Shown here one piece after another: positions 1-64,000 of a DNA stretch of 64,000 nucleotides. The stretch is from Selaginella moellendorffii. Taxonomy: Eukaryota > Plantae > Lycopodiophyta. Every line of letters starts with the position of its first letter. Within the stretch, counting starts at the first letter, position 1. Made by a program: the position numbers and the translations under genes. Location of the stretch: contig NW_003314294.1 in NCBI RefSeq assembly GCF_000143415.4, forward strand, positions 1,673,387 through 1,737,386, read 5' to 3'. The notes beneath the pieces were generated by a model, which was not told the origin of the DNA, searched no databases, and was given only the letters and a program-made list of their open reading frames with translations.

Positions 1-3000
1 TGCTTGGCTAGACAATATACATGCCATAAATGATGACTGGTGTCTATCCGATCAAATGGCTTCTGATATACCGTTCTATCTGCCATTTGGTTGATTTCTG
101 CAGCCACCTCTTGGACTGGCCGGTTCTCTATCACCATCGCTCCAAGCCGTTTTGCAAGGTCCCCCAGAACATATGGTTTCTTCTCCCTAGTTTCCATATT
201 GCAAGAGATGGGATGCACTGCATATGTGTGCGTGTTCGCTGTAGTTTTAATCGGCGAGTCATCGATGATGAGGATTTCACTTGACCTAGCAGTCTGGTTC
301 ATCACTATAGCCTCTGGCTTGACGAAGATGGGTTTGCTACCCCTCACATGGACCATAGTCAAGCAATCCTCCTACGTTAGGAGAAAGTCAAATGGTAATA
401 TTACTCGCGTCTGATCGTGCATCATCTGTAACAACATTAATGCATTGTGGCGCATCATGGATGTCCAAACTCCCAATTGCAAATTGAACCCGGCCCTCTA
501 TTTTAAGTGTCGCATGGTCATTATTAAATCCCGCAGTTTCTCCCGTGTGATTAATGTGAATCTGTTTCTTTTGACCAACTTGCGACCGCAGGCTTTGGAG
601 GGTGCAGTGACATTCGAGGACGAGCCACGCTCATGGGAGAAAAGGACACCGTTCAGATCAAAAATGATACAGTACCTTCGCTGTGACTTTGAAATGAAAT
701 GCGTCAGCATAAAAAATGGTACAAGTCAATTTTACCATCTACAATATTAGCAAATGGTGCTCCCGATGGTCGTTGAGAGGGTTTTGGTCGAGGAAACGTG
801 AAGGGCGGAAATACTCTCCTCTGCAATGTGGGATCAATCGCATCCGATGGCGTGTGGGCACATGCCATTTCAGCTGTAGACTCTGGTACAACTGGCTCAA
901 CAGTGGCATGGGGTGGTTCCGATGGCATGTGATCACACGCCATTTCAGCTGGTGCCTCCGTTGGCAAAGTGGACATGACCGAACAGGCAGCAGGGGCGGT
1001 ATAGGGAGGTTCCAACGGTGCGTAGTCAGACGATTGGGCACACGTTGAGTCCGTTGGAAATGAGGATACGACCGGCTCGGCGGCTGGGCCGGCCTCATAC
1101 GGGTCCAATGGCGCCTGGTCACCGTCAGTTGGATACGTGGACAAGATTGACTCAGTGGTATGGGCAACATCAAGTGGAGCGTGGTCAGCTTGCTTGGCGT
1201 TGATATGGATAGTAGCCTCCACCAGCTCTGATGACTCTTGCAGGCAAGTAGAGTCCACTGGCAGATCCATATGCATGTCCAAATATCTCCCTTCGATTGA
1301 GATGGTATCCTCCCGTGCTACTAAAAACAAACTCATTAGCACATTGAATCGACTATACTGTATTTACCATCAACTGCTATTGAGGAACTAGGACCGATAT
1401 CACTTGGGCGCACTGCTGATTCTGAAGGATTGGACATACGTTTCGACCCTTGCTTGGCACTATCCTTCCTTGACACTAAAGGCTAGAGTTTGTATCTTAA
1501 TTCAACTGAATAATCTCTACTTACCATTTGCTTTGCGACCTACATGGACAATGTTAGAAATGGTAAAAAGTTAGGAATGGATGTACTATTATTTACCTGA
1601 TGGTTTGTCTTGTATGACCTTCCTCCGCTGCTCTTTGGCCACCTCAGGCTGGCCATCGTCGTCATCATCATCGTCGTCGTTATTGTGATCGTCACCATTG
1701 TGAGGACCATCCAAGTCCTCTTCGTCCTCCTCTTCTTCGTCCTCCTCTTCTTTGTCCTCCTCTTCGTCCTTCTGCTCTTCCTGCTCATTATCTTTCTCTG
1801 GCTCCTCATCCCCCTCTTGCATTTCTTCCATAGGCTGCTCAGGCTGGATGGCTTGTTCTTCCAGGACCATCTTGGGAAAATCATCTGGCCGAGTCTCCAT
1901 CTCAAAATACAAGACATCCATAGCCTGTTTTAGTGCGTGACCTAGGACCGTATCCTCACCCGACTGTCTTAACATGGTTTCTGCACGTTCTTGCACCCTT
2001 CGAAGACGACGAGATGAGAAAAACGTGGCCCTGACTTGAAAAACATCCCTCATCCATTGTACCTCTCCATTGAGATTGGGGAAGGGGAGTCCACCATAGG
2101 AATCTGAGTCAGGAGGTGGTGACTGGCTGCTTTCACTCAGCCCTTGATCTGCAATGAATGGCATGAGCACACACGCCATAACCGCGAGGCATTACCTATC
2201 ATCTTTTCGTTGCCCTTCTTCCTTTTCGAATCAAACGCCTCTGATCTCGACGACTGTCCAACGTGCTTTCGCTTTTTATGACCATTGTCAGTTTGAGCTT
2301 GGCTGGTGCTTGCCTGTTTTGCCTTTGAAGAAGTGTCTCCTGCAAGNNNNNNNNNNNNNNNNNNNNNNNNNNNNNNNNNNNNNNNNNNNNNNNNNNNNNN
2401 NNNNNNNNNNNNNNNNNNNNNNNNNNNNNNNNNNNNNNNNNNNNNNNNNNNNNNNNNNNNNNNNNNNNNNNNNNNNNNNNNNNNNNNNNNNNNNNNNNNN
2501 NNNNNNNNNNNNNNNNNNNNNNNNNNNNNNNNNNNNNNNNNNNNNNNNNNNNNNNNNNNNNNNNNNNNNNNNNNNNNNNNNNNNNNNNNNNNNNNNNNNN
2601 NNNNNNNNNNNNNNNNNNNNNNNNNNNNNNNNNNNNNNNNNNNNNNNNNNNNNNNNNNNNNNNNNNNNNNNNNNNNNNNNNNNNNNNNNNNNNNNNNNNN
2701 NNNNNNNNNNNNNNCACCTCTTCAATGGAGTTTGTCACCGCAACACACGGGACACCCTTGAGTAGTGCGGCTCGAAAGAATAATCCGCCGCAGTTGTACT
2801 CGACAACGCATTTGCCCTTGGAGTCGGAAGCAGGTGACCCACCCGCTATTGTGTTGAAGACCCAACTGAGCATTTCCCATGCTACACCTGGAGCTTTCTC
2901 TGGATTCGAAAGCTCCATAGCCGTCTTCAGTTCCTCAGGCACGGGTAAATTGACCTCCCTCAGATCAATTCGATCGGCCTTGTCAAACGAAGCTGGGAAG

Positions 3001-5257
3001 TCACTCCAGTCCCACTTTGCTGCAGGACCAATAACAAGGGCGAGTGTGAAGATGCGGACATTCATCGGTATCTTCTTCTTAGCCATTATCCCATGGATCT
3101 CCCGCATCTCCTTGCCTTTCAATCGAGCCTTCACCTCATTCAAGGCCTTCCAGAACTTGTGATAGGATTCGGAGTCGTAGATCATATAGTGGACTGAAGA
3201 TTCCACCTCCACAAGTCCCACCATTAAGTCAAAGATGGAGCTGACTTCGTCTGCATGAGTGATCTCCTCATTTGTGAAGTCCATCACACAAAAGATGTTC
3301 TTGACCTGCTCATCTCCGCGGGAAACGATGCTCCTCCACCTTTGATCCTCATCCGAATTCACGTATACCCGGTAAGGTTCTCGATAGGCCTCTGCTGCGG
3401 GGTCAAGCTGTTTCTGAAGCCGGCGGTCGACATTCCTCTTAATGAAATTTGGATACTGATCCAACTTCTCAGCTTTACTTTTTGTGGCATCCCGCAGCAG
3501 ATCGATGAACTTGGGGGCCCCCTTCACGTACTCGTCGATGTCTTCATTTGACAACTCCAGCTCTTCCATCATCTCTTGCGTGGTGTCGATGCTCACCCTC
3601 TCCACGGCCACTTGCTCGAAGATCCAATCCTTCAATAGCGCACGAGCTCTCAGAGTCGTGCACAAGTCCTCGTATGTCACAATATGGCCGAGAGTCATTT
3701 TGGTCTTGTTGAAGACTACCTCACCACGTAGAAGAGCATTAGCCACTGTCAGAAGGTCATCGTCGTCTAGAGACCGCGAGAAACGCAAGGCGTTGAGCTT
3801 CAAATCATTGGGCTTCCGGCCGTCCTCCACACCCATTGAGTTTAGCAACTCCCCGTCATGGTACCTCCTCAGCACATCTACCCATTTGTCAAAAACAACT
3901 TTTGTCGCGAGTAGAATGTTATGGATGCTGAGTGTGTCATTGACCCCCAATGTTTTCGAGAGAAGACTCGAGAATTCCTGCAATGGAAATGGCATGAGGC
4001 CACATGCTATGCCACATGCAACGAGGCTTACTTGCCAGGCGCTAGTTGCTAGTGCACGTCCTTGTCCTAGTTTTTGTGGCTTCTTCAGTTGAACCCAAAG
4101 CTTCCGTGTTCGTGCCAATGTCTCGTGTAGACCCGATTTGTAGCACGTTTCTTGCTTGACATTCTGCGCATGGGAGATGTATATGATAGATCGGAGGGGC
4201 GAGTTGCCTTTTATCAGGTGGACAACTCTTGTCTTGAAGACTTTCTTCACCTCCTCACCCACCATAATATCCACAACTATCTCTTGCATCGCCAAGCTAG
4301 AATGTTGCCCGGAGACGGCATAGAACCGGATGTTCTGCTCGTCCAACACCTTCCTATTGATCAAGTCTGGAAACCTCGTCTCGCCCTTCATTGTTCGGTA
4401 GTAGGGGATCACGTCTGCGATGTCGGGTGTTACTGGACTTGCCAGCATCTTCTGCTTCAGTTTCTCCACCCACTCATCAGATACTAGCCTGTGGTTGTAT
4501 TTGCTTTGGATGTCGATGTGGCTCACGTCGATTGTATATACTTTGTTGGAATAGTAATAAGTACTATTATCTGCGACGATTTTTGCTGCCTCTTCTTGCT
4601 CTTTCTGCTCTTTGCGGCTCTTCTTTTTGGTGGGTGTAGTGTTCGAACCCGAGGCAATGGCATCACCGAGTAGCTTCTTTTTTGGAGCAGGAGAGTCGGA
4701 CGTCGGCTTGAGCTTGACCACCCTTTTCTGCTTCGGGGTAGTTTCCAGATCGACCCCCTTCCCCTTCGCTTCGCGAACTGGAGTCACTCTCAACGGCTCA
4801 ATGTTGGAATATAGTTTTTGAACATCGCCGTAGGTGAGGTCCGTGGATTCCATGTGATCTTCATAGACCTGCAGCGTCTTTGAAATTGTGGGCCTCCTGG
4901 ACAACCTCTCCCTAGCTCCCTCTAGGAATTCCTCATAGCCGCTGCCCCCCTCCAAGAAGCCGCTAGGATGTGCAAGGTGGATCTTGAAGGCGGACGCTGT
5001 CTCTACCACAAGTGTCAGTCCATATTCTTGCATGGAACTGCATGGACTGTCTGTCACTTGGATGAGGATCCCCATGCATTCTTTTCTCCCACCATCTGTG
5101 TTGTACAGCCTCAGATCCTCGCCTTCCATCCCGAAAGTCCAACTAGTGAGCTCCTCCCCCTTCTCTGCATCCACATAGACAGTGGCTAGAAGAAGAACGC
5201 AATTCCTCGCCTGTTCAGAAATGCACAACAATTAGAGCTGACAGATGAAAAGCTAGC
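1..5257 (-). pseudogene. Cargo gene, array unit 1 (ParB-like / MTase-like / linker / FCP1-like); gapped and internally deleted
   Basis: Near-identical to 8107-14296. ORFs 2199..5231, 1589..2179, 704..1342 and 498..710 are exons of it. Confidence 0.8.
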
Positions 5258-6099
5258 NNNNNNNNNNNNNNNNNNNNNNNNNNNNNNNNNNNNNNNNNNN
5301 NNNNNNNNNNNNNNNNNNNNNNNNNNNNNNNNNNNNNNNNNNNNNNNNNNNNNNNNNNNNNNNNNNNNNNNNNNNNNNNNNNNNNNNNNNNNNNNNNNNN
5401 NNNNNNNNNNNNNNNNNNNNNNNNNNNNNNNNNNNNNNNNNNNNNNNNNNNNNNNNNNNNNNNNNNNNNNNNNNNNNNNNNNNNNNNNNNNNNNNNNNNN
5501 NNNNNNNNNNNNNNNNNNNNNNNNNNNNNNNNNNNNNNNNNNNNNNNNNNNNNNNNNNNNNNNNNNNNNNNNNNNNNNNNNNNNNNNNNNNNNNNNNNNN
5601 NNNNNNNNNNNNNNNNNNNNNNNNNNNNNNNNNNNNNNNNNNNNNNNNNNNNNNNNNNNNNNNNNNNNNNNNNNNNNNNNNNNNNNNNNNNNNNNNNNNN
5701 NNNNNNNNNNNNNNNNNNNNNNNNNNNNNNNNNNNNNNNNNNNNNNNNNNNNNNNNNNNNNNNNNNNNNNNNNNNNNNNNNNNNNNNNNNNNNNNNNNNN
5801 NNNNNNNNNNNNNNNNNNNNNNNNNNNNNNNNNNNNNNNNNNNNNNNNNNNNNNNNNNNNNNNNNNNNNNNATCATTCCTCAGACTTGAGCGCCACCATT
5901 AATTTCTGGATCGCCACGCACATGCATGCACGTGAAATCCAAAAGAAATCCGCAACGTCATCATTCCTCGGACTGCATGCACGCAAAATCCAAAAGAAAG
6001 ATCATGATTGGGATATAATTTAATACCCTCGCTATATTTATACCATGCATGATTGGATATTCCATGTTGGATGATAAAGAGTTCATCAGATGGGACCAA

Positions 6100-6352
6100 G
6101 TCGAAGATCAAGTCCAAGACCGACTCAGAGACCGAGTTTGAGATAGAGTCCGAAATCGAGTCCGAGGCCGACTCGGGGACCGAGTTCGAGACCGAGTCCG
6201 AGATCCGAAATTGGGTCCGAGACTGAGTCCGAGGTCGAGTCCGAGGTCGGGTCCGAGATTGGGTCCGAGATCGAGTCCGAGATCGAATCCGAGACCAAAT
6301 CCGAAGTCGGATCCAAAATTGAGTCCGAGATCGAGCCAGAGACTAAGTCCAA
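6100..6352. repeat. Degenerate 6-bp tandem repeat (GAGTCC/GAGACC/GAGATC); also at about 15095-15346 and 30150-30495
   Basis: Directly visible periodicity; it produces the spurious SD-rich and PR-rich ORFs. Confidence 0.9.
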
Positions 6353-7194
6353 ATACTAATACGGGTCAAGGGGTGAAAGCCCAAAGCGTGCGTGTCCCAG
6401 GGGAGGGGGGGGTGGGGGGGGGCTGCAGGGGGTTCCAAAAGTATAGTAGGGATAGTGAGGTCTATGAACTAGTTTTGAAGGGACTCTCCAGTGGGGCTTC
6501 CAAACCGACTTGAGGTTGAGACTAGGACCGAGGGGCCTTTGGTGGGAGTGAGTATGGACTTGGGTGGTGTTGGAGGGGCCATCCAAGGAAGTGCTCAAGA
6601 GCAGCTCCCACTCCCGAAAGGGAAACCGGCTACGGTGCTCCCGGCTCATGTGGAGTGGTGCCCCACTTGAGTACCATGCGGCTCATTGGTCCTCGCCCTT
6701 CCTAGGGGCTTGGGCCTTCCTTCGGGATGGAAGTGGGGGGGTAGAGGTACCCATACCGGGCTGTTAGGCCACGGTGTTTCGCCCCGGCGTCCCGAAGCAA
6801 GTGTTGCACTCAAGACTTGGGATTTAGAGGGTCCCATGATCAAGTCTTGTGGTACCAAGGGATGTTAGGAACCTGGAAGCTTGGTGTGCTTGGCTGCTTG
6901 TGCTTGCGGGGAGTGTAGCCGAACCTTAAGTCCAATCTAACCCGGGGAGGGGGATTGGGAGAGATTGGGAATTCGTGGATGGATGGCTAATGCTCTGTTG
7001 CTCGTGTAATGAATAGCTGAAACCAAGTAGAACCAAGTAGGAGTTGGTACCATAGGTGAGAACCTTGGCGAGGGAACTTAGCAAAAGCCAAAGCAGTGTC
7101 GGACGGATAGACGAGGTAAGCTGGCAAATTGGAAAGGAAAAATTTGTGGCTTACAAAAGGATGGCATAGTCGCTGGGTTGCCAGTAAAGAGAGG

Positions 7195-7215
7195 TTTAGG
7201 GTTTAGGGTTTAGGG
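7195..7215 (+). repeat. (TTTAGGG)3 interstitial telomeric tract; duplicated at 16189-16209
   Basis: tttagggtttagggtttaggg read directly. Confidence 0.9.
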
Positions 7216-7666
7216 TTCATCCGGTTGGAAGAAAGTTGCTCTAGAAAAGCTAGTGTGTTGTTGGCAAATGGTCGTAAGGATATCTCGGAAACGGCATGTC
7301 CAAATGAGGTGGTGTCTTCTGCTGTTTATGCACTGTATATGTGTCCGTGGTATGGTGTAAATGTGACCTTAAATGGAGATGTGCACAATGGTGAAAGAAT
7401 GAAAGATGCAAAATGGGCATCTAGAGGTAAGTGCGGGCAATACTATTGGAAGTGATTGGTGATGGAACTATGAGTGTAGATGATATGGAATGGGTGTGGA
7501 AAATGTGTGGGTATATTTATGGTAAGGGAAGGGCCAAAGAACTTGGAACATAGACCGAGCCAAACAAGGAACCTCCATACAAACGGCAATGCAGCCTAAG
7601 CATGAAATCCAAGGCATGGGCTGCGTTTGAGCAGGGAAGGGCGAGAGAAAGCAATTTCAACCTAAA

Positions 7667-10600
7667 GCTCTATTTTGTTAAAGTGGGAATTGTCATTATC
7701 CCACTTGTAAAATAAGGTTTCCAAACCTTTATATAGTATATAAATATAACAAAATTCAACTGTATTGAGGCACATGCCATTTTATTTTAAACAAGGAAAT
7801 GTCTACTCAATCACTTCTCCTCCCCCTGCCACTGCTTTACCTCTCTCTTCTCCTTGTCATCGTCGTCCAATTTCTTTCCATCCTTTTAATATTGGCTCAG
7901 TTGCTCCGAGTCTAGGTGGAGCCCAAGTCCCCATTCAATCTTTACTTTCCCCTTATTAATAAAACAACTTCGTAGACTTCCAATAACATGCTGTAACACT
8001 TCTAGTATAATGCAAATCCTCTCAAAGAATTGTCTTTTAATATTAATACAATGGCATGGAACCCCATGCCATAATAAGTTACATTTTTAAATAAATACAT
8101 GCCATCTCAGACTATTATTTTTTGCCTCCAACGCCTATACAATAATCTTGGAATTTCATCACTCTCCACACTATCAGGATTTAAACCCAATAGTAATGCC
8201 ATCTCTTCTCTAATACGTCCATGCTCATGTTCAGTGGTCGAAGAACCCATTCGGTTGAGCAGATTATGGAGATGCGGATAGTGCTTGGCTAGACAATATA
8301 CATGCCATAAATGATGACTGGTGTCTATCCGATCAAATGGCTTCTGATATACCGTTCTATCTGCCATTTGGTTGATTTCTGCAGCCACCTCTTGGACTGG
8401 CCGGTTCTCTATCACCATCGCTCCAAGCCGTTTTGCAAGGTCCCCCAGAACATATGGTTTCTTCTCCCTAGTTTCCATATTGCAAGAGATGGGATGCACT
8501 GCATATGTGTGCGTGTTCGCTGTAGTTTTAATCGGCGAGTCATCGATGATGAGGATTTCACTTGACCTAGCAGTCTGGTTCATCACTATAGCCTCTGGCT
8601 TGACGAAGATGGGTTTGCTACCCCTCACATGGACCATAGTCAAGCAATCCTCCTACGTTAGGAGAAAGTCAAATGGTAATATTACTCGCGTCTGATCGTG
8701 CATCATCTGTAACAACGTTAATGCATTGTGGCGCATCATGGATGTCCAAACTCCCAATTGCAAATTGAACCCGGCCCTCTATTTTAAGTGTCGCATGGTC
8801 ATTATTAAATCCCGCAGTTTCTCCCGTGTGATTAATGTGAATCTGTTTCTTTTGACCAACTTGCGACCGCAGGCTTTGGAGGGTGCAGTGACATTCGAGG
8901 ACGAGCCACGCTCATGGGAGAAAAGGACACCGTTCAGATCAAAAATGATACAGTACCTTCGCTGTGACTTTGAAATGAAATGCGTCAGCATAAAAAATGG
9001 TACAAGTCAATTTTACCATCTACAATATTAGCAAATGGTGCTCCCGATGGTCGTTGAGAGGGTTTTGGTCGAGGAAACGTGAAGGGCGGAAATACTCTCC
9101 TCTGCAATGTGGGATCAATCGCATCCGATGGCGTGTGGGCACATGCCATTTCAGCTGTAGACTCTGGTACAACTGGCTCAACAGTGGCATGGGGTGGTTC
9201 CGATGGCATGTGATCACACGCCATTTCAGCTGGTGCCTCCGTTGGCAAAGTGGACATGACCGAACAGGCAGCAGGGGCGGTATAGGGAGGTTCCAACGGT
9301 GCGTAGTCAGACGATTGGGCACACGTTGAGTCCGTTGGAAATGAGGATACGACCGGCTCGGCGGCTGGGCCGGCCTCATATGGGTCCAATGGCGCCTGGT
9401 CACCGTCAGTTGGATACGTGGACAAGATTGACTCAGTGGTATGGGCAACATCAAGTGGAGCGTGGTCAGCTTGCTTGGCGTTGATATGGATAGTAGCCTC
9501 CACCAGCTCTGATGACTCTTGCAGGCAAGTAGAGTCCACTGGCAGATCCATATGCATGTCCAAATATCTCCCTTCGATTGAGATGGTATCCTCCCGTGCT
9601 ACTAAAAACAAACTCATTAGCACATTGAATCGACTATACTGTATTTACCATCAACTGCTATTGAGGAACTAGGACCGATATCACTTGGGCGCACTGCTGA
9701 TTCTGAAGGATTGGACATACATTTCGACCCTTGCTTGGCACTATCCTTCCTTGACACTAAAGGCTAGAGTTTGTATCTTAATTCAACTGAATAATCTCTA
9801 CTTACCATTTGCTTTGCGACCTACATGGACAATGTTAGAAATGGTAAAAAGTTAGGAATGGATGTACTATTATTTACCTGATGGTTTGTCTTGTATGACC
9901 TTCCTCCGCTGCTCTTTGGCCACCTCAGGCTGGCCATCGTCGTCATCATCATCGTCGTCGTTATTGTGATCGTCACCATTGTGAGGACCATCCAAGTCCT
10001 TTTCGTCCTCCTCTTCTTCGTCCTCCTCTTCTTTGTCCTCCTCTTCGTCCTTCTGCTCTTCCTGCTCATTATCTTTCTCTGGCTCCTCATCCCCCTCTTG
10101 CATTTCTTCCATAGGCTGCTCAGGCTGGATGGCTTGTTCTTCCAGGACCATCTTGGGAAAATCATCTGGCCGAGTCTCCATCTCAAAATACAAGACATCC
10201 ATAGCCTGTTTTAGTGCGTGACCTAGGACCGTATCCTCACCCGACTGTCTTAACATGGTTTCTGCACGTTCTTGCACCCTTCGAAGACGACGAGATGAGA
10301 AAAACGTGGCCCTGACTTGAAAAACATCCCTCATCCATTGTACCTCTCCATTGAGATTGGGGAAGGGGAGTCCACCATAGGAATCTGAGTCAGGAGGTGG
10401 TGACTGGCTGCTTTCACTCAGCCCTTGATCTGCAATGAATGGCATGAGCACACACGCCATAACCGCGAGGCATTACCTATCATCTTTTCGTTGCCCTTCT
10501 TCCTTTTCGAATCAAACGCCTCTGATCCCGACGACTGTCCAACATGCTTTCGCTTTTTATGACTACTGTTAGTTTGAGCTTGATCTGCAAGAAATGGCAT

Positions 10601-13600
10601 GAGGACCCACGCAATAACCATGACGCTTTATTTCCCGTCCTTGGAGGCTCTGTCATGCCTTCCGCATCCTCAGGTACCTGCTCCTCAATTCCCTTTTGCT
10701 TTCGTTTCTTATGTGCCCGTTCTACAGAAATAGCATGAGGACATACGCGATAAGCACACAAATGCTTTTACCCTTCCTCCTCTGCCCTGGTCGGTTGTCC
10801 ATCTCTTTGTCTACAGCGTCTGAAAGCTGTTTTGCAGGTAGCCTAATTCGAGGTTCACGACGTCTCCTTGGCAATTGAACTGTATATTATTGCATCAACA
10901 CATGCAACATCCCATAATATTTTTAAGTTACCTTTCATAAAGTTTTCCATTGGTTCAACTTGTTCCCCTGAAATACAAACTTAGATAAATGCATGGGGCC
11001 ATATGTCATGATCGTACCTGTTTCGGAACTCTCCTTATCACTCTCTGAGGCCTCCCCCTCCTCCACTGGAGGCACGTTATTCCATTCGATTTCCTCGACA
11101 CGATCTGCAAGAACATTAGTTAATTGCATGGGGCCACACGCCATCAAACCTTCAGGTTCTTGTCGTGAGGTCTGCGCTGCTTGCCCTAGTCTCTTTGGAA
11201 TTTGAGCTGCAAGAAGCAATGGCATGAGAAATCACGTATAACAAAAATGATTGGTACCTCTCGTCCGTTGTACTTGGCTGGTGCTTGCCTGTTTTGCCTT
11301 TGAAGAAGTGTCTCCTGCAAGGAATGGCATGAGACCACACGCCATTGCAAATATAATTTGTACCTCCTTTTTTCCTATTGCTTCTCTGTTTGTCCTTCTT
11401 CGACGCGCCACTAATGCGCTTTTCAGTCCTCGTGTCTGAATATTCACAACGATCTATAATCAAAATGGCGTGAGGCCTCACGTGACCTTACCTTGTGCAG
11501 GTTGTGAGCTCGGCCCAACATGGGTATCTTCAACAGTAGCTGTTAATGCCGTTTCAGCATCTGGGGGTAGCCACGCTCCTGCATACAGAGCTTGTGAGAT
11601 AACATTTAAACTTAAAGTGCGTACTCACCAGGTTCGCAGAGAAGATACTGTTTTTCTTTGGCAACTGTAACTATATGCTCCATTGAAGTCACCTCTTCAA
11701 TGGAGTTTGTCACCGCAACACACGGGACACCCTTGAGTAGTGCGGCTCGAAAGAATAATCCGCCGCAGTTGTACTCGACAACGCATTTGCCCTTGGAGTC
11801 GGAAGCAGGTGACCCACCCGCTATTGTGTTGAAGACCCAACTGAGCATTTCCCATGCTACACCTGGAGCTTTCTCTGGATTCGAAAGCTCCATAGCCGTC
11901 TTCAGTTCCTCAGGCACGGGTAAATTGACCTCCCTCAGATCAATTCGATCGGCCTTGTCAAACGAAGCTGGGAAGTCACTCCAGTCCCACTTTGCTGCAG
12001 GACCAATAACAAGGGCGAGTGTGAAGATGCGGACATTCATCGGTATCTTCTTCTTAGCCATTATCCCATGGATCTCCCGCATCTCCTTGCCTTTCAATCG
12101 AGCCTTCACCTCATTCAAGGCCTTCCAGAACTTGTGATAGGATTCGGAGTCGTAGATCATATAGTGGACTGAAGATTCCACCTCCACAAGTCCCACCATT
12201 AAGTCAAAGATGGAGCTGACTTCGTCTGCATGAGTGATCTCCTCATTTGTGAAGTCCATCACACAAAAGATGTTCTTGACCTGCTCATCTCCGCGGGAAA
12301 CGATGCTCCTCCACCTTTGATCCTCATCCGAATTCACGTATACCCGGTAAGGTTCTCGATAGGCCTCTGCTGCGGGGTCAAGCTGTTTCTGAAGCCGGCG
12401 GTCGACATTCCTCTTAATGAAATTTGGATACTGATCCAACTTCTCAGCTTTACTTTTTGTGGCATCCCGCAGCAGATCGATGAACTTGGGGGCCCCCTTC
12501 ACGTACTCGTCGATGTCTTCATTTGACAACTCCAGCTCTTCCATCATCTCTTGCGTGGTGTCGATGCTCACCCTCTCCACGGCCACTTGCTCGAAGATCC
12601 AATCCTTCAATAGCGCACGAGCTCTCAGAGTCGTGCACAAGTCCTCGTATGTCACAATATGGCCGAGAGTCATTTTGGTCTTGTTGAAGACTACCTCACC
12701 ACGTAGAAGAGCATTAGCCACTGTCAGAAGGTCATCGTCGTCTAGAGACCGCGAGAAACGCAAGGCGTTGAGCTTCAAATCATTGGGCTTCCGGCCGTCC
12801 TCCACACCCATTGAGTTTAGCAACTCCCCGTCATGGTACCTCCTCAGCACATCTACCCATTTGTCAAAAACAACTTTTGTCGCGAGTAGAATGTTATGGA
12901 TGCTGAGTGTGTCATTGACCCCCAATGTTTTCGAGAGAAGACTCGAGAATTCCTGCAATGGAAATGGCATGAGGCCACATGCTATGCCACATGCAACGAG
13001 GCTTACTTGCCAGGCGCTAGTTGCTAGTGCACGTCCTTGTCCTAGTTTTTGTGGCTTCTTCAGTTGAACCCAAAGCTTCCGTGTTCGTGCCAATGTCTCG
13101 TGTAGACCCGATTTGTAGCACGTTTCTTGCTTGACATTCTGCGCATGGGAGATGTATATGATAGATCGGAGGGGCGAGTTGCCTTTTATCAGGTGGACAA
13201 CTCTTGTCTTGAAGACTTTCTTCACCTCCTCACCCACCATAATATCCACAACTATCTCTTGCATCGCCAAGCTAGAATGTTGCCCGGAGACGGCATAGAA
13301 CCGGATGTTCTGCTCGTCCAACACCTTCCTATTGATCAAGTCTGGAAACCTCGTCTCGCCCTTCATTGTTCGGTAGTAGGGGATCACGTCTGCGATGTCG
13401 GGTGTTACTGGACTTGCCAGCATCTTCTGCTTCAGTTTCTCCACCCACTCATCAGATACTAGCCTGTGGTTGTATTTGCTTTGGATGTCGATGTGGCTCA
13501 CGTCGATTGTATATACTTTGTTGGAATAGTAATAAGTACTATTATCTGCGACGATTTTTGCTGCCTCTTCTTGCTCTTTCTGCTCTTTGCGGCTCTTCTT

Positions 13601-15058
13601 TTTGGTGGGTGTAGTGTTCGAACCCGAGGCAATGGCATCACCGAGTAGCTTCTTTTTTGGAGCAGGAGAGTCGGACGTCGGCTTGAGCTTGACCACCCTT
13701 TTCTGCTTCGGGGTAGTTTCCAGATCGACCCCCTTCCCCTTCGCTTCGCGAACTGGAGTCACTCTCAACGGCTCAATGTTGGAATATAGTTTTTGAACAT
13801 CGCCGTAGGTGAGGTCCGTGGATTCCATGTGATCTTCATAGACCTGCAGCGTCTTTGAAATTGTGGGCCTCCTGGACAACCTCTCCCTAGCTCCCTCTAG
13901 GAATTCCTCATAGCCGCTGCCCCCCTCCAAGAAGCCGCTAGGATGTGCAAGGTGGATCTTGAAGGCGGACGCTGTCTCTACCACAAGTGTCAGTCCATAT
14001 TCTTGCATGGAACTGCATGGACTGTCTGTCACTTGGATGAGGATCCCCATGCATTCTTTTCTCCCACCATCTGTGTTGTACAGCCTCAGATCCTCGCCTT
14101 CCATCCCGAAAGTCCAACTGGTGAGCTCCTCCCCCTTCTCTGCATCCACATTGACAGTGGCTGGAAGAAGAACGCAATTCCTCGCCTGTTCAGAAATGCA
14201 CAACAATTAGAGCTGACAGATGAAAAGCTAGCAGCTAGAAATAACGTGAGGCCACACGCCATTCACCACTGCATTAGATGTCTTGAGGCTGCATCCTAAG
14301 ATGGCGTGAGGCTACATGCCATCTGTAACCGGACTGCACTCGAGAGCCCAATTGGTGCATGCCAATGTTGCTACTGAATGGCATGTGGCCTGATGCCATT
14401 TTCTACTTGGCCTAAAAGACTTACCATTTGAAGCCAAATGGAGGCGTGACAATCGAGGCTGGACTCGCTGGCGAATGTGCACTGTGTGTGTAGCGGATCG
14501 TAGCAGCAAGGCTACTCTGCCACTTACAGTTGGAGAGTGGCGCTGAAATCTCCTGGGACGCCAAGTGGGCTGCGTGTGGGTGGCGGAGTGGGCGGTGGAG
14601 TTGGTGGCAAAGTTACAAACTGGGTGTGTATTGAAGTGGACGCCGATGCACACGAGCGTGATGCGAGCGCGAGTGTGATGCAAGTGTGAGTGGACGCCGA
14701 TGCATATGAAAAACCTGTAGAGAAGGTAGATGAGCGCGAATGTGAGCGTGATCGTGAGTGGGAGCGCGATGCGAGCGCGAGTGTGCGAGCACGAGTACGA
14801 AGCAAAATGCAAAACCTAACCTCACACGCGCGAAATGTCACGACAGTTGGTAATCCCGCAACGTCATCATTCCTCGGACTTGGGTGCCACCATTAATTTC
14901 TGGATCGCCACGCACATGCATGCACGTGAAATCCAAAAGAAATCCGCAACGTCATCATTCCTCGGACTGCATGCACGCAAAATCCAAAAGAAAGATCATG
15001 ATTGGGATATAATTTAATACCCTCGCTATATTTATACCATGCATGATTGGATATTCCA
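7667..15058. mobile_element. Left arm of Sola-like TIR transposon (array unit 2), TIR at 7667-7688
   Basis: GCTCTATTTTGTTAAAGTGGGA at 7667; near-identical to 16661-24052. Confidence 0.9.
8107..14296 (-). pseudogene. Multi-exon cargo gene, unit 2: ParB/Srx-like + degenerate beta-class amino-MTase fold + charged microexon linker + FCP1/NIF HAD-like domain
   Basis: Main exon 14185-11629 with an in-frame 54-nt intron (12953-13006). It is followed by a run of phase-1 introns whose exons join in frame (one donor reads GA). The last exon has FDLNGVL, GVWTS, KPIFVK and IIDDSPIK motifs but two TAG stops. The 5' end and the join to the last exon are not resolved. Confidence 0.75.
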
Positions 15059-16660
15059 TGTTGGATGATAAAGAGTTCATCAGATGGGACCAAGTCGAAG
15101 ATCAAGTCCAAGACCGACTCAGAGACCGAGTTTGAGATAGAGTCCGAAATCGAGTCCGAGGCCGACTCGGGGACCGAGTTCGAGACCGAGTCCGAGATCC
15201 GAAATTGGGTCCGAGACTGAGTCCGAGGTCGAGTCCGAGGTCGGGTCCGAGATTGGGTCCGAGATCGAGTCCGAGATCGAATCCGAGACCAAATCCGAAG
15301 TCGGATCCAAAATTGAGTCCGAGATCGAGCCAGAGACTAAGTCCAAATACTAATACGGGTCAAGGGGTGAAAGCCCAAAGCGTGCGTGTCCCAGGGGAGG
15401 GGGGGGTGGGGGGGGGCTGCAGGGGGTTCCAAAAGTATAGTAGGGATAGTGAGGTCTATGAACTAGTTTTGAAGGGACTCTCCAGTGGGGCTTCCAAACC
15501 GACTTGAGGTTGAGACTAGGACCGAGGGGCCTTTGGTGGGAGTGAGTATGGACTTGGGTGGTGTTGGAGGGGCCATCCAAGGAAGTGCTCAAGAGCAGCT
15601 CCCACTCCCGAAAGGGAAACCGGCTACGGTGCTCCCGGCTCATGTGGAGTGGTGCCCCACTTGAGTACCATGCGGCTCATTGGTCCTCGCCCTTCCTAGG
15701 GGCTTGGGCCTTCCTTCGGGATGGAAGTGGGGGGGTAGAGGTACCCATACCGGGCTGTTAGGCCACGGTGTTTCGCCCCGGCGTCCCGAAGCAAGTGTTG
15801 CACTCAAGACTTGGGATTTAGAGGGTCCCATGATCAAGTCTTGTGGTACCAAGGGATGTTAGGAACCTGGAAGCTTGGTGTGCTTGGCTGCTTGTGCTTG
15901 CGGGGAGTGTAGCCGAACCTTAAGTCCAATCTAACCCGGGGAGGGGGATTGGGAGAGATTGGGAATCCGTGGATGGATGGCTAATGCTCTGTTGCTCGTG
16001 TAATGAATAGCTGAAACCAAGTAGAACCAAGTAGGAGTTGGTACCATAGGTGAGAACCTTGGCGAGGGAACTTAGCAAAAGCCAAAGCAGTGTCGGACGG
16101 ATAGACGAGGTAAGCTGGCAAATTGGAAAGGAAAAATTTGTGGCTTACAAAAGGATGGCATAGTCGCTGGGTTGCCAGTAAAGAGAGGTTTAGGGTTTAG
16201 GGTTTAGGGTTCATCCGGTTGGAAGAAAGTTGCTCTAGAAAAGCTAGTGTGTTGTTGGCAAATGGTCGTAAGGATATCTCGGAAACGGCATGTCCAAATG
16301 AGGTGGTGTCTTCTGCTGTTTATGCACTGTATATGTGTCCGTGGTATGGTGTAAATGTGACCTTAAATGGAGATGTGCACAATGGTGAAAGAATGAAAGA
16401 TGCAAAATGGGCATCTAGAGGTAAGTGCGGGCAATACTATTGGAAGTGATTGGTGATGGAACTATGAGTGTAGATGATATGGAATGGGTGTGGAAAATGT
16501 GTGGGTATATTTATGGTAAGGGAAGGGCCAAAGAACTTGGAACATAGACCGAGCCAAACAAGGAACCTCCATACAAACGGCAATGCAGCCTAAGCATGAA
16601 ATCCAAGGCATGGGCTGCGTTTGAGCAGGGAAGGGCGAGAGAAAGCAATTTCAACCTAAA
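15059..16660. mobile_element. LTR-derived fragment (duplicate of 6065-7666)
   Basis: Near-identical at +8994. Confidence 0.75.
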
Positions 16661-17100
16661 GCTCTATTTTGTTAAAGTGGGAATTGTCATTATCCCACTT
16701 GTAAAATAAGGTTTCCAAACCTTTATATAGTATATAAATATAACAAAATTCAACTGTATTGAGGCACATGCCATTTTATTTTAAACAAGGAAATGTCTAC
16801 TCAATCACTTCTCCTCCCCCTGCCACTGCTTTACCTCTCTCTTCTCCTTGTCATCGTCGTCCAATTTCTTTCCATCCTTTTAATATTGGCTCAGTTGCTC
16901 CGAGTCTAGGTGGAGCCCAAGTCCCCATTCAATCTTTACTTTCCCCTTATTAATAAAACAACTTCGTAGACTTCCAATAACATGCTGTAACACTTCTAGT
17001 ATAATGCAAATCCTCTCAAAGAATTGTCTTTTAATATTAATACAATGGCATGGAACCCCATGCCATAATAAGTTACATTTTTAAATAAATACATGCCATC

Positions 17101-20100
17101 TCAGACTATTATTTTTTGCCTCCAACGCCTATACAATAATCTTGGAATTTCATCACTCTCCACACTATCAGGATTTAAACCCAATAGTAATGCCATCTCT
17201 TCTCTAATACGTCCATGCTCATGTTCAGTGGTCGAAGAACCCATTCGGTTGAGCAGATTATGGAGATGCGGATAGTGCTTGGCTAGACAATATACATGCC
17301 ATAAATGATGACTGGTGTCTATCCGATCAAATGGCTTCTGATATACCGTTCTATCTGCCATTTGGTTGATTTCTGCAGCCACCTCTTGGACTGGCCGGTT
17401 CTCTATCACCATCGCTCCAAGCCGTTTTGCAAGGTCCCCCAGAACATATGGTTTCTTCTCCCTAGTTTCCATATTGCAAGAGATGGGATGCACTGCATAT
17501 GTGTGCGTGTTCGCTGTAGTTTTAATCGGCGAGTCATCGATGATGAGGATTTCACTTGACCTAGCAGTCTGGTTCATCACTATAGCCTCTGGCTTGACGA
17601 AGATGGGTTTGCTACCCCTCACATGGACCATAGTCAAGCAATCCTCCTACGTTAGGAGAAAGTCAAATGGTAATATTACTCGCGTCTGATCGTGCATCAT
17701 CTGTAACAACGTTAATGCATTGTGGCGCATCATGGATGTCCAAACTCCCAATTGCAAATTGAACCCGGCCCTCTATTTTAAGTGTCGCATGGTCATTATT
17801 AAATCCCGCAGTTTCTCCCGTGTGATTAATGTGAATCTGTTTCTTTTGACCAACTTGCGACCGCAGGCTTTGGAGGGTGCAGTGACATTCGAGGACGAGC
17901 CACGCTCATGGGAGAAAAGGACACCGTTCAGATCAAAAATGATACAGTACCTTCGCTGTGACTTTGAAATGAAATGCGTCAGCATAAAAAATGGTACAAG
18001 TCAATTTTACCATCTACAATATTAGCAAATGGTGCTCCCGATGGTCGTTGAGAGGGTTTTGGTCGAGGAAACGTGAAGGGCGGAAATACTCTCCTCTGCA
18101 ATGTGGGATCAATCGCATCCGATGGCGTGTGGGCACATGCCATTTCAGCTGTAGACTCTGGTACAACTGGCTCAACAGTGGCATGGGGTGGTTCCGATGG
18201 CATGTGATCACACGCCATTTCAGCTGGTGCCTCCGTTGGCAAAGTGGACATGACCGAACAGGCAGCAGGGGCGGTATAGGGAGGTTCCAACGGTGCGTAG
18301 TCAGACGATTGGGCACACGTTGAGTCCGTTGGAAATGAGGATACGACCGGCTCGGCGGCTGGGCCGGCCTCATATGGGTCCAATGGCGCCTGGTCACCGT
18401 CAGTTGGATACGTGGACAAGATTGACTCAGTGGTATGGGCAACATCAAGTGGAGCGTGGTCAGCTTGCTTGGCGTTGATATGGATAGTAGCCTCCACCAG
18501 CTCTGATGACTCTTGCAGGCAAGTAGAGTCCACTGGCAGATCCATATGCATGTCCAAATATCTCCCTTCGATTGAGATGGTATCCTCCCGTGCTACTAAA
18601 AACAAACTCATTAGCACATTGAATCGACTATACTGTATTTACCATCAACTGCTATTGAGGAACTAGGACCGATATCACTTGGGCGCACTGCTGATTCTGA
18701 AGGATTGGACATACATTTCGACCCTTGCTTGGCACTATCCTTCCTTGACACTAAAGGCTAGAGTTTGTATCTTAATTCAACTGAATAATCTCTACTTACC
18801 ATTTGCTTTGCGACCTACATGGACAATGTTAGAAATGGTAAAAAGTTAGGAATGGATGTACTATTATTTACCTGATGGTTTGTCTTGTATGACCTTCCTC
18901 CGCTGCTCTTTGGCCACCTCAGGCTGGCCATCGTCGTCATCATCATCGTCGTCGTTATTGTGATCGTCACCATTGTGAGGACCATCCAAGTCCTTTTCGT
19001 CCTCCTCTTCTTCGTCCTCCTCTTCTTTGTCCTCCTCTTCGTCCTTCTGCTCTTCCTGCTCATTATCTTTCTCTGGCTCCTCATCCCCCTCTTGCATTTC
19101 TTCCATAGGCTGCTCAGGCTGGATGGCTTGTTCTTCCAGGACCATCTTGGGAAAATCATCTGGCCGAGTCTCCATCTCAAAATACAAGACATCCATAGCC
19201 TGTTTTAGTGCGTGACCTAGGACCGTATCCTCACCCGACTGTCTTAACATGGTTTCTGCACGTTCTTGCACCCTTCGAAGACGACGAGATGAGAAAAACG
19301 TGGCCCTGACTTGAAAAACATCCCTCATCCATTGTACCTCTCCATTGAGATTGGGGAAGGGGAGTCCACCATAGGAATCTGAGTCAGGAGGTGGTGACTG
19401 GCTGCTTTCACTCAGCCCTTGATCTGCAATGAATGGCATGAGCACACACGCCATAACCGCGAGGCATTACCTATCATCTTTTCGTTGCCCTTCTTCCTTT
19501 TCGAATCAAACGCCTCTGATCCCGACGACTGTCCAACATGCTTTCGCTTTTTATGACTACTGTTAGTTTGAGCTTGATCTGCAAGAAATGGCATGAGGAC
19601 CCACGCAATAACCATGACGCTTTATTTCCCGTCCTTGGAGGCTCTGTCATGCCTTCCGCATCCTCAGGTACCTGCTCCTCAATTCCCTTTTGCTTTCGTT
19701 TCTTATGTGCCCGTTCTACAGAAATAGCATGAGGACATACGCGATAAGCACACAAATGCTTTTACCCTTCCTCCTCTGCCCTGGTCGGTTGTCCATCTCT
19801 TTGTCTACAGCGTCTGAAAGCTGTTTTGCAGGTAGCCTAATTCGAGGTTCACGACGTCTCCTTGGCAATTGAACTGTATATTATTGCATCAACACATGCA
19901 ACATCCCATAATATTTTTAAGTTACCTTTCATAAAGTTTTCCATTGGTTCAACTTGTTCCCCTGAAATACAAACTTAGATAAATGCATGGGGCCATATGT
20001 CATGATCGTACCTGTTTCGGAACTCTCCTTATCACTCTCTGAGGCCTCCCCCTCCTCCACTGGAGGCACGTTATTCCATTCGATTTCCTCGACACGATCT

Positions 20101-23100
20101 GCAAGAACATTAGTTAATTGCATGGGGCCACACGCCATCAAACCTTCAGGTTCTTGTCGTGAGGTCTGCGCTGCTTGCCCTAGTCTCTTTGGAATTTGAG
20201 CTGCAAGAAGCAATGGCATGAGAAATCACGTATAACAAAAATGATTGGTACCTCTCGTCCGTTGTACTTGGCTGGTGCTTGCCTGTTTTGCCTTTGAAGA
20301 AGTGTCTCCTGCAAGGAATGGCATGAGACCACACGCCATTGCAAATATAATTTGTACCTCCTTTTTTCCTATTGCTTCTCTGTTTGTCCTTCTTCGACGC
20401 GCCACTAATGCGCTTTTCAGTCCTCGTGTCTGAATATTCACAACGATCTATAATCAAAATGGCGTGAGGCCTCACGTGACCTTACCTTGTGCAGGTTGTG
20501 AGCTCGGCCCAACATGGGTATCTTCAACAGTAGCTGTTAACGCCGTTTCAGCATCTGGGGGTAGCCACGCTCCTGCATACAGAGCTTGTGAGATAACATT
20601 TAAACTTAAAGTGCGTACTCACCAGGTTCGCAGAGAAGATACTGTTTTTCTTTGGCAACTGTAACTATATGCTCCATTGAAGTCACCTCTTCAATGGAGT
20701 TTGTCACCGCAACACACGGGACACCCTTGAGTAGTGCGGCTCGAAAGAATAATCCGCCGCAGTTGTACTCGACAACGCATTTGCCCTTGGAGTCGGAAGC
20801 AGGTGACCCACCCGCTATTGTGTTGAAGACCCAACTGAGCATTTCCCATGCTACACCTGGAGCTTTCTCTGGATTCGAAAGCTCCATAGCCGTCTTCAGT
20901 TCCTCAGGCACGGGTAAATTGACCTCCCTCAGATCAATTCGATCGGCCTTGTCGAACGAAGCTGGGAAGTCACTCCAGTCCTACTTTGCTGCAGGACCAA
21001 TAACAAGGGCGAGTGTGAAGATGCGGACATTCATCGGTATCTTCTTCTTAGCCATTATCCCATGGATCTCCCGCATCTCCTTGCCTTTCAATCGAGCCTT
21101 CACCTCATTCAAGGCCTTCCAGAACTTGTGATAGGATTCGGAGTCGTAGATCATATAGTGGACTGAAGATTCCACCTCCACAAGTCCCACCATTAAGTCA
21201 AAGATGGAGCTGACTTCGTCTGCATGAGTGATCTCCTCATTTGTGAAGTCCATCACACAAAAGATGTTCTTGACCTGCTCATCTCCGCGGGAAACGATGC
21301 TCCTCCACCTTTGATCCTCATCCGAATTCACGTATACCCGGTAAGGTTCTCGATAGGCCTCTGCTGCGGGGTCAAGCTGTTTCTGAAGCCGGCGGTCGAC
21401 ATTCCTCTTAATGAAATTTGGATACTGATCCAACTTCTCAGCTTTACTTTTCGTGGCATCCCGCAGCAGATCGATGAACTTGGGGGCCCCCTTCACGTAC
21501 TCGTCGATGTCTTCATTTGACAACTCCAGCTCTTCCATCATCTCTTGCGTGGTGTCGATGCTCACCCTCTCCACGGCCACTTGCTCGAAGATCCAATCCT
21601 TCAATAGCGCACGAGCTCTCAGAGTCGTGCACAAGTCCTCGTATGTCACAATATGGCCGAGAGTCATTTTGGTCTTGTTGAAGACTACCTCACCACGTAG
21701 AAGAGCATTAGCCACTGTCAGAAGGTCATCGTCGTCTAGAGACCGCGAGAAACGCAAGGCGTTGAGCTTCAAATCATTGGGCTTCCGGCCGTCCTCCACA
21801 CCCATTGAGTTTAGCAACTCCCCGTCATGGTACCTCCTCAGCACATCTACCCATTTGTCAAAAACAACTTTTGTCGCGAGTAGAATGTTATGGATGCTGA
21901 GTGTGTCATTGACCCCCAATGTTTTCGAGAGAAGACTCGAGAATTCCTGCAATGGAAATGGCATGAGGCCACATGCTATGCCACATGCAACGAGGCTTAC
22001 TTGCCAGGCGCTAGTTGCTAGTGCACGTCCTTGTCCTGGTTTTTGTGGCTTCTTCAGTTGAACCCAGAGCTTCCGTGTTTGTGCCAATGTCTCGTGCAGA
22101 CCCGATTTGTAGCACGTTTCTTGCTTGACATTCTGCGCGTGGGAGATGTATATGATAGATCGGAGGGGCGAGTTGCCTTTTATCAGGTGGACAACTCTTG
22201 TCTTGAAGACTTTCTTCACCTCCTCGCCCACCATAATATCCACAACTATCTCTTGCATCGCCAAGCTAGAATGCTGCCCGGAGACGGCATAGAACCGGAT
22301 GTTCTGCTCGTCCAACACCTTCCTATTGATCAAGTCTGGAAACCTCGTCTCGCCCTTCATTGTTCGGTAGTAGGGGATCACGTCTGCGATGTCGGGTGTT
22401 ACTGGACTTGCCAGCATCTTCTGCTTCAGTTTCTCCACCCACTCATCAGATACTAGCCTGTGGTTGTATTTGCTTTGGATGTCGATGTGGCTCACGTCGA
22501 TTGTATATACTTTGTTGGAATAGTAATAAGTACTATTATCTGCGACGATTTTTGCTGCCTCTTCTTGCTCTTTCTGCTCTTTGCGGCTCTTCTTTTTGGT
22601 GGGTGTAGTGTTCGAACCCGAGGCAATGGCATCACCGAGTAGCTTCTTTTTTGGAGCAGGAGAGTCGGACGTCGGCTTGAGCTTGACCACCCTTTTCTGC
22701 TTCGGGGTAGTTTCCAGATCGACCCCCTTCCCCTTCGCTTCGCGAACTGGAGTCACTCTCAACGGCTCAATGTTGGAATATAGTTTTTGAACATCGCCGT
22801 AGGTGAGGTCCGTGGATTCCATGTGATCTTCATAGACCTGCAGCGTCTTTGAAATTGTGGGCCTCCTGGACAACCTCTCCCTAGCTCCCTCTAGGAATTC
22901 CTCATAGCCGCTGCCCCCCTCCAAGAAGCCGCTAGGATGTGCAAGGTGGATCTTGAAGGCGGACGCTGTCTCTACCACAAGTGCCAGTCCATATTCTTGC
23001 ATGGAACTGCATGGAGTGTCTGTCACTTGGATGAGGATCCCCATGCATTCTTTTCTCCCACCATCTGTGTTGTACAGCCTCAGATCCTCGCCTTCCATCC

Positions 23101-23290
23101 CGAAAGTCCAACTGGTGAGCTCCTCCCCCTTCTCTGCATCCACATTGACAGTGGCTGGAAGAAGAACGCAATTCCTCGCCTGTTCAGAAATGCACAACAA
23201 TTAGAGCTGACAGATGAAAAGCTAGCAGCTAGAAATAACGTGAGGCCACACGCCATTCACCACTGCATTAGATGTCTTGAGGCTGCATCC
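17101..23290 (-). pseudogene. Cargo gene, unit 3; extra TGG>TAG stop at 20981-20983
   Basis: ORFs 20981..23200 and 20606..20911 are the split 864-aa reading frame; downstream exons as in unit 2. Confidence 0.8.
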
Positions 23291-24119
23291 TAAGATGGCG
23301 TGAGGCTACATGCCATCTGTAACCGGACTGCACTCGAGAGCCCAATTGGTGCATGCCAATGTTGCTACTGAATGGCATGTGGCCTGATGCCATTTTCTAC
23401 TTGGCCTAAAAGACTTACCATTTGAAGCCAAATGGAGGCGTGACAATCGAGGCTGGACTCGCTGGCGAATGTGCACTGTGTGTGTAGCGGATCGTAGCAG
23501 CAAGGCTACTCTGCCACTTACAGTTGGAGAGTGGCGCTGAAATCTCCTGGGACGCCAAGTGGGCTGCGTGTGGGTGGCGGAGTGGGCGGCGGAGTTGGTG
23601 GCAAAGTTACAAACTGGGTGTGTCTTGAAGTGGACGCCGATGCACACGAGCGTGATGCGAGCGCGAGTGTGATGCAAGTGTGAGTGGACGCCGATGCACA
23701 TGAAAAACCTGTAGAGAAGGTAGATGAGCGCGAATGTGAGCGTGATCGTGAGTGGGAGCGCGATGCGAGCGCGAGTGTGCGAGCACGAGTACGAAGCAAA
23801 ATGCAAAACCTAACCTCACACGCACGAAATGTCACGACAGTTGGTAATCCCGCAATGTCATCATTCCTCGGACTTGGGTGCCACCATTAATTTCTGGATC
23901 GCCACGCACATGCATGCACGTGAAATCCAAAAGAAATCCGCAACGTCATCATTCCTCGGACTACATGCACGCAAAATCCAAAAGAAAGATCATGATTGGG
24001 ATATAATTTAATACCCTCGCTATATTTATACCATGCATGATTGGATATTCCAAAGCATCTTGTATTTCAAAAAATGCCAGATGTTCAGCTAAATAAAGGA
24101 CATGATGTGAAAAAGTTCA

Positions 24120-24140
24120 CCCTAAACCCTAAACCCTAAA
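24120..24140 (-). repeat. (CCCTAAA)3 telomeric/telobox tract between the divergent genes
   Basis: ccctaaaccctaaaccctaaa; equivalent position in copy B at 54267-54299. Confidence 0.9.
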
Positions 24141-25311
24141 CATGTGGCAAATGCTACGTGAAGAAAGATGCCCTTTCTGGGCAAATGCTGTAAGAGGCAG
24201 ATGCCAAGCAGATGTATCTCAAGCTAGTGAAGGGGACAAACGAGAGTTAGCTATAAACATGACGGGATGCAAATAGATTACTAGGCTGGTCCTGCGAAAA
24301 TCAAAAACCATAATTGAAAACATTGAAAATGCAAAAAGAAAGGTTTATAATATTTTTGAATTTTAAGCAACCAAAGGAATGTAAGTAGGGCATGTGTTTG
24401 TAAGTTTAAAAATGCCTCAACCACTTAAATTCCCAAGTAAATAAAGCTGTTTCTATTTTTGGTACAGGTAAACTTTATAGCGTGTGGGCTCATGCAATTT
24501 TGAACCCAAAAATGCACCAAAAAATGCTCGACTAGCATTATTCTTTGAATGGCGTGTGGCCTTATATTGCCATAAATGGACGTACACACACAGCATAATT
24601 ATTCCTTTACACGGCGAATAATCTTGGCGCGGATCGCTGACATGGCATGGCAAAGTTCGAATCACTGACATGGCACAGCTGGATCGAGGCAAGGACATGA
24701 TGTGACAAAGTTCAACGTCCGACAGCAAAGTCTAGAAGCTACTCAGTTTGAAATTTGTCAGAGGAATCATAAGATCTGGTTTGTCAGAGGATTTGATGTG
24801 ACGTTCAAGCGTGTGTTATTTTTGAATTCTCGAACTCATTCCTAGGTCTATCATTTTTGTGTGTTGTGTTCTTGGTTCCGCTGAGCACAGTGAGCGCTGC
24901 TTGTGTAAGCGGCGTTGTGAGCTGTGGTTTATGCGTCTACGAGCGGTTGCGGCATTGCGAGCGCCATTGCGAGCGGCAGTTTATGCAAGTGGCAGTTTGT
25001 GCGAGCGGCGCTACGAGCAGTTGCGGTGGTGCGAGCGGCGCTACGGTACCACTTCATGCCATCTTGGGGCTTGCAAGTTCATCACTAGCATATTGCCAAT
25101 AATTTCTTTACCTGCCTGTAGCTGTGTGTTTATCTAGATGGCATGAGGCCTCATGCCAATTTTGTGAATACGAAATTTCACGTGGGTGTCAATAGCATGT
25201 TTGAATAATGGCATGTGGCCTCATGCTATTGAGGTTGTTTGGTATGTTATGATTTAGGCCATTCTCCAATCATTTTTTGTATGGTCTTAACTTCTTTTCT
25301 ACACTTTCAGA

Positions 25312-27092
25312 ATGGCCTTCAAGGTTGGGGAAAAAGTTTACATTTTGAATGGTGGGAAGAGAGTTGCAAAAGGGACCCTTGTGTCTATGGATCAGAACTT
25401 TGTTATACACTGTCAAAGGCTTGGGGAAGGCAATGCTGTTGTATCAGTAGAGACTGTCTTCGATGGGAATGTGGTCGCTATTGAACGAGGAGAGATGGTC
25501 GTCGGGGTAAATGTTGTTGTTGCCTTGAAAAATCTTCAGAAGAAAGCAGATGTTGGGGACAGCGCAAGTGTGACGCATGTTCCCTTTGTGGATCTTAAGA
25601 ACCGTGCTACATGGATTCAGGCAAAGGTGTTTCTAAACAACCCCAAGGGGGAGGTGGTAGTTGAGGGCTTAGCCACAGTTGTCGATCCAAGAGATGTGGT
25701 TGCTAATCAAGAATTGGGCCGGGATGATATTGGAGTTGCGATTTTAAAGGTTGTTGACACAGAAGAAAACAGTCTGACTATTGGAAGCATTGTGCGGTGG
25801 AAATTGAGGCACTTAGTGTTTGAGAATGTGAGGCCTCATGCCATTCCGATGAGGCTAGTCGCCCGGTGAATGCACAGCCTCATCCAAATGAAGCAGAATC
25901 TCAAGGAAGTTCCTGCGGCCAATGTGGCCTTCCACCCCATCTTCTACTCCAAACAGACAATGCTGGCAGTGAGAACAAAAACATGTACGTCTTCGCGTAC
26001 TTGGCGATGCTTGTTGCCAAAGGCATATTTGAAACGGTTACACTTGGCTTTCTCATGGTTGGGCACACTCATGAAGACATCGATGCCATGTTCAGTCACC
26101 TGGCAGAGTCCCTCCGGCGATCCAATGTCCTCACCCTCCCACAACTCTACGATGAATTCCAAAATTGCATCAAAGGCACTGTTGAAGCTGCACTTGTGAC
26201 AGAGGTTCTAGACTTTAAGGGGTTTGTAAGAGGCTACATCAGGGACGGATCCGAAACGCTGATTGGCCACTCCAAGCCTCTTCAGTTTCATTTCAGCATG
26301 CGTGACGGTGCTCCAGTGATGAGGTACAAGATGAGAGAATGGGACACAGTGTGGCTGCCAGTGGACGGCATTGAACTCTTCAAGAGAGATCCCATAACTG
26401 GGGAACCTATGATTCCTCAAGGTTCCCCACTGCCGATGCACCCGGATGGACTCAAAGACCAGGAAAGTATAGTGGCCGGGATTAGACAGCATATTGCCTT
26501 CTGGAAGAGGGGGTTGGTGTTTGGTGGAGAATCCTATTTTCAGAGGTGTAAGCCTTTGCTCGAATACTGGGAGAAGATTATATCTGCTATCCAAAATGGG
26601 CCGGTTGTATATGAAGAATTGGAAGAGTCCTTTTGGCCAGAACCCAAAGCACCAGATAGTAGCGGAACAATGTCCTCTGGAAATGCAGTGACAGATAACG
26701 ATGTTGAGGATCACTATTGTGGGCCGAGGAACAAGAAGCCGGATTCAGCATTCAATCCAGTACAGGTCTGCAAAGGAATGGTCGTGCTTGTCAGACCCAG
26801 TAATAAAAAACAAATGATATGGGTGGGGCACTGCATCACTGATGCAGAGGAGGACGCAAAAACTAACTCCTTCAATGTAACTGTGGAGTGGTTCAAGCCA
26901 AGTTCCGGATATACGAAGGATTGCCTAGAAAAGAGATGGGTGCTGAATCCAAGGGATCCCAGCATGAGCATATCGGTGAATAATGTTGTGCATGGTTGGA
27001 TGCGGAAGCAGAGTGCCACCATCACCTTGCCAGACCATGCAAGAGATGCTGCAAGAGCATTCATAACCCGGGTTCAAGGTGAGATTCATTAA
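25312..27092 (+). pseudogene. Sola-like (DUF7869-type) transposase with a 1,288-bp internal deletion
   Basis: Retains LQTDNAGSENKN and FLMVGHTHEDID. Comparison with copy B shows loss of the Cys/HTH region and the first catalytic Asp (IIHDKMDQ), joined at a GTGA microhomology near 25827-25830. Confidence 0.85.
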
Positions 27093-27731
27093 TATTCCTT
27101 TACTAAGTTTCTAATGTATTTTATTTCAAGGTGAACAATCCGAATCTGAATCAGAGGAGGCATGATGGCATGTGGCCTTACGCCATTCCTAGGTGAGATG
27201 ATACAAATAACAAGTATAAATTCTTAGTTGTTCTAGCAAATCTTACTTAAAGTTCAAGGTGAACAAGCTGAATATGAATTCATCGGATTGTTATAACAAA
27301 TTGCGAGGTGATGGCATGAGGCGATACGCCATTTGAGAGTGGTAGCCATTCCTATATGAGGTGAGTGAAATATTTATTAGAAATACCTCATTCAATTGTG
27401 CACTTCTAAGTCTTGGTCCACTCAGTACTGTTTGCATGTTTCTATTTTAATTCTTTCTCTAAAATGTTATTTAGCATGTGGCTTCATGCCATTGCTCTCC
27501 ACAATCATGCATTGAATTTTTCTATCCTTGCATAATACTTCTCTAAATATATAGCATGTGCGCACATGTGATATGGTTCATTAGGCCTGAAGGTCACTGC
27601 GCTAGTCACCATGCCCCAGATATGTTTAGCCCCTGGACAAAAAACATATAATTTCACGTCATTTTCAAATACTTGAAAATTTGTACCTAGTCCCATTTTA
27701 CTGAATAAATCCCACTTTAACAAAATAGAGC

Positions 27732-28295
27732 ATCATTATGCTAGTCATTCTTCCCCATTCTTTATTTTGGGGAGGTCTTCTTGCAACGATGGCAGAGAAT
27801 GATGACTCTAGATTGGTTGAGTTTGCATCAGATTGCTTACTCTCAAACATCCCGGTCGAAACAAAAGGAGCAAGTGGCCGAATCCAAAAGGTTTACATTT
27901 CCTTATTTTTCATATCTTAAATTGATTGCCTCTTTTCCTTGTAGGTTTTAGTATGGAACTACCATGCTCTCTGCCGCTACTCTTGCCGTCACAGTATTAC
28001 ACGAGCTGATGAGTGTGCAGGTTTGGCATTGCCAGGATATGATAGCTCAACAGATATCATCCCGAATGTCATCGATGAGGACCATCATATAGAGTTCCCT
28101 GGTTATCGACACTGTTCACCAAAGGCCATGCAAATCCTCCTAGAGTTGTTTTGTCCTCCTAAGGGGATTGTGCTTGATGCTACAGCAGGTTTTGGTTCGA
28201 TGGTGCTAGTGGCTAAAGAGACTGGGTGTGCAGTTTTTGCACTAGAGAAGGAGAGTGCATTTGAAGGTGTTTTTGGGACATTGCATAACAGGTGA
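27732..28295 (+). pseudogene. 3' fragment of a spliced beta-class N4-C/N6-A DNA methyltransferase-like gene, truncated at the transposon TIR
   Basis: Phase-0 GT-AG intron 27891-27944 joins the ORF at 27738 in frame to the ORF at 28023. The C-terminus SPKAMQILLELFCPPKGIVLDATAGFGSMVLVAKETGCAVFALEKE fits the motif X / motif I (FxGxG) / motif II order of N6_N4_Mtase. Confidence 0.65.
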
Positions 28296-28689
28296 TAATA
28301 AAGTATAAATTTTTCCTTATAGTAATTCCATCATGGTTGTGTATATTAGGTGGATCGATGATGTGGGCTATAATTTGCCACGTTATGCAGAAGCAATGGC
28401 ACAAGCTCATATACAACAAGAGCCCACAGTTAGAGAGCATAATACCATACGAATTCCTCCTTTTGTGGATGTGGATGCTGAGGAAGACTAAGTTTAGTTT
28501 TCTTTTTAGTCAAATTTTTTAGTGGTAATATAGAGTTTCTTCTTTGACTTATGATATTTATTTTCTTATTAGATTTATATTATTTAGCGTTTTCTTGAAC
28601 TGAAAATATGTCTTAAGTTTTGAATAGAATTGTTGGTTCGTCCCGAACCAATCATTTCAACATCAACTTTTGTATTTGGTGGACTATAT

Positions 28690-29500
28690 TGACTTTCATT
28701 GACTTTCATTGCCTTGAGCTCAGCTCAAAAACTACCCAGCCCCGCTGTGGTTTGTTGCTGCTATCTATGGAGTTCCTCGGCTACCAAAATCCTGTTAACT
28801 GATGAGGCTGGAGCCTTGCCTTTGCTTAACAAAGGGGCTGCGTCAATATCTTGTTGCTCCAACTACTCCTGGTATGTCTTTGGACCACGAAACAATGTGG
28901 AATTGTCAATGAAGGGACGTTGCTAGACATGTTGAGAAGGTGGAGGCCAAAGCTCTGGGTGAAGCTTGAAGCAACATTGTGTGCTGTGTGTGTTCATCTC
29001 ACAATGAATGCACCAACAAGAGCGTTCCCAAGCTGCAATAGCCTCTTTCCTGGACTCCACCAGCTTCTGGAGCATCTTGTCATGGTGTGACTATTACTAA
29101 ATAATGATCTCCTTCAGCTGCCGCATCTCATTAGCAAAGTTCTCGATAGCCAGAGGTGTATGTTCAATAGCAATAGACTTTGGTGTGAACAGGCGAATAG
29201 TCCTACAAGGTGACTCTGATGGGGTGATGGCTTGGTAGAAATCAACTCTAGCAATCCCTAGGTTGACAAGAAGCTCTCTTTCCAGCTTCGTGGCAAATAA
29301 AAACGCCTCACGGCAAGACCCAAATGTCTTTTTAAGAAATTTCTGCTGAAAGTTCCCGTGCAGATCTGCTGTGAATGCTGTGATCCCTTGCTGCTCATCT
29401 TGGACCACTCTACAATCCCAACACTACTTTCAGTATGCTTGAAACCGGGTGATGTAGTCAAGAATAGACTCATGAACACCCTACCAGAACAAAAAGTGGT
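28690..29500 (-). mobile_element. Possible decayed retroelement gag fragment
   Basis: ORF 29097..29408 (..FTADLHGNFQQKFL..EAFLFATKLERE..) loosely resembles the C-terminal capsid region of retrotransposon gag. Confidence 0.3.
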
Positions 29501-30091
29501 CGACAAGTAGTTAGAAATATCTTAATCAATGTGGTTAGCTGAAAGTATAAACTCAACTATGTCATGCTTAAAATGATACGACAAGATTCTACCTACAAAA
29601 CTCTACTAGGCAAACTTTGGCTAAAAACTATTTGTACAAACCAAGACTGGAAAAATGGTTTTTTGTGTATAGAGCATGGCAACTAAAAAAGTTCTATACC
29701 TATTACTTCCACTATATAGTTGGAAAGGAAAGATTAACCCCTCAAAGCTCAATCTTATAATTGGGAGGAAGGCTTAGATGATTTTCAAGAACAATAAATC
29801 TTAAAAGCTTTCCCTAAAATTGAGCCAGTTTCAAAAGTTAATCTTTATATAATACTCAAAGAAGTACGTAGGTAAGAAGCCCCTAAACCAAAGATCGGTA
29901 CGACTATAAGATATTTCTCCCTAATGAAGAATCCTGCATATAAAATTGATCAATGGAGAAACTATATTTTACATATTTCTTATGATCAATCACTTAAACA
30001 AATTAATTTAGCAGATAAGAATAATGCATACTGTCTGTGGAGGGGAACTCTACCAATACTAATACAAGTGTAAGGAACCAACTCCCCAAGG

Positions 30092-33000
30092 TGTTGAAGA
30101 CTAAAGGATCCCCAAAAGCACGACCAAAATGATAAAGAGTTCATCGGATGAGATTGAGACCGGGATCGAGTCCGAAACTGACTCTAAGACCGAGTTCGAG
30201 ACCGAATCCGAGATTGAGTCTGCGACCAACTCCGAGACTAAGTTCGAGATCAAGTCCGAGACCGAGTTCAAGACCGAGTTCAAGACCAAGTCCAAGACCG
30301 AGTTCGAGACTGAGTTTGAGATCCAAGATTGGGTCCGAGACCAAGTCTGAGATCGAGTCCGAGACAGAGTCTAAGGTTAGGTCCGAGAACGAGTTCAAGG
30401 TTAAGTCCGAGGTCGAGTCCGAGATCGAGTCCGAGGTCAAGTCCAAGATTGAGTCCAAGGTTGAGTTTGAGATCAAGTCCAAGATCGAGTCCAAATACTA
30501 ATATAGGTCGTGGGGTGAAAGCCCAAAGCGTGTGTCTCCCGGGGGGGGGGGGTGGTGTAAGGGGTTCCAAAAGTATAGTAGGGATAGTGAGGTCCAAAAA
30601 TCAGTTATAAAGGAACTCTCTAGTGGTGCTTCTAAACTAACTTGAGGTTGAGTCTGGGGCTGAGGGGCCATGAGTGGGAGTCAACATGGACTCAGGTGAT
30701 GCCGAAGGGGCCACCCAAGAAAGTGCTCAAGAGCAACTCCCACTCTTGGAAGGGTAATCAACTATAGTGCTCCCGGCTCAAGTGGAGTGGTGCCCCACTT
30801 GAGTACCTTGCAGCTCATTGGTCCTCGCCCTTCCTAGGGGCTTGGGCCTTCCCTTTGGGATGGAAGTGGGGGAGTAGGGGTACTTATACCGGGCTGTTAG
30901 GCCACAGTGTTTCCCTCTTGTGTCCCGAAACAAGTGTTGCACCCAAGGCTTGGGATTTAGAGGGTTCCATGATCAAGTGTTGTTATACCAAGGAGGGAAG
31001 GGGATTGGGAGAGTGTTGGGGAAAGGAGGGGAGCCTCCCCCACTGCTCGTTCAAACACGAGAAATGCTTCAATGCTTTCTGCAAAATGCCCCCCTTTTCC
31101 CTTGTGGGGCAAGGGTTTTATACAAGGAAGATGGGGAATATTCTGAGGACCAGAATATTTTCTCTCTCTCAATGTCTCAGTGGCCATGCCCTAACATGTG
31201 ACCACGGTGGATCGCGCTAGCTCCAGACGTGTGAAAACCCTCCGAAGAGTGTAGAGTGTACCTCTGCTACTGATGCCAAGTGCTAATAGCTGCGTGAAAT
31301 AGTAGAAACTTTAGAAAACAAAGTGGAAAACAAAGGAAAGAGGTAGGTGTGAAGTTTGGAGATAGGGAGGAAAACCCGGTGGGAAACCCTGTAGTAAAAC
31401 TAGACCTTGAAGTTGAAGAAAAGTGTAGAAAAAGTGTGAAAAAGTGTGAAAAGAAGAGGAAAATAGAGGAAAAAGAGTGAGCACCCAAAGAACTTAACCC
31501 GTATCTGGATTTCGGCTCAGGAAAGTGTAATATGCAAATATAGCCTCTTGATGACTTCTGGTATGCTCCATGGATTGGTCGAAATCGAGAAAGAAAGAGA
31601 GGTAGAAGAGGGGATGCGTTGCCCAAGCGTGGTAAGTGTGGAAATGATGAAAGATGGAGTGATATGGTGGAGCACTGAGGTGGTGGTGGCACTCTGAAAA
31701 GGTGGCCATTGATAATTGTTGGCATGTAGAGCAAGCGCTGACCACTCGGAGTAGCCGGTAAGCGGTACCAGTAACTAGTAACCAGTAACTGGGGACCTGT
31801 AACCTGTAACCGGTAACCACCTGCTCCTACGCCTGCTCCAGCACCGATATGGTGGAGTGATATGGTGGAGCGCTGAGATGGGGTGGCACTCTGAGAAGGT
31901 GGCCAGTCTGATGTGTCGGACTGAAGAAGTCAGCAGCTGAAAAGGATGTCGTAGTCACTAGGTTGCCGGTAAAGGGAGGTGGCATGTGTCCACTGAGTGT
32001 TGGAGCAAAAGAAAGTGGCTTCTGCTTCTGTGGCCTCGCCTAAAGATCCACCTAGGTGCATTCAGTGAACAGGTTCACCTGGTTGGAAGAAAGTCGCTCC
32101 AAATAGCTAGTGCGTTGTCAGCAAATGGTTGTAAGGATATCTCGGAAATGGCATGTCCAAATGAGGTGGTGTCATTTGCTGCTGGTGCACGTATGTGTGT
32201 CCGTGGTATGGTTTAAATATGACCTCAAATGGAGATGTGAATGATGGTGAAAGAATGAAAGATGCAAGACGGGCATCTAGAGATAAGTGCGGGCAACGCT
32301 GCTGGAAGTGATTGGTGATGGAACTATGAGTGTAGGTGATATGGAATGAGTGAGGGGAATGTGTGGGGTGTAGTAATGGTAAGGGAAGGGCCAAAGAACC
32401 TGGAATATAGACCGAGTCAAGCAAGGAACCTCCATACAAATGGCAATGCAGCCAAAGTGCGAAATCCAAGGCATGGGCCATGGTCCAATGGAGAAATACC
32501 CTTTGAAAGTAAGAAAAGTAGCCATGAAAGTAAAGTGAAAGAAAGGAAGAAAAAGAAAAAGGAAAAGAAGAGAAGAGGAACACCTCACCGGATAAAACGT
32601 TTGAGATGAGAGTGGTTGTGAGCGCGTGGGAGCTCACGTCCATCAGCATCAACTAGCACATATGCTCCACCTCTAATGTGTTGCTGGACAAAGTAGGGGC
32701 CGGTCCAGCGAGGGGAGAACTTCGAAGGTGGCGTAAACTCCTTGAGTAGAACGAGATCGCCATCCTCGAATGGTTTGGCAGACCACTAGTGATCGATGAA
32801 TGACTTGATCTTCTGCTTGCCTCAAAGGAGATGTTCAGTCGTGGATTGTCGCTGTTCTTCCAAGGCAAGAACCTCCAAGTCACACGCATGAAACTTGTCC
32901 TCATCGCTAAGCTGCATCGCTGCTGCATATCGAAGTGAAAGTGAGAGTGATGGCACCTAGATCTCCACTGGAAGCACGACCTCTGTTCCATAGACAAGGG

Positions 33001-36000
33001 AGAATGGGGTCATAGAGATAGATGTCTTGAAGGATGTCCAAAAGGCCCACAACGCCGTAACCAAGTGTTCATGCCAACGCCTTAGGTGATCCTCCACAAG
33101 CTTTGAGATGACTGTCTTCAATATCTTATTGCTAGACTCCGCTTGGCCATTGCACTTAGGATAATAGTTGCTGCTATTCACGTGCTTGACCTGCAGCTGC
33201 TAGAGAAGATGCTGCATCACCTGTCCAAGGAAGCCGCAGCCATGATTGGAAACCAAAATAGCAGGAACTCTGAATCGGCAAATGATGTACTCGTAGACAA
33301 ACTTTCCTGTAGACTGTTGATCTACCTATCACAGAGGGGTGGCCTCAACCCATTTTGTGAAATAGTCCGTCGCCATGATGATGTATTGCTGTCCTTTTGA
33401 GCTCGGTGGGTTGATCGGGCCAACAAAGTCAAGTCCCCACTGGAAAAAGGGACCTGGAGAAGTGATGAGTTGGAAAGGAAGACGTGGAACATGGCTCTGT
33501 GGGTTGAACTGTTGGCACTGCTCACATGCCTTTGCATAGGTCAGGCTGTCCAGGTGAATCTGAGGCCAAAAGTAGCCATGGCGCAAAAGGAGCTGTGCTA
33601 TGACCCGTTCCAAGAAATGCTCCACACAAGAGTAGAAAGCGCAAAGGGCTCAGGGACCTTGTGTTCCCCCACACACCGCAACAAAACATCCTGAGAAGTC
33701 CTCATGTAAAGGTGTCTGTCGAGAAGGCAAAACTCTCGTGCTTGGATCTCTAATGCCTTTTGTTGCACGGGTGAGGAATGTGCTGGGAACTGACCTGAAT
33801 CCAGGTACACTGCAATGTCCTATAATGCTGCTGGGACCACAAAGGAAGTATCTTCAGCAACCAGGAACTCACTTGGATCCATCACACGCTTCCGCCGCAT
33901 GTAAAAAGTTGGCTGGAACTCTTGGATGGTCACAATCCAAGATAAAGTATGAGGACTATGAACCAGTCACTATAAAAGAAAGGTTAGCACATTAAAATAG
34001 ACGTGAAATGAATATGGGCTCCAGCAAGAAAGTGACAAAATCGCTCCAAGATGTAAATAATAGCCACTGCTTCTTTTTCCACATCCATGTACTTCTTTTC
34101 AGTCTCCTTGAACGAATGTGAGGCATAGTATGTTGCATGTGGTGGCTTGCCAAGCTGTGAACATTGGCAAAGGCATACTCCAAAAGCCTTTGTGCCCGTT
34201 GTGATGTAAATGTCAAAAGGAAGTTGTTGTTCTTGTGGTTGGAGTACCGGGGCTGTGTCGAGTGACTGCTTCAGTGATTCAAAGGCTTGTTGCTGAGACT
34301 CACCCCAAACAAATGGAATGTTGTGTTGTAGCAGAGCTATCAGAGGCCATGAACGTGTAGCATAATTGTGGAGGAAACAGCAAAAGAAACCCGTTTGCCC
34401 GAGGAAGCTGCGAAGCTGGTTGGTGGGTTCCGATCCAGAATCTCTTGAGCCTTGGCTACCTGGGGCTTGATCCCATCCTGCAAGACATCAAAGCCTAGTA
34501 ACCAGCCTTCAATCACCCCAAATTTACACTTTGCCAGGTTCAATGAGAACCTGTGTTGTCGGCAATGAGTGAAGATCTGTTCCAAGTGCACAAGGTGATC
34601 CTCAAAGGAGTCAGAGCTCATACACAGATCATCCATATACACCCTGAAGGCACCACCAATGAAGTCGTGAAAGGCGTGGGTCATAAAGCGCTGAAAAGTA
34701 GCTCCAACGTTACACAAGCCAAATGGGAGGACATTGAAAGCAAAGGCGCCCCAAGGTGTCCGGAAGGCCATAAGATCTCAATGATCTGGATGAATGAAGA
34801 TCTAGTTGTACCCTGAAAAGCCATCCATGAAAGAGTAGTACCGGTGTCTATAGATCTCATCCACAATCGCATCGATAAATAGAGTCGGAAAGTGATCTTT
34901 CGCATTTGCCTTGTTCAAGTCTCAAAAGTCAACACAGAGGCGGAGTTTTCCATTTGCCTTGTGTGCAGAGATGAAATTTTCCACCAACTCTGAGCTCTCC
35001 AAAGGGTAAATAAAGCCGGCTGCCAGAAGTCACTCGATCTCCAACTTCATCTCGGAGTGAGCTGCCGGGCTGAAACGCCGCATCTTTTGACGGACTGGTT
35101 TGGGTAACTCTAAAAGCACAATGACGCGTACCCCAATGTGCATGATCATGTCCATGGGAACTCCTAGAAGCTGGCTGTAGTCCCAAGTGAACACATCCTT
35201 GAAACAGTGAAGGAAATCCAAGAGCTTTGCTGCATTCGTTGAAGCAAGTGATGTGGCAATAAAGACCAGGTCCTTGTCACCACCTAGGAAAATGGGATGA
35301 ACCCTAGAGTTTGGTGAAACCTTGGGCTCAAGGGTTCATCTATCTTGGATTCCTCCCCTACCTTAGAAACTAAATAGCAGGGAGTGCCTTTTGCCTCTCG
35401 CATCATGGTGATTGCTTGATGTGATAATTTGTTTGCCCAAAAGTTTTCTTCACGAGGGACACTTTGAAAAGTCACCTAAGAGAACTCATCCATCAGGTTG
35501 ACTGCCCGCTGCCAGAGCTCTTTCAGGTTCTCTTTGCGGACTTGGTATTCTCCAGTAAGTTAGCGTATGATGAGTTGCACATCTCCAATGAAAGTGACTT
35601 GCCAAAACTTGAGAATTGTGGCCAACTTCATGGCACTGATAGCTGCCAAGTACTCTGCTTCATTAGCTGATGTTGCTGGCAAAGTGATAGAGAGGTCAGC
35701 TACTTTGTTCTCTGTAGAATCAATCATGCCGGCAACTTTGTTTATGGGGCAGAAAGCACTGTCAAAATAAGCTGTAATCATAGGAGTGTCCTCTTCTTCA
35801 AATAAAGATGCTGGGGACACCACATCTGGCAAGATCATCTCTGGCAAGTCAGGCAAAAACGTTGTTGTTAGATCCGGAGTCTTTATCTGTTGTTCTCTTT
35901 GCTTCTAATGCTTTGAGTGCTCGATGTCCAATGCAAAGATTGTAGCTAAGTACTTTGCAAGTGAAGAAAGATCCTCCACTGAAGTCTAATCCAAGTCTGG

Positions 36001-36850
36001 TGCTGAAGTTTCAGTGTAATACACTTGGACCTGTACCAGGAGCTCCACAGTAGGAAATTCTAAACTCAAAGAGCTATAACTCACATGCAGGATGTCCGAT
36101 TGGCTTGATTCTTTTTGCCGGTTCTGTTTCTGGATGTCATCCTCCATCTCCAAGAAATAGCATGACAAAATACACTCGGAGTCGTCAGCTACCGCAATTT
36201 TAGTAGGAAGATGTTGGCTGTGTGACACCTCAAATAGTTGCTGAGAAGGATTGAGTTTGGCTGTGTCCTATGAAAGATGAACCTGGTCTGGAGTGATTAT
36301 GTCATCAAGCTCCATAAGAGAGAGCTGGTCCCATGCAAGGAACGAATCGAGAAGCCCTTCCTCTATCAAGAAACACTCCAGAAAGTTGGATGTAGCAGCC
36401 TGTACTCTATAAGCCCCACCATCAGATAAAGAGGGCCTGTCTAGAGGCTTGGCCTTACTCTCAAATAAAGAGAGTGAAGTTAAGAGATGTCTCCGGCTAT
36501 CTGACTCACCTCCAACCATGTCAATCGCACTGCATGAGAAAGCACCCGTCATATAGATGGTCGACTCCACCGCCAACTCAGGGAAAACCTCTATGAGCTC
36601 AGGAAGAAAGTATGGTGTGGAGACCATCTTATTCTGAGCTTGCTAGGCTTGCTGAGAAAGAGCTTTGCCATGGTTGTTGAGAAAGGTGGTGCTGTGGGTT
36701 CCATTGCTAATTTCCATCTTGCCTTGTGCGCTGTCAATGGTGCAATGGGCTGTGACTTGCCATGAATGGCCAAGGATGATAGAGTCCTTCAAAGAGGACA
36801 TTCCAAGACATTGGTAGACTACAATCATGAGTAGTGAAGCTGAGTGGAAG
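30092..36850 (-). mobile_element. Decayed Ty3/gypsy Tat-like LTR retrotransposon (aRH-RT-RH-INT), 5'-truncated, with probable ~2.5-kb LTR at about 30092-32660
   Basis: Extra RNase H (35560..35856: YFDSA, SANEAEYLA, FIGDVQLII), RT (PFGLCNVGATFQR, YMDD), integrase (GYFWP, WGLDFVGP, TDYFTKWVEA, NGQAESSNK). Many frameshifts and stops. TG at 30092; purine tract on the minus strand near 32665-32674. Confidence 0.8.
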
Positions 36851-39800
36851 GCCATACTTTAGCCACAGTATAGCAGCCCGTGTATGCATAGCCAAACAAA
36901 ACAAAAAGAATAGGCATAAAAAGTTGTGGAAGATTTTCTTAGAAGAGAAAAAATTTAAAAACAAAAAACATATAGAGAAACATGATTTAAAATGCGTCAG
37001 GAAAAGATCTAACATCTTCTTCCATTGTTACACCAGTAAAGCCTCTACAAGCAGAAGTGGAAGACGAGTGGAGTCCGTTTCAAAGCTCTCCAATATCTGT
37101 GAGACAATCAGAACCACCAATTTTACAGCAACAAGTACAGCTGCAACAGATTCAAATGGCACAGCCAGTAGCACTTGTTGTAACAATCCGGATGAAATAT
37201 CCATCATACACCACGTTCAGTGATCCTGATGAGCACATTACAACTTTCAAAAATGTCAGCACAACAAATAATGAGCAGAATCTAAAGCAAGGGTTTTTCC
37301 CTGCAACATTAAAAGATGTAACTGCAGAATGGTATGCAGCAGCAACAGTTTTTGCAGATTGGGACACCTTGAAGAAATTATTTTAATGCATTTTGACATG
37401 TAGGATTTCATCAAAGAGTGAGCGAAAAGGTGAGTACAATCACCTTGCATTCTGGAGAAATGATACAGAATTATGCAATGTGTTTTTGAAGACTTTTAGC
37501 CAAGAAAAAACCAACTCCAACAGCAGATGATCAGGTTTGATATTTTTGGCAAGGCTTACCTGAGAATGCAGCCTTTTATGTGCACTGTAACGAGCCAGCC
37601 AACTTGGATGCAGCCATCAACTTGGCATCTTGATTTGAACAGGCTAGAATACCTGGAAGAATGCAAGGTTCTAATCTCATCATGTAGCCTTTAAATTTGG
37701 AGCAACTAAATTTGAATCTGGCACATGTACTTGGTAATTCCATTGCAATACATACTTTGGTTCTGCCACAGCATCAACCTTACTTCCAGCAATGATTCCA
37801 GTGCAAGTTGCTGCAGTAGTACGGCCTTAAATTGGCTCAGTAACTTTTGAAAACCAGATCAGCAAAGTTAAAGAAGATTTGGTGGAAGCACTTACCAAAA
37901 AAATGAGCGACTTGCAAGTGAATTGGATAAAAGGAGTCCAAAGCATGCTGTAGCCAACACAAGATAGGACAAATGTGTGGTGTGTGAAATGTCAAGCATA
38001 TAGCCACCATCCAGCTCAATGTCCAGCTCCACAACAATGTCCAAATTGTCAGTTTTGTGGCCAAAACAATCACACTTTTGCAAATTGTTATTACCATCCA
38101 CAGCGAGCAATGTTGCAACAGCCTCTGCCATATACGGAGCAAGTAGGTTCTCAAATTCTGTTCCAGCAGCAGCCGCATCAAGTACCAGTAGTTCCAGCTT
38201 ATCAAGTTCAAATGACAACACCTCCACAATTTTGGAATCAAGGAAATTACCAGCAAGAAGCTCCATCACATGAATATGTCGTGCAGCAGTATGTGGTGGC
38301 TCCAAACAATGTTCCAATTTATGTTGTGTAGCAATAGTTTCAAGACATGGGTCATGGATATGGTCCTTAGTGTTATTGCCATAGAGAGTTCAGACATATA
38401 CAAGCAGAGTGTCCAAATGCAAAGAAACCAGAAGATTACCAGCCAATCTGTGGGTTGTGTGAGATGTAAGGCCTCCGTACTCAGGATCAATGTCCTCATA
38501 AGCTGCGGCAGGATCGTGGCAAGCAAGTGGCTAACTCTCGAGCCATTTTTATTCAGCTTGCTGATCGGGACAGAACATGTTATAAGCTGAGAACAAAGAG
38601 CGAAGATACAAGCGTGCCTACTTGGATGGTGCAAACAAGAAGCCAGTGACAACAAGGGCAAGGCAAGGATGTACAAGGGCAAGGCAAGGATCTTTTTGCA
38701 GATCCGAATGAAGATGATCCAGAACGGATTGCTAGGAGGCAACGCCATGAAGAGAGCGGCAAGAAAATTAAGGGTTGGCTCTAAATTTGCCGAGAACATA
38801 AAGGTAGCAATGAAGCTGTGGATCCAGTAGCGGTGCTGGAGAATGCAGGCATGTCGACCCTTGATCAGGTAAGTGAGGTCTTAGAGGAGTATAGGGGATC
38901 AGGGAAACAGGTGGAGGCAGCTAAGAAGCGCAAGTACAAGTGGGTTCTCAATTTAGAAGCTGTGCTGTATGACATTTTAAGAGACCTTGATAATCAGAGA
39001 CCAAGCATCACGTTCACTCAACTGCTTCAGCTTGCACCTGGCTTGAGGAAAATTGTTTCTACAGCAATGACAGCTCATAAGGAAGTCATGGTTAATTCTG
39101 CTTGGTCAGCAGTAGCAAATGTGTCTTCTCTGGCCATGGATGTGGACATAAAGGGGCAGCATATCCAGAATTGCTCAATTGATGGTGGCAGTAGGGTGAA
39201 TATCATTCCAGATGAGATGGTGCACAAGCTAGGACTAGGATCTTTGGTTCTAGTGAATTTCCATGTGAGGATGGCAGATCAGAGACGGGTGAAGCCATTG
39301 GGAGTGATCACAACTGTGCAGATGGAAGTTGTGGGGCTGATTTTCTTTGCAGACTTTGTGGTGTTAAGGATGAGCTTGGGCGAGCTAACTTACTCGTTGC
39401 TTCTTGGACGACCTTGGATATTGCAAGCTGATGCTATCCATTATTGGAGGAAGGGCTCCATGAAGGTGAGCAATGGTAATGTCAGAAAAAGGGTTCAAGT
39501 GAGCATTAGAGCCCCACTGCCAAGATCCACAAAGCCAAAAGGACTGAAACCAGATGATGATAGCAGTGATACAACTTCAAAAAGTTTGGAGGAAGCAGAC
39601 AGCAACAATGGCTCAAGCAGCTCAAGTTCCAGCAATGAAGAAGATGCTACCATAGTGCAAAAAGAGACAGTGCCTTATGAAGATCTAGTACTTCCACCTT
39701 TTGAACATGACTCTACTAGTGATCATTTAAAGTTCTGGCTGTGGAGAGGAGACGTGGATTGCAACGTGGTTAAAGTCAAAGTTCTAGAGTTGACAAAGAA

Positions 39801-40556
39801 TGAGAAGCTGGCACATTATCTGGGGCACTTCCAAGCAGCGGAGGTGGCAGAAAAACCATGGAAAATTCAAGAAGATCCAGCCACTGAAATAGGACAAAAG
39901 GCCAAGCTTGACAAATCTCCAAAGCTTCAGGATTTGAATCTTGGGACGTTGGATGATCCTTGACTAGTGAAGATTGGAGCAGAACTAGAGATGCAACACA
40001 AAAGAAAGTTCATGGCACTTTTGCAACGATACATGGATGTCTTTGCCTGGAAATACGAGGACATGAAGGGAATGGATCCCAAGTTGGCTATTCCATTAGT
40101 ACCTGGTGTTGTTCCTATTTGACAACAGCCATACAGGACAAATATGCATTTTTCTAAGGCGGTGCGAGAGGAGATTGATAAGTTGCAGAGTGTTGGATTT
40201 ATCTTTGAGGTGGAGGTGAATGAGTGGCTATCTCCTATCATGGTGGTCAAAAAGAAGAGTGTAGCTCTGCATGTATGTGTGGATTATCGGAGATTGAATG
40301 ATGCTACGGTAAAAGACGGTTTCCTATTGCCATTTACTAACACCGTGCTAGATATTGTGGCAGGCCATGAGCTTTATTCTTTTCTCAATGGCTTTAGTGG
40401 TTACAATAAGATCTAGATTGCAGCTGAAGATCAGTTGAAAACAGCTTTTGTGACTGAGTGGGGATGTTATGCGTATCAGGTGATGCCATTTGGATTATTG
40501 AATGCACCAGCAACTTTTCAAAGAGCTGTGACTGCAGCTTTCCAGCCTTAGATGCA

Positions 40557-41419
40557 CTAGGGCTCACATCAATTCACTCTTTTCGATTTGGGGTTTATCT
40601 TTACTTTACTGCTACACTCTTTTGATTTTGATAAAATTGATAATTCTTGATCTTTTTGTTAAATAAAAGAACACTAATTGCTATGGAAGTTGGCCCCTAT
40701 TGGCCTCTATTGTGTCTTGTTCTAGAACCCAGAATTATTGGGTTTGTCCTTTTTTTACTATAGCATTATTTTTAAAAGTTGTAATAACTAAGCATATCCT
40801 ATTTTAATGCTATTTAAAAAACCTTTATAAAGCAGATATAAACCATTTCATACTTAAAGAATGACAGAGTTTGTTGTAGTTGTTTTCCTTTATTCATTTT
40901 TACTATATTTTCTTTTAGTTGGTGGGTATTTGCCAAGTGAAGCAACTCAAGATTGTATATCAATTGGTCCACAAGATCCACCTTCTCCCCAAGCATATTT
41001 TCATGTAACAAATCTGTGTAAAGTTAGGTACTTTAATAATTTTTGGGAAAATGGAGAATATACTGCCTCGGGAGGAGGAATATATGTCACAATTACTGTT
41101 AATACTATGTATAGTAGGGCATCAATTCAACAAGATATAGAACAAGCTTTTAATTTTATATGGATTAGATGTATATCAGTGCTACGTCAAATGGGTGCTT
41201 TTGTTTATTTGAATGATGGAAGTTTATCAGTTAATGTTCAGATTGCATGAAGAAGAGAGTTATTAAAAGATCTTGATAGAATTAAAATAACAAAAGAATG
41301 TTCATCTTTATAAATACCATTAATATTATTAAAATATATTATTATTTATAAATTTAAAATAAAAATTAATAAAAGAATATAATCCAGAGTGTAGTATTTA
41401 AAACATATAATATAACAGA
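40557..41419 (-). mobile_element. Putative non-autonomous Helitron-like insertion (863 bp) inside the RT domain
   Basis: AT-rich block interrupts RT. On the minus strand it reads A|TCTGTTATATTATA...CCCTAG|T, i.e. TC...CTAG ends in an AT target with no TSD. No clear subterminal hairpin. Confidence 0.5.
40861..41250 (+). CDS. Small predicted secreted protein (129 aa), unknown family
   Basis: Intact ATG-to-TGA ORF in very AT-rich DNA; hydrophobic N-terminus followed by a plausible cleavage site (SEA|TQD); three Cys. Confidence 0.55.
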   Translation: MTEFVVVVFLYSFLLYFLLVGGYLPSEATQDCISIGPQDPPSPQAYFHVTNLCKVRYFNNFWENGEYTASGGGIYVTITVNTMYSRASIQQDIEQAFNFIWIRCISVLRQMGAFVYLNDGSLSVNVQIA

Positions 41420-43989
41420 TATTATATGGAGGTATTTCTAGACGACTTCATTGTTTTTACAGACCGTGGAAGTCATCTTGCAAAACTAGCATCATGTTTT
41501 GAGTGATGCTAGGACGGATTGTTTCTAAAGATGGTCTAGCTGTTGATCCAGAAAATATGAGGTTCATTCAGGCTTTACCAGCACCAGCAGATGTGAAGCA
41601 GTTGCAGGCTTTTCTCGGTCACATGGGATATCATCGCAGGTTTATCCGGAGATATGCTGAAAAAGCTTTGCCACTGACAGAGTTTCTGCGTAAGGACGTG
41701 AAGTATGAGTGGACAGAACTATGGCAGCAGGCTTTGATCTTCTTAAGAAGTTGATGATTACAGCTCCAATTTTAAGGATGCCAGATTGGGAGCGGATTTT
41801 CCATGTACATGTTGACGCATCGGCTGTGGCAGTTGGCTCGGTTTTATGTCAGCCTTTTGAGGATGGCTGGGACCATCCATTGAGCTATGATAGCAGGCAG
41901 CTTTCTGCAGCAGAAAAGAACTACTCAGCTACTAATCGAGAAGGACTTGGCATGATTTTTGCAGTGCGGTGGTATCAACATTATCTGCTCGGCAAGGAAT
42001 TCATTTTTTATGTAGATCACCAAGCACTTAAATACTTGATCTTGAAGCCGTGCAGGACAGGTCGAGTGACTCGGTGGCTGCTGATCTTACAGGAATTCCA
42101 GTTTAAAGTCATGTTAAAACCGGGATGTAGTCACAACATGCCAGATCATCTTTCGAGGCTGTCAACAACAACTTTAGATGATCAAGTGGAAGTGGATGAT
42201 GAGATTCCAGATGCAGATATATTTCTAGTTAGTGAGGAGCAGCTAGATATCCAGTTATTCCAGGTCGAAGCTGTCCAGAATCATATCAAGAGGTGGCACA
42301 GTTTTTGGCAAGTGGTGAATATCCAGAAGATTTTTCAGCCAAACAGCGAAGGTGACTGCTGCTCCAATCTCGATGATTTACTCTCTTAGCTGGCCAGCTC
42401 TATCATATTGGAAATGATGGAGTGCTGAGACGTTGCATTCTTCCACATGAGGTACCTCAAGTTATTTATGCTTGTCATGACTCACCTTTCAATGGCCATT
42501 TTGGCAAGGATGCTACACTTGAGTTGGTGAAACGAGCAGGTTTTTGGTGGTCGACTATGCACAAAGATGTTTCTGAATATGTGTGAGGCTGTGATCAGTG
42601 TCAACATACAGGCAAACCATCTTGACGTGACATGATGCCACTGAATCTGTTGTCGCAGGTGTTGCCGTTTACCAAGTGGGGAATTGACTTTGTTGGGCCT
42701 CTGCCAGCGACAAAACACACTTGATGTAGGTACGTTTTGGTTTGCACTGATTACATTATAAAGTGGCCCAACAGGTAAAAAAGTTGCTGAGTTTTTGTAC
42801 GAGCAGGTGATCATTCATTTTGGCTGTCCACTGGAGCTGGTTAGCGGCAGAGGCTCTCATTTCTTGAACAAAGTGATGGCAGCTCTTACTACACTGTATG
42901 GTGTGTCACACAGAAAATCAACGCCATAGTATCCTTGCTGCAATGGAGAAGTCGAGCGAATGAATGGTATGCTGTGTAATATCATTTCTAAGATATGTTC
43001 CACAAGCAGGTTGGACTGGGATAAGAGGCTTCTCGATGCCGTCTGGGCTTACAGAGTAGCTTACAAGGTGACTATACTTGCCTCACCGTTTCAGCTGGTT
43101 TATGGACAGGAAGCTGTGTTACCAATCGAGCTCGAAATCCCATCTCTTCGAGTGGCTACAACTTATGATTTAGATTGGAATGGAGCTTTGGCTAACAGAT
43201 TACAGCAACTAGATCGGTTGGATGAGAGGCGACTTCTAGCTTTTTAGGCTCGTGAGGTGATGCAGCGTTGCAGAAAAATCTGGCATGACAAGTATATCAA
43301 GCAAAAGCAGTTTCTTGTGGGTGATAAAGTTCTTCTTTATGATTCGAAGTACTGGAAAAGGCCAAGAAAGTTGCAGAACAGATGGACAGGGCCATATTTG
43401 GTTGCAGAGGTGTTTGCTAATGGCTCAGTCCAGCTCCAAGATTTTATGGAAATCTTTTGCTGACTCAAGTGAATGGATATTGCATTAAAAAATATGTGGA
43501 GCAACCTTTTCAATGCCTCGAGGACATGGCATCAACTGTTGTGGTGGAATGATGTTGATGGCAAATTGTGTCTTTTTCTAATTTTTTGCAGTTAAGAGCT
43601 TTACAAGAAGAAAATAAGTAGAAGCTGCAAAGATTTTAAAGGAATATCCAAATATTCCAAAAGAATCTGTGTGTAGAGATCCAGCAGGTGGGATGAAGTT
43701 GGTTAGGGCAGTGGAAGAGATGGAGTGTGATGACGAGTGGAACATGGCGAGTAGAGCCAAGGCCAGAGGGTGTAGTATAGAGGAGAGCAAATATGGTCAC
43801 ACAGTAGATGTGAGTGAGGCGTCGCATGGAGCAGGTTTGGCTTGCAAGCGATTAGAGAGTATGCACTATCAACTTGCATTATGAACAGGAGTGGTTATGC
43901 TTCTTAGTTGATGTATTGGCGGAGTTGCTTATGAATCAGTAGCAATTTCCTTTTCCATTGTAGTTCTAGAAGTGTTGACTTGGGATTAG

Positions 43990-45697
43990 TTTGTGTGTGC
44001 TTGTAATAGTTGTTAATGCCTTAATTACACACTTTCTCCACCTAACAATCTACTTCAAGTGTTAATGAATAAATTAATAAGCTATAACAAGTGAATGCTA
44101 TAATCCTTTCCAACACCTTATGGGCAAGGAAACAAAGTACCAATATAAGCTTAGTATATCATAAATCACTATTGAGAACTCAATCAAAGCTATTATAATG
44201 TTACTATGTGGAAGTAGACTTTCTTCACTATCAACTAATTTGGGGTTGATCATCGTTTGATTAAGCAACTTCGTAAATATATTGTTTATTATTACATGGA
44301 TATAATATAAGTATCACAATGATTTGATCATCAATCGAGCAACACCACGAGTAACACCCATGTCACTACTACAAAGGTTTATGTGAGTATCAAGTATCAA
44401 CTCGATTTGACAAAATGCAATATAAATGCCACACCCCATCGATACAACACTTAACACTACTAACTTTTATTCACAACATAAACAAGCTTATACCACTCTT
44501 TGTTTGACTAAACTCAAAACTAATCCAACACCAAGCTACTCAAGGAGTAATAGCAAAGTTCCCCAAAAACAAATTGAGGATTGTAACCTAAGTCTTCAAT
44601 AACAAGCCTAAAAAAAATGGTTTAATGCTTTACCACTATCAATCCCATGATTCACCACTTGTAAGACCATTATAACCAACATGCATCAAGATAAAAACTC
44701 TTAATTGCATGATGTGAACACGAGCAATGAGTTACACTTCATTGCCAAATTATCTTTCCAAAAGAGAAAATGATTTACGTGTTTGATCCTTCATCCCTGA
44801 TAACTCTCTTTTTCGATTTCATCTTTGATTAAACCTCAAGCTTGCATTCGCACTACGGAGCAACTTGGAATAGTCCTAGAGCATTCAGCATCTTAATGCT
44901 AGGACCAGCATGCAAAATGGAACCAAACGAAGTCTGGTGTTATTTCAGCATACCAGTGGTTTAACATGAGGATATACCAACTAGCATGGTGTGGAACTTG
45001 GGCTTACACCCAAGCCGGATGTAGAACAAAAATAGGCACGCAAATAAGAGTTAGACTATGCCTTAGGTTAATTGGCCATGCCCGACCTATCCACTATTCC
45101 TACCATACATTTGAAACCCCCCATAGCCCCCTCCCTTGAGGAACATGTACTTTGGGATTTCATCCTTAGCTATCCTTAGGAGTTAGTCTCTAGGATTAAT
45201 TTGAAACTTACTAAATATGGAATGACATTAGATTGCAAATTTGAACACGGGATGAATACTATTGTGTTCAAGACAATCTCTACATTCCATAGATATGCCA
45301 AATTAGAAAATCTAGACACTTTCTATAAATAGTAATTGGGACCAAACAAAATTAATACAAGGTGTATGATAGCAAGGGTGTTTGGCAGACACAGTAAGCT
45401 ATCATCTAACAATATTGAGAGACTACTCTCAATATGCGAGGATTCTGATAACTAGCCAATGCAAGACAGAATGAGATGAGAACTCCTTACTGGGATAAGT
45501 ATGCTTAGCTAATAACACATAGGAATTCCGTCATTGGTTTAAGTACACTCAAAATGCCCAGTTAGCTCCATTAGTACAAAAGAGATTGATAAAGGGTCTA
45601 GCAATACTAACCTCTTGGCATCGTGGTAATAAGGAAAAAATATCTGAAAAGACTAGTTGATAGATAGTTTTTGATACCCACACTCACATTCACAATA
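43990..45697 (-). mobile_element. Old, internally deleted copy of the LTR element at 57297-63750 (partial LTR + internal sequence)
   Basis: 44860-45697 is a reverse-complement match to LTR 57297-58210; 43990-44855 matches internal 58970-59840. Many CpG-decay transitions. Confidence 0.85.
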
Positions 45698-48600
45698 TTA
45701 AAAAAATTCTTGTGTGGTTGAGTGCTAAATTGAAAGAAGGCTATAGAATAAAGGATTTTGCTTCCATATTTAGAGGAATATGTGTACATTACATGAATAT
45801 CTCAAGACCATACGTTGGGAAAGGATGTATCCCCTCAAGAGTGTTGTTATGGTTCAAGTGCTTTTTAAAGAGCTTCTAATGATATAGGGGATATATTTGT
45901 CATAGCAAGATAAGAGAAATAAGATATAGAGTGAGCTAGAAAGTGATAAGAGCTGTGTTGGCTAGTGTTTACCTAGAGTAAGTTTTGCGAAGGAGATTGG
46001 AACCAATTCCCCATCTACATTTTTATATGGAGTCATATATGAAGTTCAAGTGCATCGACAATAAGTTTTCCCCACCATATTAAAATCATAGTCTTGATGC
46101 AACTTTTGTTTTACAACATATTGTAAGCTAGAGCCTTGAGGCATCTATTTACATAGAATCATTGGCATTGGTAAGTGTTTGAAAAATGTCAAAATAATAT
46201 TACACACTTGGTGGTTGCATAGGGAGCTATTATGTCATTGGTATGCTTGTGTTAACAAACAAAAGAGGACCAACTTTTTACAAATGCTATTGTAGAACGG
46301 TTTTACAATTTGGCCAGCCCAAACATATGTGCGGCAACTAGGCAGAGGAGTTCAATGCAATAAAGATGGATATGATGAGGGCTCACAATATAGTATTGGT
46401 TTCTTAGTTTAAAACTAGGTGAAAATTGGGATTAATGACAATATGTTTATAGTGGATCAAACACTTTTGGAGGGAGGTATGGTGTAAAGTGGCTTGGTAT
46501 TTTAAAATGATGATTCTAACTATGGAGTGTCATCCCCTAATTGACATGAGGGATAACTAACATGCTTATAGTTTGCTTGAGGTCATTTATGTTGAATTTA
46601 CACAATGCCTTATGAACATATAAATACATGGAATCTGCACATAGTGCGCACTCTCACAAAGAGGCACAAATATTGCCCCACACATATCCTAACAAGACTA
46701 TTTCAACTAAACAAGCAGAGGGCATGGTGGTAACAAGGTTTCAATTTACAAGTTCTAACATGCAATTGCTGTAGTATAGTCATGCCTTTGACCTCAAAAG
46801 ACATTGTTGCACTAACCATTAATGAAATGCAGCTTTGGTCCCTCTTCATGAAGTACATGTGCAAAGTCTTTCTATTGTCGATACACTTTATGGTTTTCTT
46901 TTATTAGGAGCTAGTAGGCTCTATAATTGCACATACAAAAGAAATATGGAATGGCTTGAGTTTGACCACAAGGTCATGTTACACCTCACACTCATGCTAG
47001 AGGTTGGATGTGCATCCCGTAGCACCCTTCCCACGCATGTGTATTTGGAGCATACCATCACGTTTCCAGGATTGCCAATGCAAAAAAGAGAGGCATGTTA
47101 AATGTCGCTTGAGGCCTATATCCAAAATATAATAGTAGCTCATTATGTTTATCAAAATTGTCATATAATTTTTGCAACTTATAAAGTGTTATCATCTAGA
47201 CTCTGCCGAAAAAATATTCATTCTATGTACTACTATATCTTACTCAAACCACTCTAACGCTCACCATGTAAACCACTCAACACTTGCCAAAGAGAGGTGA
47301 CTACTCTATTGCATACCTCAACTTATATAGAAACTACTCTACATTATAATAATAGTCCTTAACCTCTAAGCTTAAGAAGTAAGTTGACACCTTGGGAGGA
47401 CATGGCTCTGCATCTATTGGTTTTGATGCTTGGCCATACTCATGATGAAAGACTTGGATAGTAACTCATTGCCTAACACTGAGAAATTCTATCCTTGTCG
47501 CAAAGTAATGGAGTATATATATCTTTGGGGTTGTCATTGCTATCACCAAAGCTTTAAAGTAAGCTCTTTGATGAAGAGGTAGATGTTTTATTTTGTGTAT
47601 CATCCTAGATAGAACAAAAAAAGAAAGCTTAGGTGAAATAGAATTACGTCTAAGTTTAGGCATTTAAAGAAGAAAGACTCAACCTAGACAATGCTCATTA
47701 TAGACAAGTATGAAGTAGTTAGGAATGGTTATAAAAATCATGTAGTATATAAAAAGCACTTAGACATGCTGGAAAAAAACCCCCACTCACTATTGTATTT
47801 ATTTGCATTGAATTAACTATGTTTTCTCCCACCTATGACTGTTTGTGCAAAATAGAGTTGAGGGAGTGATATATACTTATCTTTGCTTATGCCGTTAAGA
47901 TTCAAGGCTGAGTTCTTTTTTATTCTGTGCTTTGTTTCATACTTACTCATTTTTGGCAACCATGGTGGGATAAGCTGTCACTCTTTAACTTGAAAAACAG
48001 CTGAGAGAAAAGTGCTTATGAATTCCAAATGTATCTAGCACTAGGAATCACAAGTAAATCTTTTTAGTGATTGCAGAGGCATTAAGCCCAGATAACACTA
48101 AACGAAGGAGCTCTTTTTGCGATTGCAATGATTTAGTGCCTAGACAACATAAGAAAGATAATTTTTTAATTATCACCTAAGTCATAGAGCATGGCATAAG
48201 TTTAAAATTGGAGTTTGGAATATATTGCCAAGAAACTCAAGTTCAAATTATTTTGTTAACAATTTCTTGAGAAAAATCTAAAAGAAGAAGGAATGGAGTT
48301 TATTTTATGTGGAAAACACAATTAACTACTTTAGAATTATTTTTTTCTGAGCAAGTTTTCACTTAGGTTATTAAAGGACAAATTTTTCAATAGCATGTCA
48401 CAATTTTTCTAAGCATACATAAGCATGAAAATTGGGCACTTATAACTCTTGTCTTTGACTCCAGCGTAAAGAGAGTTAGAGCCGACTTTAGTGAAGAACA
48501 AATTAGGGAATTATTTGCCTAAATCTTACGAAGCTTTAACAAAAGCAAAATCACAATTAAAATATTGTGTTGTCTCAAGGCTTTGATCCAAGGTCCTTTA

Positions 48601-49866
48601 GCTTAGACTATTACTCAGACACAGTTTGAAAGTAGATTTATCCAGCATTTAAATCTTTTAAAGCTCTATTTCGTTAAAGTGGGATTTATTCAGTAAAATG
48701 GGACTAGGTACAAATTTTCAAGTATTTGAAAATGACGTGAAATTATATGTTTTTTGTCCAGGGGCTAGACATATCTGGGGCATGGTGACTAGCGCGGTGA
48801 CCTTATGTCCAGACTGAGTCCATCTAGTTGTATAATAAATCTCATTGTCAAGGTGAACAAGCCGAATCTGAAGCTAAAGAAGAGCGATGGCATGCGCGCA
48901 CACACTATTTGTTTGTTCATTGAGCGTGTGGTGAGCTTTCCAAGATGAACATCATTCCTATTAGCCAGACATATAACTTAATGGTGAGAACATTTAGATA
49001 TTATTCAATGTTATCTTTTTCTAACGAATCTAATTGTGAAGGTGTAGCAAGAGGCATTGCTAGTCTGGAGAAGTCATTTAACTCATTTGACCCTTAGTGT
49101 ATTTTCATGAAACTAAATAACATTCATATTATTAAGGAATTTCTCTAGTACCTTTTTTTTACGACATAGAGGCTTGCATTTCTTTCAAAGGTGATTTAGT
49201 AAAAGGCCTGAGGGCACATGCCATTCTATTTCTCAGACCGGTATTAAGATATACTAGTGCAAAGGGAAAAAGGTATTTGGTGATCAAGTAAATGGCATGA
49301 GGGCACACGCCATTATAAGCCTAAGCGCTAGTGGACACCTCCTTTTTGGTACTCTCAGCGGTACTATCATCCTTCTCCGGGTCAGTTGTTTTGCTTTGGA
49401 TTGTTGTCTCTGACGTTACTGGGGCGTTCTCGATAGTTGTTAATGTTGCCGTTTGTTCAGAAAAATGATCACCTGGAGTATAGTACGGGGAGTTTGGAAG
49501 ACTTATATATTCTACATCTTCACCTATCTCCTTCTCCGTCTCCTTTTCTGCCTCACTTACAGATTTTGTGCTTGCCATGAGAACGCTCTTCACCCTAAAA
49601 TATGGAGTTCGTTGTGTTATAAAAGGAAACCAACACACACGCTGCAAGGGAATGATGGTACATAAAGCACGTAAGCCCACAATATGGGTTTATGTGCCAT
49701 TAATATGGGCCACACGCCATATTATTAGATTTATGCACGTGTGATTGGTAAATGCATATGTCACATCATCTTTGTTTTACCTCACACACTATATCAAGCC
49801 TCCTTTGATTCAGATTCGGATTGTTCACCTTGAAATAAAATACATTAGAAACTTTGTAAAGGAATA

Positions 49867-52800
49867 TTAATGAATCTCACCTTGAACCCGAGTTATGAAT
49901 GCTCTTGCTGCATCTCTTGCATGGTCTGGCAAGGTGATGGTGGCACTCTGCTTCCGCATCCAACCATGCACAACATTATCCACCGATATGCTCATGCTGG
50001 GATCCCTTGGATTCAGCACCCATCTCTTTTCTAGGCAATCCTTCGTATATCCGGAACTTGGCTTGAACCACTCCACAGTTACATTGAAGGAGTTAGTTTC
50101 CGCGTCCTCCTCTGCATCAGTGATGCAGCGCCCCACCCATATCATTTGTTTTTTATGACTGGGTCTGACAAGCACGACCATTCCTTTGCAGACCTGTACT
50201 GGATTGAATGCTGAATCCGGCTTCTTGTTCCTCGGCCCACAATAGTGATCCTCAACATCGTTATCTGTCACTGCATTTCCAGAGGACATTGTTCCGCTAC
50301 TATCTGGTGCTCTGGGTTCTGGCCAAAAGGACTCTTCCAATTCTTCATATACAACCGGCCCATTTTGGATAGCAGATATAATCTTCTCCCAGTATTCGAG
50401 CAAAGGCTTGCACCTCTGAAAATAGGATTCTCCACCAAACACCAACCCCCTCTTCCAGAAGGCAATATGCTGTCTAATCCCGGCCACTATACTTTCCTGG
50501 TCTTTGAGTCCATCCGGGTGCATCGGCCGTGGGGAACCCTGAGGAATCATAGGTTCCCCAGTTATGGGATCTCTCTTGAAGAGTTCAATGCCGTCCACTG
50601 GCAGCCACACTGTGTCCCATTCTCTCATCTTGTACCTCATCACTGGAGCACCGTCACACATGCTGAAATGAAACTGAAGAGGCTTGGAGTGGCCAATCAG
50701 CGTTTCGGATCCATCCCTGATGTAGCCTCTTACAAACCCCTTAAAGTCTGGAACCTCTGTCAGAAGTGCAGCTTCAACAGTGCCTTTGATGCAATTTTGG
50801 AATTCATCGTAGAGTTGTGGGAGGGTGAGGACATTGGATCGCCGGAGGGACTCTGCCAGGTGACTGAACATGGCATCGACGTCTTCATGAGTGTGCCCAA
50901 CCATGAGAAAGCCAAGTGTAACCGTTTCAAATATGCCTTTGGCAACAAGCATCGCCAAGTACGCGAAGACGTACATGTTTTTGTTCTCACTGCCAGCATT
51001 GTCTGTTTGGAGCAGAAGATGGGGTGGAAGGCCACATCGGCCGCAAGAACTTCCTTGAGATTCTGCTTCGTTTGGATGAGGCTGTGCATTCACCGGGCGA
51101 CCAGCCTCGTCGGAATGGCATGAGGCCTCACGTGATAACCCTACAATCTGACGGCCAACATATTCACTGGGATGGCATGGGGCCCCACGCGATACTGCAA
51201 GCCTTTGCTCCTCCTCCAGCTGAACCCTGTATGGGGTTCGATCGACAAGGGCCTTATGCAAGGGTTGGCCGTTCAGCTCAGTCTGCGCACTTTGCAGAGA
51301 CCTTAAGTGTTTTGCTAGGGACGCAATCATCATGTTTGCACCCCCGCCACCCCATAGAGGTACAAAGAAGTTCCCATAGTTCTGGGCACCATGCCCATGA
51401 GCGATTATGCCAAACAGAGACACAGGCAGCTGCATGGATGAAGAGATTGTCTTGGGGGCAGGATTGAGTCGAGGTAAGCACGTCTTTTTCTGGTCCATTT
51501 TGTCGTGGATGATGCAGAGGTAAGAGTCAGGTCTCTCCATGGAGAGAATCCTGTTATGATAATATGCAGTCCTGCAGCTTCTCTGCTCGATGTTGTGGTC
51601 GAGCCGCCTTCTAACCAACGTCTCTCGCTCTTGAGCGCTGCAAGAATTCTTCGACAAAGCCATTTTGATAGCAGTGCACTCGTCACACTTTGAAAAGCTG
51701 GAGTACTTTCCTATACTCACATCCCTGAACCTGTTGCTCCACAATCTACTAAATCTAGATTGGCTCAGCTTCCTGTAGCCATTACTCTGGAGTTCCCGAT
51801 TCACATCTTCCAATATGGCCCCCTTGGTATACATGGAAGGGAGAACTCGTTGGGTGTCTCGTGTTCCATCTTCCAAGAGGCGGGTTTTATGTGGTTGCTG
51901 CTCGCTACATGTCTCGACAAACCTCTTGAAGATTGCCTCTCCATATACAACATGACCCCTGGTTTTGTGCGTACCGTCGTTCCCATGGACTGCCTGTTGA
52001 ACCCTTTGTTCCTCGAACTCAGTTTTGATTCTGTAGAATGTGGTTCAAGGGACTCCATAAATGATTCTCCATGCCTTCATGCAGACCAAACCCCTCTGGA
52101 AGACCATGCCCCCCACCTGATGTTCTGAAGCATCAACAGATGACCGTAATGCCTCATACACAAAATTGCGAGCTGCCTTCCAGGACAATGTCTTGTATCT
52201 TGCTCTCTCCTCTTCAATAGCATCCCAATCAGCATGTTGACAGCACCTCCTCTTGCAACAAGCAACTGTCGAGACCATTCGAACCTCCATCGCCATTTTC
52301 TGCCTTTTCGGTTCGTTGCTCAGATCCCTTTGGCTGCGCTTTAGGAAGGTGTACTTTCTTTTCCCATGAAGAGATGTTCTGTCATCAGTTGTAGTGGTGT
52401 TTGATTGTGAATCCTTCACATTCTCAAACACTAAGTGCCTCAATTTCAACTGCACAATGCTTCCAATAGTCAGACTGTTTTCTTCTGTGTCAACAACCTC
52501 TAAAATCGCAACTCCAATATCATCCCAGCCCAATTCTTGATTAGCAACCGCATCTCTTGGATCGACAACTGTGGCTAAGCCCTCAGCTACCACCTCCCCC
52601 TCGGGGTTGTTTAGAAACACTTTTGCCTGAATCCATATAGCACGGTTCTTAAGATCCACGGAGGGAACATGCGTCGCACTTGCGCTGTCCCCAACATCTG
52701 CTTTCTTCTGAAGATTTTTCAAGGCAACAACAACATTTACCCCGACGACCATCTCTCCTCGTTCAATAGCGACCACATTCCCATCGAAGACAGTCTCTAC

Positions 52801-52935
52801 TGATACAGCAGCATTGCCTTCCCCAAGCCTTTCACAGTGTATAACAAAGTTCCGATCCATAGACACAAGGGTCCCTTTTGCAACTCTCTTCCCACCATTC
52901 AAAATGTAAACCTTTTCCCCAACCCTGAAGGCCAT
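49867..52935 (-). pseudogene. Near-intact ~1,022-codon Sola-like DDD transposase with one premature TGA (52045-52047)
   Basis: ORFs 52045..52935 and 49867..51876 are in one frame and the gap between them is open. Motifs: CCKRRCC, VCMKAWRIIYGV, HGN, FSKCDEC, IIHDKMDQ, LQTDNAGSENKN, GHTHEDVD. Splice acceptor just before the ATG. Confidence 0.88.
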
Positions 52936-54266
52936 TCTGAAAGTGCAGAAAAGAAGTTAAGACCATACAAAAAATGATTGGAGAATGGCCTAAATCATAA
53001 CATACCAAACAACCTCAATAGCATGAGGCCACATGCCATTATTCAAACATGCTATTGACACCCACGTGAAATTTCGCATTCACAAAATTGGCATGAGGCC
53101 TCATGCCATCTTGATATACACACAGCTGCAGGCAAGTAAAAACATACATGACAATACGCTAGCCATGAAATTGCAAGGGCCCAAGATGGCATGTGGCCTC
53201 ATGCCATTTCTAAATGTGGTCCTAAGCCATTCCATGGTGAACATACCAGGAAGCACAAGTGCCGAATATCAAGAGGAAGCGGTAGCCACACCAAAGACAG
53301 TGCCGCTCGCAACACCGCAACTACTCGTAGCGCCGCTCGCAACACCGCAACTGCTCGTAGCGCCGCTCGCACAAACTGCCACTCGCATAAACTGCCGCTC
53401 GCAATGGCGCTCGCAATGCCGCAACCGCTCGTAGACGCATAAACCACAGCCCACAACGCCGCTTACACAAGCAGCGCTCACTGCGCTCAGCGGAACCAAG
53501 AACACGGCGCACAAAAATGATAGACCTAGGAATGAGTTCGAGAATTCAAAAATAACACACGCTTGAACGTCACATCAAATCCTCTGACAAACCAGATCTT
53601 ATGATTCCTCTGACAAATTTCAAACTGAGTAGCTTCTAGACTTTGCTGTCGGAGGTTGAACTTTGTCACATCATGTCCTTGCCTCGATCCAGCTGTGCCA
53701 TGTCAGTGATTCGAACTTTGCCATGCCATGTCAGCGATCCGCGCCAAGATTATTCGCCGTGTAAAGGAATAATTACGCTGTGTGTGTACGTCCATTTATG
53801 GCAATATAAGGCCACACGCCATTCAAAGAATAATGCTCGACATAAGGCCACACGCCATTCAAAGAATAATGCTAGTCGAGCATTTTTTGGTGCATTTTTG
53901 GGTTCAAAATTGCATGAGCCCACACGCTATAAAGTTTACCTGTACCAAAAATAGAAACAACTTTATTTACTTGGGAATTTAAGTGGTTGAGGCATTTTTA
54001 AACTTACAAACACATGCCCTACTTACATTCCTTTGGTTGCCTAAAATTCAAAAATATTATAAACCTTTCTTTTTGCATTTTCAATGTTTTCAATTATGGT
54101 TTTTGATTTTCGTAGGACCAGCCTAGTAATCTATTTGCATCCCGTCATGTTTATAGCTAGCTTTCGTTCGTCCCCTTCGCTAGCCTGAGATACATCTGCT
54201 CGGCATCTGCCTCTTACAGCATTTGCCCAGAAATGGCATCTTTCTTCACGCAGCATTTGCCACATG

Positions 54267-54299
54267 TTTAGGGTTTAGGGTTTAGGGTTTAGGGTTTAG
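54267..54299 (+). repeat. (TTTAGGG)4.7 telomeric/telobox tract
   Basis: Read directly. Confidence 0.9.
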
Positions 54300-57296
54300 C
54301 AATTCAGTAGCTTGATAAACATGCAAATACAGAACTTGATGCAAAATCCTTTGATATGTCACAATGCCCCTAGGACCATAAACACATTTCAATAGAGAGG
54401 GTCCTTTCATTTCATAACTCCTTACGTAGATCTTGGTGAAACCAGAGTTAGTGAAGTTAGTTTCTTGTGATCCCGCATCTGATTGTGATGTCCCTTTGCA
54501 GTTTCGATGGAAAGGTCAATGCACACCAAACTGTGAAATCTTGGAGCAAAATAACGGTCGGATCTATGGCAAATGCCCCTGAAACATTGTAAGGCTCGTG
54601 TGGTCTCATGTGGTGTCCGATTGAGATGCTTCTTTGCAGGGTCATCAAGAAAGACATTGTATACCATTCTGTAAAATCTAGTTGCGATCTAACGGTTGGA
54701 TCTTCAGAAAACTCAAAAAAATCTCGCGCGTGTCAGAATATCCTAGGAATATACTCCTATGTGCCCCTGAAAATGGCATGCGCCCCCACGCCATTCAAGA
54801 GATAATGCCAGATGACGCCGAGAATTTTTTGGTGCATTTCTTGGGTTCAAAATTGCATGAGCCCACACGCTATAAAGTTTATCTTTGCCAAATAGAGAAA
54901 AGTTTATCTGTGTCATGTGAGGTAGTTACAGTCCTTTGTGCTCGGCATCTGCCTCTTGCAGCATTTGCACTGAAAGGGAATTTTTCTCCATTCAGCATTT
55001 GGCCCTGAAAATGGCATGCGCCCACACGCCATTCAAGGAATAACGCCACAGGACGCCTGGATTTTTGGGTTTAAAATGTTTAGAGTTTTTTGGGTTTTTT
55101 CAAAATATTTTGGGTCCAACGTTTTTTGGGTTTCTTTGGTTCAAAATTGCATGAGCCCACACGCTATAATATTGATTTGAGAGAAAAATAGAAACAGATA
55201 GAATTTCTTTATTTAGCTGAACATCTGCCATTTTTGGAAATACAAGATGCTTTGGAATATCCAATCATGCATGGTATAAATATAGCGAGGGTATTAAATG
55301 ATATCCCAATCATGATCTTTCTTTTGGATTTCGCGTGCATGCAGTCCGAGGAATGATGACGTTGCGGATTTCTTTTGGATTTTGCGTGCTTGCATGCGCG
55401 CGGCAATCCAGAAATTAATGGTGGCGCCCAAGTCCGAGGAATGATGACGTGGCGGGATTACCAACCGTTGTGACATTTCGCGCGTGTGAGGTTAGGTTTT
55501 GCATTTTGCTTTGTACTCGCGCTCGCACACTCGCGCTCGCGCTCGCATCACACTCGCGCTCCCGCTCGCATCGCGCTCCCACTCGCGATCACGCTCACTT
55601 CTCTACAGGTTTCTCGTGTGCATCGGCGTCCACTCGCGCTTGCATCACACTCGCGCTCGCATCGCGCTCGTGTGCATCGGCATCCACTTCAAGACACACC
55701 CAGTTTGTAACTTCGCCGCCAACTCCGCCGCCCACTCCACCACCCACACGCAGCCCACTTGGCGTCCTGGGAGATTTCAGCACCACTCTCCAACTGTAAG
55801 TGGCAGAGTAGCCTTGCTGCTACGATCCGCTGCACACACAGTGCACATTCGCCAGCGAGTCCGGCCTCGATTGTCACAGCCTCCATTCGGCTTCAAATGG
55901 TAAGTCTTTTAGACGAAGTAGAAAATGGCATGAGGCCACATGCCATTCAGTAGCAACATTGGCATGCACCGATTGGGCTCTCGAGTGCAGTCCGGTTACA
56001 GATGGCGTGTAGCCTCACGCCATCTTAGGATGCAGCCTCAAGACATCTGATGCAGTGGTGAATGGCGTGTGGCCTCACGTTATTTCCAGCTGCTAGCTTT
56101 TCATCTGTCAGCTCTAATTGTTGTGCATTTTTGAACAGGCGAGGAATTGCGTTCTTCTTCCAGCCACTGTCAATGTGGATGCAGAGAAGGGGGAGGAGCT
56201 CACCAGTTGGACTTTCGGGATGGAAGGCGAGGATCTGATGCTGTACAACACAGATGGTAGGAGAAAAGAATGCATGGGGATCCTCATCCAAGTGACAGAC
56301 ACTCCATGCAGTTCCATGCAAGAATATGGACTGGCACTTGTGGTAGAGACAGCGTCCGCCTTCAAGATCCACCTTGCACATCCTAGCGGCTTCCCGGAGG
56401 GGGGCAGCGGCTATGAGGAATTCCTAGAGGGAGCTAGGGAGAGGTTGTCCAGGAGGCCCACAATTTCAAAGACGCTGCGGGTCTATGAAGATCACATGGA
56501 ATCCACGGACCTCACCTACGGCGATGTTCAAAAACTATATTCCAACATTGAGCCGTTGAGAGTGCCTCCAGTTTGCGAAGCGAAGGGGAAGGGGGTCGAT
56601 CTGGAAACTACCCCGAAGCAGAAATGGGTGGTCAAGCTCAAGCCGACGTCCGACTCTGCTGCTCCAAAAAAGAAGCTACTCGGTGATGCCATTGCCTCGG
56701 GTTCGAACACTACACCCACCAAAAAGAAGAGCCGCAAAGAGCAGAAAGAGCAAGAAGAGGCAGCAAAAATCGTCGCAGATAATAGTACTTGTTACTATTC
56801 CAACAAAGTATATACAATCGACGTGAGCCGTATCGAGATCCAAAGCAAATACAACCACAGGCTAGTATCTGATGAGTGGGTGGAGAAACTGAAGCAGAAG
56901 ATGCTGGCAAGTCCAGTAACACCCGACATCGCAGACGTGATCCCCTACTACCGAACAATGAAGGGCGAGACGAGGTTTCCAGACTTGATCAATAGGAAGG
57001 TGTTGGACGATCAGAACATCCGGTTCTATGCCGTCTCCGGGCAGCATTCTAGCTTGGCGATGCAACAGATAGTTGTGGATATTATGGTGGGCGAGGAGGT
57101 GAAGAAAGTCTTCAAGACAAGAGTTGTCCGCCTGATAAAAGGCAACTCGCCCCTCCGATCTATCATATACATCTCCCACGCGCAGAATGTCAAGCAAGAA
57201 ACGTGCTACAAATCGGGTCTGCACGAGACATTGGCACGAACACGGAAGCTCTGGGTTCAACTGAAGAAGCCACAAAAACCAGGACAAGGACGTGCA

Positions 57297-58442
57297 TGTC
57301 GCGCATGTGACTTCGGGTATCGAAAGTTACCTGTCGACCAGTCCTTACGGACACTCTTACCTTACTGCCACGATGGCAGGAGGTCGGTATTGCTGGACCC
57401 TTTATCAGTCCCTCTTGTGCTAGTGGAGTTAACTGGGCATTTCGAGTGTACTTAGACCGGACGAGCATAAGGACGGAATTCCTACGTGTTATTAGCTAAG
57501 CATACTTAGCCCGGTAAGGAGTTCCCGTCTCGTTTTGTCTTGCACTTGCTAGTGACAAGAACCCTCGCGTATTGAGATTAGTCCCTCAATATCGCTACAT
57601 GATAGCTTACCGTGTCTGCCAAACACCCTCGCTATCATGCCCTTTGTGTTAGTCTCATTTCGGTCCCAAATGCTATTTATGGAAAGTGTCCAGATTTGCT
57701 CATTTGGCATATCTACGGAATGTAGAGATCGTTTTGAACACAATGGTGTTCGTCCCGTGTCCAAATTCGCAATCTAGGGACATTCCATATTTAGTAAGTT
57801 TCAAGCTTGTCCCAGAGACTAACTCCTGATACTAAGGGAGGCTTGGGGTGAAAGCCCAAAGCGTGTGTTCCTCAAGGGGGGGGGGCTGTGGGGGGTTCCA
57901 AATGTATAGTAGGGATAGTGGGTAGGTCGGGCATGGCCGACCAACCTGAGGCATAGTCTAGCTCCCGCTTGCGTGCCTGTCCTTGTTCTGCGTCCGGCTT
58001 GGGTCTAAGCCCAAGTTCCATTCCATGCTAGTTGGTGGAGTACCCATGTCCTCGCGTTAGGCCACCGGTATGCCGAAATAGCGCCAGACTCCGTTTGGCT
58101 CCGTTTTGCGTGCTGGTCCTGGCATTGGGATGCTGGTTACTCTAGGACTGTTCCAAGTCGCTCCGGGCTCCTGTCCCTTCGCTCCTTGGGCTTTACGCTT
58201 GGGAGTTGCTCCGTGGTTCGGTTCCATCACTCCTTGGCTTCGTGCTTGGGAGTTTGGCACCGTTCCTTTGTTCAGTGGCCCAAGGCCCTGAACCTCGGGT
58301 TCCTGTGGACACGTGGCATGGACACGTGGCATGTGACACGTGGCATCTGTCACGTGGCACAAAGAGGGTTTAGGTTCCGCTTCGTGGTGTTATCCTATGG
58401 TAAATCACCATAGGATAAAGGGTCAAAACCACGTGCGCTACA
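57297..58442 (+). repeat. 5' LTR
   Basis: TGTCGCGCATG...GTGCGCTACA; repeated at +5308. Confidence 0.95.
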
Positions 58443-58444
58443 TT

Positions 58445-58456
58445 TGGTATCAGAGC
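58445..58456 (+). promoter_or_regulatory. Primer-binding site, tRNA-iMet
   Basis: TGGTATCAGAGC two bases after the LTR end. Confidence 0.93.
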
Positions 58457-61400
58457 ATGAGTCTCAGCGAGTACTATTCAATGAGATTGGGCAACTAGTC
58501 TCGTTGCATACGCAGAGATGAAAACGATGATCCGAGTGGGTACACGTTTGGTGCAAAGGGTTCGCAATTGTTCCTTGAGTATGGTTTTGGTTACCTTTTG
58601 TACCTAATAATGTGAGCTTGCTCTTGGGCTCATAGGATGGATTTGAGGTGTTCCATTTGCACGAGTTTGAGCTTGGGCTCGTGAGTGAGGCGCATTAGCA
58701 ACTTGAGGTTACACTCTGAGTTGGCAAGATTAATGTTAGCCTATCGGTGGTTTCATGAGTTGTTCCTTGTACCGTGGGTAAAAGCAAACCTTCCTTGAGT
58801 TTGCTATGAGTGGCAAATAGGCTGGTCCATAGCTGTTTAGCACGGCACTAGTGGATCCTTCCTAGGCATGGTTACAAGTGGATCAGTCAAGACTGTAGGG
58901 AATAGTCTATTGGTTCAAGTAATCATTGCCGTGCTCTCTCATAAACTTTTCTTCGATTGAACTGAAGGCAGTGCGAAAGCAAGCTTGAGGTTTGGTCAAA
59001 GATGAGACCGAAAAGAGAGTCATCGAGGACGGAGGATCAAATACGTAAATCATTTTCTCTTCTTGGAGAGATGATTTGCAACAAGGTGTTAACTCATTGC
59101 TTGTGTTCACATTATGCAATCAAGAGTCCCTACCTTGATGCATGTTGGAAGTGATGGTCTTACAAGTGGTGAGTTATGGGATGGATAGTGGTGAAACACT
59201 AAACCATTTTGTCTAGGCTCGCTATTGAAAGACTTGGGTTGCAATGCTCAATTCTTTTCCGGGGAAACTTGCTATTGCTCCTTGAGTAGCTTGGTGTTGG
59301 ATTAGTGTTGAGTTTGGTCGGAAAGAGAGTGGCATGAGCTTGTCCGTGTTGTGAACAAAAGTTAGTGGTGTTGGGTATCGTAAACCTCTATTGGTGGAGT
59401 GTGGCATTTATATTGCATTTTGTCGAATTGAGTTGACACTTGATATTCACATAAACCTTTGCAGTAGTGACATGGGCATTGCTCATAGTGTTGCTTGATT
59501 GATGATCAAGTCATTGTGATTTATATCATATCCATGTGATAATGAGCAATGTGTTTACGAAGTTGCTTGGTTAAATGATGATCAACCCCAAAGTGGTTGA
59601 TGGTGAAGCTAGTCTACTTGCACGAAGTAGCATTGTAGTAGCTTTGACTGGATTCTCGATGGTGGTCCATTATGCTAAGCTTAAGTTGGTTCCTTGTTCC
59701 TTGAAGGTTTGCCCATAAGGTGTTGGAAAGGGTTGTAGCATTCATTTGCTATAGCTCAGTAGTTGATCCGTTAACACTTGGAGTAGATTGTTGGATGGAG
59801 AAAGTGTGTAGTTGAAGCATTGACATTGCTAACACTTGTGTTAGTGGAAGTGGCATTGTTGTTTCAAGTGATGAGGATTTTCCTTAGAGCTTGATTTTCC
59901 ATGTCATTTTTCTTGTTAGTGTTTTAGCTTCACATTGGATCTTGAAGGTGGTTGAAGAAGAGTGTTAGTGCAATGTGGATATCCGAAAATGTGGTCTTCG
60001 TGATCAAGCCTTGGATGTTCCATTTTGCATTTTGCGGATGTCAGAGTTGGATGTCGAAAGTATGGCCAAGCATATAACTTAGTAGCGTGAGTTTAGTGTT
60101 TGGGTCTTGTGAAGGCAAGTTGAAGAGTGATTGTTTGTTGCTTTGCAACTAGTGACTGCTTGTAGACTTCGTCAAAGACCTCTGATACTTGCTTCACTCG
60201 ATGAAGATTTAGCAGTGGTGGGCTTGCTTTACCGGATGGTGTCGCGGAGGATCGTGTCGTTAGACTTACATGGGTTTTCCATGTTGGCATATCGACTTTA
60301 TCTTCTGTTGATATCATTTGGTTGCGTTTAGTTCGTGGTGTTGGATTTCATTGAGTCTTGGATGTGGTGATTCACTCCTTGATGAAGTGTTATCTATAAC
60401 TGAGTATTATTAGAGGATTGGTCTCGGTTACTAATTAAAGTATCTTCGACCTTGGTTAGCTTGGTTGCTGGAAAGCTCCGAGTGGTGATTCACTCATGCT
60501 TTCTTCTAGCTTTGTTTTGGTGTTGATGGCATTAAAGTGATGCTTTGTCATTGACATTGTTGATATTGAGATCTGAGTGAAATGAGATATCCTTCCTAGG
60601 ATTGATATTGAGTTTCATTAGTCTTGATGAATATAGTGTTGATGATTTGGCTATAGCTTTGTGTTGTTGGCATTCGTGCATTTGCTAGTTAGCAACTGTG
60701 TTGACGTTCAAACGAACTGAGTGGCAAGTTTGAGTTAGTTGTGTTCTAAACGAGATTATTTAGTAGGGGTTGAGCTTTGAGCTTTTCCTTGAAAAGTGAT
60801 TCAGTCGTGAACGATGCTAACTCTACAAGTGGAAGAGTTAGTGATTGATATTAGAATGTTTGAATCCTTATTGGATTTGAGTTGGAATATATCGATCATT
60901 GATGATTTTTCTTGTGCTTGTTATGATGTGAGTTACGTCTTGCTATAGATGGATTCATGGAGGATCGTTTGATGATCACTTGTTGAGCATAGCTTTGTTA
61001 TGCTTAGCTTTTGGATTGATGCAGACATGCTCTTCATTAGCTTTGCATTATGAAGTTTAGCTTATGGATGTGTTAAAGAGGATATTGTGGGTTGCACCAT
61101 GATTTCTTCTTTAGCATTGAAGTTAGCTTCTATGAAACTTGTGATCATTGTTAGGAAAGACTTAGCTATAGACTTCTTCGAGCTTTTGGTTCTTTGAGCT
61201 TTATGCTCGTTGTTCCATTTGTTAGAAGTTGTTGGGGAGGGCATTTTGGCTTGTTAGCTTCGATGAAGTTAATATTTGCATCTGGCAATCATTGGTGATG
61301 ATTAATTATCATCTAAGATAGTTGATTATCCTTGTCAAGAGTTTTGCTTGGTTGTTGTTGATATAGAATGATTCGCTGCTCTTTGAGATAGTGGATTCTT

Positions 61401-62592
61401 TCTTAGCCGATGATTATGCATCTCTTTATTGATGGGATGATTGATGATCTTTCGTGATAGTTAGTTGTTCTCTTTGATGGCTTGTGGCTTTTTGCAATAT
61501 CACATGTTCTTTGTGATTTGCTCTGGATTGGTCTCTTGGGTTTGAGACATCAAAAGGATGTTGCTAACACTTGCTTAGGCAACTTGAGTTCCTTAGTGTT
61601 GTTGGCTGGGATCTATTTGGATTGGCTAGTGTGATAGTTGGCATGAATGGGTGTTTGTTGGTTTTACCGCATTCATTCTGTTCTGTTGATTATTGCTCGA
61701 GTTAGTTCTGATAGGTTGGGATGTTATTTCCTTCGGGTGATACATTCGCGAGCATTGTGCCTGTCAGTCAATGATACTTTGTGTTCTTTGAGTTATCTCT
61801 AGTAAGTTGTTGGCTTACTGTCTGCTATCTTTGATAGTTATGTTTTATCATTAAGTGTTCTTGATGATACACTAGCTATTGAATTTTGTTGGATAGTGAA
61901 TCCTATGTTTACCAATTATGATGATCTTGGTGGTTCCTACACTATTATACTGGTTTATCGGATGATAACTTGCTTGGAATACTTTTGTGTTCTAATCTAA
62001 GATATACTCACTGATAATTAAGACTCTAAGATATCATTGTTTACGACTTTGATATTGTCCATCTATTGATCTTTGAGTTTGGGCCAGTATAGGCAGACTG
62101 GCTTCGGCACTTCGTGTGCATGTTGAAATCTCTAGTCATGGGGTAGCTACTGTTGACTGGTCACATCACCCGCCTCTCTGTCGATGTTCCTTATTCCGTT
62201 AAAAGGGCGTGACCGTGTAAACAACTCTAACTGCCTGTTTACAGTAGTCTATCTAAACCTTACCGACGGGTTTGGTTTCTTTGCTTAGGAGGGTTGGGGC
62301 CTCTGGCTTCTCTTTCTATGTTCCTGCGGGCAGGGGAATATCACACTTTTGTAAACTGGGTGACTCCCAGAGCAGCAAGGGTGGCTAACTCCGTTGGTCA
62401 TTTCCTTGTCGGCGACGGCCGGAAGGTGTCTGAGCTGGTAGCGCATCCGCGTTAGACAAAGAGGTTGTTCCTTAACTCATTTAAGTTGGTGCATTTCTCA
62501 CATAGTGTGAGTACCGTGAACTTTTTCTGGAGTTGTTTCCTTGGCGGTATTCTAGACTCGAGTATGCATCGACGAGGACGTCGATCTTCCCT

Positions 62593-62604
62593 AGGGGGGG
62601 AGAG
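62593..62604 (+). promoter_or_regulatory. Polypurine tract
   Basis: AGGGGGGGAGAG immediately before the 3' LTR. Confidence 0.9.
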
Positions 62605-63750
62605 TGTCGCGCATGTGACTTCGGGTATCGAAAGTTACCTGTCGACCAGTCCTTACGGACACTCTTACCTTACTGCCACGATGGCAGGAGGTCGGTATTG
62701 CTGGACCCTTTATCAGTCCCTCTTGTGCTAGTGGAGTTAACTGGGCATTTCGAGTGTACTTAGACCGGACGAGCATAAGGATGGAATTCCTACGTGTTAT
62801 TAGCTAAGCATACTTAGCCCGGTAAGGAGTTCCCGTCTCGTTTTGTCTTGCACTTGCTAGTGACAAGAACCCTCGCGTATTGAGATTAGTCCCTCAATAT
62901 CGCTACATGATAGCTTACCGTGTCTGCCAAACACCCTCGCTATCATGCCCTTTGTGTTAGTCTCATTTCGGTCCCAAATGCTATTTATGGAAAGTGTCCA
63001 GATTTGCTCATTTGGCATATCTACGGAATGTAGAGATCGTTTTGAACACAATGGTGTTCGTCCCGTGTCCAAATTCGCAATCTAGGGACATTCCATATTT
63101 AGTAAGTTTCAAGCTTGTCCCAGAGACTAACTCCTGATACTAAGGGAGGCTTGGGGTGAAAGCCCAAAGCGTGTGTTCCTCAAGGGGGGGGGGCTGTGGG
63201 GGGTTCCAAATGTATAGTAGGGATAGTGGGTAGGTCGGGCATGGCCGACCAACCTGAGGCATAGTCTAGCTCCCGCTTGCGTGCCTGTCCTTGTTCTGCG
63301 TCCGGCTTGGGTCTAAGCCCAAGTTCCATTCCATGCTAGTTGGTGGAGTACCCATGTCCTCGCGTTAGGCCACCGGTATGCCGAAATAGCGCCAGACTCC
63401 GTTTGGCTCCGTTTTGCGTGCTGGTCCTGGCATTGGGATGCTGGTTACTCTAGGACTGTTCCAAGTCGCTCCGGGCTCCTGTCCCTTCGCTCCTTGGGCT
63501 TTACGCTTGGGAGTTGCTCCGTGGTTCGGTTCCATCACTCCTTGGCTTCGTGCTTGGGAGTTTGGCACCGTTCCTTTGTTCAGTGGCCCAAGGCCCTGAA
63601 CCTCGGGTTCCTGTGGACACGTGGCATGGACACGTGGCATGTGACACGTGGCATCTGTCACGTGGCACAAAGAGGGTTTAGGTTCCGCTTCGTGGTGTTA
63701 TCCTATGGTAAATCACCATAGGATAAAGGGTCAAAACCACGTGCGCTACA
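62605..63750 (+). repeat. 3' LTR
   Basis: Same length as the 5' LTR; I noticed one substitution (GGACGG vs GGATGG). Confidence 0.95.
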
Positions 63751-64000
63751 GTGCACTAGCAACTAGCGCTTGGCAGGTAAGCCTCGTTGCATGTGGCATA
63801 GCATGTGGCCTCACGCCATTTCCATTGCAGGAATTCTCGAGTCTTCTCTCGAAAACACTGGGGGTCAATGACACACTCAGCATCCATAACATTCTACTCG
63901 CGACAAAAGTTGTTTTTGACAAATGGGTAGATGTGCTAAGGAGGTACCATGACGGGGAGTTGCTAAACTCAATGGGTGTGGAGGACGGCCGGAAGCCCAA

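Follow-up and report, generated by a model that had tools for sequence, protein, structure and literature searches.

The window analysed here comprises 64,000 nt of Selaginella moellendorffii contig NW_003314294.1 (GCF_000143415.4, positions 1,673,387 to 1,737,386). Its minus strand contains one open frame of 864 aa (14206-11612) that holds every peptide quoted in a preliminary description of the locus: IDVSHI (13507-13490), HRLVSD (13468-13451), SGQHS (13288-13274), HAQN (13147-13136), IFCVMDFTN (12271-12245), EKAPGVAWEMLSW (11875-11837), KCVVEYNCGG (11788-11759) and GVPCVAV (11731-11711). These motifs and a 54-nt intron at 12953-13006 lie where that description had placed them. The sequence has exon borders following an AG at 14185 and preceding a GT at 11629. 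Further upstream, a start codon is predicted from the sequence at 14425..14427 (minus strand); it ends the first exon, is followed by GTAAGT and shares its frame with the exon at 14185. The predicted first intron (14186..14424) carries three copies of a palindrome described below (about 14241, 14301 and 14378, mapped via a neighbouring copy of 99.75% identity at an offset of 8994). The minus-strand exon at 13007..14185 encodes an N-terminal region without assigned fold, a basic low-complexity linker and a domain of the ParB/Sulfiredoxin (Srx) fold (13007..13561). The GT-AG intron that follows is in frame, free of stops and carries one palindrome (about 12964). It is called from homology, its junction being common to homologs: the RefSeq Selaginella model P0015 joins WQ straight to EFES where the window reads WQ / EFSS across the 54 nt, and near the same point 10 homologous ORFs from unspliced contigs either stop or cease to be similar. 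Beyond it lie an all-helical, family-conserved middle region (12359..12952, minus strand; model pLDDT mostly 70-90 over residues 1-160) and a C-terminal domain with a probable beta-class amino-methyltransferase fold (11648..12358, minus strand). The likely 3' part of the same gene is a run of short introns and of small exons whose coding potential is charged and of low complexity (8985..11628, minus strand), and most of these introns carry a palindrome 5-15 nt before YAG. An interrupted ORF containing CIIFDLNGVL and ILIIDDSP (8107..8990, minus strand), which we take to resemble an FCP1/HAD phosphatase domain, had no match in a Pfam search. An Rfam search gave no match. An assembly or frame artefact was rejected as the source of the gene.

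The gene is enclosed by 22-bp terminal inverted repeats and stands head-to-head with a DUF7869 transposase, so that from end to end the element consists of a terminal repeat, the accessory gene, a divergent transposase and a second terminal repeat. Sola1 transposases follow the D-D-D rule, and the transposase is called Sola1-like from DUF7869 (E 5e-41 and 2e-42 in the window) and three aspartate motifs rather than from comparison with a named Sola1 transposase; we found no literature on DUF7869. The terminal repeats occur at four ends (7667, 16661, 27731 and 48663). The repeat at the accessory-gene end of the studied copy occupies 7667..7688 (plus strand). The neighbouring copy (16661..27731) retains both repeats (16661-16682 and 27710-27731) and contains 20 palindromes, a minus-strand accessory gene interrupted by a premature stop, and an internally deleted transposase (25291-27092, plus strand). 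The transposase with the better match, fuller but with one stop, lies at 49867..52956 (minus strand), displays the triad motifs HDKMD, QTDNA and HEDVD, and is head-to-head with a fourth accessory-gene copy (56118..64000, plus strand). The latter is interrupted at 57297-63750 by an insertion whose direct terminal repeats measure 1146 bp, and the terminal inverted repeat of this inverted copy lies at 48663..48684 (plus strand). A further accessory-gene copy, 99.9% identical, is located between two assembly gaps (2715..5257, minus strand). Comparison of the copies with the decayed one at 56118 gives no purifying signal (5 synonymous, 18 replacement). The terminal repeat has AAAGTGG in common with the Sola1_NA repeat of the insect B. 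mori. The Sola1 target duplication is a 4-bp AWWT; the flanks of the window repeats read inward TAAA, TAAA, TAAA and TGAT, the copy at 16661-27731 has no flanking target duplication, but the copies in the window are rearranged. The gene had been described as cargo. Its place between terminal repeats, facing the transposase, is instead that of a fixed second gene of the transposon, of a kind already published; capture of a host gene was rejected.

The model of the ParB-like domain (pLDDT 77) matches Noc and ParB in Foldseek (E 3e-4 to 9e-4) and scores Z 9.4 against PadC and 8.8 against KorB in a VIA structural comparison. In a feature search, a ParB_N cluster appears at rank 25 (0.92, PF02195 on 35% of members), and the top named clusters are DUF3723. 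The resemblance is above chance and, at the level of the model, confirms the ParB/Srx fold proposed earlier. Of the checks suggested with that proposal, structural search thus recovered the fold, but profile libraries did not name it: P0001 matches no Pfam family, and NCBIfam and PHROGs likewise name neither the ParB nor the methylase domain. The sole profile match of a relative, P0029, is DndB (E 0.052). The model is matched by Srx, SerK and SbnI as well, at Z 5.9-8.2, and the GxH pattern of the window protein is nearer to these enzymes than to GERR. The fold is common to the CTP-binding domains of bacterial ParB, Noc, KorB and PadC (7ol9, 7bm8, 7bnr, 8qa8 and 6ryk), and an Arg and an Asn occupy positions apparently matching ParB P-motifs. 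The window domain differs in having GQHS for GERR and an extra insertion before the motif, in an identity of 10-15%, and in that no ParA partner is seen.

SGQHS is invariant in 14/14 aligned relatives at 20-26% identity, and the Asn (13138-13136) and the upstream Arg vary little or not at all among distant relatives. The retention of these residues over such distances indicates selection on the ParB part. The GERR box with both arginines is absent, and GQHS stands there in all 14 rows, the equivalence being drawn from secondary structure. As reported in the available text of PMC8367383, R103 and R104 of ParB are required for CTP binding; both CTP-binding arginines appear to be replaced in the window protein. 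Judged from these residues, the ParB pocket looks altered rather than decayed, so the earlier verdict of dead motifs does not extend to this domain.

The C-terminal domain is likely a beta-class methylase fold. Its model has a pLDDT of about 25-65, and beta-class enzymes top both structural searches with it (Z 6.6-8.1), filling the top 7 rows in one and rank 1 and 8 more of the top 24 in the other. The VIA matches, to 2zie, M1.HpyAVI, M.RsrI, MboIIA, CcrM and rotifer N4CMT, extend over residues 199-435. The strand and helix order predicted by this low-confidence model would be that of beta-class amino-methylases (TTHA0409, M1.HpyAVI, M.RsrI, M.MboIIA, CcrM and rotifer N4CMT), a circularly permuted Rossmann fold in which motif IV, with its Asp, precedes motif X and motif I closes the series. 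Sequence statistics are not significant: an hhalign test against methylases gives P 0.047 at 1% probability, a trimmed rerun scores 14.9, inside the shuffled range (maximum 18.4), and the window protein is unscored by a profile of 12 methylases, built from 13 references chosen via a neighbouring fragment. Foldseek, run with the C-terminal model against PDB and against viral libraries, yields nothing at E<=0.001. The earlier assignment to this class thus has moderate support from modelled structure, and the sequence tests do not add to it.

That the domain is a degenerate HAD-type one, or another of Rossmann-like kind, in place of a methylase is a rather improbable reading. In one structural search HAD hydrolases make up a large share of the top 50 rows (Z 6.3-7.6), tying with the beta-class within 1 Z unit, and the insignificant methylase tests suit this reading. 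Their alignments, however, miss the first strand-helix unit, starting near residue 220 rather than 199-201, and are 30-50 residues shorter (about 110-139 aligned residues against 154-182), while the other search has one HAD-like row only (Z 5.2). The spacing K-x7-LI-x2-FT-x-PG-x2-V-x-D in the relative P0020 and HPxxK in P0025 also fit beta-class motifs X-I; from motif X to I, P0020 is identical to the phage methylase L001 at 9/22 ungapped positions, the top of a range of 1 to 9 of 22 among 8 enzymes.

With motif anchors placed by eye, the Asp of motif IV is kept in 6/6 members shown, but (D/N/S)PP(Y/F/W) is absent (PP[YFW] in 0/6), and the residues at this position vary freely by lineage (DFTN, DLRR, DSAN, DATT, DANS). 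Motif I (D-P-F-x-G-x-G) keeps an acidic residue and a GG pair in 4/4 rows shown and is otherwise eroded and shortened; the motif II acid is found in Selaginella rows only. The C-terminal alignments have zero invariant columns, in contrast to the ParB part, and were too variable for use as a locus-scan pattern. The loss of DPPY and the erosion of FxGxG noted earlier are borne out, and from these motifs the methylase domain is probably catalytically dead. A conserved but altered ParB pocket together with a lost methylase motif suggests binding, and not methylation, as the function kept. No helix-turn-helix was identified in the protein.

The least probable of the alternatives is a modifying role, with the protein active or SAM-binding and placing 4mC or 6mA on its own element via a non-canonical site, as proposed for Ectocarpus. 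The residues kept in motifs I and IV would allow it, the Ectocarpus accessory protein is described as a predicted methylase in the available text of PMC12477816, and accounts of Marchantia indicate that plants can use 4mC. The freely differing residues after the Asp, the loss of two prolines and an aromatic, and the lack of an invariant column argue against it. Marchantia DN4MT1, as its published description has it and compared by text only, keeps TSPPY, unlike the window domain.

Relatives of the protein include Selaginella and Calypogeia sequences. One homolog search gave 13 matches, P0007 and P0010 being left out as probable low-complexity. No bacterial or phage relatives were found in profile searches, locus scans or phage tblastn, the last without a meaningful match to either P0020 or P0001 (best E 0.7 for the latter). 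Used as query in a word-based protein search, the window protein returned 0/7998 candidates, and PDB sequence searches gave chance matches only. The locus-scan patterns matched 66 and 52 times in metagenomes, 11 times in viral contigs and 39 times in prokaryote genomes. Of these loci L014 alone passed, and was dropped as a chance match just beyond the stop codon of a transporter-like bacterial gene. The gene had been thought phage-type and horizontally acquired; recent phage transfer is rejected, and no such relative supports the label. We infer a prokaryotic origin of the ParB and methylase folds, with older eukaryotic transposons probably the nearer source. Judged by titles and abstract starts, the literature searched has no report of a comparable land-plant gene, and supplements of the algal studies may list plant members.

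The 22-bp palindrome ATGGCRTG-N6-CAYGCCAT occurs at 20 sites in the 11-kb element at 16661-27731 and at 16 sites in 48663-57296, against 0 in the 21-kb flank between them (27732-48662); the Markov expectation is 0.35. The palindromes lie mostly in introns and element ends, equally dense in accessory-gene introns and end regions, and the two main coding exons contain none. These sites are candidate targets of the protein, and the earlier idea of a non-catalytic reader is plausible.

Their placement also bears on a reading to which we give little weight, that the palindromes are RNA hairpins beside 3' splice sites through which a METTL14-like pseudo-enzyme or host factors control transcript splicing or stability. 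In the accessory-gene arm 7/13 sites lie 5-15 nt before YAG, sense-strand hairpins reach -10 to -14 kcal/mol, and the variable pair is oriented with transcription (15 G-T against 4 A-C, that is, sense G-U over A-C; p 0.02, sites not independent). This orientation fits an RNA hairpin as well as a DNA site. CpG deamination of a DNA site, however, gives the same variable pair, and local duplication can yield the orientation. Many sites are intergenic or terminal (54773-55146, 17045, 48887), and the gene is without read cover in two RNA runs (about 12% of each; depth zero over 10311-13922).

The transposase could equally be the palindrome binder. There is a small chance that the palindromes serve as sites for the transposase or are relics, with the gene encoding an Srx/SerK/SbnI-type nucleotide-using enzyme or an inert passenger. 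The Srx, SerK and SbnI matches and the GxH pattern agree with this, as does a 2026 preprint, as far as its available text goes, in which transposases themselves activate cognate copies. The best structural matches, however, are the ParB/Noc/KorB/PadC group, the palindromes are as dense in accessory-gene introns as near the ends, and red-algal elements with a different transposase are described as pairing ParB genes with inverted-repeat arrays.

We favour, at a probability of roughly 0.55, a Sola1-like accessory gene whose product, a ParB fold joined to a likely disabled beta-class methylase, would bind the element's own palindromes and not methylate them. The identity of the gene as a ParB–pseudo-methylase transposon accessory gene is itself highly probable, while the binding mechanism is tentative, at slightly less than even odds. 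By this mechanism the protein would regulate or protect the element without methylation. A dimer would recognise the two-fold site, probably with its helical middle region, as ParB does; the altered pocket might serve as a ligand-controlled or structural dimer switch, and the pseudo-methylase might dock on the CpG-containing palindrome arms without catalysis. By analogy with VANC and TnpA-type proteins, copies would stay transcribable or assembly of the transposition complex would be helped. The element offers a compact test case, with one protein, one 22-bp site, many copies, and lycophyte and liverwort relatives; if the reading is true, it provides a programmable-looking DNA reader and a route for transposon expansion in large plant genomes. 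A wider proposal is unlikely: that Sola-like transposons of non-seed land plants have turned bacterial ParB/parS-style loading into a self-recognition device, in which a ParB dimer, its pocket re-tuned away from CTP, is loaded at the palindromes in introns and the dead methylase reads or masks CpGs, defeating host silencing. It would mean that plants have another anti-silencing system besides VANC and unrelated to it, and would explain the element's mass amplification.

The gene is a land-plant, probably catalytically dead member of an accessory-gene kind already published in algae. As described in PMC12477816, the accessory gene of Ectocarpus Sola1-1_Ec32 likewise encodes a single protein that joins a ParB-like domain to one of N4C/N6A methylase type, and it faces, from the other strand, the Sola1 transposase of a large element. 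The likeness to the land-plant gene is by description rather than sequence comparison; the window family is without methylase motif IV in every member shown, and the window element has about 20 palindromes where the available text of that paper mentions none. VANC of the Arabidopsis VANDAL elements (Mutator-like) is likewise an element-encoded second protein with short motifs in non-coding DNA, and is reported to bind motifs concentrated in introns, intergenic and terminal DNA (PMC5735166, available text). Its fold is unrelated (MAIN-like) and its 8-9 bp motifs are non-palindromic; its anti-silencing activity is demonstrated, whereas the window protein is known from sequence and models. In 2025, algal ParB-type accessory genes were proposed to bind their own element. 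PAG3 of the red alga Bostrychia (10.1101/2025.02.11.637652), in a Plavaka (EnSpm) element, is described there as a transposon accessory gene with a ParB-like N-terminal domain, inverted-repeat arrays nearby and proposed binding to its own element. Unlike the window gene, PAG3 carries a 2OG-oxygenase, the methylase being on a separate gene, PAG2; its element belongs to another transposase superfamily, and its repeats are tandem and adjacent, whereas those of the window are dispersed through introns.

The accessory gene on the minus strand, with its main exon at 11629..14185, is a real feature: a land-plant variant, probably methylase-dead, of a class of transposon accessory genes described only recently. 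The preliminary description had read it as cargo joining a ParB domain to a dead methylase. The ParB part of that reading stands and the methylase-dead part probably does, while the cargo gives way to an accessory gene of a transposon.

The 864-codon open reading frame spans 14206-11612, and the peptides quoted earlier were all located at their positions. The 54-nt GT-AG intron proposed at 13006-12953 is in frame and has homology support: P0015, the RefSeq Selaginella homologue, joins both flanks directly. In ten reading frames of unspliced contigs, similarity is lost or the frame stops near the intron donor (13006). The likely start codon, an ATG at 14427 directly 5' of GTAAGT, shares its frame with the exon at 14185. 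A full HMMER scan returned 13 proteins at E<=0.001, 11 of which were used, and a profile search added five further relatives. The relatives show 17-26% identity and include proteins of Selaginella moellendorffii and Calypogeia fissa. None was found in the phages, viral contigs and prokaryote genomes searched, which speaks against the suggestion of a phage-type, horizontally acquired gene.

The proposed ParB/Srx fold is borne out by a structure model built from 14 sequences (pLDDT 77). Each of the 28 rows in the Foldseek listing is either a member of the ParB/Srx group or an uncharacterised protein; Noc and ParB scored E 3e-4 to 9e-4. VIA matches the model to PadC (Z 9.4, 98 aligned, 2.8 A), KorB (8.8), a ParB-N domain and SerK (8.2) and Srx (7.3). 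The top of the Atlas feature search was taken by unnamed eukaryotic and fungal DUF3723 clusters; at rank 25 stood a ParB_N cluster. Among named Atlas clusters, those closest to residues 222-400 of the window protein P0001 consist of fungal DUF3723 proteins (score 0.95-0.96). DUF3723 is a family known from Starship elements, and this proximity hints that it, too, is ParB-like. The motif S-G-Q-H-S, at the apparent position of the ParB GERR box, and a downstream Asn are invariant (14/14 rows), and an upstream Arg occurs in at least 90%; such conservation is not decay, and the label "dead" does not fit the ParB part. CTP binding by Caulobacter ParB requires R60, R103, R104, N136 and R139, according to the available text of PMC8367383. 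By our own mapping to that protein, the family retains the first Arg and the Asn and has both box arginines replaced, and canonical CTP binding is therefore doubtful.

The C-terminal domain is likely, on the strength of a structure model, to adopt a beta-class methylase fold. Built from 11 sequences and covering 440 residues, this model is good over its first 160, helical residues and poor in the alpha/beta part; as a whole it gave no significant match in Foldseek. Among 48,161 chains, VIA placed TTHA0409 first (Z 8.1, 163 aligned, 4.3 A), followed at Z 6.8-7.3 by M1.HpyAVI, M.BceJIV, M.RsrI, EcoP15I Mod, MboIIA, CcrM and rotifer N4CMT, where a Z below 8 may reflect merely a common arrangement. 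HAD hydrolases tie in this search (up to Z 7.6) with shorter alignments; among Foldseek's best 1000, rows 1-7 are all beta-class methylases. Profile tests of the domain gave nothing significant, one aligning exactly motif X to II, and by eye the motif X spacing is clear in two relatives (P0020 and P0025). The claimed loss of DPPY was confirmed by eye, the motif IV Asp being kept in 6/6 rows and PPY in 0/6, and given a methylase fold, catalytic death is very likely. Just beyond the terminal repeat, at 27945-28292 (plus strand), lies a piece of another beta-class methylase-like gene that is better preserved (HCSPK...LFCPPKGIVLDATAGFGS); its 5' part is absent at the element's end. It matches Pfam N6_N4_Mtase at E 0.009 and a PHROG DNA methyltransferase at E 5e-4, its best phage and plasmid matches are mostly methylases, and it gave no match to the family profile of the accessory gene.

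A 22-bp terminal inverted repeat occurs at 7667, 16661, 27731 and 48663, and its AAAGTGG is also present in an insect Sola1 repeat; Sola1 is listed for Physcomitrella. Within 16661-27731 one repeat is followed by the accessory gene (minus), a DUF7869 transposase (plus, E 5e-41) and another repeat. This head-to-head order recurs in the inverted copy at 48663-57296, whose transposase is fuller and has three aspartate motifs and one stop. No AWWT target duplication is visible at the element flanks. The transposase N-terminus (52400-52950, minus; 25291-25830, plus) holds two repeats with weak Transposase_23 similarity (E 0.03-0.04). The window contains four copies of the accessory gene, three of them in tandem at a spacing of about 9 kb; these are not independent, because they are 99.4-99.9% alike and lie beside assembly gaps. 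The tandem 9-kb duplication at 5872-24052 (99.75% identical; accessory arm and a retro-like fragment) adjoins N gaps at 2347-2714 and 5258-5871, and is either a recent duplication or an assembly artefact. The fourth copy is interrupted by a 6.45-kb insertion at 57297-63750, related to 44011-45689 and bearing 1146-bp direct repeats 99.9% alike. The window is of eukaryotic DNA, in which plant-type telomere units and retrotransposon remains are present. Short telomere-unit runs lie at 24120-24140, 54267-54294, 7195-7215 and 16189-16209, one within the element between both genes and one in a flanking retro-like piece.

Allowing up to 3 mismatches, the palindrome ATGGCRTG-N6-CAYGCCAT is found at 20 positions within 16661-27731 and at 16 within 48663-57296. 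It is absent from the 21 kb separating them and from the two main exons of the accessory gene; its Markov expectation is 0.35. Many sites lie directly 5' of 3' splice sites, others are intergenic or near element ends. One sits inside an intron whose position is common to relatives, and the palindromes were therefore probably added later to old introns. A probable transposase intron near 51100-51230 also carries the palindrome. Two palindromes within a downstream reading frame (9128-9224, minus) are read as MACDHMP and MACAHTP, which belong to a Pro/Thr/Ala-rich repeat. In the sense direction the variable pair is G-T at 15/30 sites and A-C at 4/30, a pattern that may also reflect a role as an RNA hairpin.

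Dimers of ParB proteins bind to palindromes. The element here has both a ParB-fold gene and a palindrome that is private and confined to it, and most simply the two would form a protein-site pair; the accessory protein, because DPPY is lost, would bind rather than methylate. It would regulate or shield the element, by analogy with VANC, the Arabidopsis VANDAL anti-silencing protein, which works through motifs in introns and ends (available text of PMC5735166). In the accessible preprint text on PAG3, a transposon accessory gene of the red alga Bostrychia, ParB adjoins inverted-repeat arrays (bioRxiv 2025.02.11.637652), and DIRS elements carry inactive methylases (accessible part of PMC4738411). 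The Marchantia 4mC enzymes retain TSPPY, whereas the accessory gene here lacks PPY, and ParB is absent from the available text of the Marchantia preprint. The available Arabidopsis atlas text makes no mention of ParB, and literature searches, with supplements and Repbase outside their scope, found no land-plant report of such a gene.

In the DNA run X1, perhaps from the source sample itself, 57,840 contig records align to window 7000-16000. Most bins across the accessory gene have a summed depth of 5-10 x 10^5, and 10612-11213 a far lower one; this depth does not equal copy number but shows many variant copies. An FCP1/HAD-like reading frame at 8107-8990 (minus) closes the accessory arm on its 3' side. 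It is interrupted in this copy and may be a last domain of the accessory gene; at several positions, among them 8781 within one stop codon, most X1 depth has a different base. In two RNA runs (about 12% of each read), the coding exons are without depth, save a trace at the 5' end. Upstream, a 39-base piece at 14492-14530, found also at about 23486-23524 and 55790-55830, drew about 170 and 110 RNA reads. An Rfam search gave no match for the piece; the overhanging ends of the reads resemble large-subunit rRNA, and the piece looks like an rRNA fragment that was captured and became fixed in the element.

Follow-up and report, generated by a model that had tools for sequence, protein, structure and literature searches.

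In the bacterial ParB/parS, Noc/NBS and KorB/OB systems, the replicon with the gene for the binding protein also carries several dispersed palindromic sites. Two recent algal genome papers have proposed that accessory proteins of ParB type bind to, and modify, the transposon that encodes them (PMC12477816; bioRxiv 10.1101/2025.02.11.637652), and one of the two regards VANDAL as the only proven case of self-modification. The large Ectocarpus DNA transposon Sola1-1_Ec32 carries, opposite the transposase strand, an accessory gene with ParB-like plus N4C/N6A methyltransferase domains, for which self-binding and self-modification were proposed (PMC12477816); ParB-methyltransferase cargo has thus been reported before, from algal transposons. 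In the red-algal Plavaka element PAG3, which has an EnSpm-type transposase and a 2OG-oxygenase effector, tandem inverted-repeat arrays adjoin the gene for a ParB-like accessory protein and are its proposed target (bioRxiv 10.1101/2025.02.11.637652). The VANDAL elements are Mutator elements whose family-specific 9-bp motif is non-palindromic, occurs in tandem repeats of one orientation and is enriched in introns and other non-coding DNA; their accessory gene has a variable exon-intron structure, and its product, VANC, for which demethylation was shown, is not described as ParB-like in the parts of the reports drawn on here (PMC5735166, PMC10398659). Spm TnpA and other transposase-based regulators pair family-specific clustered motifs with an element-encoded reader, the TnpA motifs being terminal and non-palindromic and the reader transposase-derived (bioRxiv 10.64898/2026.08.24.746577).

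The element described here, from the lycophyte Selaginella moellendorffii, resembles Sola1-1_Ec32 in its size class, its opposed accessory gene (the cargo) and its predicted domains, a likeness drawn from the published description, but its host is a land plant, its catalytic motif looks degenerate, its cargo has a long, intron-rich tail, and a 22-bp site can be defined where the available account of Sola1-1_Ec32 gives none. As in PAG3, a ParB-like accessory protein and inverted repeats occur in one element, here as dispersed single sites within introns and loops of both genes. With VANDAL it shares a motif that is specific to the family and concentrated in introns and other non-coding DNA, and an accessory gene of variable exon-intron structure, whereas the palindromes do not form same-orientation tandem repeats (no tandem array contains them, and their flanks are mostly unrelated to each other) and demethylation is a result for VANC, not for this element. 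Clustered family motifs and an element-encoded reader would also ally it with Spm TnpA, from which it differs in the points given above. A predicted ParB fold and multiple dispersed palindromes recall the bacterial systems, in contrast to which the site is longer, GxRR is replaced by GQHS, a methyltransferase fold is fused, ParA is missing and the setting is eukaryotic chromatin. Our literature searches found no earlier defined site, intron hiding or land-plant setting for such a cargo.

The window analysed, a stretch of 64,000 bp of contig NW_003314294.1, contains two copies of this transposon. Copy A (16661..27731), delimited by self-alignment, is bounded by identical 22-bp terminal inverted repeats (TIRs; left, 16661..16682, + strand; right, 27710..27731, - strand, matching the end of copy B at 48663). 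Copy B (48663..64000, - strand) is inverted, runs past the window end and carries an LTR retrotransposon (57297-63750) within its cargo gene. The left 7.4 kb of copy A recurs as two tandem partial copies in 1..15058, with a period of 8,994 bp and a 1.6-kb LTR-like piece. Inside the TIRs the cargo gene (17101..23421, - strand) and the transposase (25312..27092, + strand) are divergent, on opposite strands. The copy A transposase lacks 1,288 bp present in copy B (49867..52935, - strand; DUF7869, E 2e-42; a single in-frame stop, at 52045), and the junction falls within site 51115 of copy B. No MULE family is listed among the transposase domain matches, DUF7869 being matched instead, and the conserved motifs HDKMDQ, Q(T/L/M)DN and GHTHED(I/V)D presumably provide a link to Sola; the transposase is likely Sola-type. 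The Sola superfamily is defined by a DDD-type transposase, TIRs of 11-1124 bp and a 4-bp target site duplication (PMC10741241). The identical 22-bp TIRs fit this range; no 4-bp duplication was seen at copy A, whose flanks differ (TAAA / ATCA), the left one lying within the tandem duplication.

A palindrome marks the transposon family along its entire length, with about 24 sites per copy. The consensus, ATGGCRTG-WGSSCW-CAYGCCAT, comprises two arms and a partly fixed 6-bp spacer. Allowing up to two mismatches, the arm pattern matches 49 times in the window against a mean of 0.07 in 100 shuffles: 17 times each in copies A and B, and 15 times in the tandem partial copies (1-15058), which are not independent. 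At up to three mismatches, copy A (11,074 bp) has 20 sites and the 27,384 bp of outside sequence none; with four allowed, the counts are 24 and 5. A 22-position matrix scan returned 24 sites in copy A, 18 in the left part of copy B and none in the 20,930 bp of neighbouring DNA (27733-48662). The original prediction of a real, element-restricted palindrome with roughly 20-25 copies per element is therefore borne out; 31 of its 32 coordinates fit the arm pattern within 1 bp and at up to four mismatches, and each of the 12 sites that it called good has 0-1 mismatches, whereas at 24549 a half-site plus spacer is present rather than a full palindrome (6 mismatches). It had also reported none in 28-48 kb or in the LTR insert; the matrix scan gives a single weak match in the insert, at 61477.

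The sites are dispersed throughout both genes and, as predicted, are unrelated in sequence to the 22-bp TIR. Downstream of the cargo (16753..17066) are a degenerate site at 16753 and one at 17045, between the divergent genes (24477..24570) are 24477 and the half-site 24549, and the predicted 5'-UTR intron sites of the copy A transposase (25138..25229) are 25138 and 25208; the 5'-UTR intron in copy B has three (52937-53246). Sites 51115 and 51172, in transposase coding sequence, occupy a loop that an alignment of 16 sequences shows to be hypervariable. Downstream of the transposase (27165..27572), copy A has 27165, 27311, 27471 and 27551 in a region that cannot be aligned to copy B, which holds its own sites at 48887, 49203 and 49292. 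Viral contigs gave 62 single exact matches, which resemble a chance background.

The spacer had been described as freely varying, which is wrong for the central GSSC: 56 of 62 half-sites have G/C at position 10/13 (1.48 bits, equal to arm positions), in sites chosen by their arms only, so that the spacer was not selected for. The claim of a dimeric protein's site loses this argument, but a dispersed, element-restricted dimer site is still the best reading because none of 44 departures from the palindrome is compensatory and conservation is base-specific; the lack of compensation argues for DNA read by a protein, not for a hairpin. Simple CpG decay offers no explanation, since position 5 is C in 60/62 half-sites and positions 5-6 read CA 38 times, CG 21 times and TG once. 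The CpG ratio of the whole element (0.69-0.71) equals the value for the young LTR insert (0.67), and CpG retention in coding DNA is flat with distance from the sites (0.64, 0.61, 0.68, 0.62) and not raised nearby, an indirect result that speaks against loss of methylation in trans. Linkage between R6 and W9 was not found (p 0.38). Some palindromes do sit in duplicated blocks (19433/19588; 54773-55146), as they would if they were a neutral, functionless by-product of local duplications, but we hold this to be the least probable reading: the 22 bases are conserved while their flanks are at background information level, and the non-alignable 3' regions of A and B contain different sites. Between A and B, substitutions also affect fewer motif bases (3/176) than other non-coding bases (90/2,053; p 0.055), or 1/160 motif bases if the R/Y positions are excluded post hoc (p 0.008).

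The cargo gene is recognised from a 15-intron model, predicted folds and Atlas neighbours. The model covers 23421 to 18011, breaking down beyond, and is open from the ATG at 23421 but for a single stop, at codon 716, in copy A. Most sites in this gene fall within predicted introns, where they overlap the likely branch point, a fact overlooked by the first description of the motif. Twelve of 14 sites are intronic where introns make up 13% of positions (p 2e-9), the introns being predicted ones drawn with the site positions already known. Predicted intron 1 (23180..23418, - strand) holds 23235, 23295 and 23372, a predicted 54-nt intron (21947..22000, - strand) holds 21958, and eight of a run of nine predicted phase-1 introns of 38-52 nt (19424..20485, - strand) hold one each (20459, 20318, 20213, 20117, 19982, 19724, 19588, 19433); the two exonic sites, 18122 and 18197, are in a low-complexity coding region (18122..18218). 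In seven of the nine small introns the palindrome supplies the likely branch point, CTCAY, at -15 to -19, and the predicted tiny introns may thus be able to host the palindrome because CTCAY serves both purposes. The recurring 'MACGLMPF' peptides, which had been attributed to the palindrome, are mostly intron read-through rather than protein. A search for spliced joints in three raw RNA runs found none, at almost no coverage.

Such placement would also be expected if the palindrome acted as RNA, whether as a hairpin, as a splicing signal or as a trace of small insertions that made introns, and 15 of 31 sites have A..C on the + strand, which gives a G-U pair in the minus-strand transcript. We nevertheless judge an RNA role very improbable, given the 0/44 compensatory changes, pairing of positions 9/14 in just 9/31 sites, and the many sites that are exonic, intergenic or downstream. 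Four of five motif-free introns have ordinary branch points, the nine small introns agree in their flanks at just 7.2/23 positions on average, Rfam gave no match, and intron 21947-22000, at the equal position of which a Selaginella homologue has a gap, appears by its position to be older than the element family. A host transcription factor, for which the element would gather sites and so gain cell-type-specific expression, could account for the three sites in each gene's first intron (for the transposase, in copy B) and those between the genes. This is improbable too, as the neighbouring 20,930 bp have no site, the relatives have unrelated palindromes, and plant transcription factor sites are usually shorter than 22 bp.

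The cargo is predicted to combine a ParB N-domain, a helical DNA-binding region and an amino-methyltransferase fold, followed by a long low-complexity region and a last part with what we take to be HAD/NIF-like motifs, without a Pfam match. Its model matched a ParB N-domain over 94 residues (Z 11.4, rmsd 2.0), and PadC and KorB headed a structure search of 48,161 chains; model confidence is modest (mean pLDDT 60 and 66). Alignments to the Noc-DNA and KorB-DNA chains reach the DNA-binding parts (185 and 194 residues), at an rmsd of about 9; the profile test for a helix-turn-helix after the N-domain was blank. Five viral matches had E below 0.001, the three named ones all being ParB-type, and the Atlas neighbours were Streptophyta clusters (0.97, 0.93) followed by a phage ParB_N + N6_N4_Mtase protein (0.79, a lead only). 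Sequence methods gave less: no search of Pfam, PHROGs or PDB sequences named the cargo, word-based homologue searches found nothing, profile-profile comparison with a 14-sequence ParB alignment gave a probability below 1% with shallow profiles, and full HMMER gave 13 weak matches, from which P0072 and P0075 were dropped as low-complexity or unrelated. Phage tblastn matches were rejected as chance, and an Atlas search with the helical region gave no usable match. Against methyltransferases the cargo's own model reached only Z 5.6, whereas that of the homologue P0080 (23-26% identical) matched M1.HpyAVI, M.PvuII, N4CMT and CcrM (Z 7.3-9.1), its top five matches all being amino-DNA methyltransferases (Z 8.1-9.1); Foldseek with this model was uninformative. 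Intact amino-methyltransferases have the catalytic motifs (D/N/S)PP(Y/F) and FxGxG. Neither is present at the aligned positions, which read DFTN / DLRR / DSAN / DATT and EYNCGG / EYGCGG / DINTGG. The domain looks catalytically dead, so that reading or shielding DNA would be a likelier role for it than writing 4mC/6mA. CTP clamp sliding is likewise doubtful because the GxRR position reads SGQHS, invariant in 8/8, against G-H-R-R in 14/14 true ParBs.

The main rival to the ParB cargo as reader is the transposase or an isoform of it, which would bind the palindromes for synapsis or TnpA-like self-activation and leave the cargo a passenger; it is the main rival because no ParB cargo was found beside the palindromes of relatives. 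Related transposons have their own, different palindromes, with 3-12 copies at 15 of 22 AT-rich loci by a pattern derived from those same loci, a count preferred because de novo counts (4-5) in these 20-kb loci were sometimes equalled by shuffles. No ParB cargo was detected in 36 related transposase loci, 14 of them rescanned, which are short or decayed, and this weak test favours the transposase, as do palindromes beside DUF7869 transposases at loci without a detected ParB gene and the arrays that flank the transposase on both sides at locus L020. The transposase N-terminus also has a weak TNP1/EN/SPM match (E 0.03; 7e-4 in P0006), and transposases can be sequence-specific regulators (bioRxiv 2026.08.24.746577). 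We still consider transposase binding unlikely, since the sites spread through both genes instead of being subterminal, are unrelated to the TIR and differ from the terminal, non-palindromic TnpA motifs as these are described, and since the element encodes a predicted member of a palindrome-binding protein family.

On balance we favour, by a modest preference, the palindrome as a putative family-specific parS-like site for a dimer of the element's ParB-like cargo. The cargo dimer would load at the palindromes of its own element and coat or open that element in trans, and the outcome would be self-recognition and anti-silencing in the manner of VANC, with the methyltransferase domain serving as DNA reader or shield. 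A separate palindrome for each family would give family specificity, and placement in introns and a hypervariable loop would leave coding unharmed. Whether land-plant Sola-like transposons in general run a borrowed ParB/parS system, in which every family would pair its palindrome with a ParB-derived reader, conceal the sites in micro-introns through the branch-point overlap, let the reader spread along the element as a shield from host silencing and use a pseudo-methyltransferase as reader or shield, is a more tentative and rather doubtful proposal. With an exactly defined candidate site, a protein to match it and natural variants among its relatives, the element makes the self-binding idea directly testable, and protein-site pairs that are orthogonal and function on plant chromatin could, if true, become targeting tools. 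For the transposons themselves, a DNA site that doubles as a branch point would allow recognition sites to be packed into genes without coding cost.

The 22-bp palindrome ATGGCRTG-N6-CAYGCCAT matched the window 49 times at up to two mismatches against 0.07 expected, and its proposed restriction to the transposon held, with 20 sites at up to three mismatches in the 11,074 bp of copy A and none in 27,384 bp of non-element DNA. Copy A (16661-27731) lies between identical 22-bp terminal inverted repeats (TIRs) with no target duplication visible at its ends, and copy B lies in the opposite orientation from 48663 onward, interrupted by an LTR insertion (57297-63750). A site was present at up to four mismatches at 31 of the 32 coordinates in the original prediction, 24549 being a half-site rather than a full site. 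The 15 sites before 15058 are not independent because they fall within tandem partial duplicates of copy A. Window 1-24052 is a tandem triplication (99.6-99.9% identity, period 8,994 bp, with N gaps) of an LTR-like piece joined to the left 7.4 kb of the element, and could be a recent duplication or an assembly artefact. Short TTTAGGG telomere-like runs occur at 24124-24141, 54266-54299 and 16187-16211, within the element's intergenic region and the LTR-like piece.

Base-level structure was taken from 31 non-redundant sites (23/24 from copy A plus eight found only in B), leaving out 25823 (a deletion remnant), B orthologues and duplicates. The arms are conserved as predicted (0.7-1.9 bits per position, with flanks near zero apart from one adjacent base at 0.4), but the spacer, thought to be variable, is not free: position 10 is G in 56 of 62 half-sites although the spacer played no part in site selection, and the site therefore reads ATGGCRTG-WGSSCW-CAYGCCAT. 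Positions 5-6 are CA 38 times, CG 21 times and TG once, whereas under CpG decay alone TG would be expected as often as CA. Departures from the consensus (n = 44) are one-sided in 41 cases and compensatory in none, a pattern that favours base recognition by a protein over selection for a stem. Substitutions separating copy A from copy B affect 3 of 176 bases in the motif and 90 of 2,053 in other non-coding DNA (p 0.055), or 1 of 160 when the R/Y positions are omitted post hoc (p 0.008). In the read run X1, 65 of the 80 differences from window 16600-27800 replace a T of the window by C or an A by G, so this copy has likely gathered C-to-T changes; the differences include motif R/Y positions 18202 and 23311. 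Among 10 listed A/B indels, two deletion junctions (25827/25828 and 25054/25055) end in a palindrome (B 51115 and 53186), and A/B homology ends at site 27165 (position 27166); palindromes may be prone to breakage.

With 15 predicted introns, the cargo gene, divergent from the transposase, forms a single reading frame from 23421 to 18011 with one stop, which is unique to copy A and is W in the tandem copy. From intron 3 onward all are phase 1; in this copy one intron opens with GA rather than GT, and beyond 18011 the model breaks down. Twelve of the 14 cargo-gene sites are predicted to be intronic (p 2e-9, the introns having been drawn with site positions known), and the Selaginella homologue P0080 has an exact gap at the position of the predicted 54-nt intron that holds site 21958. 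Seven of nine small predicted motif introns place the site's CTCAY at -15 to -19, where four of five motif-free introns carry a branch-like sequence; in the other two the site is displaced upstream, reads CCCCAT and is followed by a separate branch-like sequence. Branch-like sequences were judged against the branch-point consensus. RNA reads, which barely covered the element, showed no splice junction at any of the introns. Three sites lie in the predicted first intron of each gene (cargo in A, transposase in B), and both transposase coding sites lie within a hypervariable loop. RNA reads pile up by the hundred on a stretch of 38 nt (23486-23524) that lies upstream of where the cargo starts, and their loose ends are presumably the large-subunit rRNA 3' region; an Rfam search of the stretch gave no match, and it is possibly a captured rRNA fragment.

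The predicted structure of the cargo N-domain aligns with those of ParB, Noc, PadC and KorB (Z up to 11.4) as well as with viral ParB proteins, and several alignments extend, at high rmsd, across the DNA-binding part of ParB. The link to ParB was not confirmed by sequence-profile tests, and an invariant SGQHS stands in place of GxRR. The predicted C-domain of the Selaginella homologue matches amino-DNA methyltransferases, with which the cargo's Atlas neighbours are consistent as a lead, and the catalytic motifs are degenerate. Homologues were named from Selaginella and Calypogeia, which makes a non-seed land plant the likely host, and are 18-28% identical even among intact proteins. The last part (17101-17964, one stop) contains DLNGVL and IIDDSP motifs, reminiscent of NIF/FCP1-type HAD phosphatases, and had no Pfam match. 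Outside the right TIR, an N6_N4_Mtase-like fragment (28047-28292; E 0.005, below the cut-off) is less degenerate and is perhaps a relic of a second ParB-methyltransferase element.

The transposase matches DUF7869, has relatives in Riccia and marine animals as well as other, closer ones that are about 40% identical, and bears motifs that we take to resemble Sola transposases. At least four independent copies of some gapped palindrome occurred in 10 of 36 related-transposase loci and in 0 of 62 viral control loci, a count that shuffles of long AT-rich loci sometimes reach too (4-5 copies). L001 holds TTGGCCATATGGCCAA seven times against at most two in 20 shuffles; GGCTCAAAC-N4-GTTTGAGCC is common to L002, L003, L004 and L006 (2, 2, 4 and 1 copies); and ATYTRGTGGCCACYARAT, absent from the viral loci and the window, recurs 3-12 times per locus in 15 of 22 AT-rich loci (about eight distinct). 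On these counts, possession of a family-specific palindrome characterises this group of transposons. A second palindrome, GGTGTT-N4-AACACC, closely follows the transposase on its downstream side at five of the related loci (L001:5169, L002:4428, L005:2127, L007:3619 and 3663, L009:4028) and is absent from the window. Downstream of another related transposase, eight GGCGCGTCAYGCGCC copies lie in a 57-bp tandem array (L034:3941-4354). A decayed K/E-rich frame not recognised as ParB lies divergent from the transposase at L020:4800-5700 and L029:100-1000 (minus strand).

None of the 36 related loci, which are short or decayed, yielded a ParB gene, and this tells weakly against the cargo as reader of the palindromes. 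The main rival candidate reader of the palindromes is the transposase, which we regard as improbable; TnpA and transposase regulators have been described (bioRxiv 2026.08.24.746577). We lean slightly towards the cargo, a dimer of which would recognise the palindrome as ParB does parS and act in trans on its own element family. An anti-silencing role may be inferred by analogy with VANC (PMC5735166; PMC10398659) and the algal proposals; as an indirect test, CpG retention was flat with nearness to sites. The literature searches, to which algal supplements, the Iyer 2011 chapter and Repbase may add, yielded no land-plant case, defined site or branch-point overlap. Sola elements are defined in PMC10741241 and PMC5751038, and ParB-HTH methyltransferases are described from chlorophytes (PMC4738411). 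Like the cargo predicted here, that of an Ectocarpus Sola1 element is reported to be a ParB-methyltransferase (PMC12477816), and a red-algal element combines ParB cargo with inverted-repeat arrays (bioRxiv 2025.02.11.637652) much as a predicted ParB-like cargo accompanies palindromic sites here. The Selaginella element would be a variant of a kind already proposed in algae, a transposon carrying ParB-type cargo.
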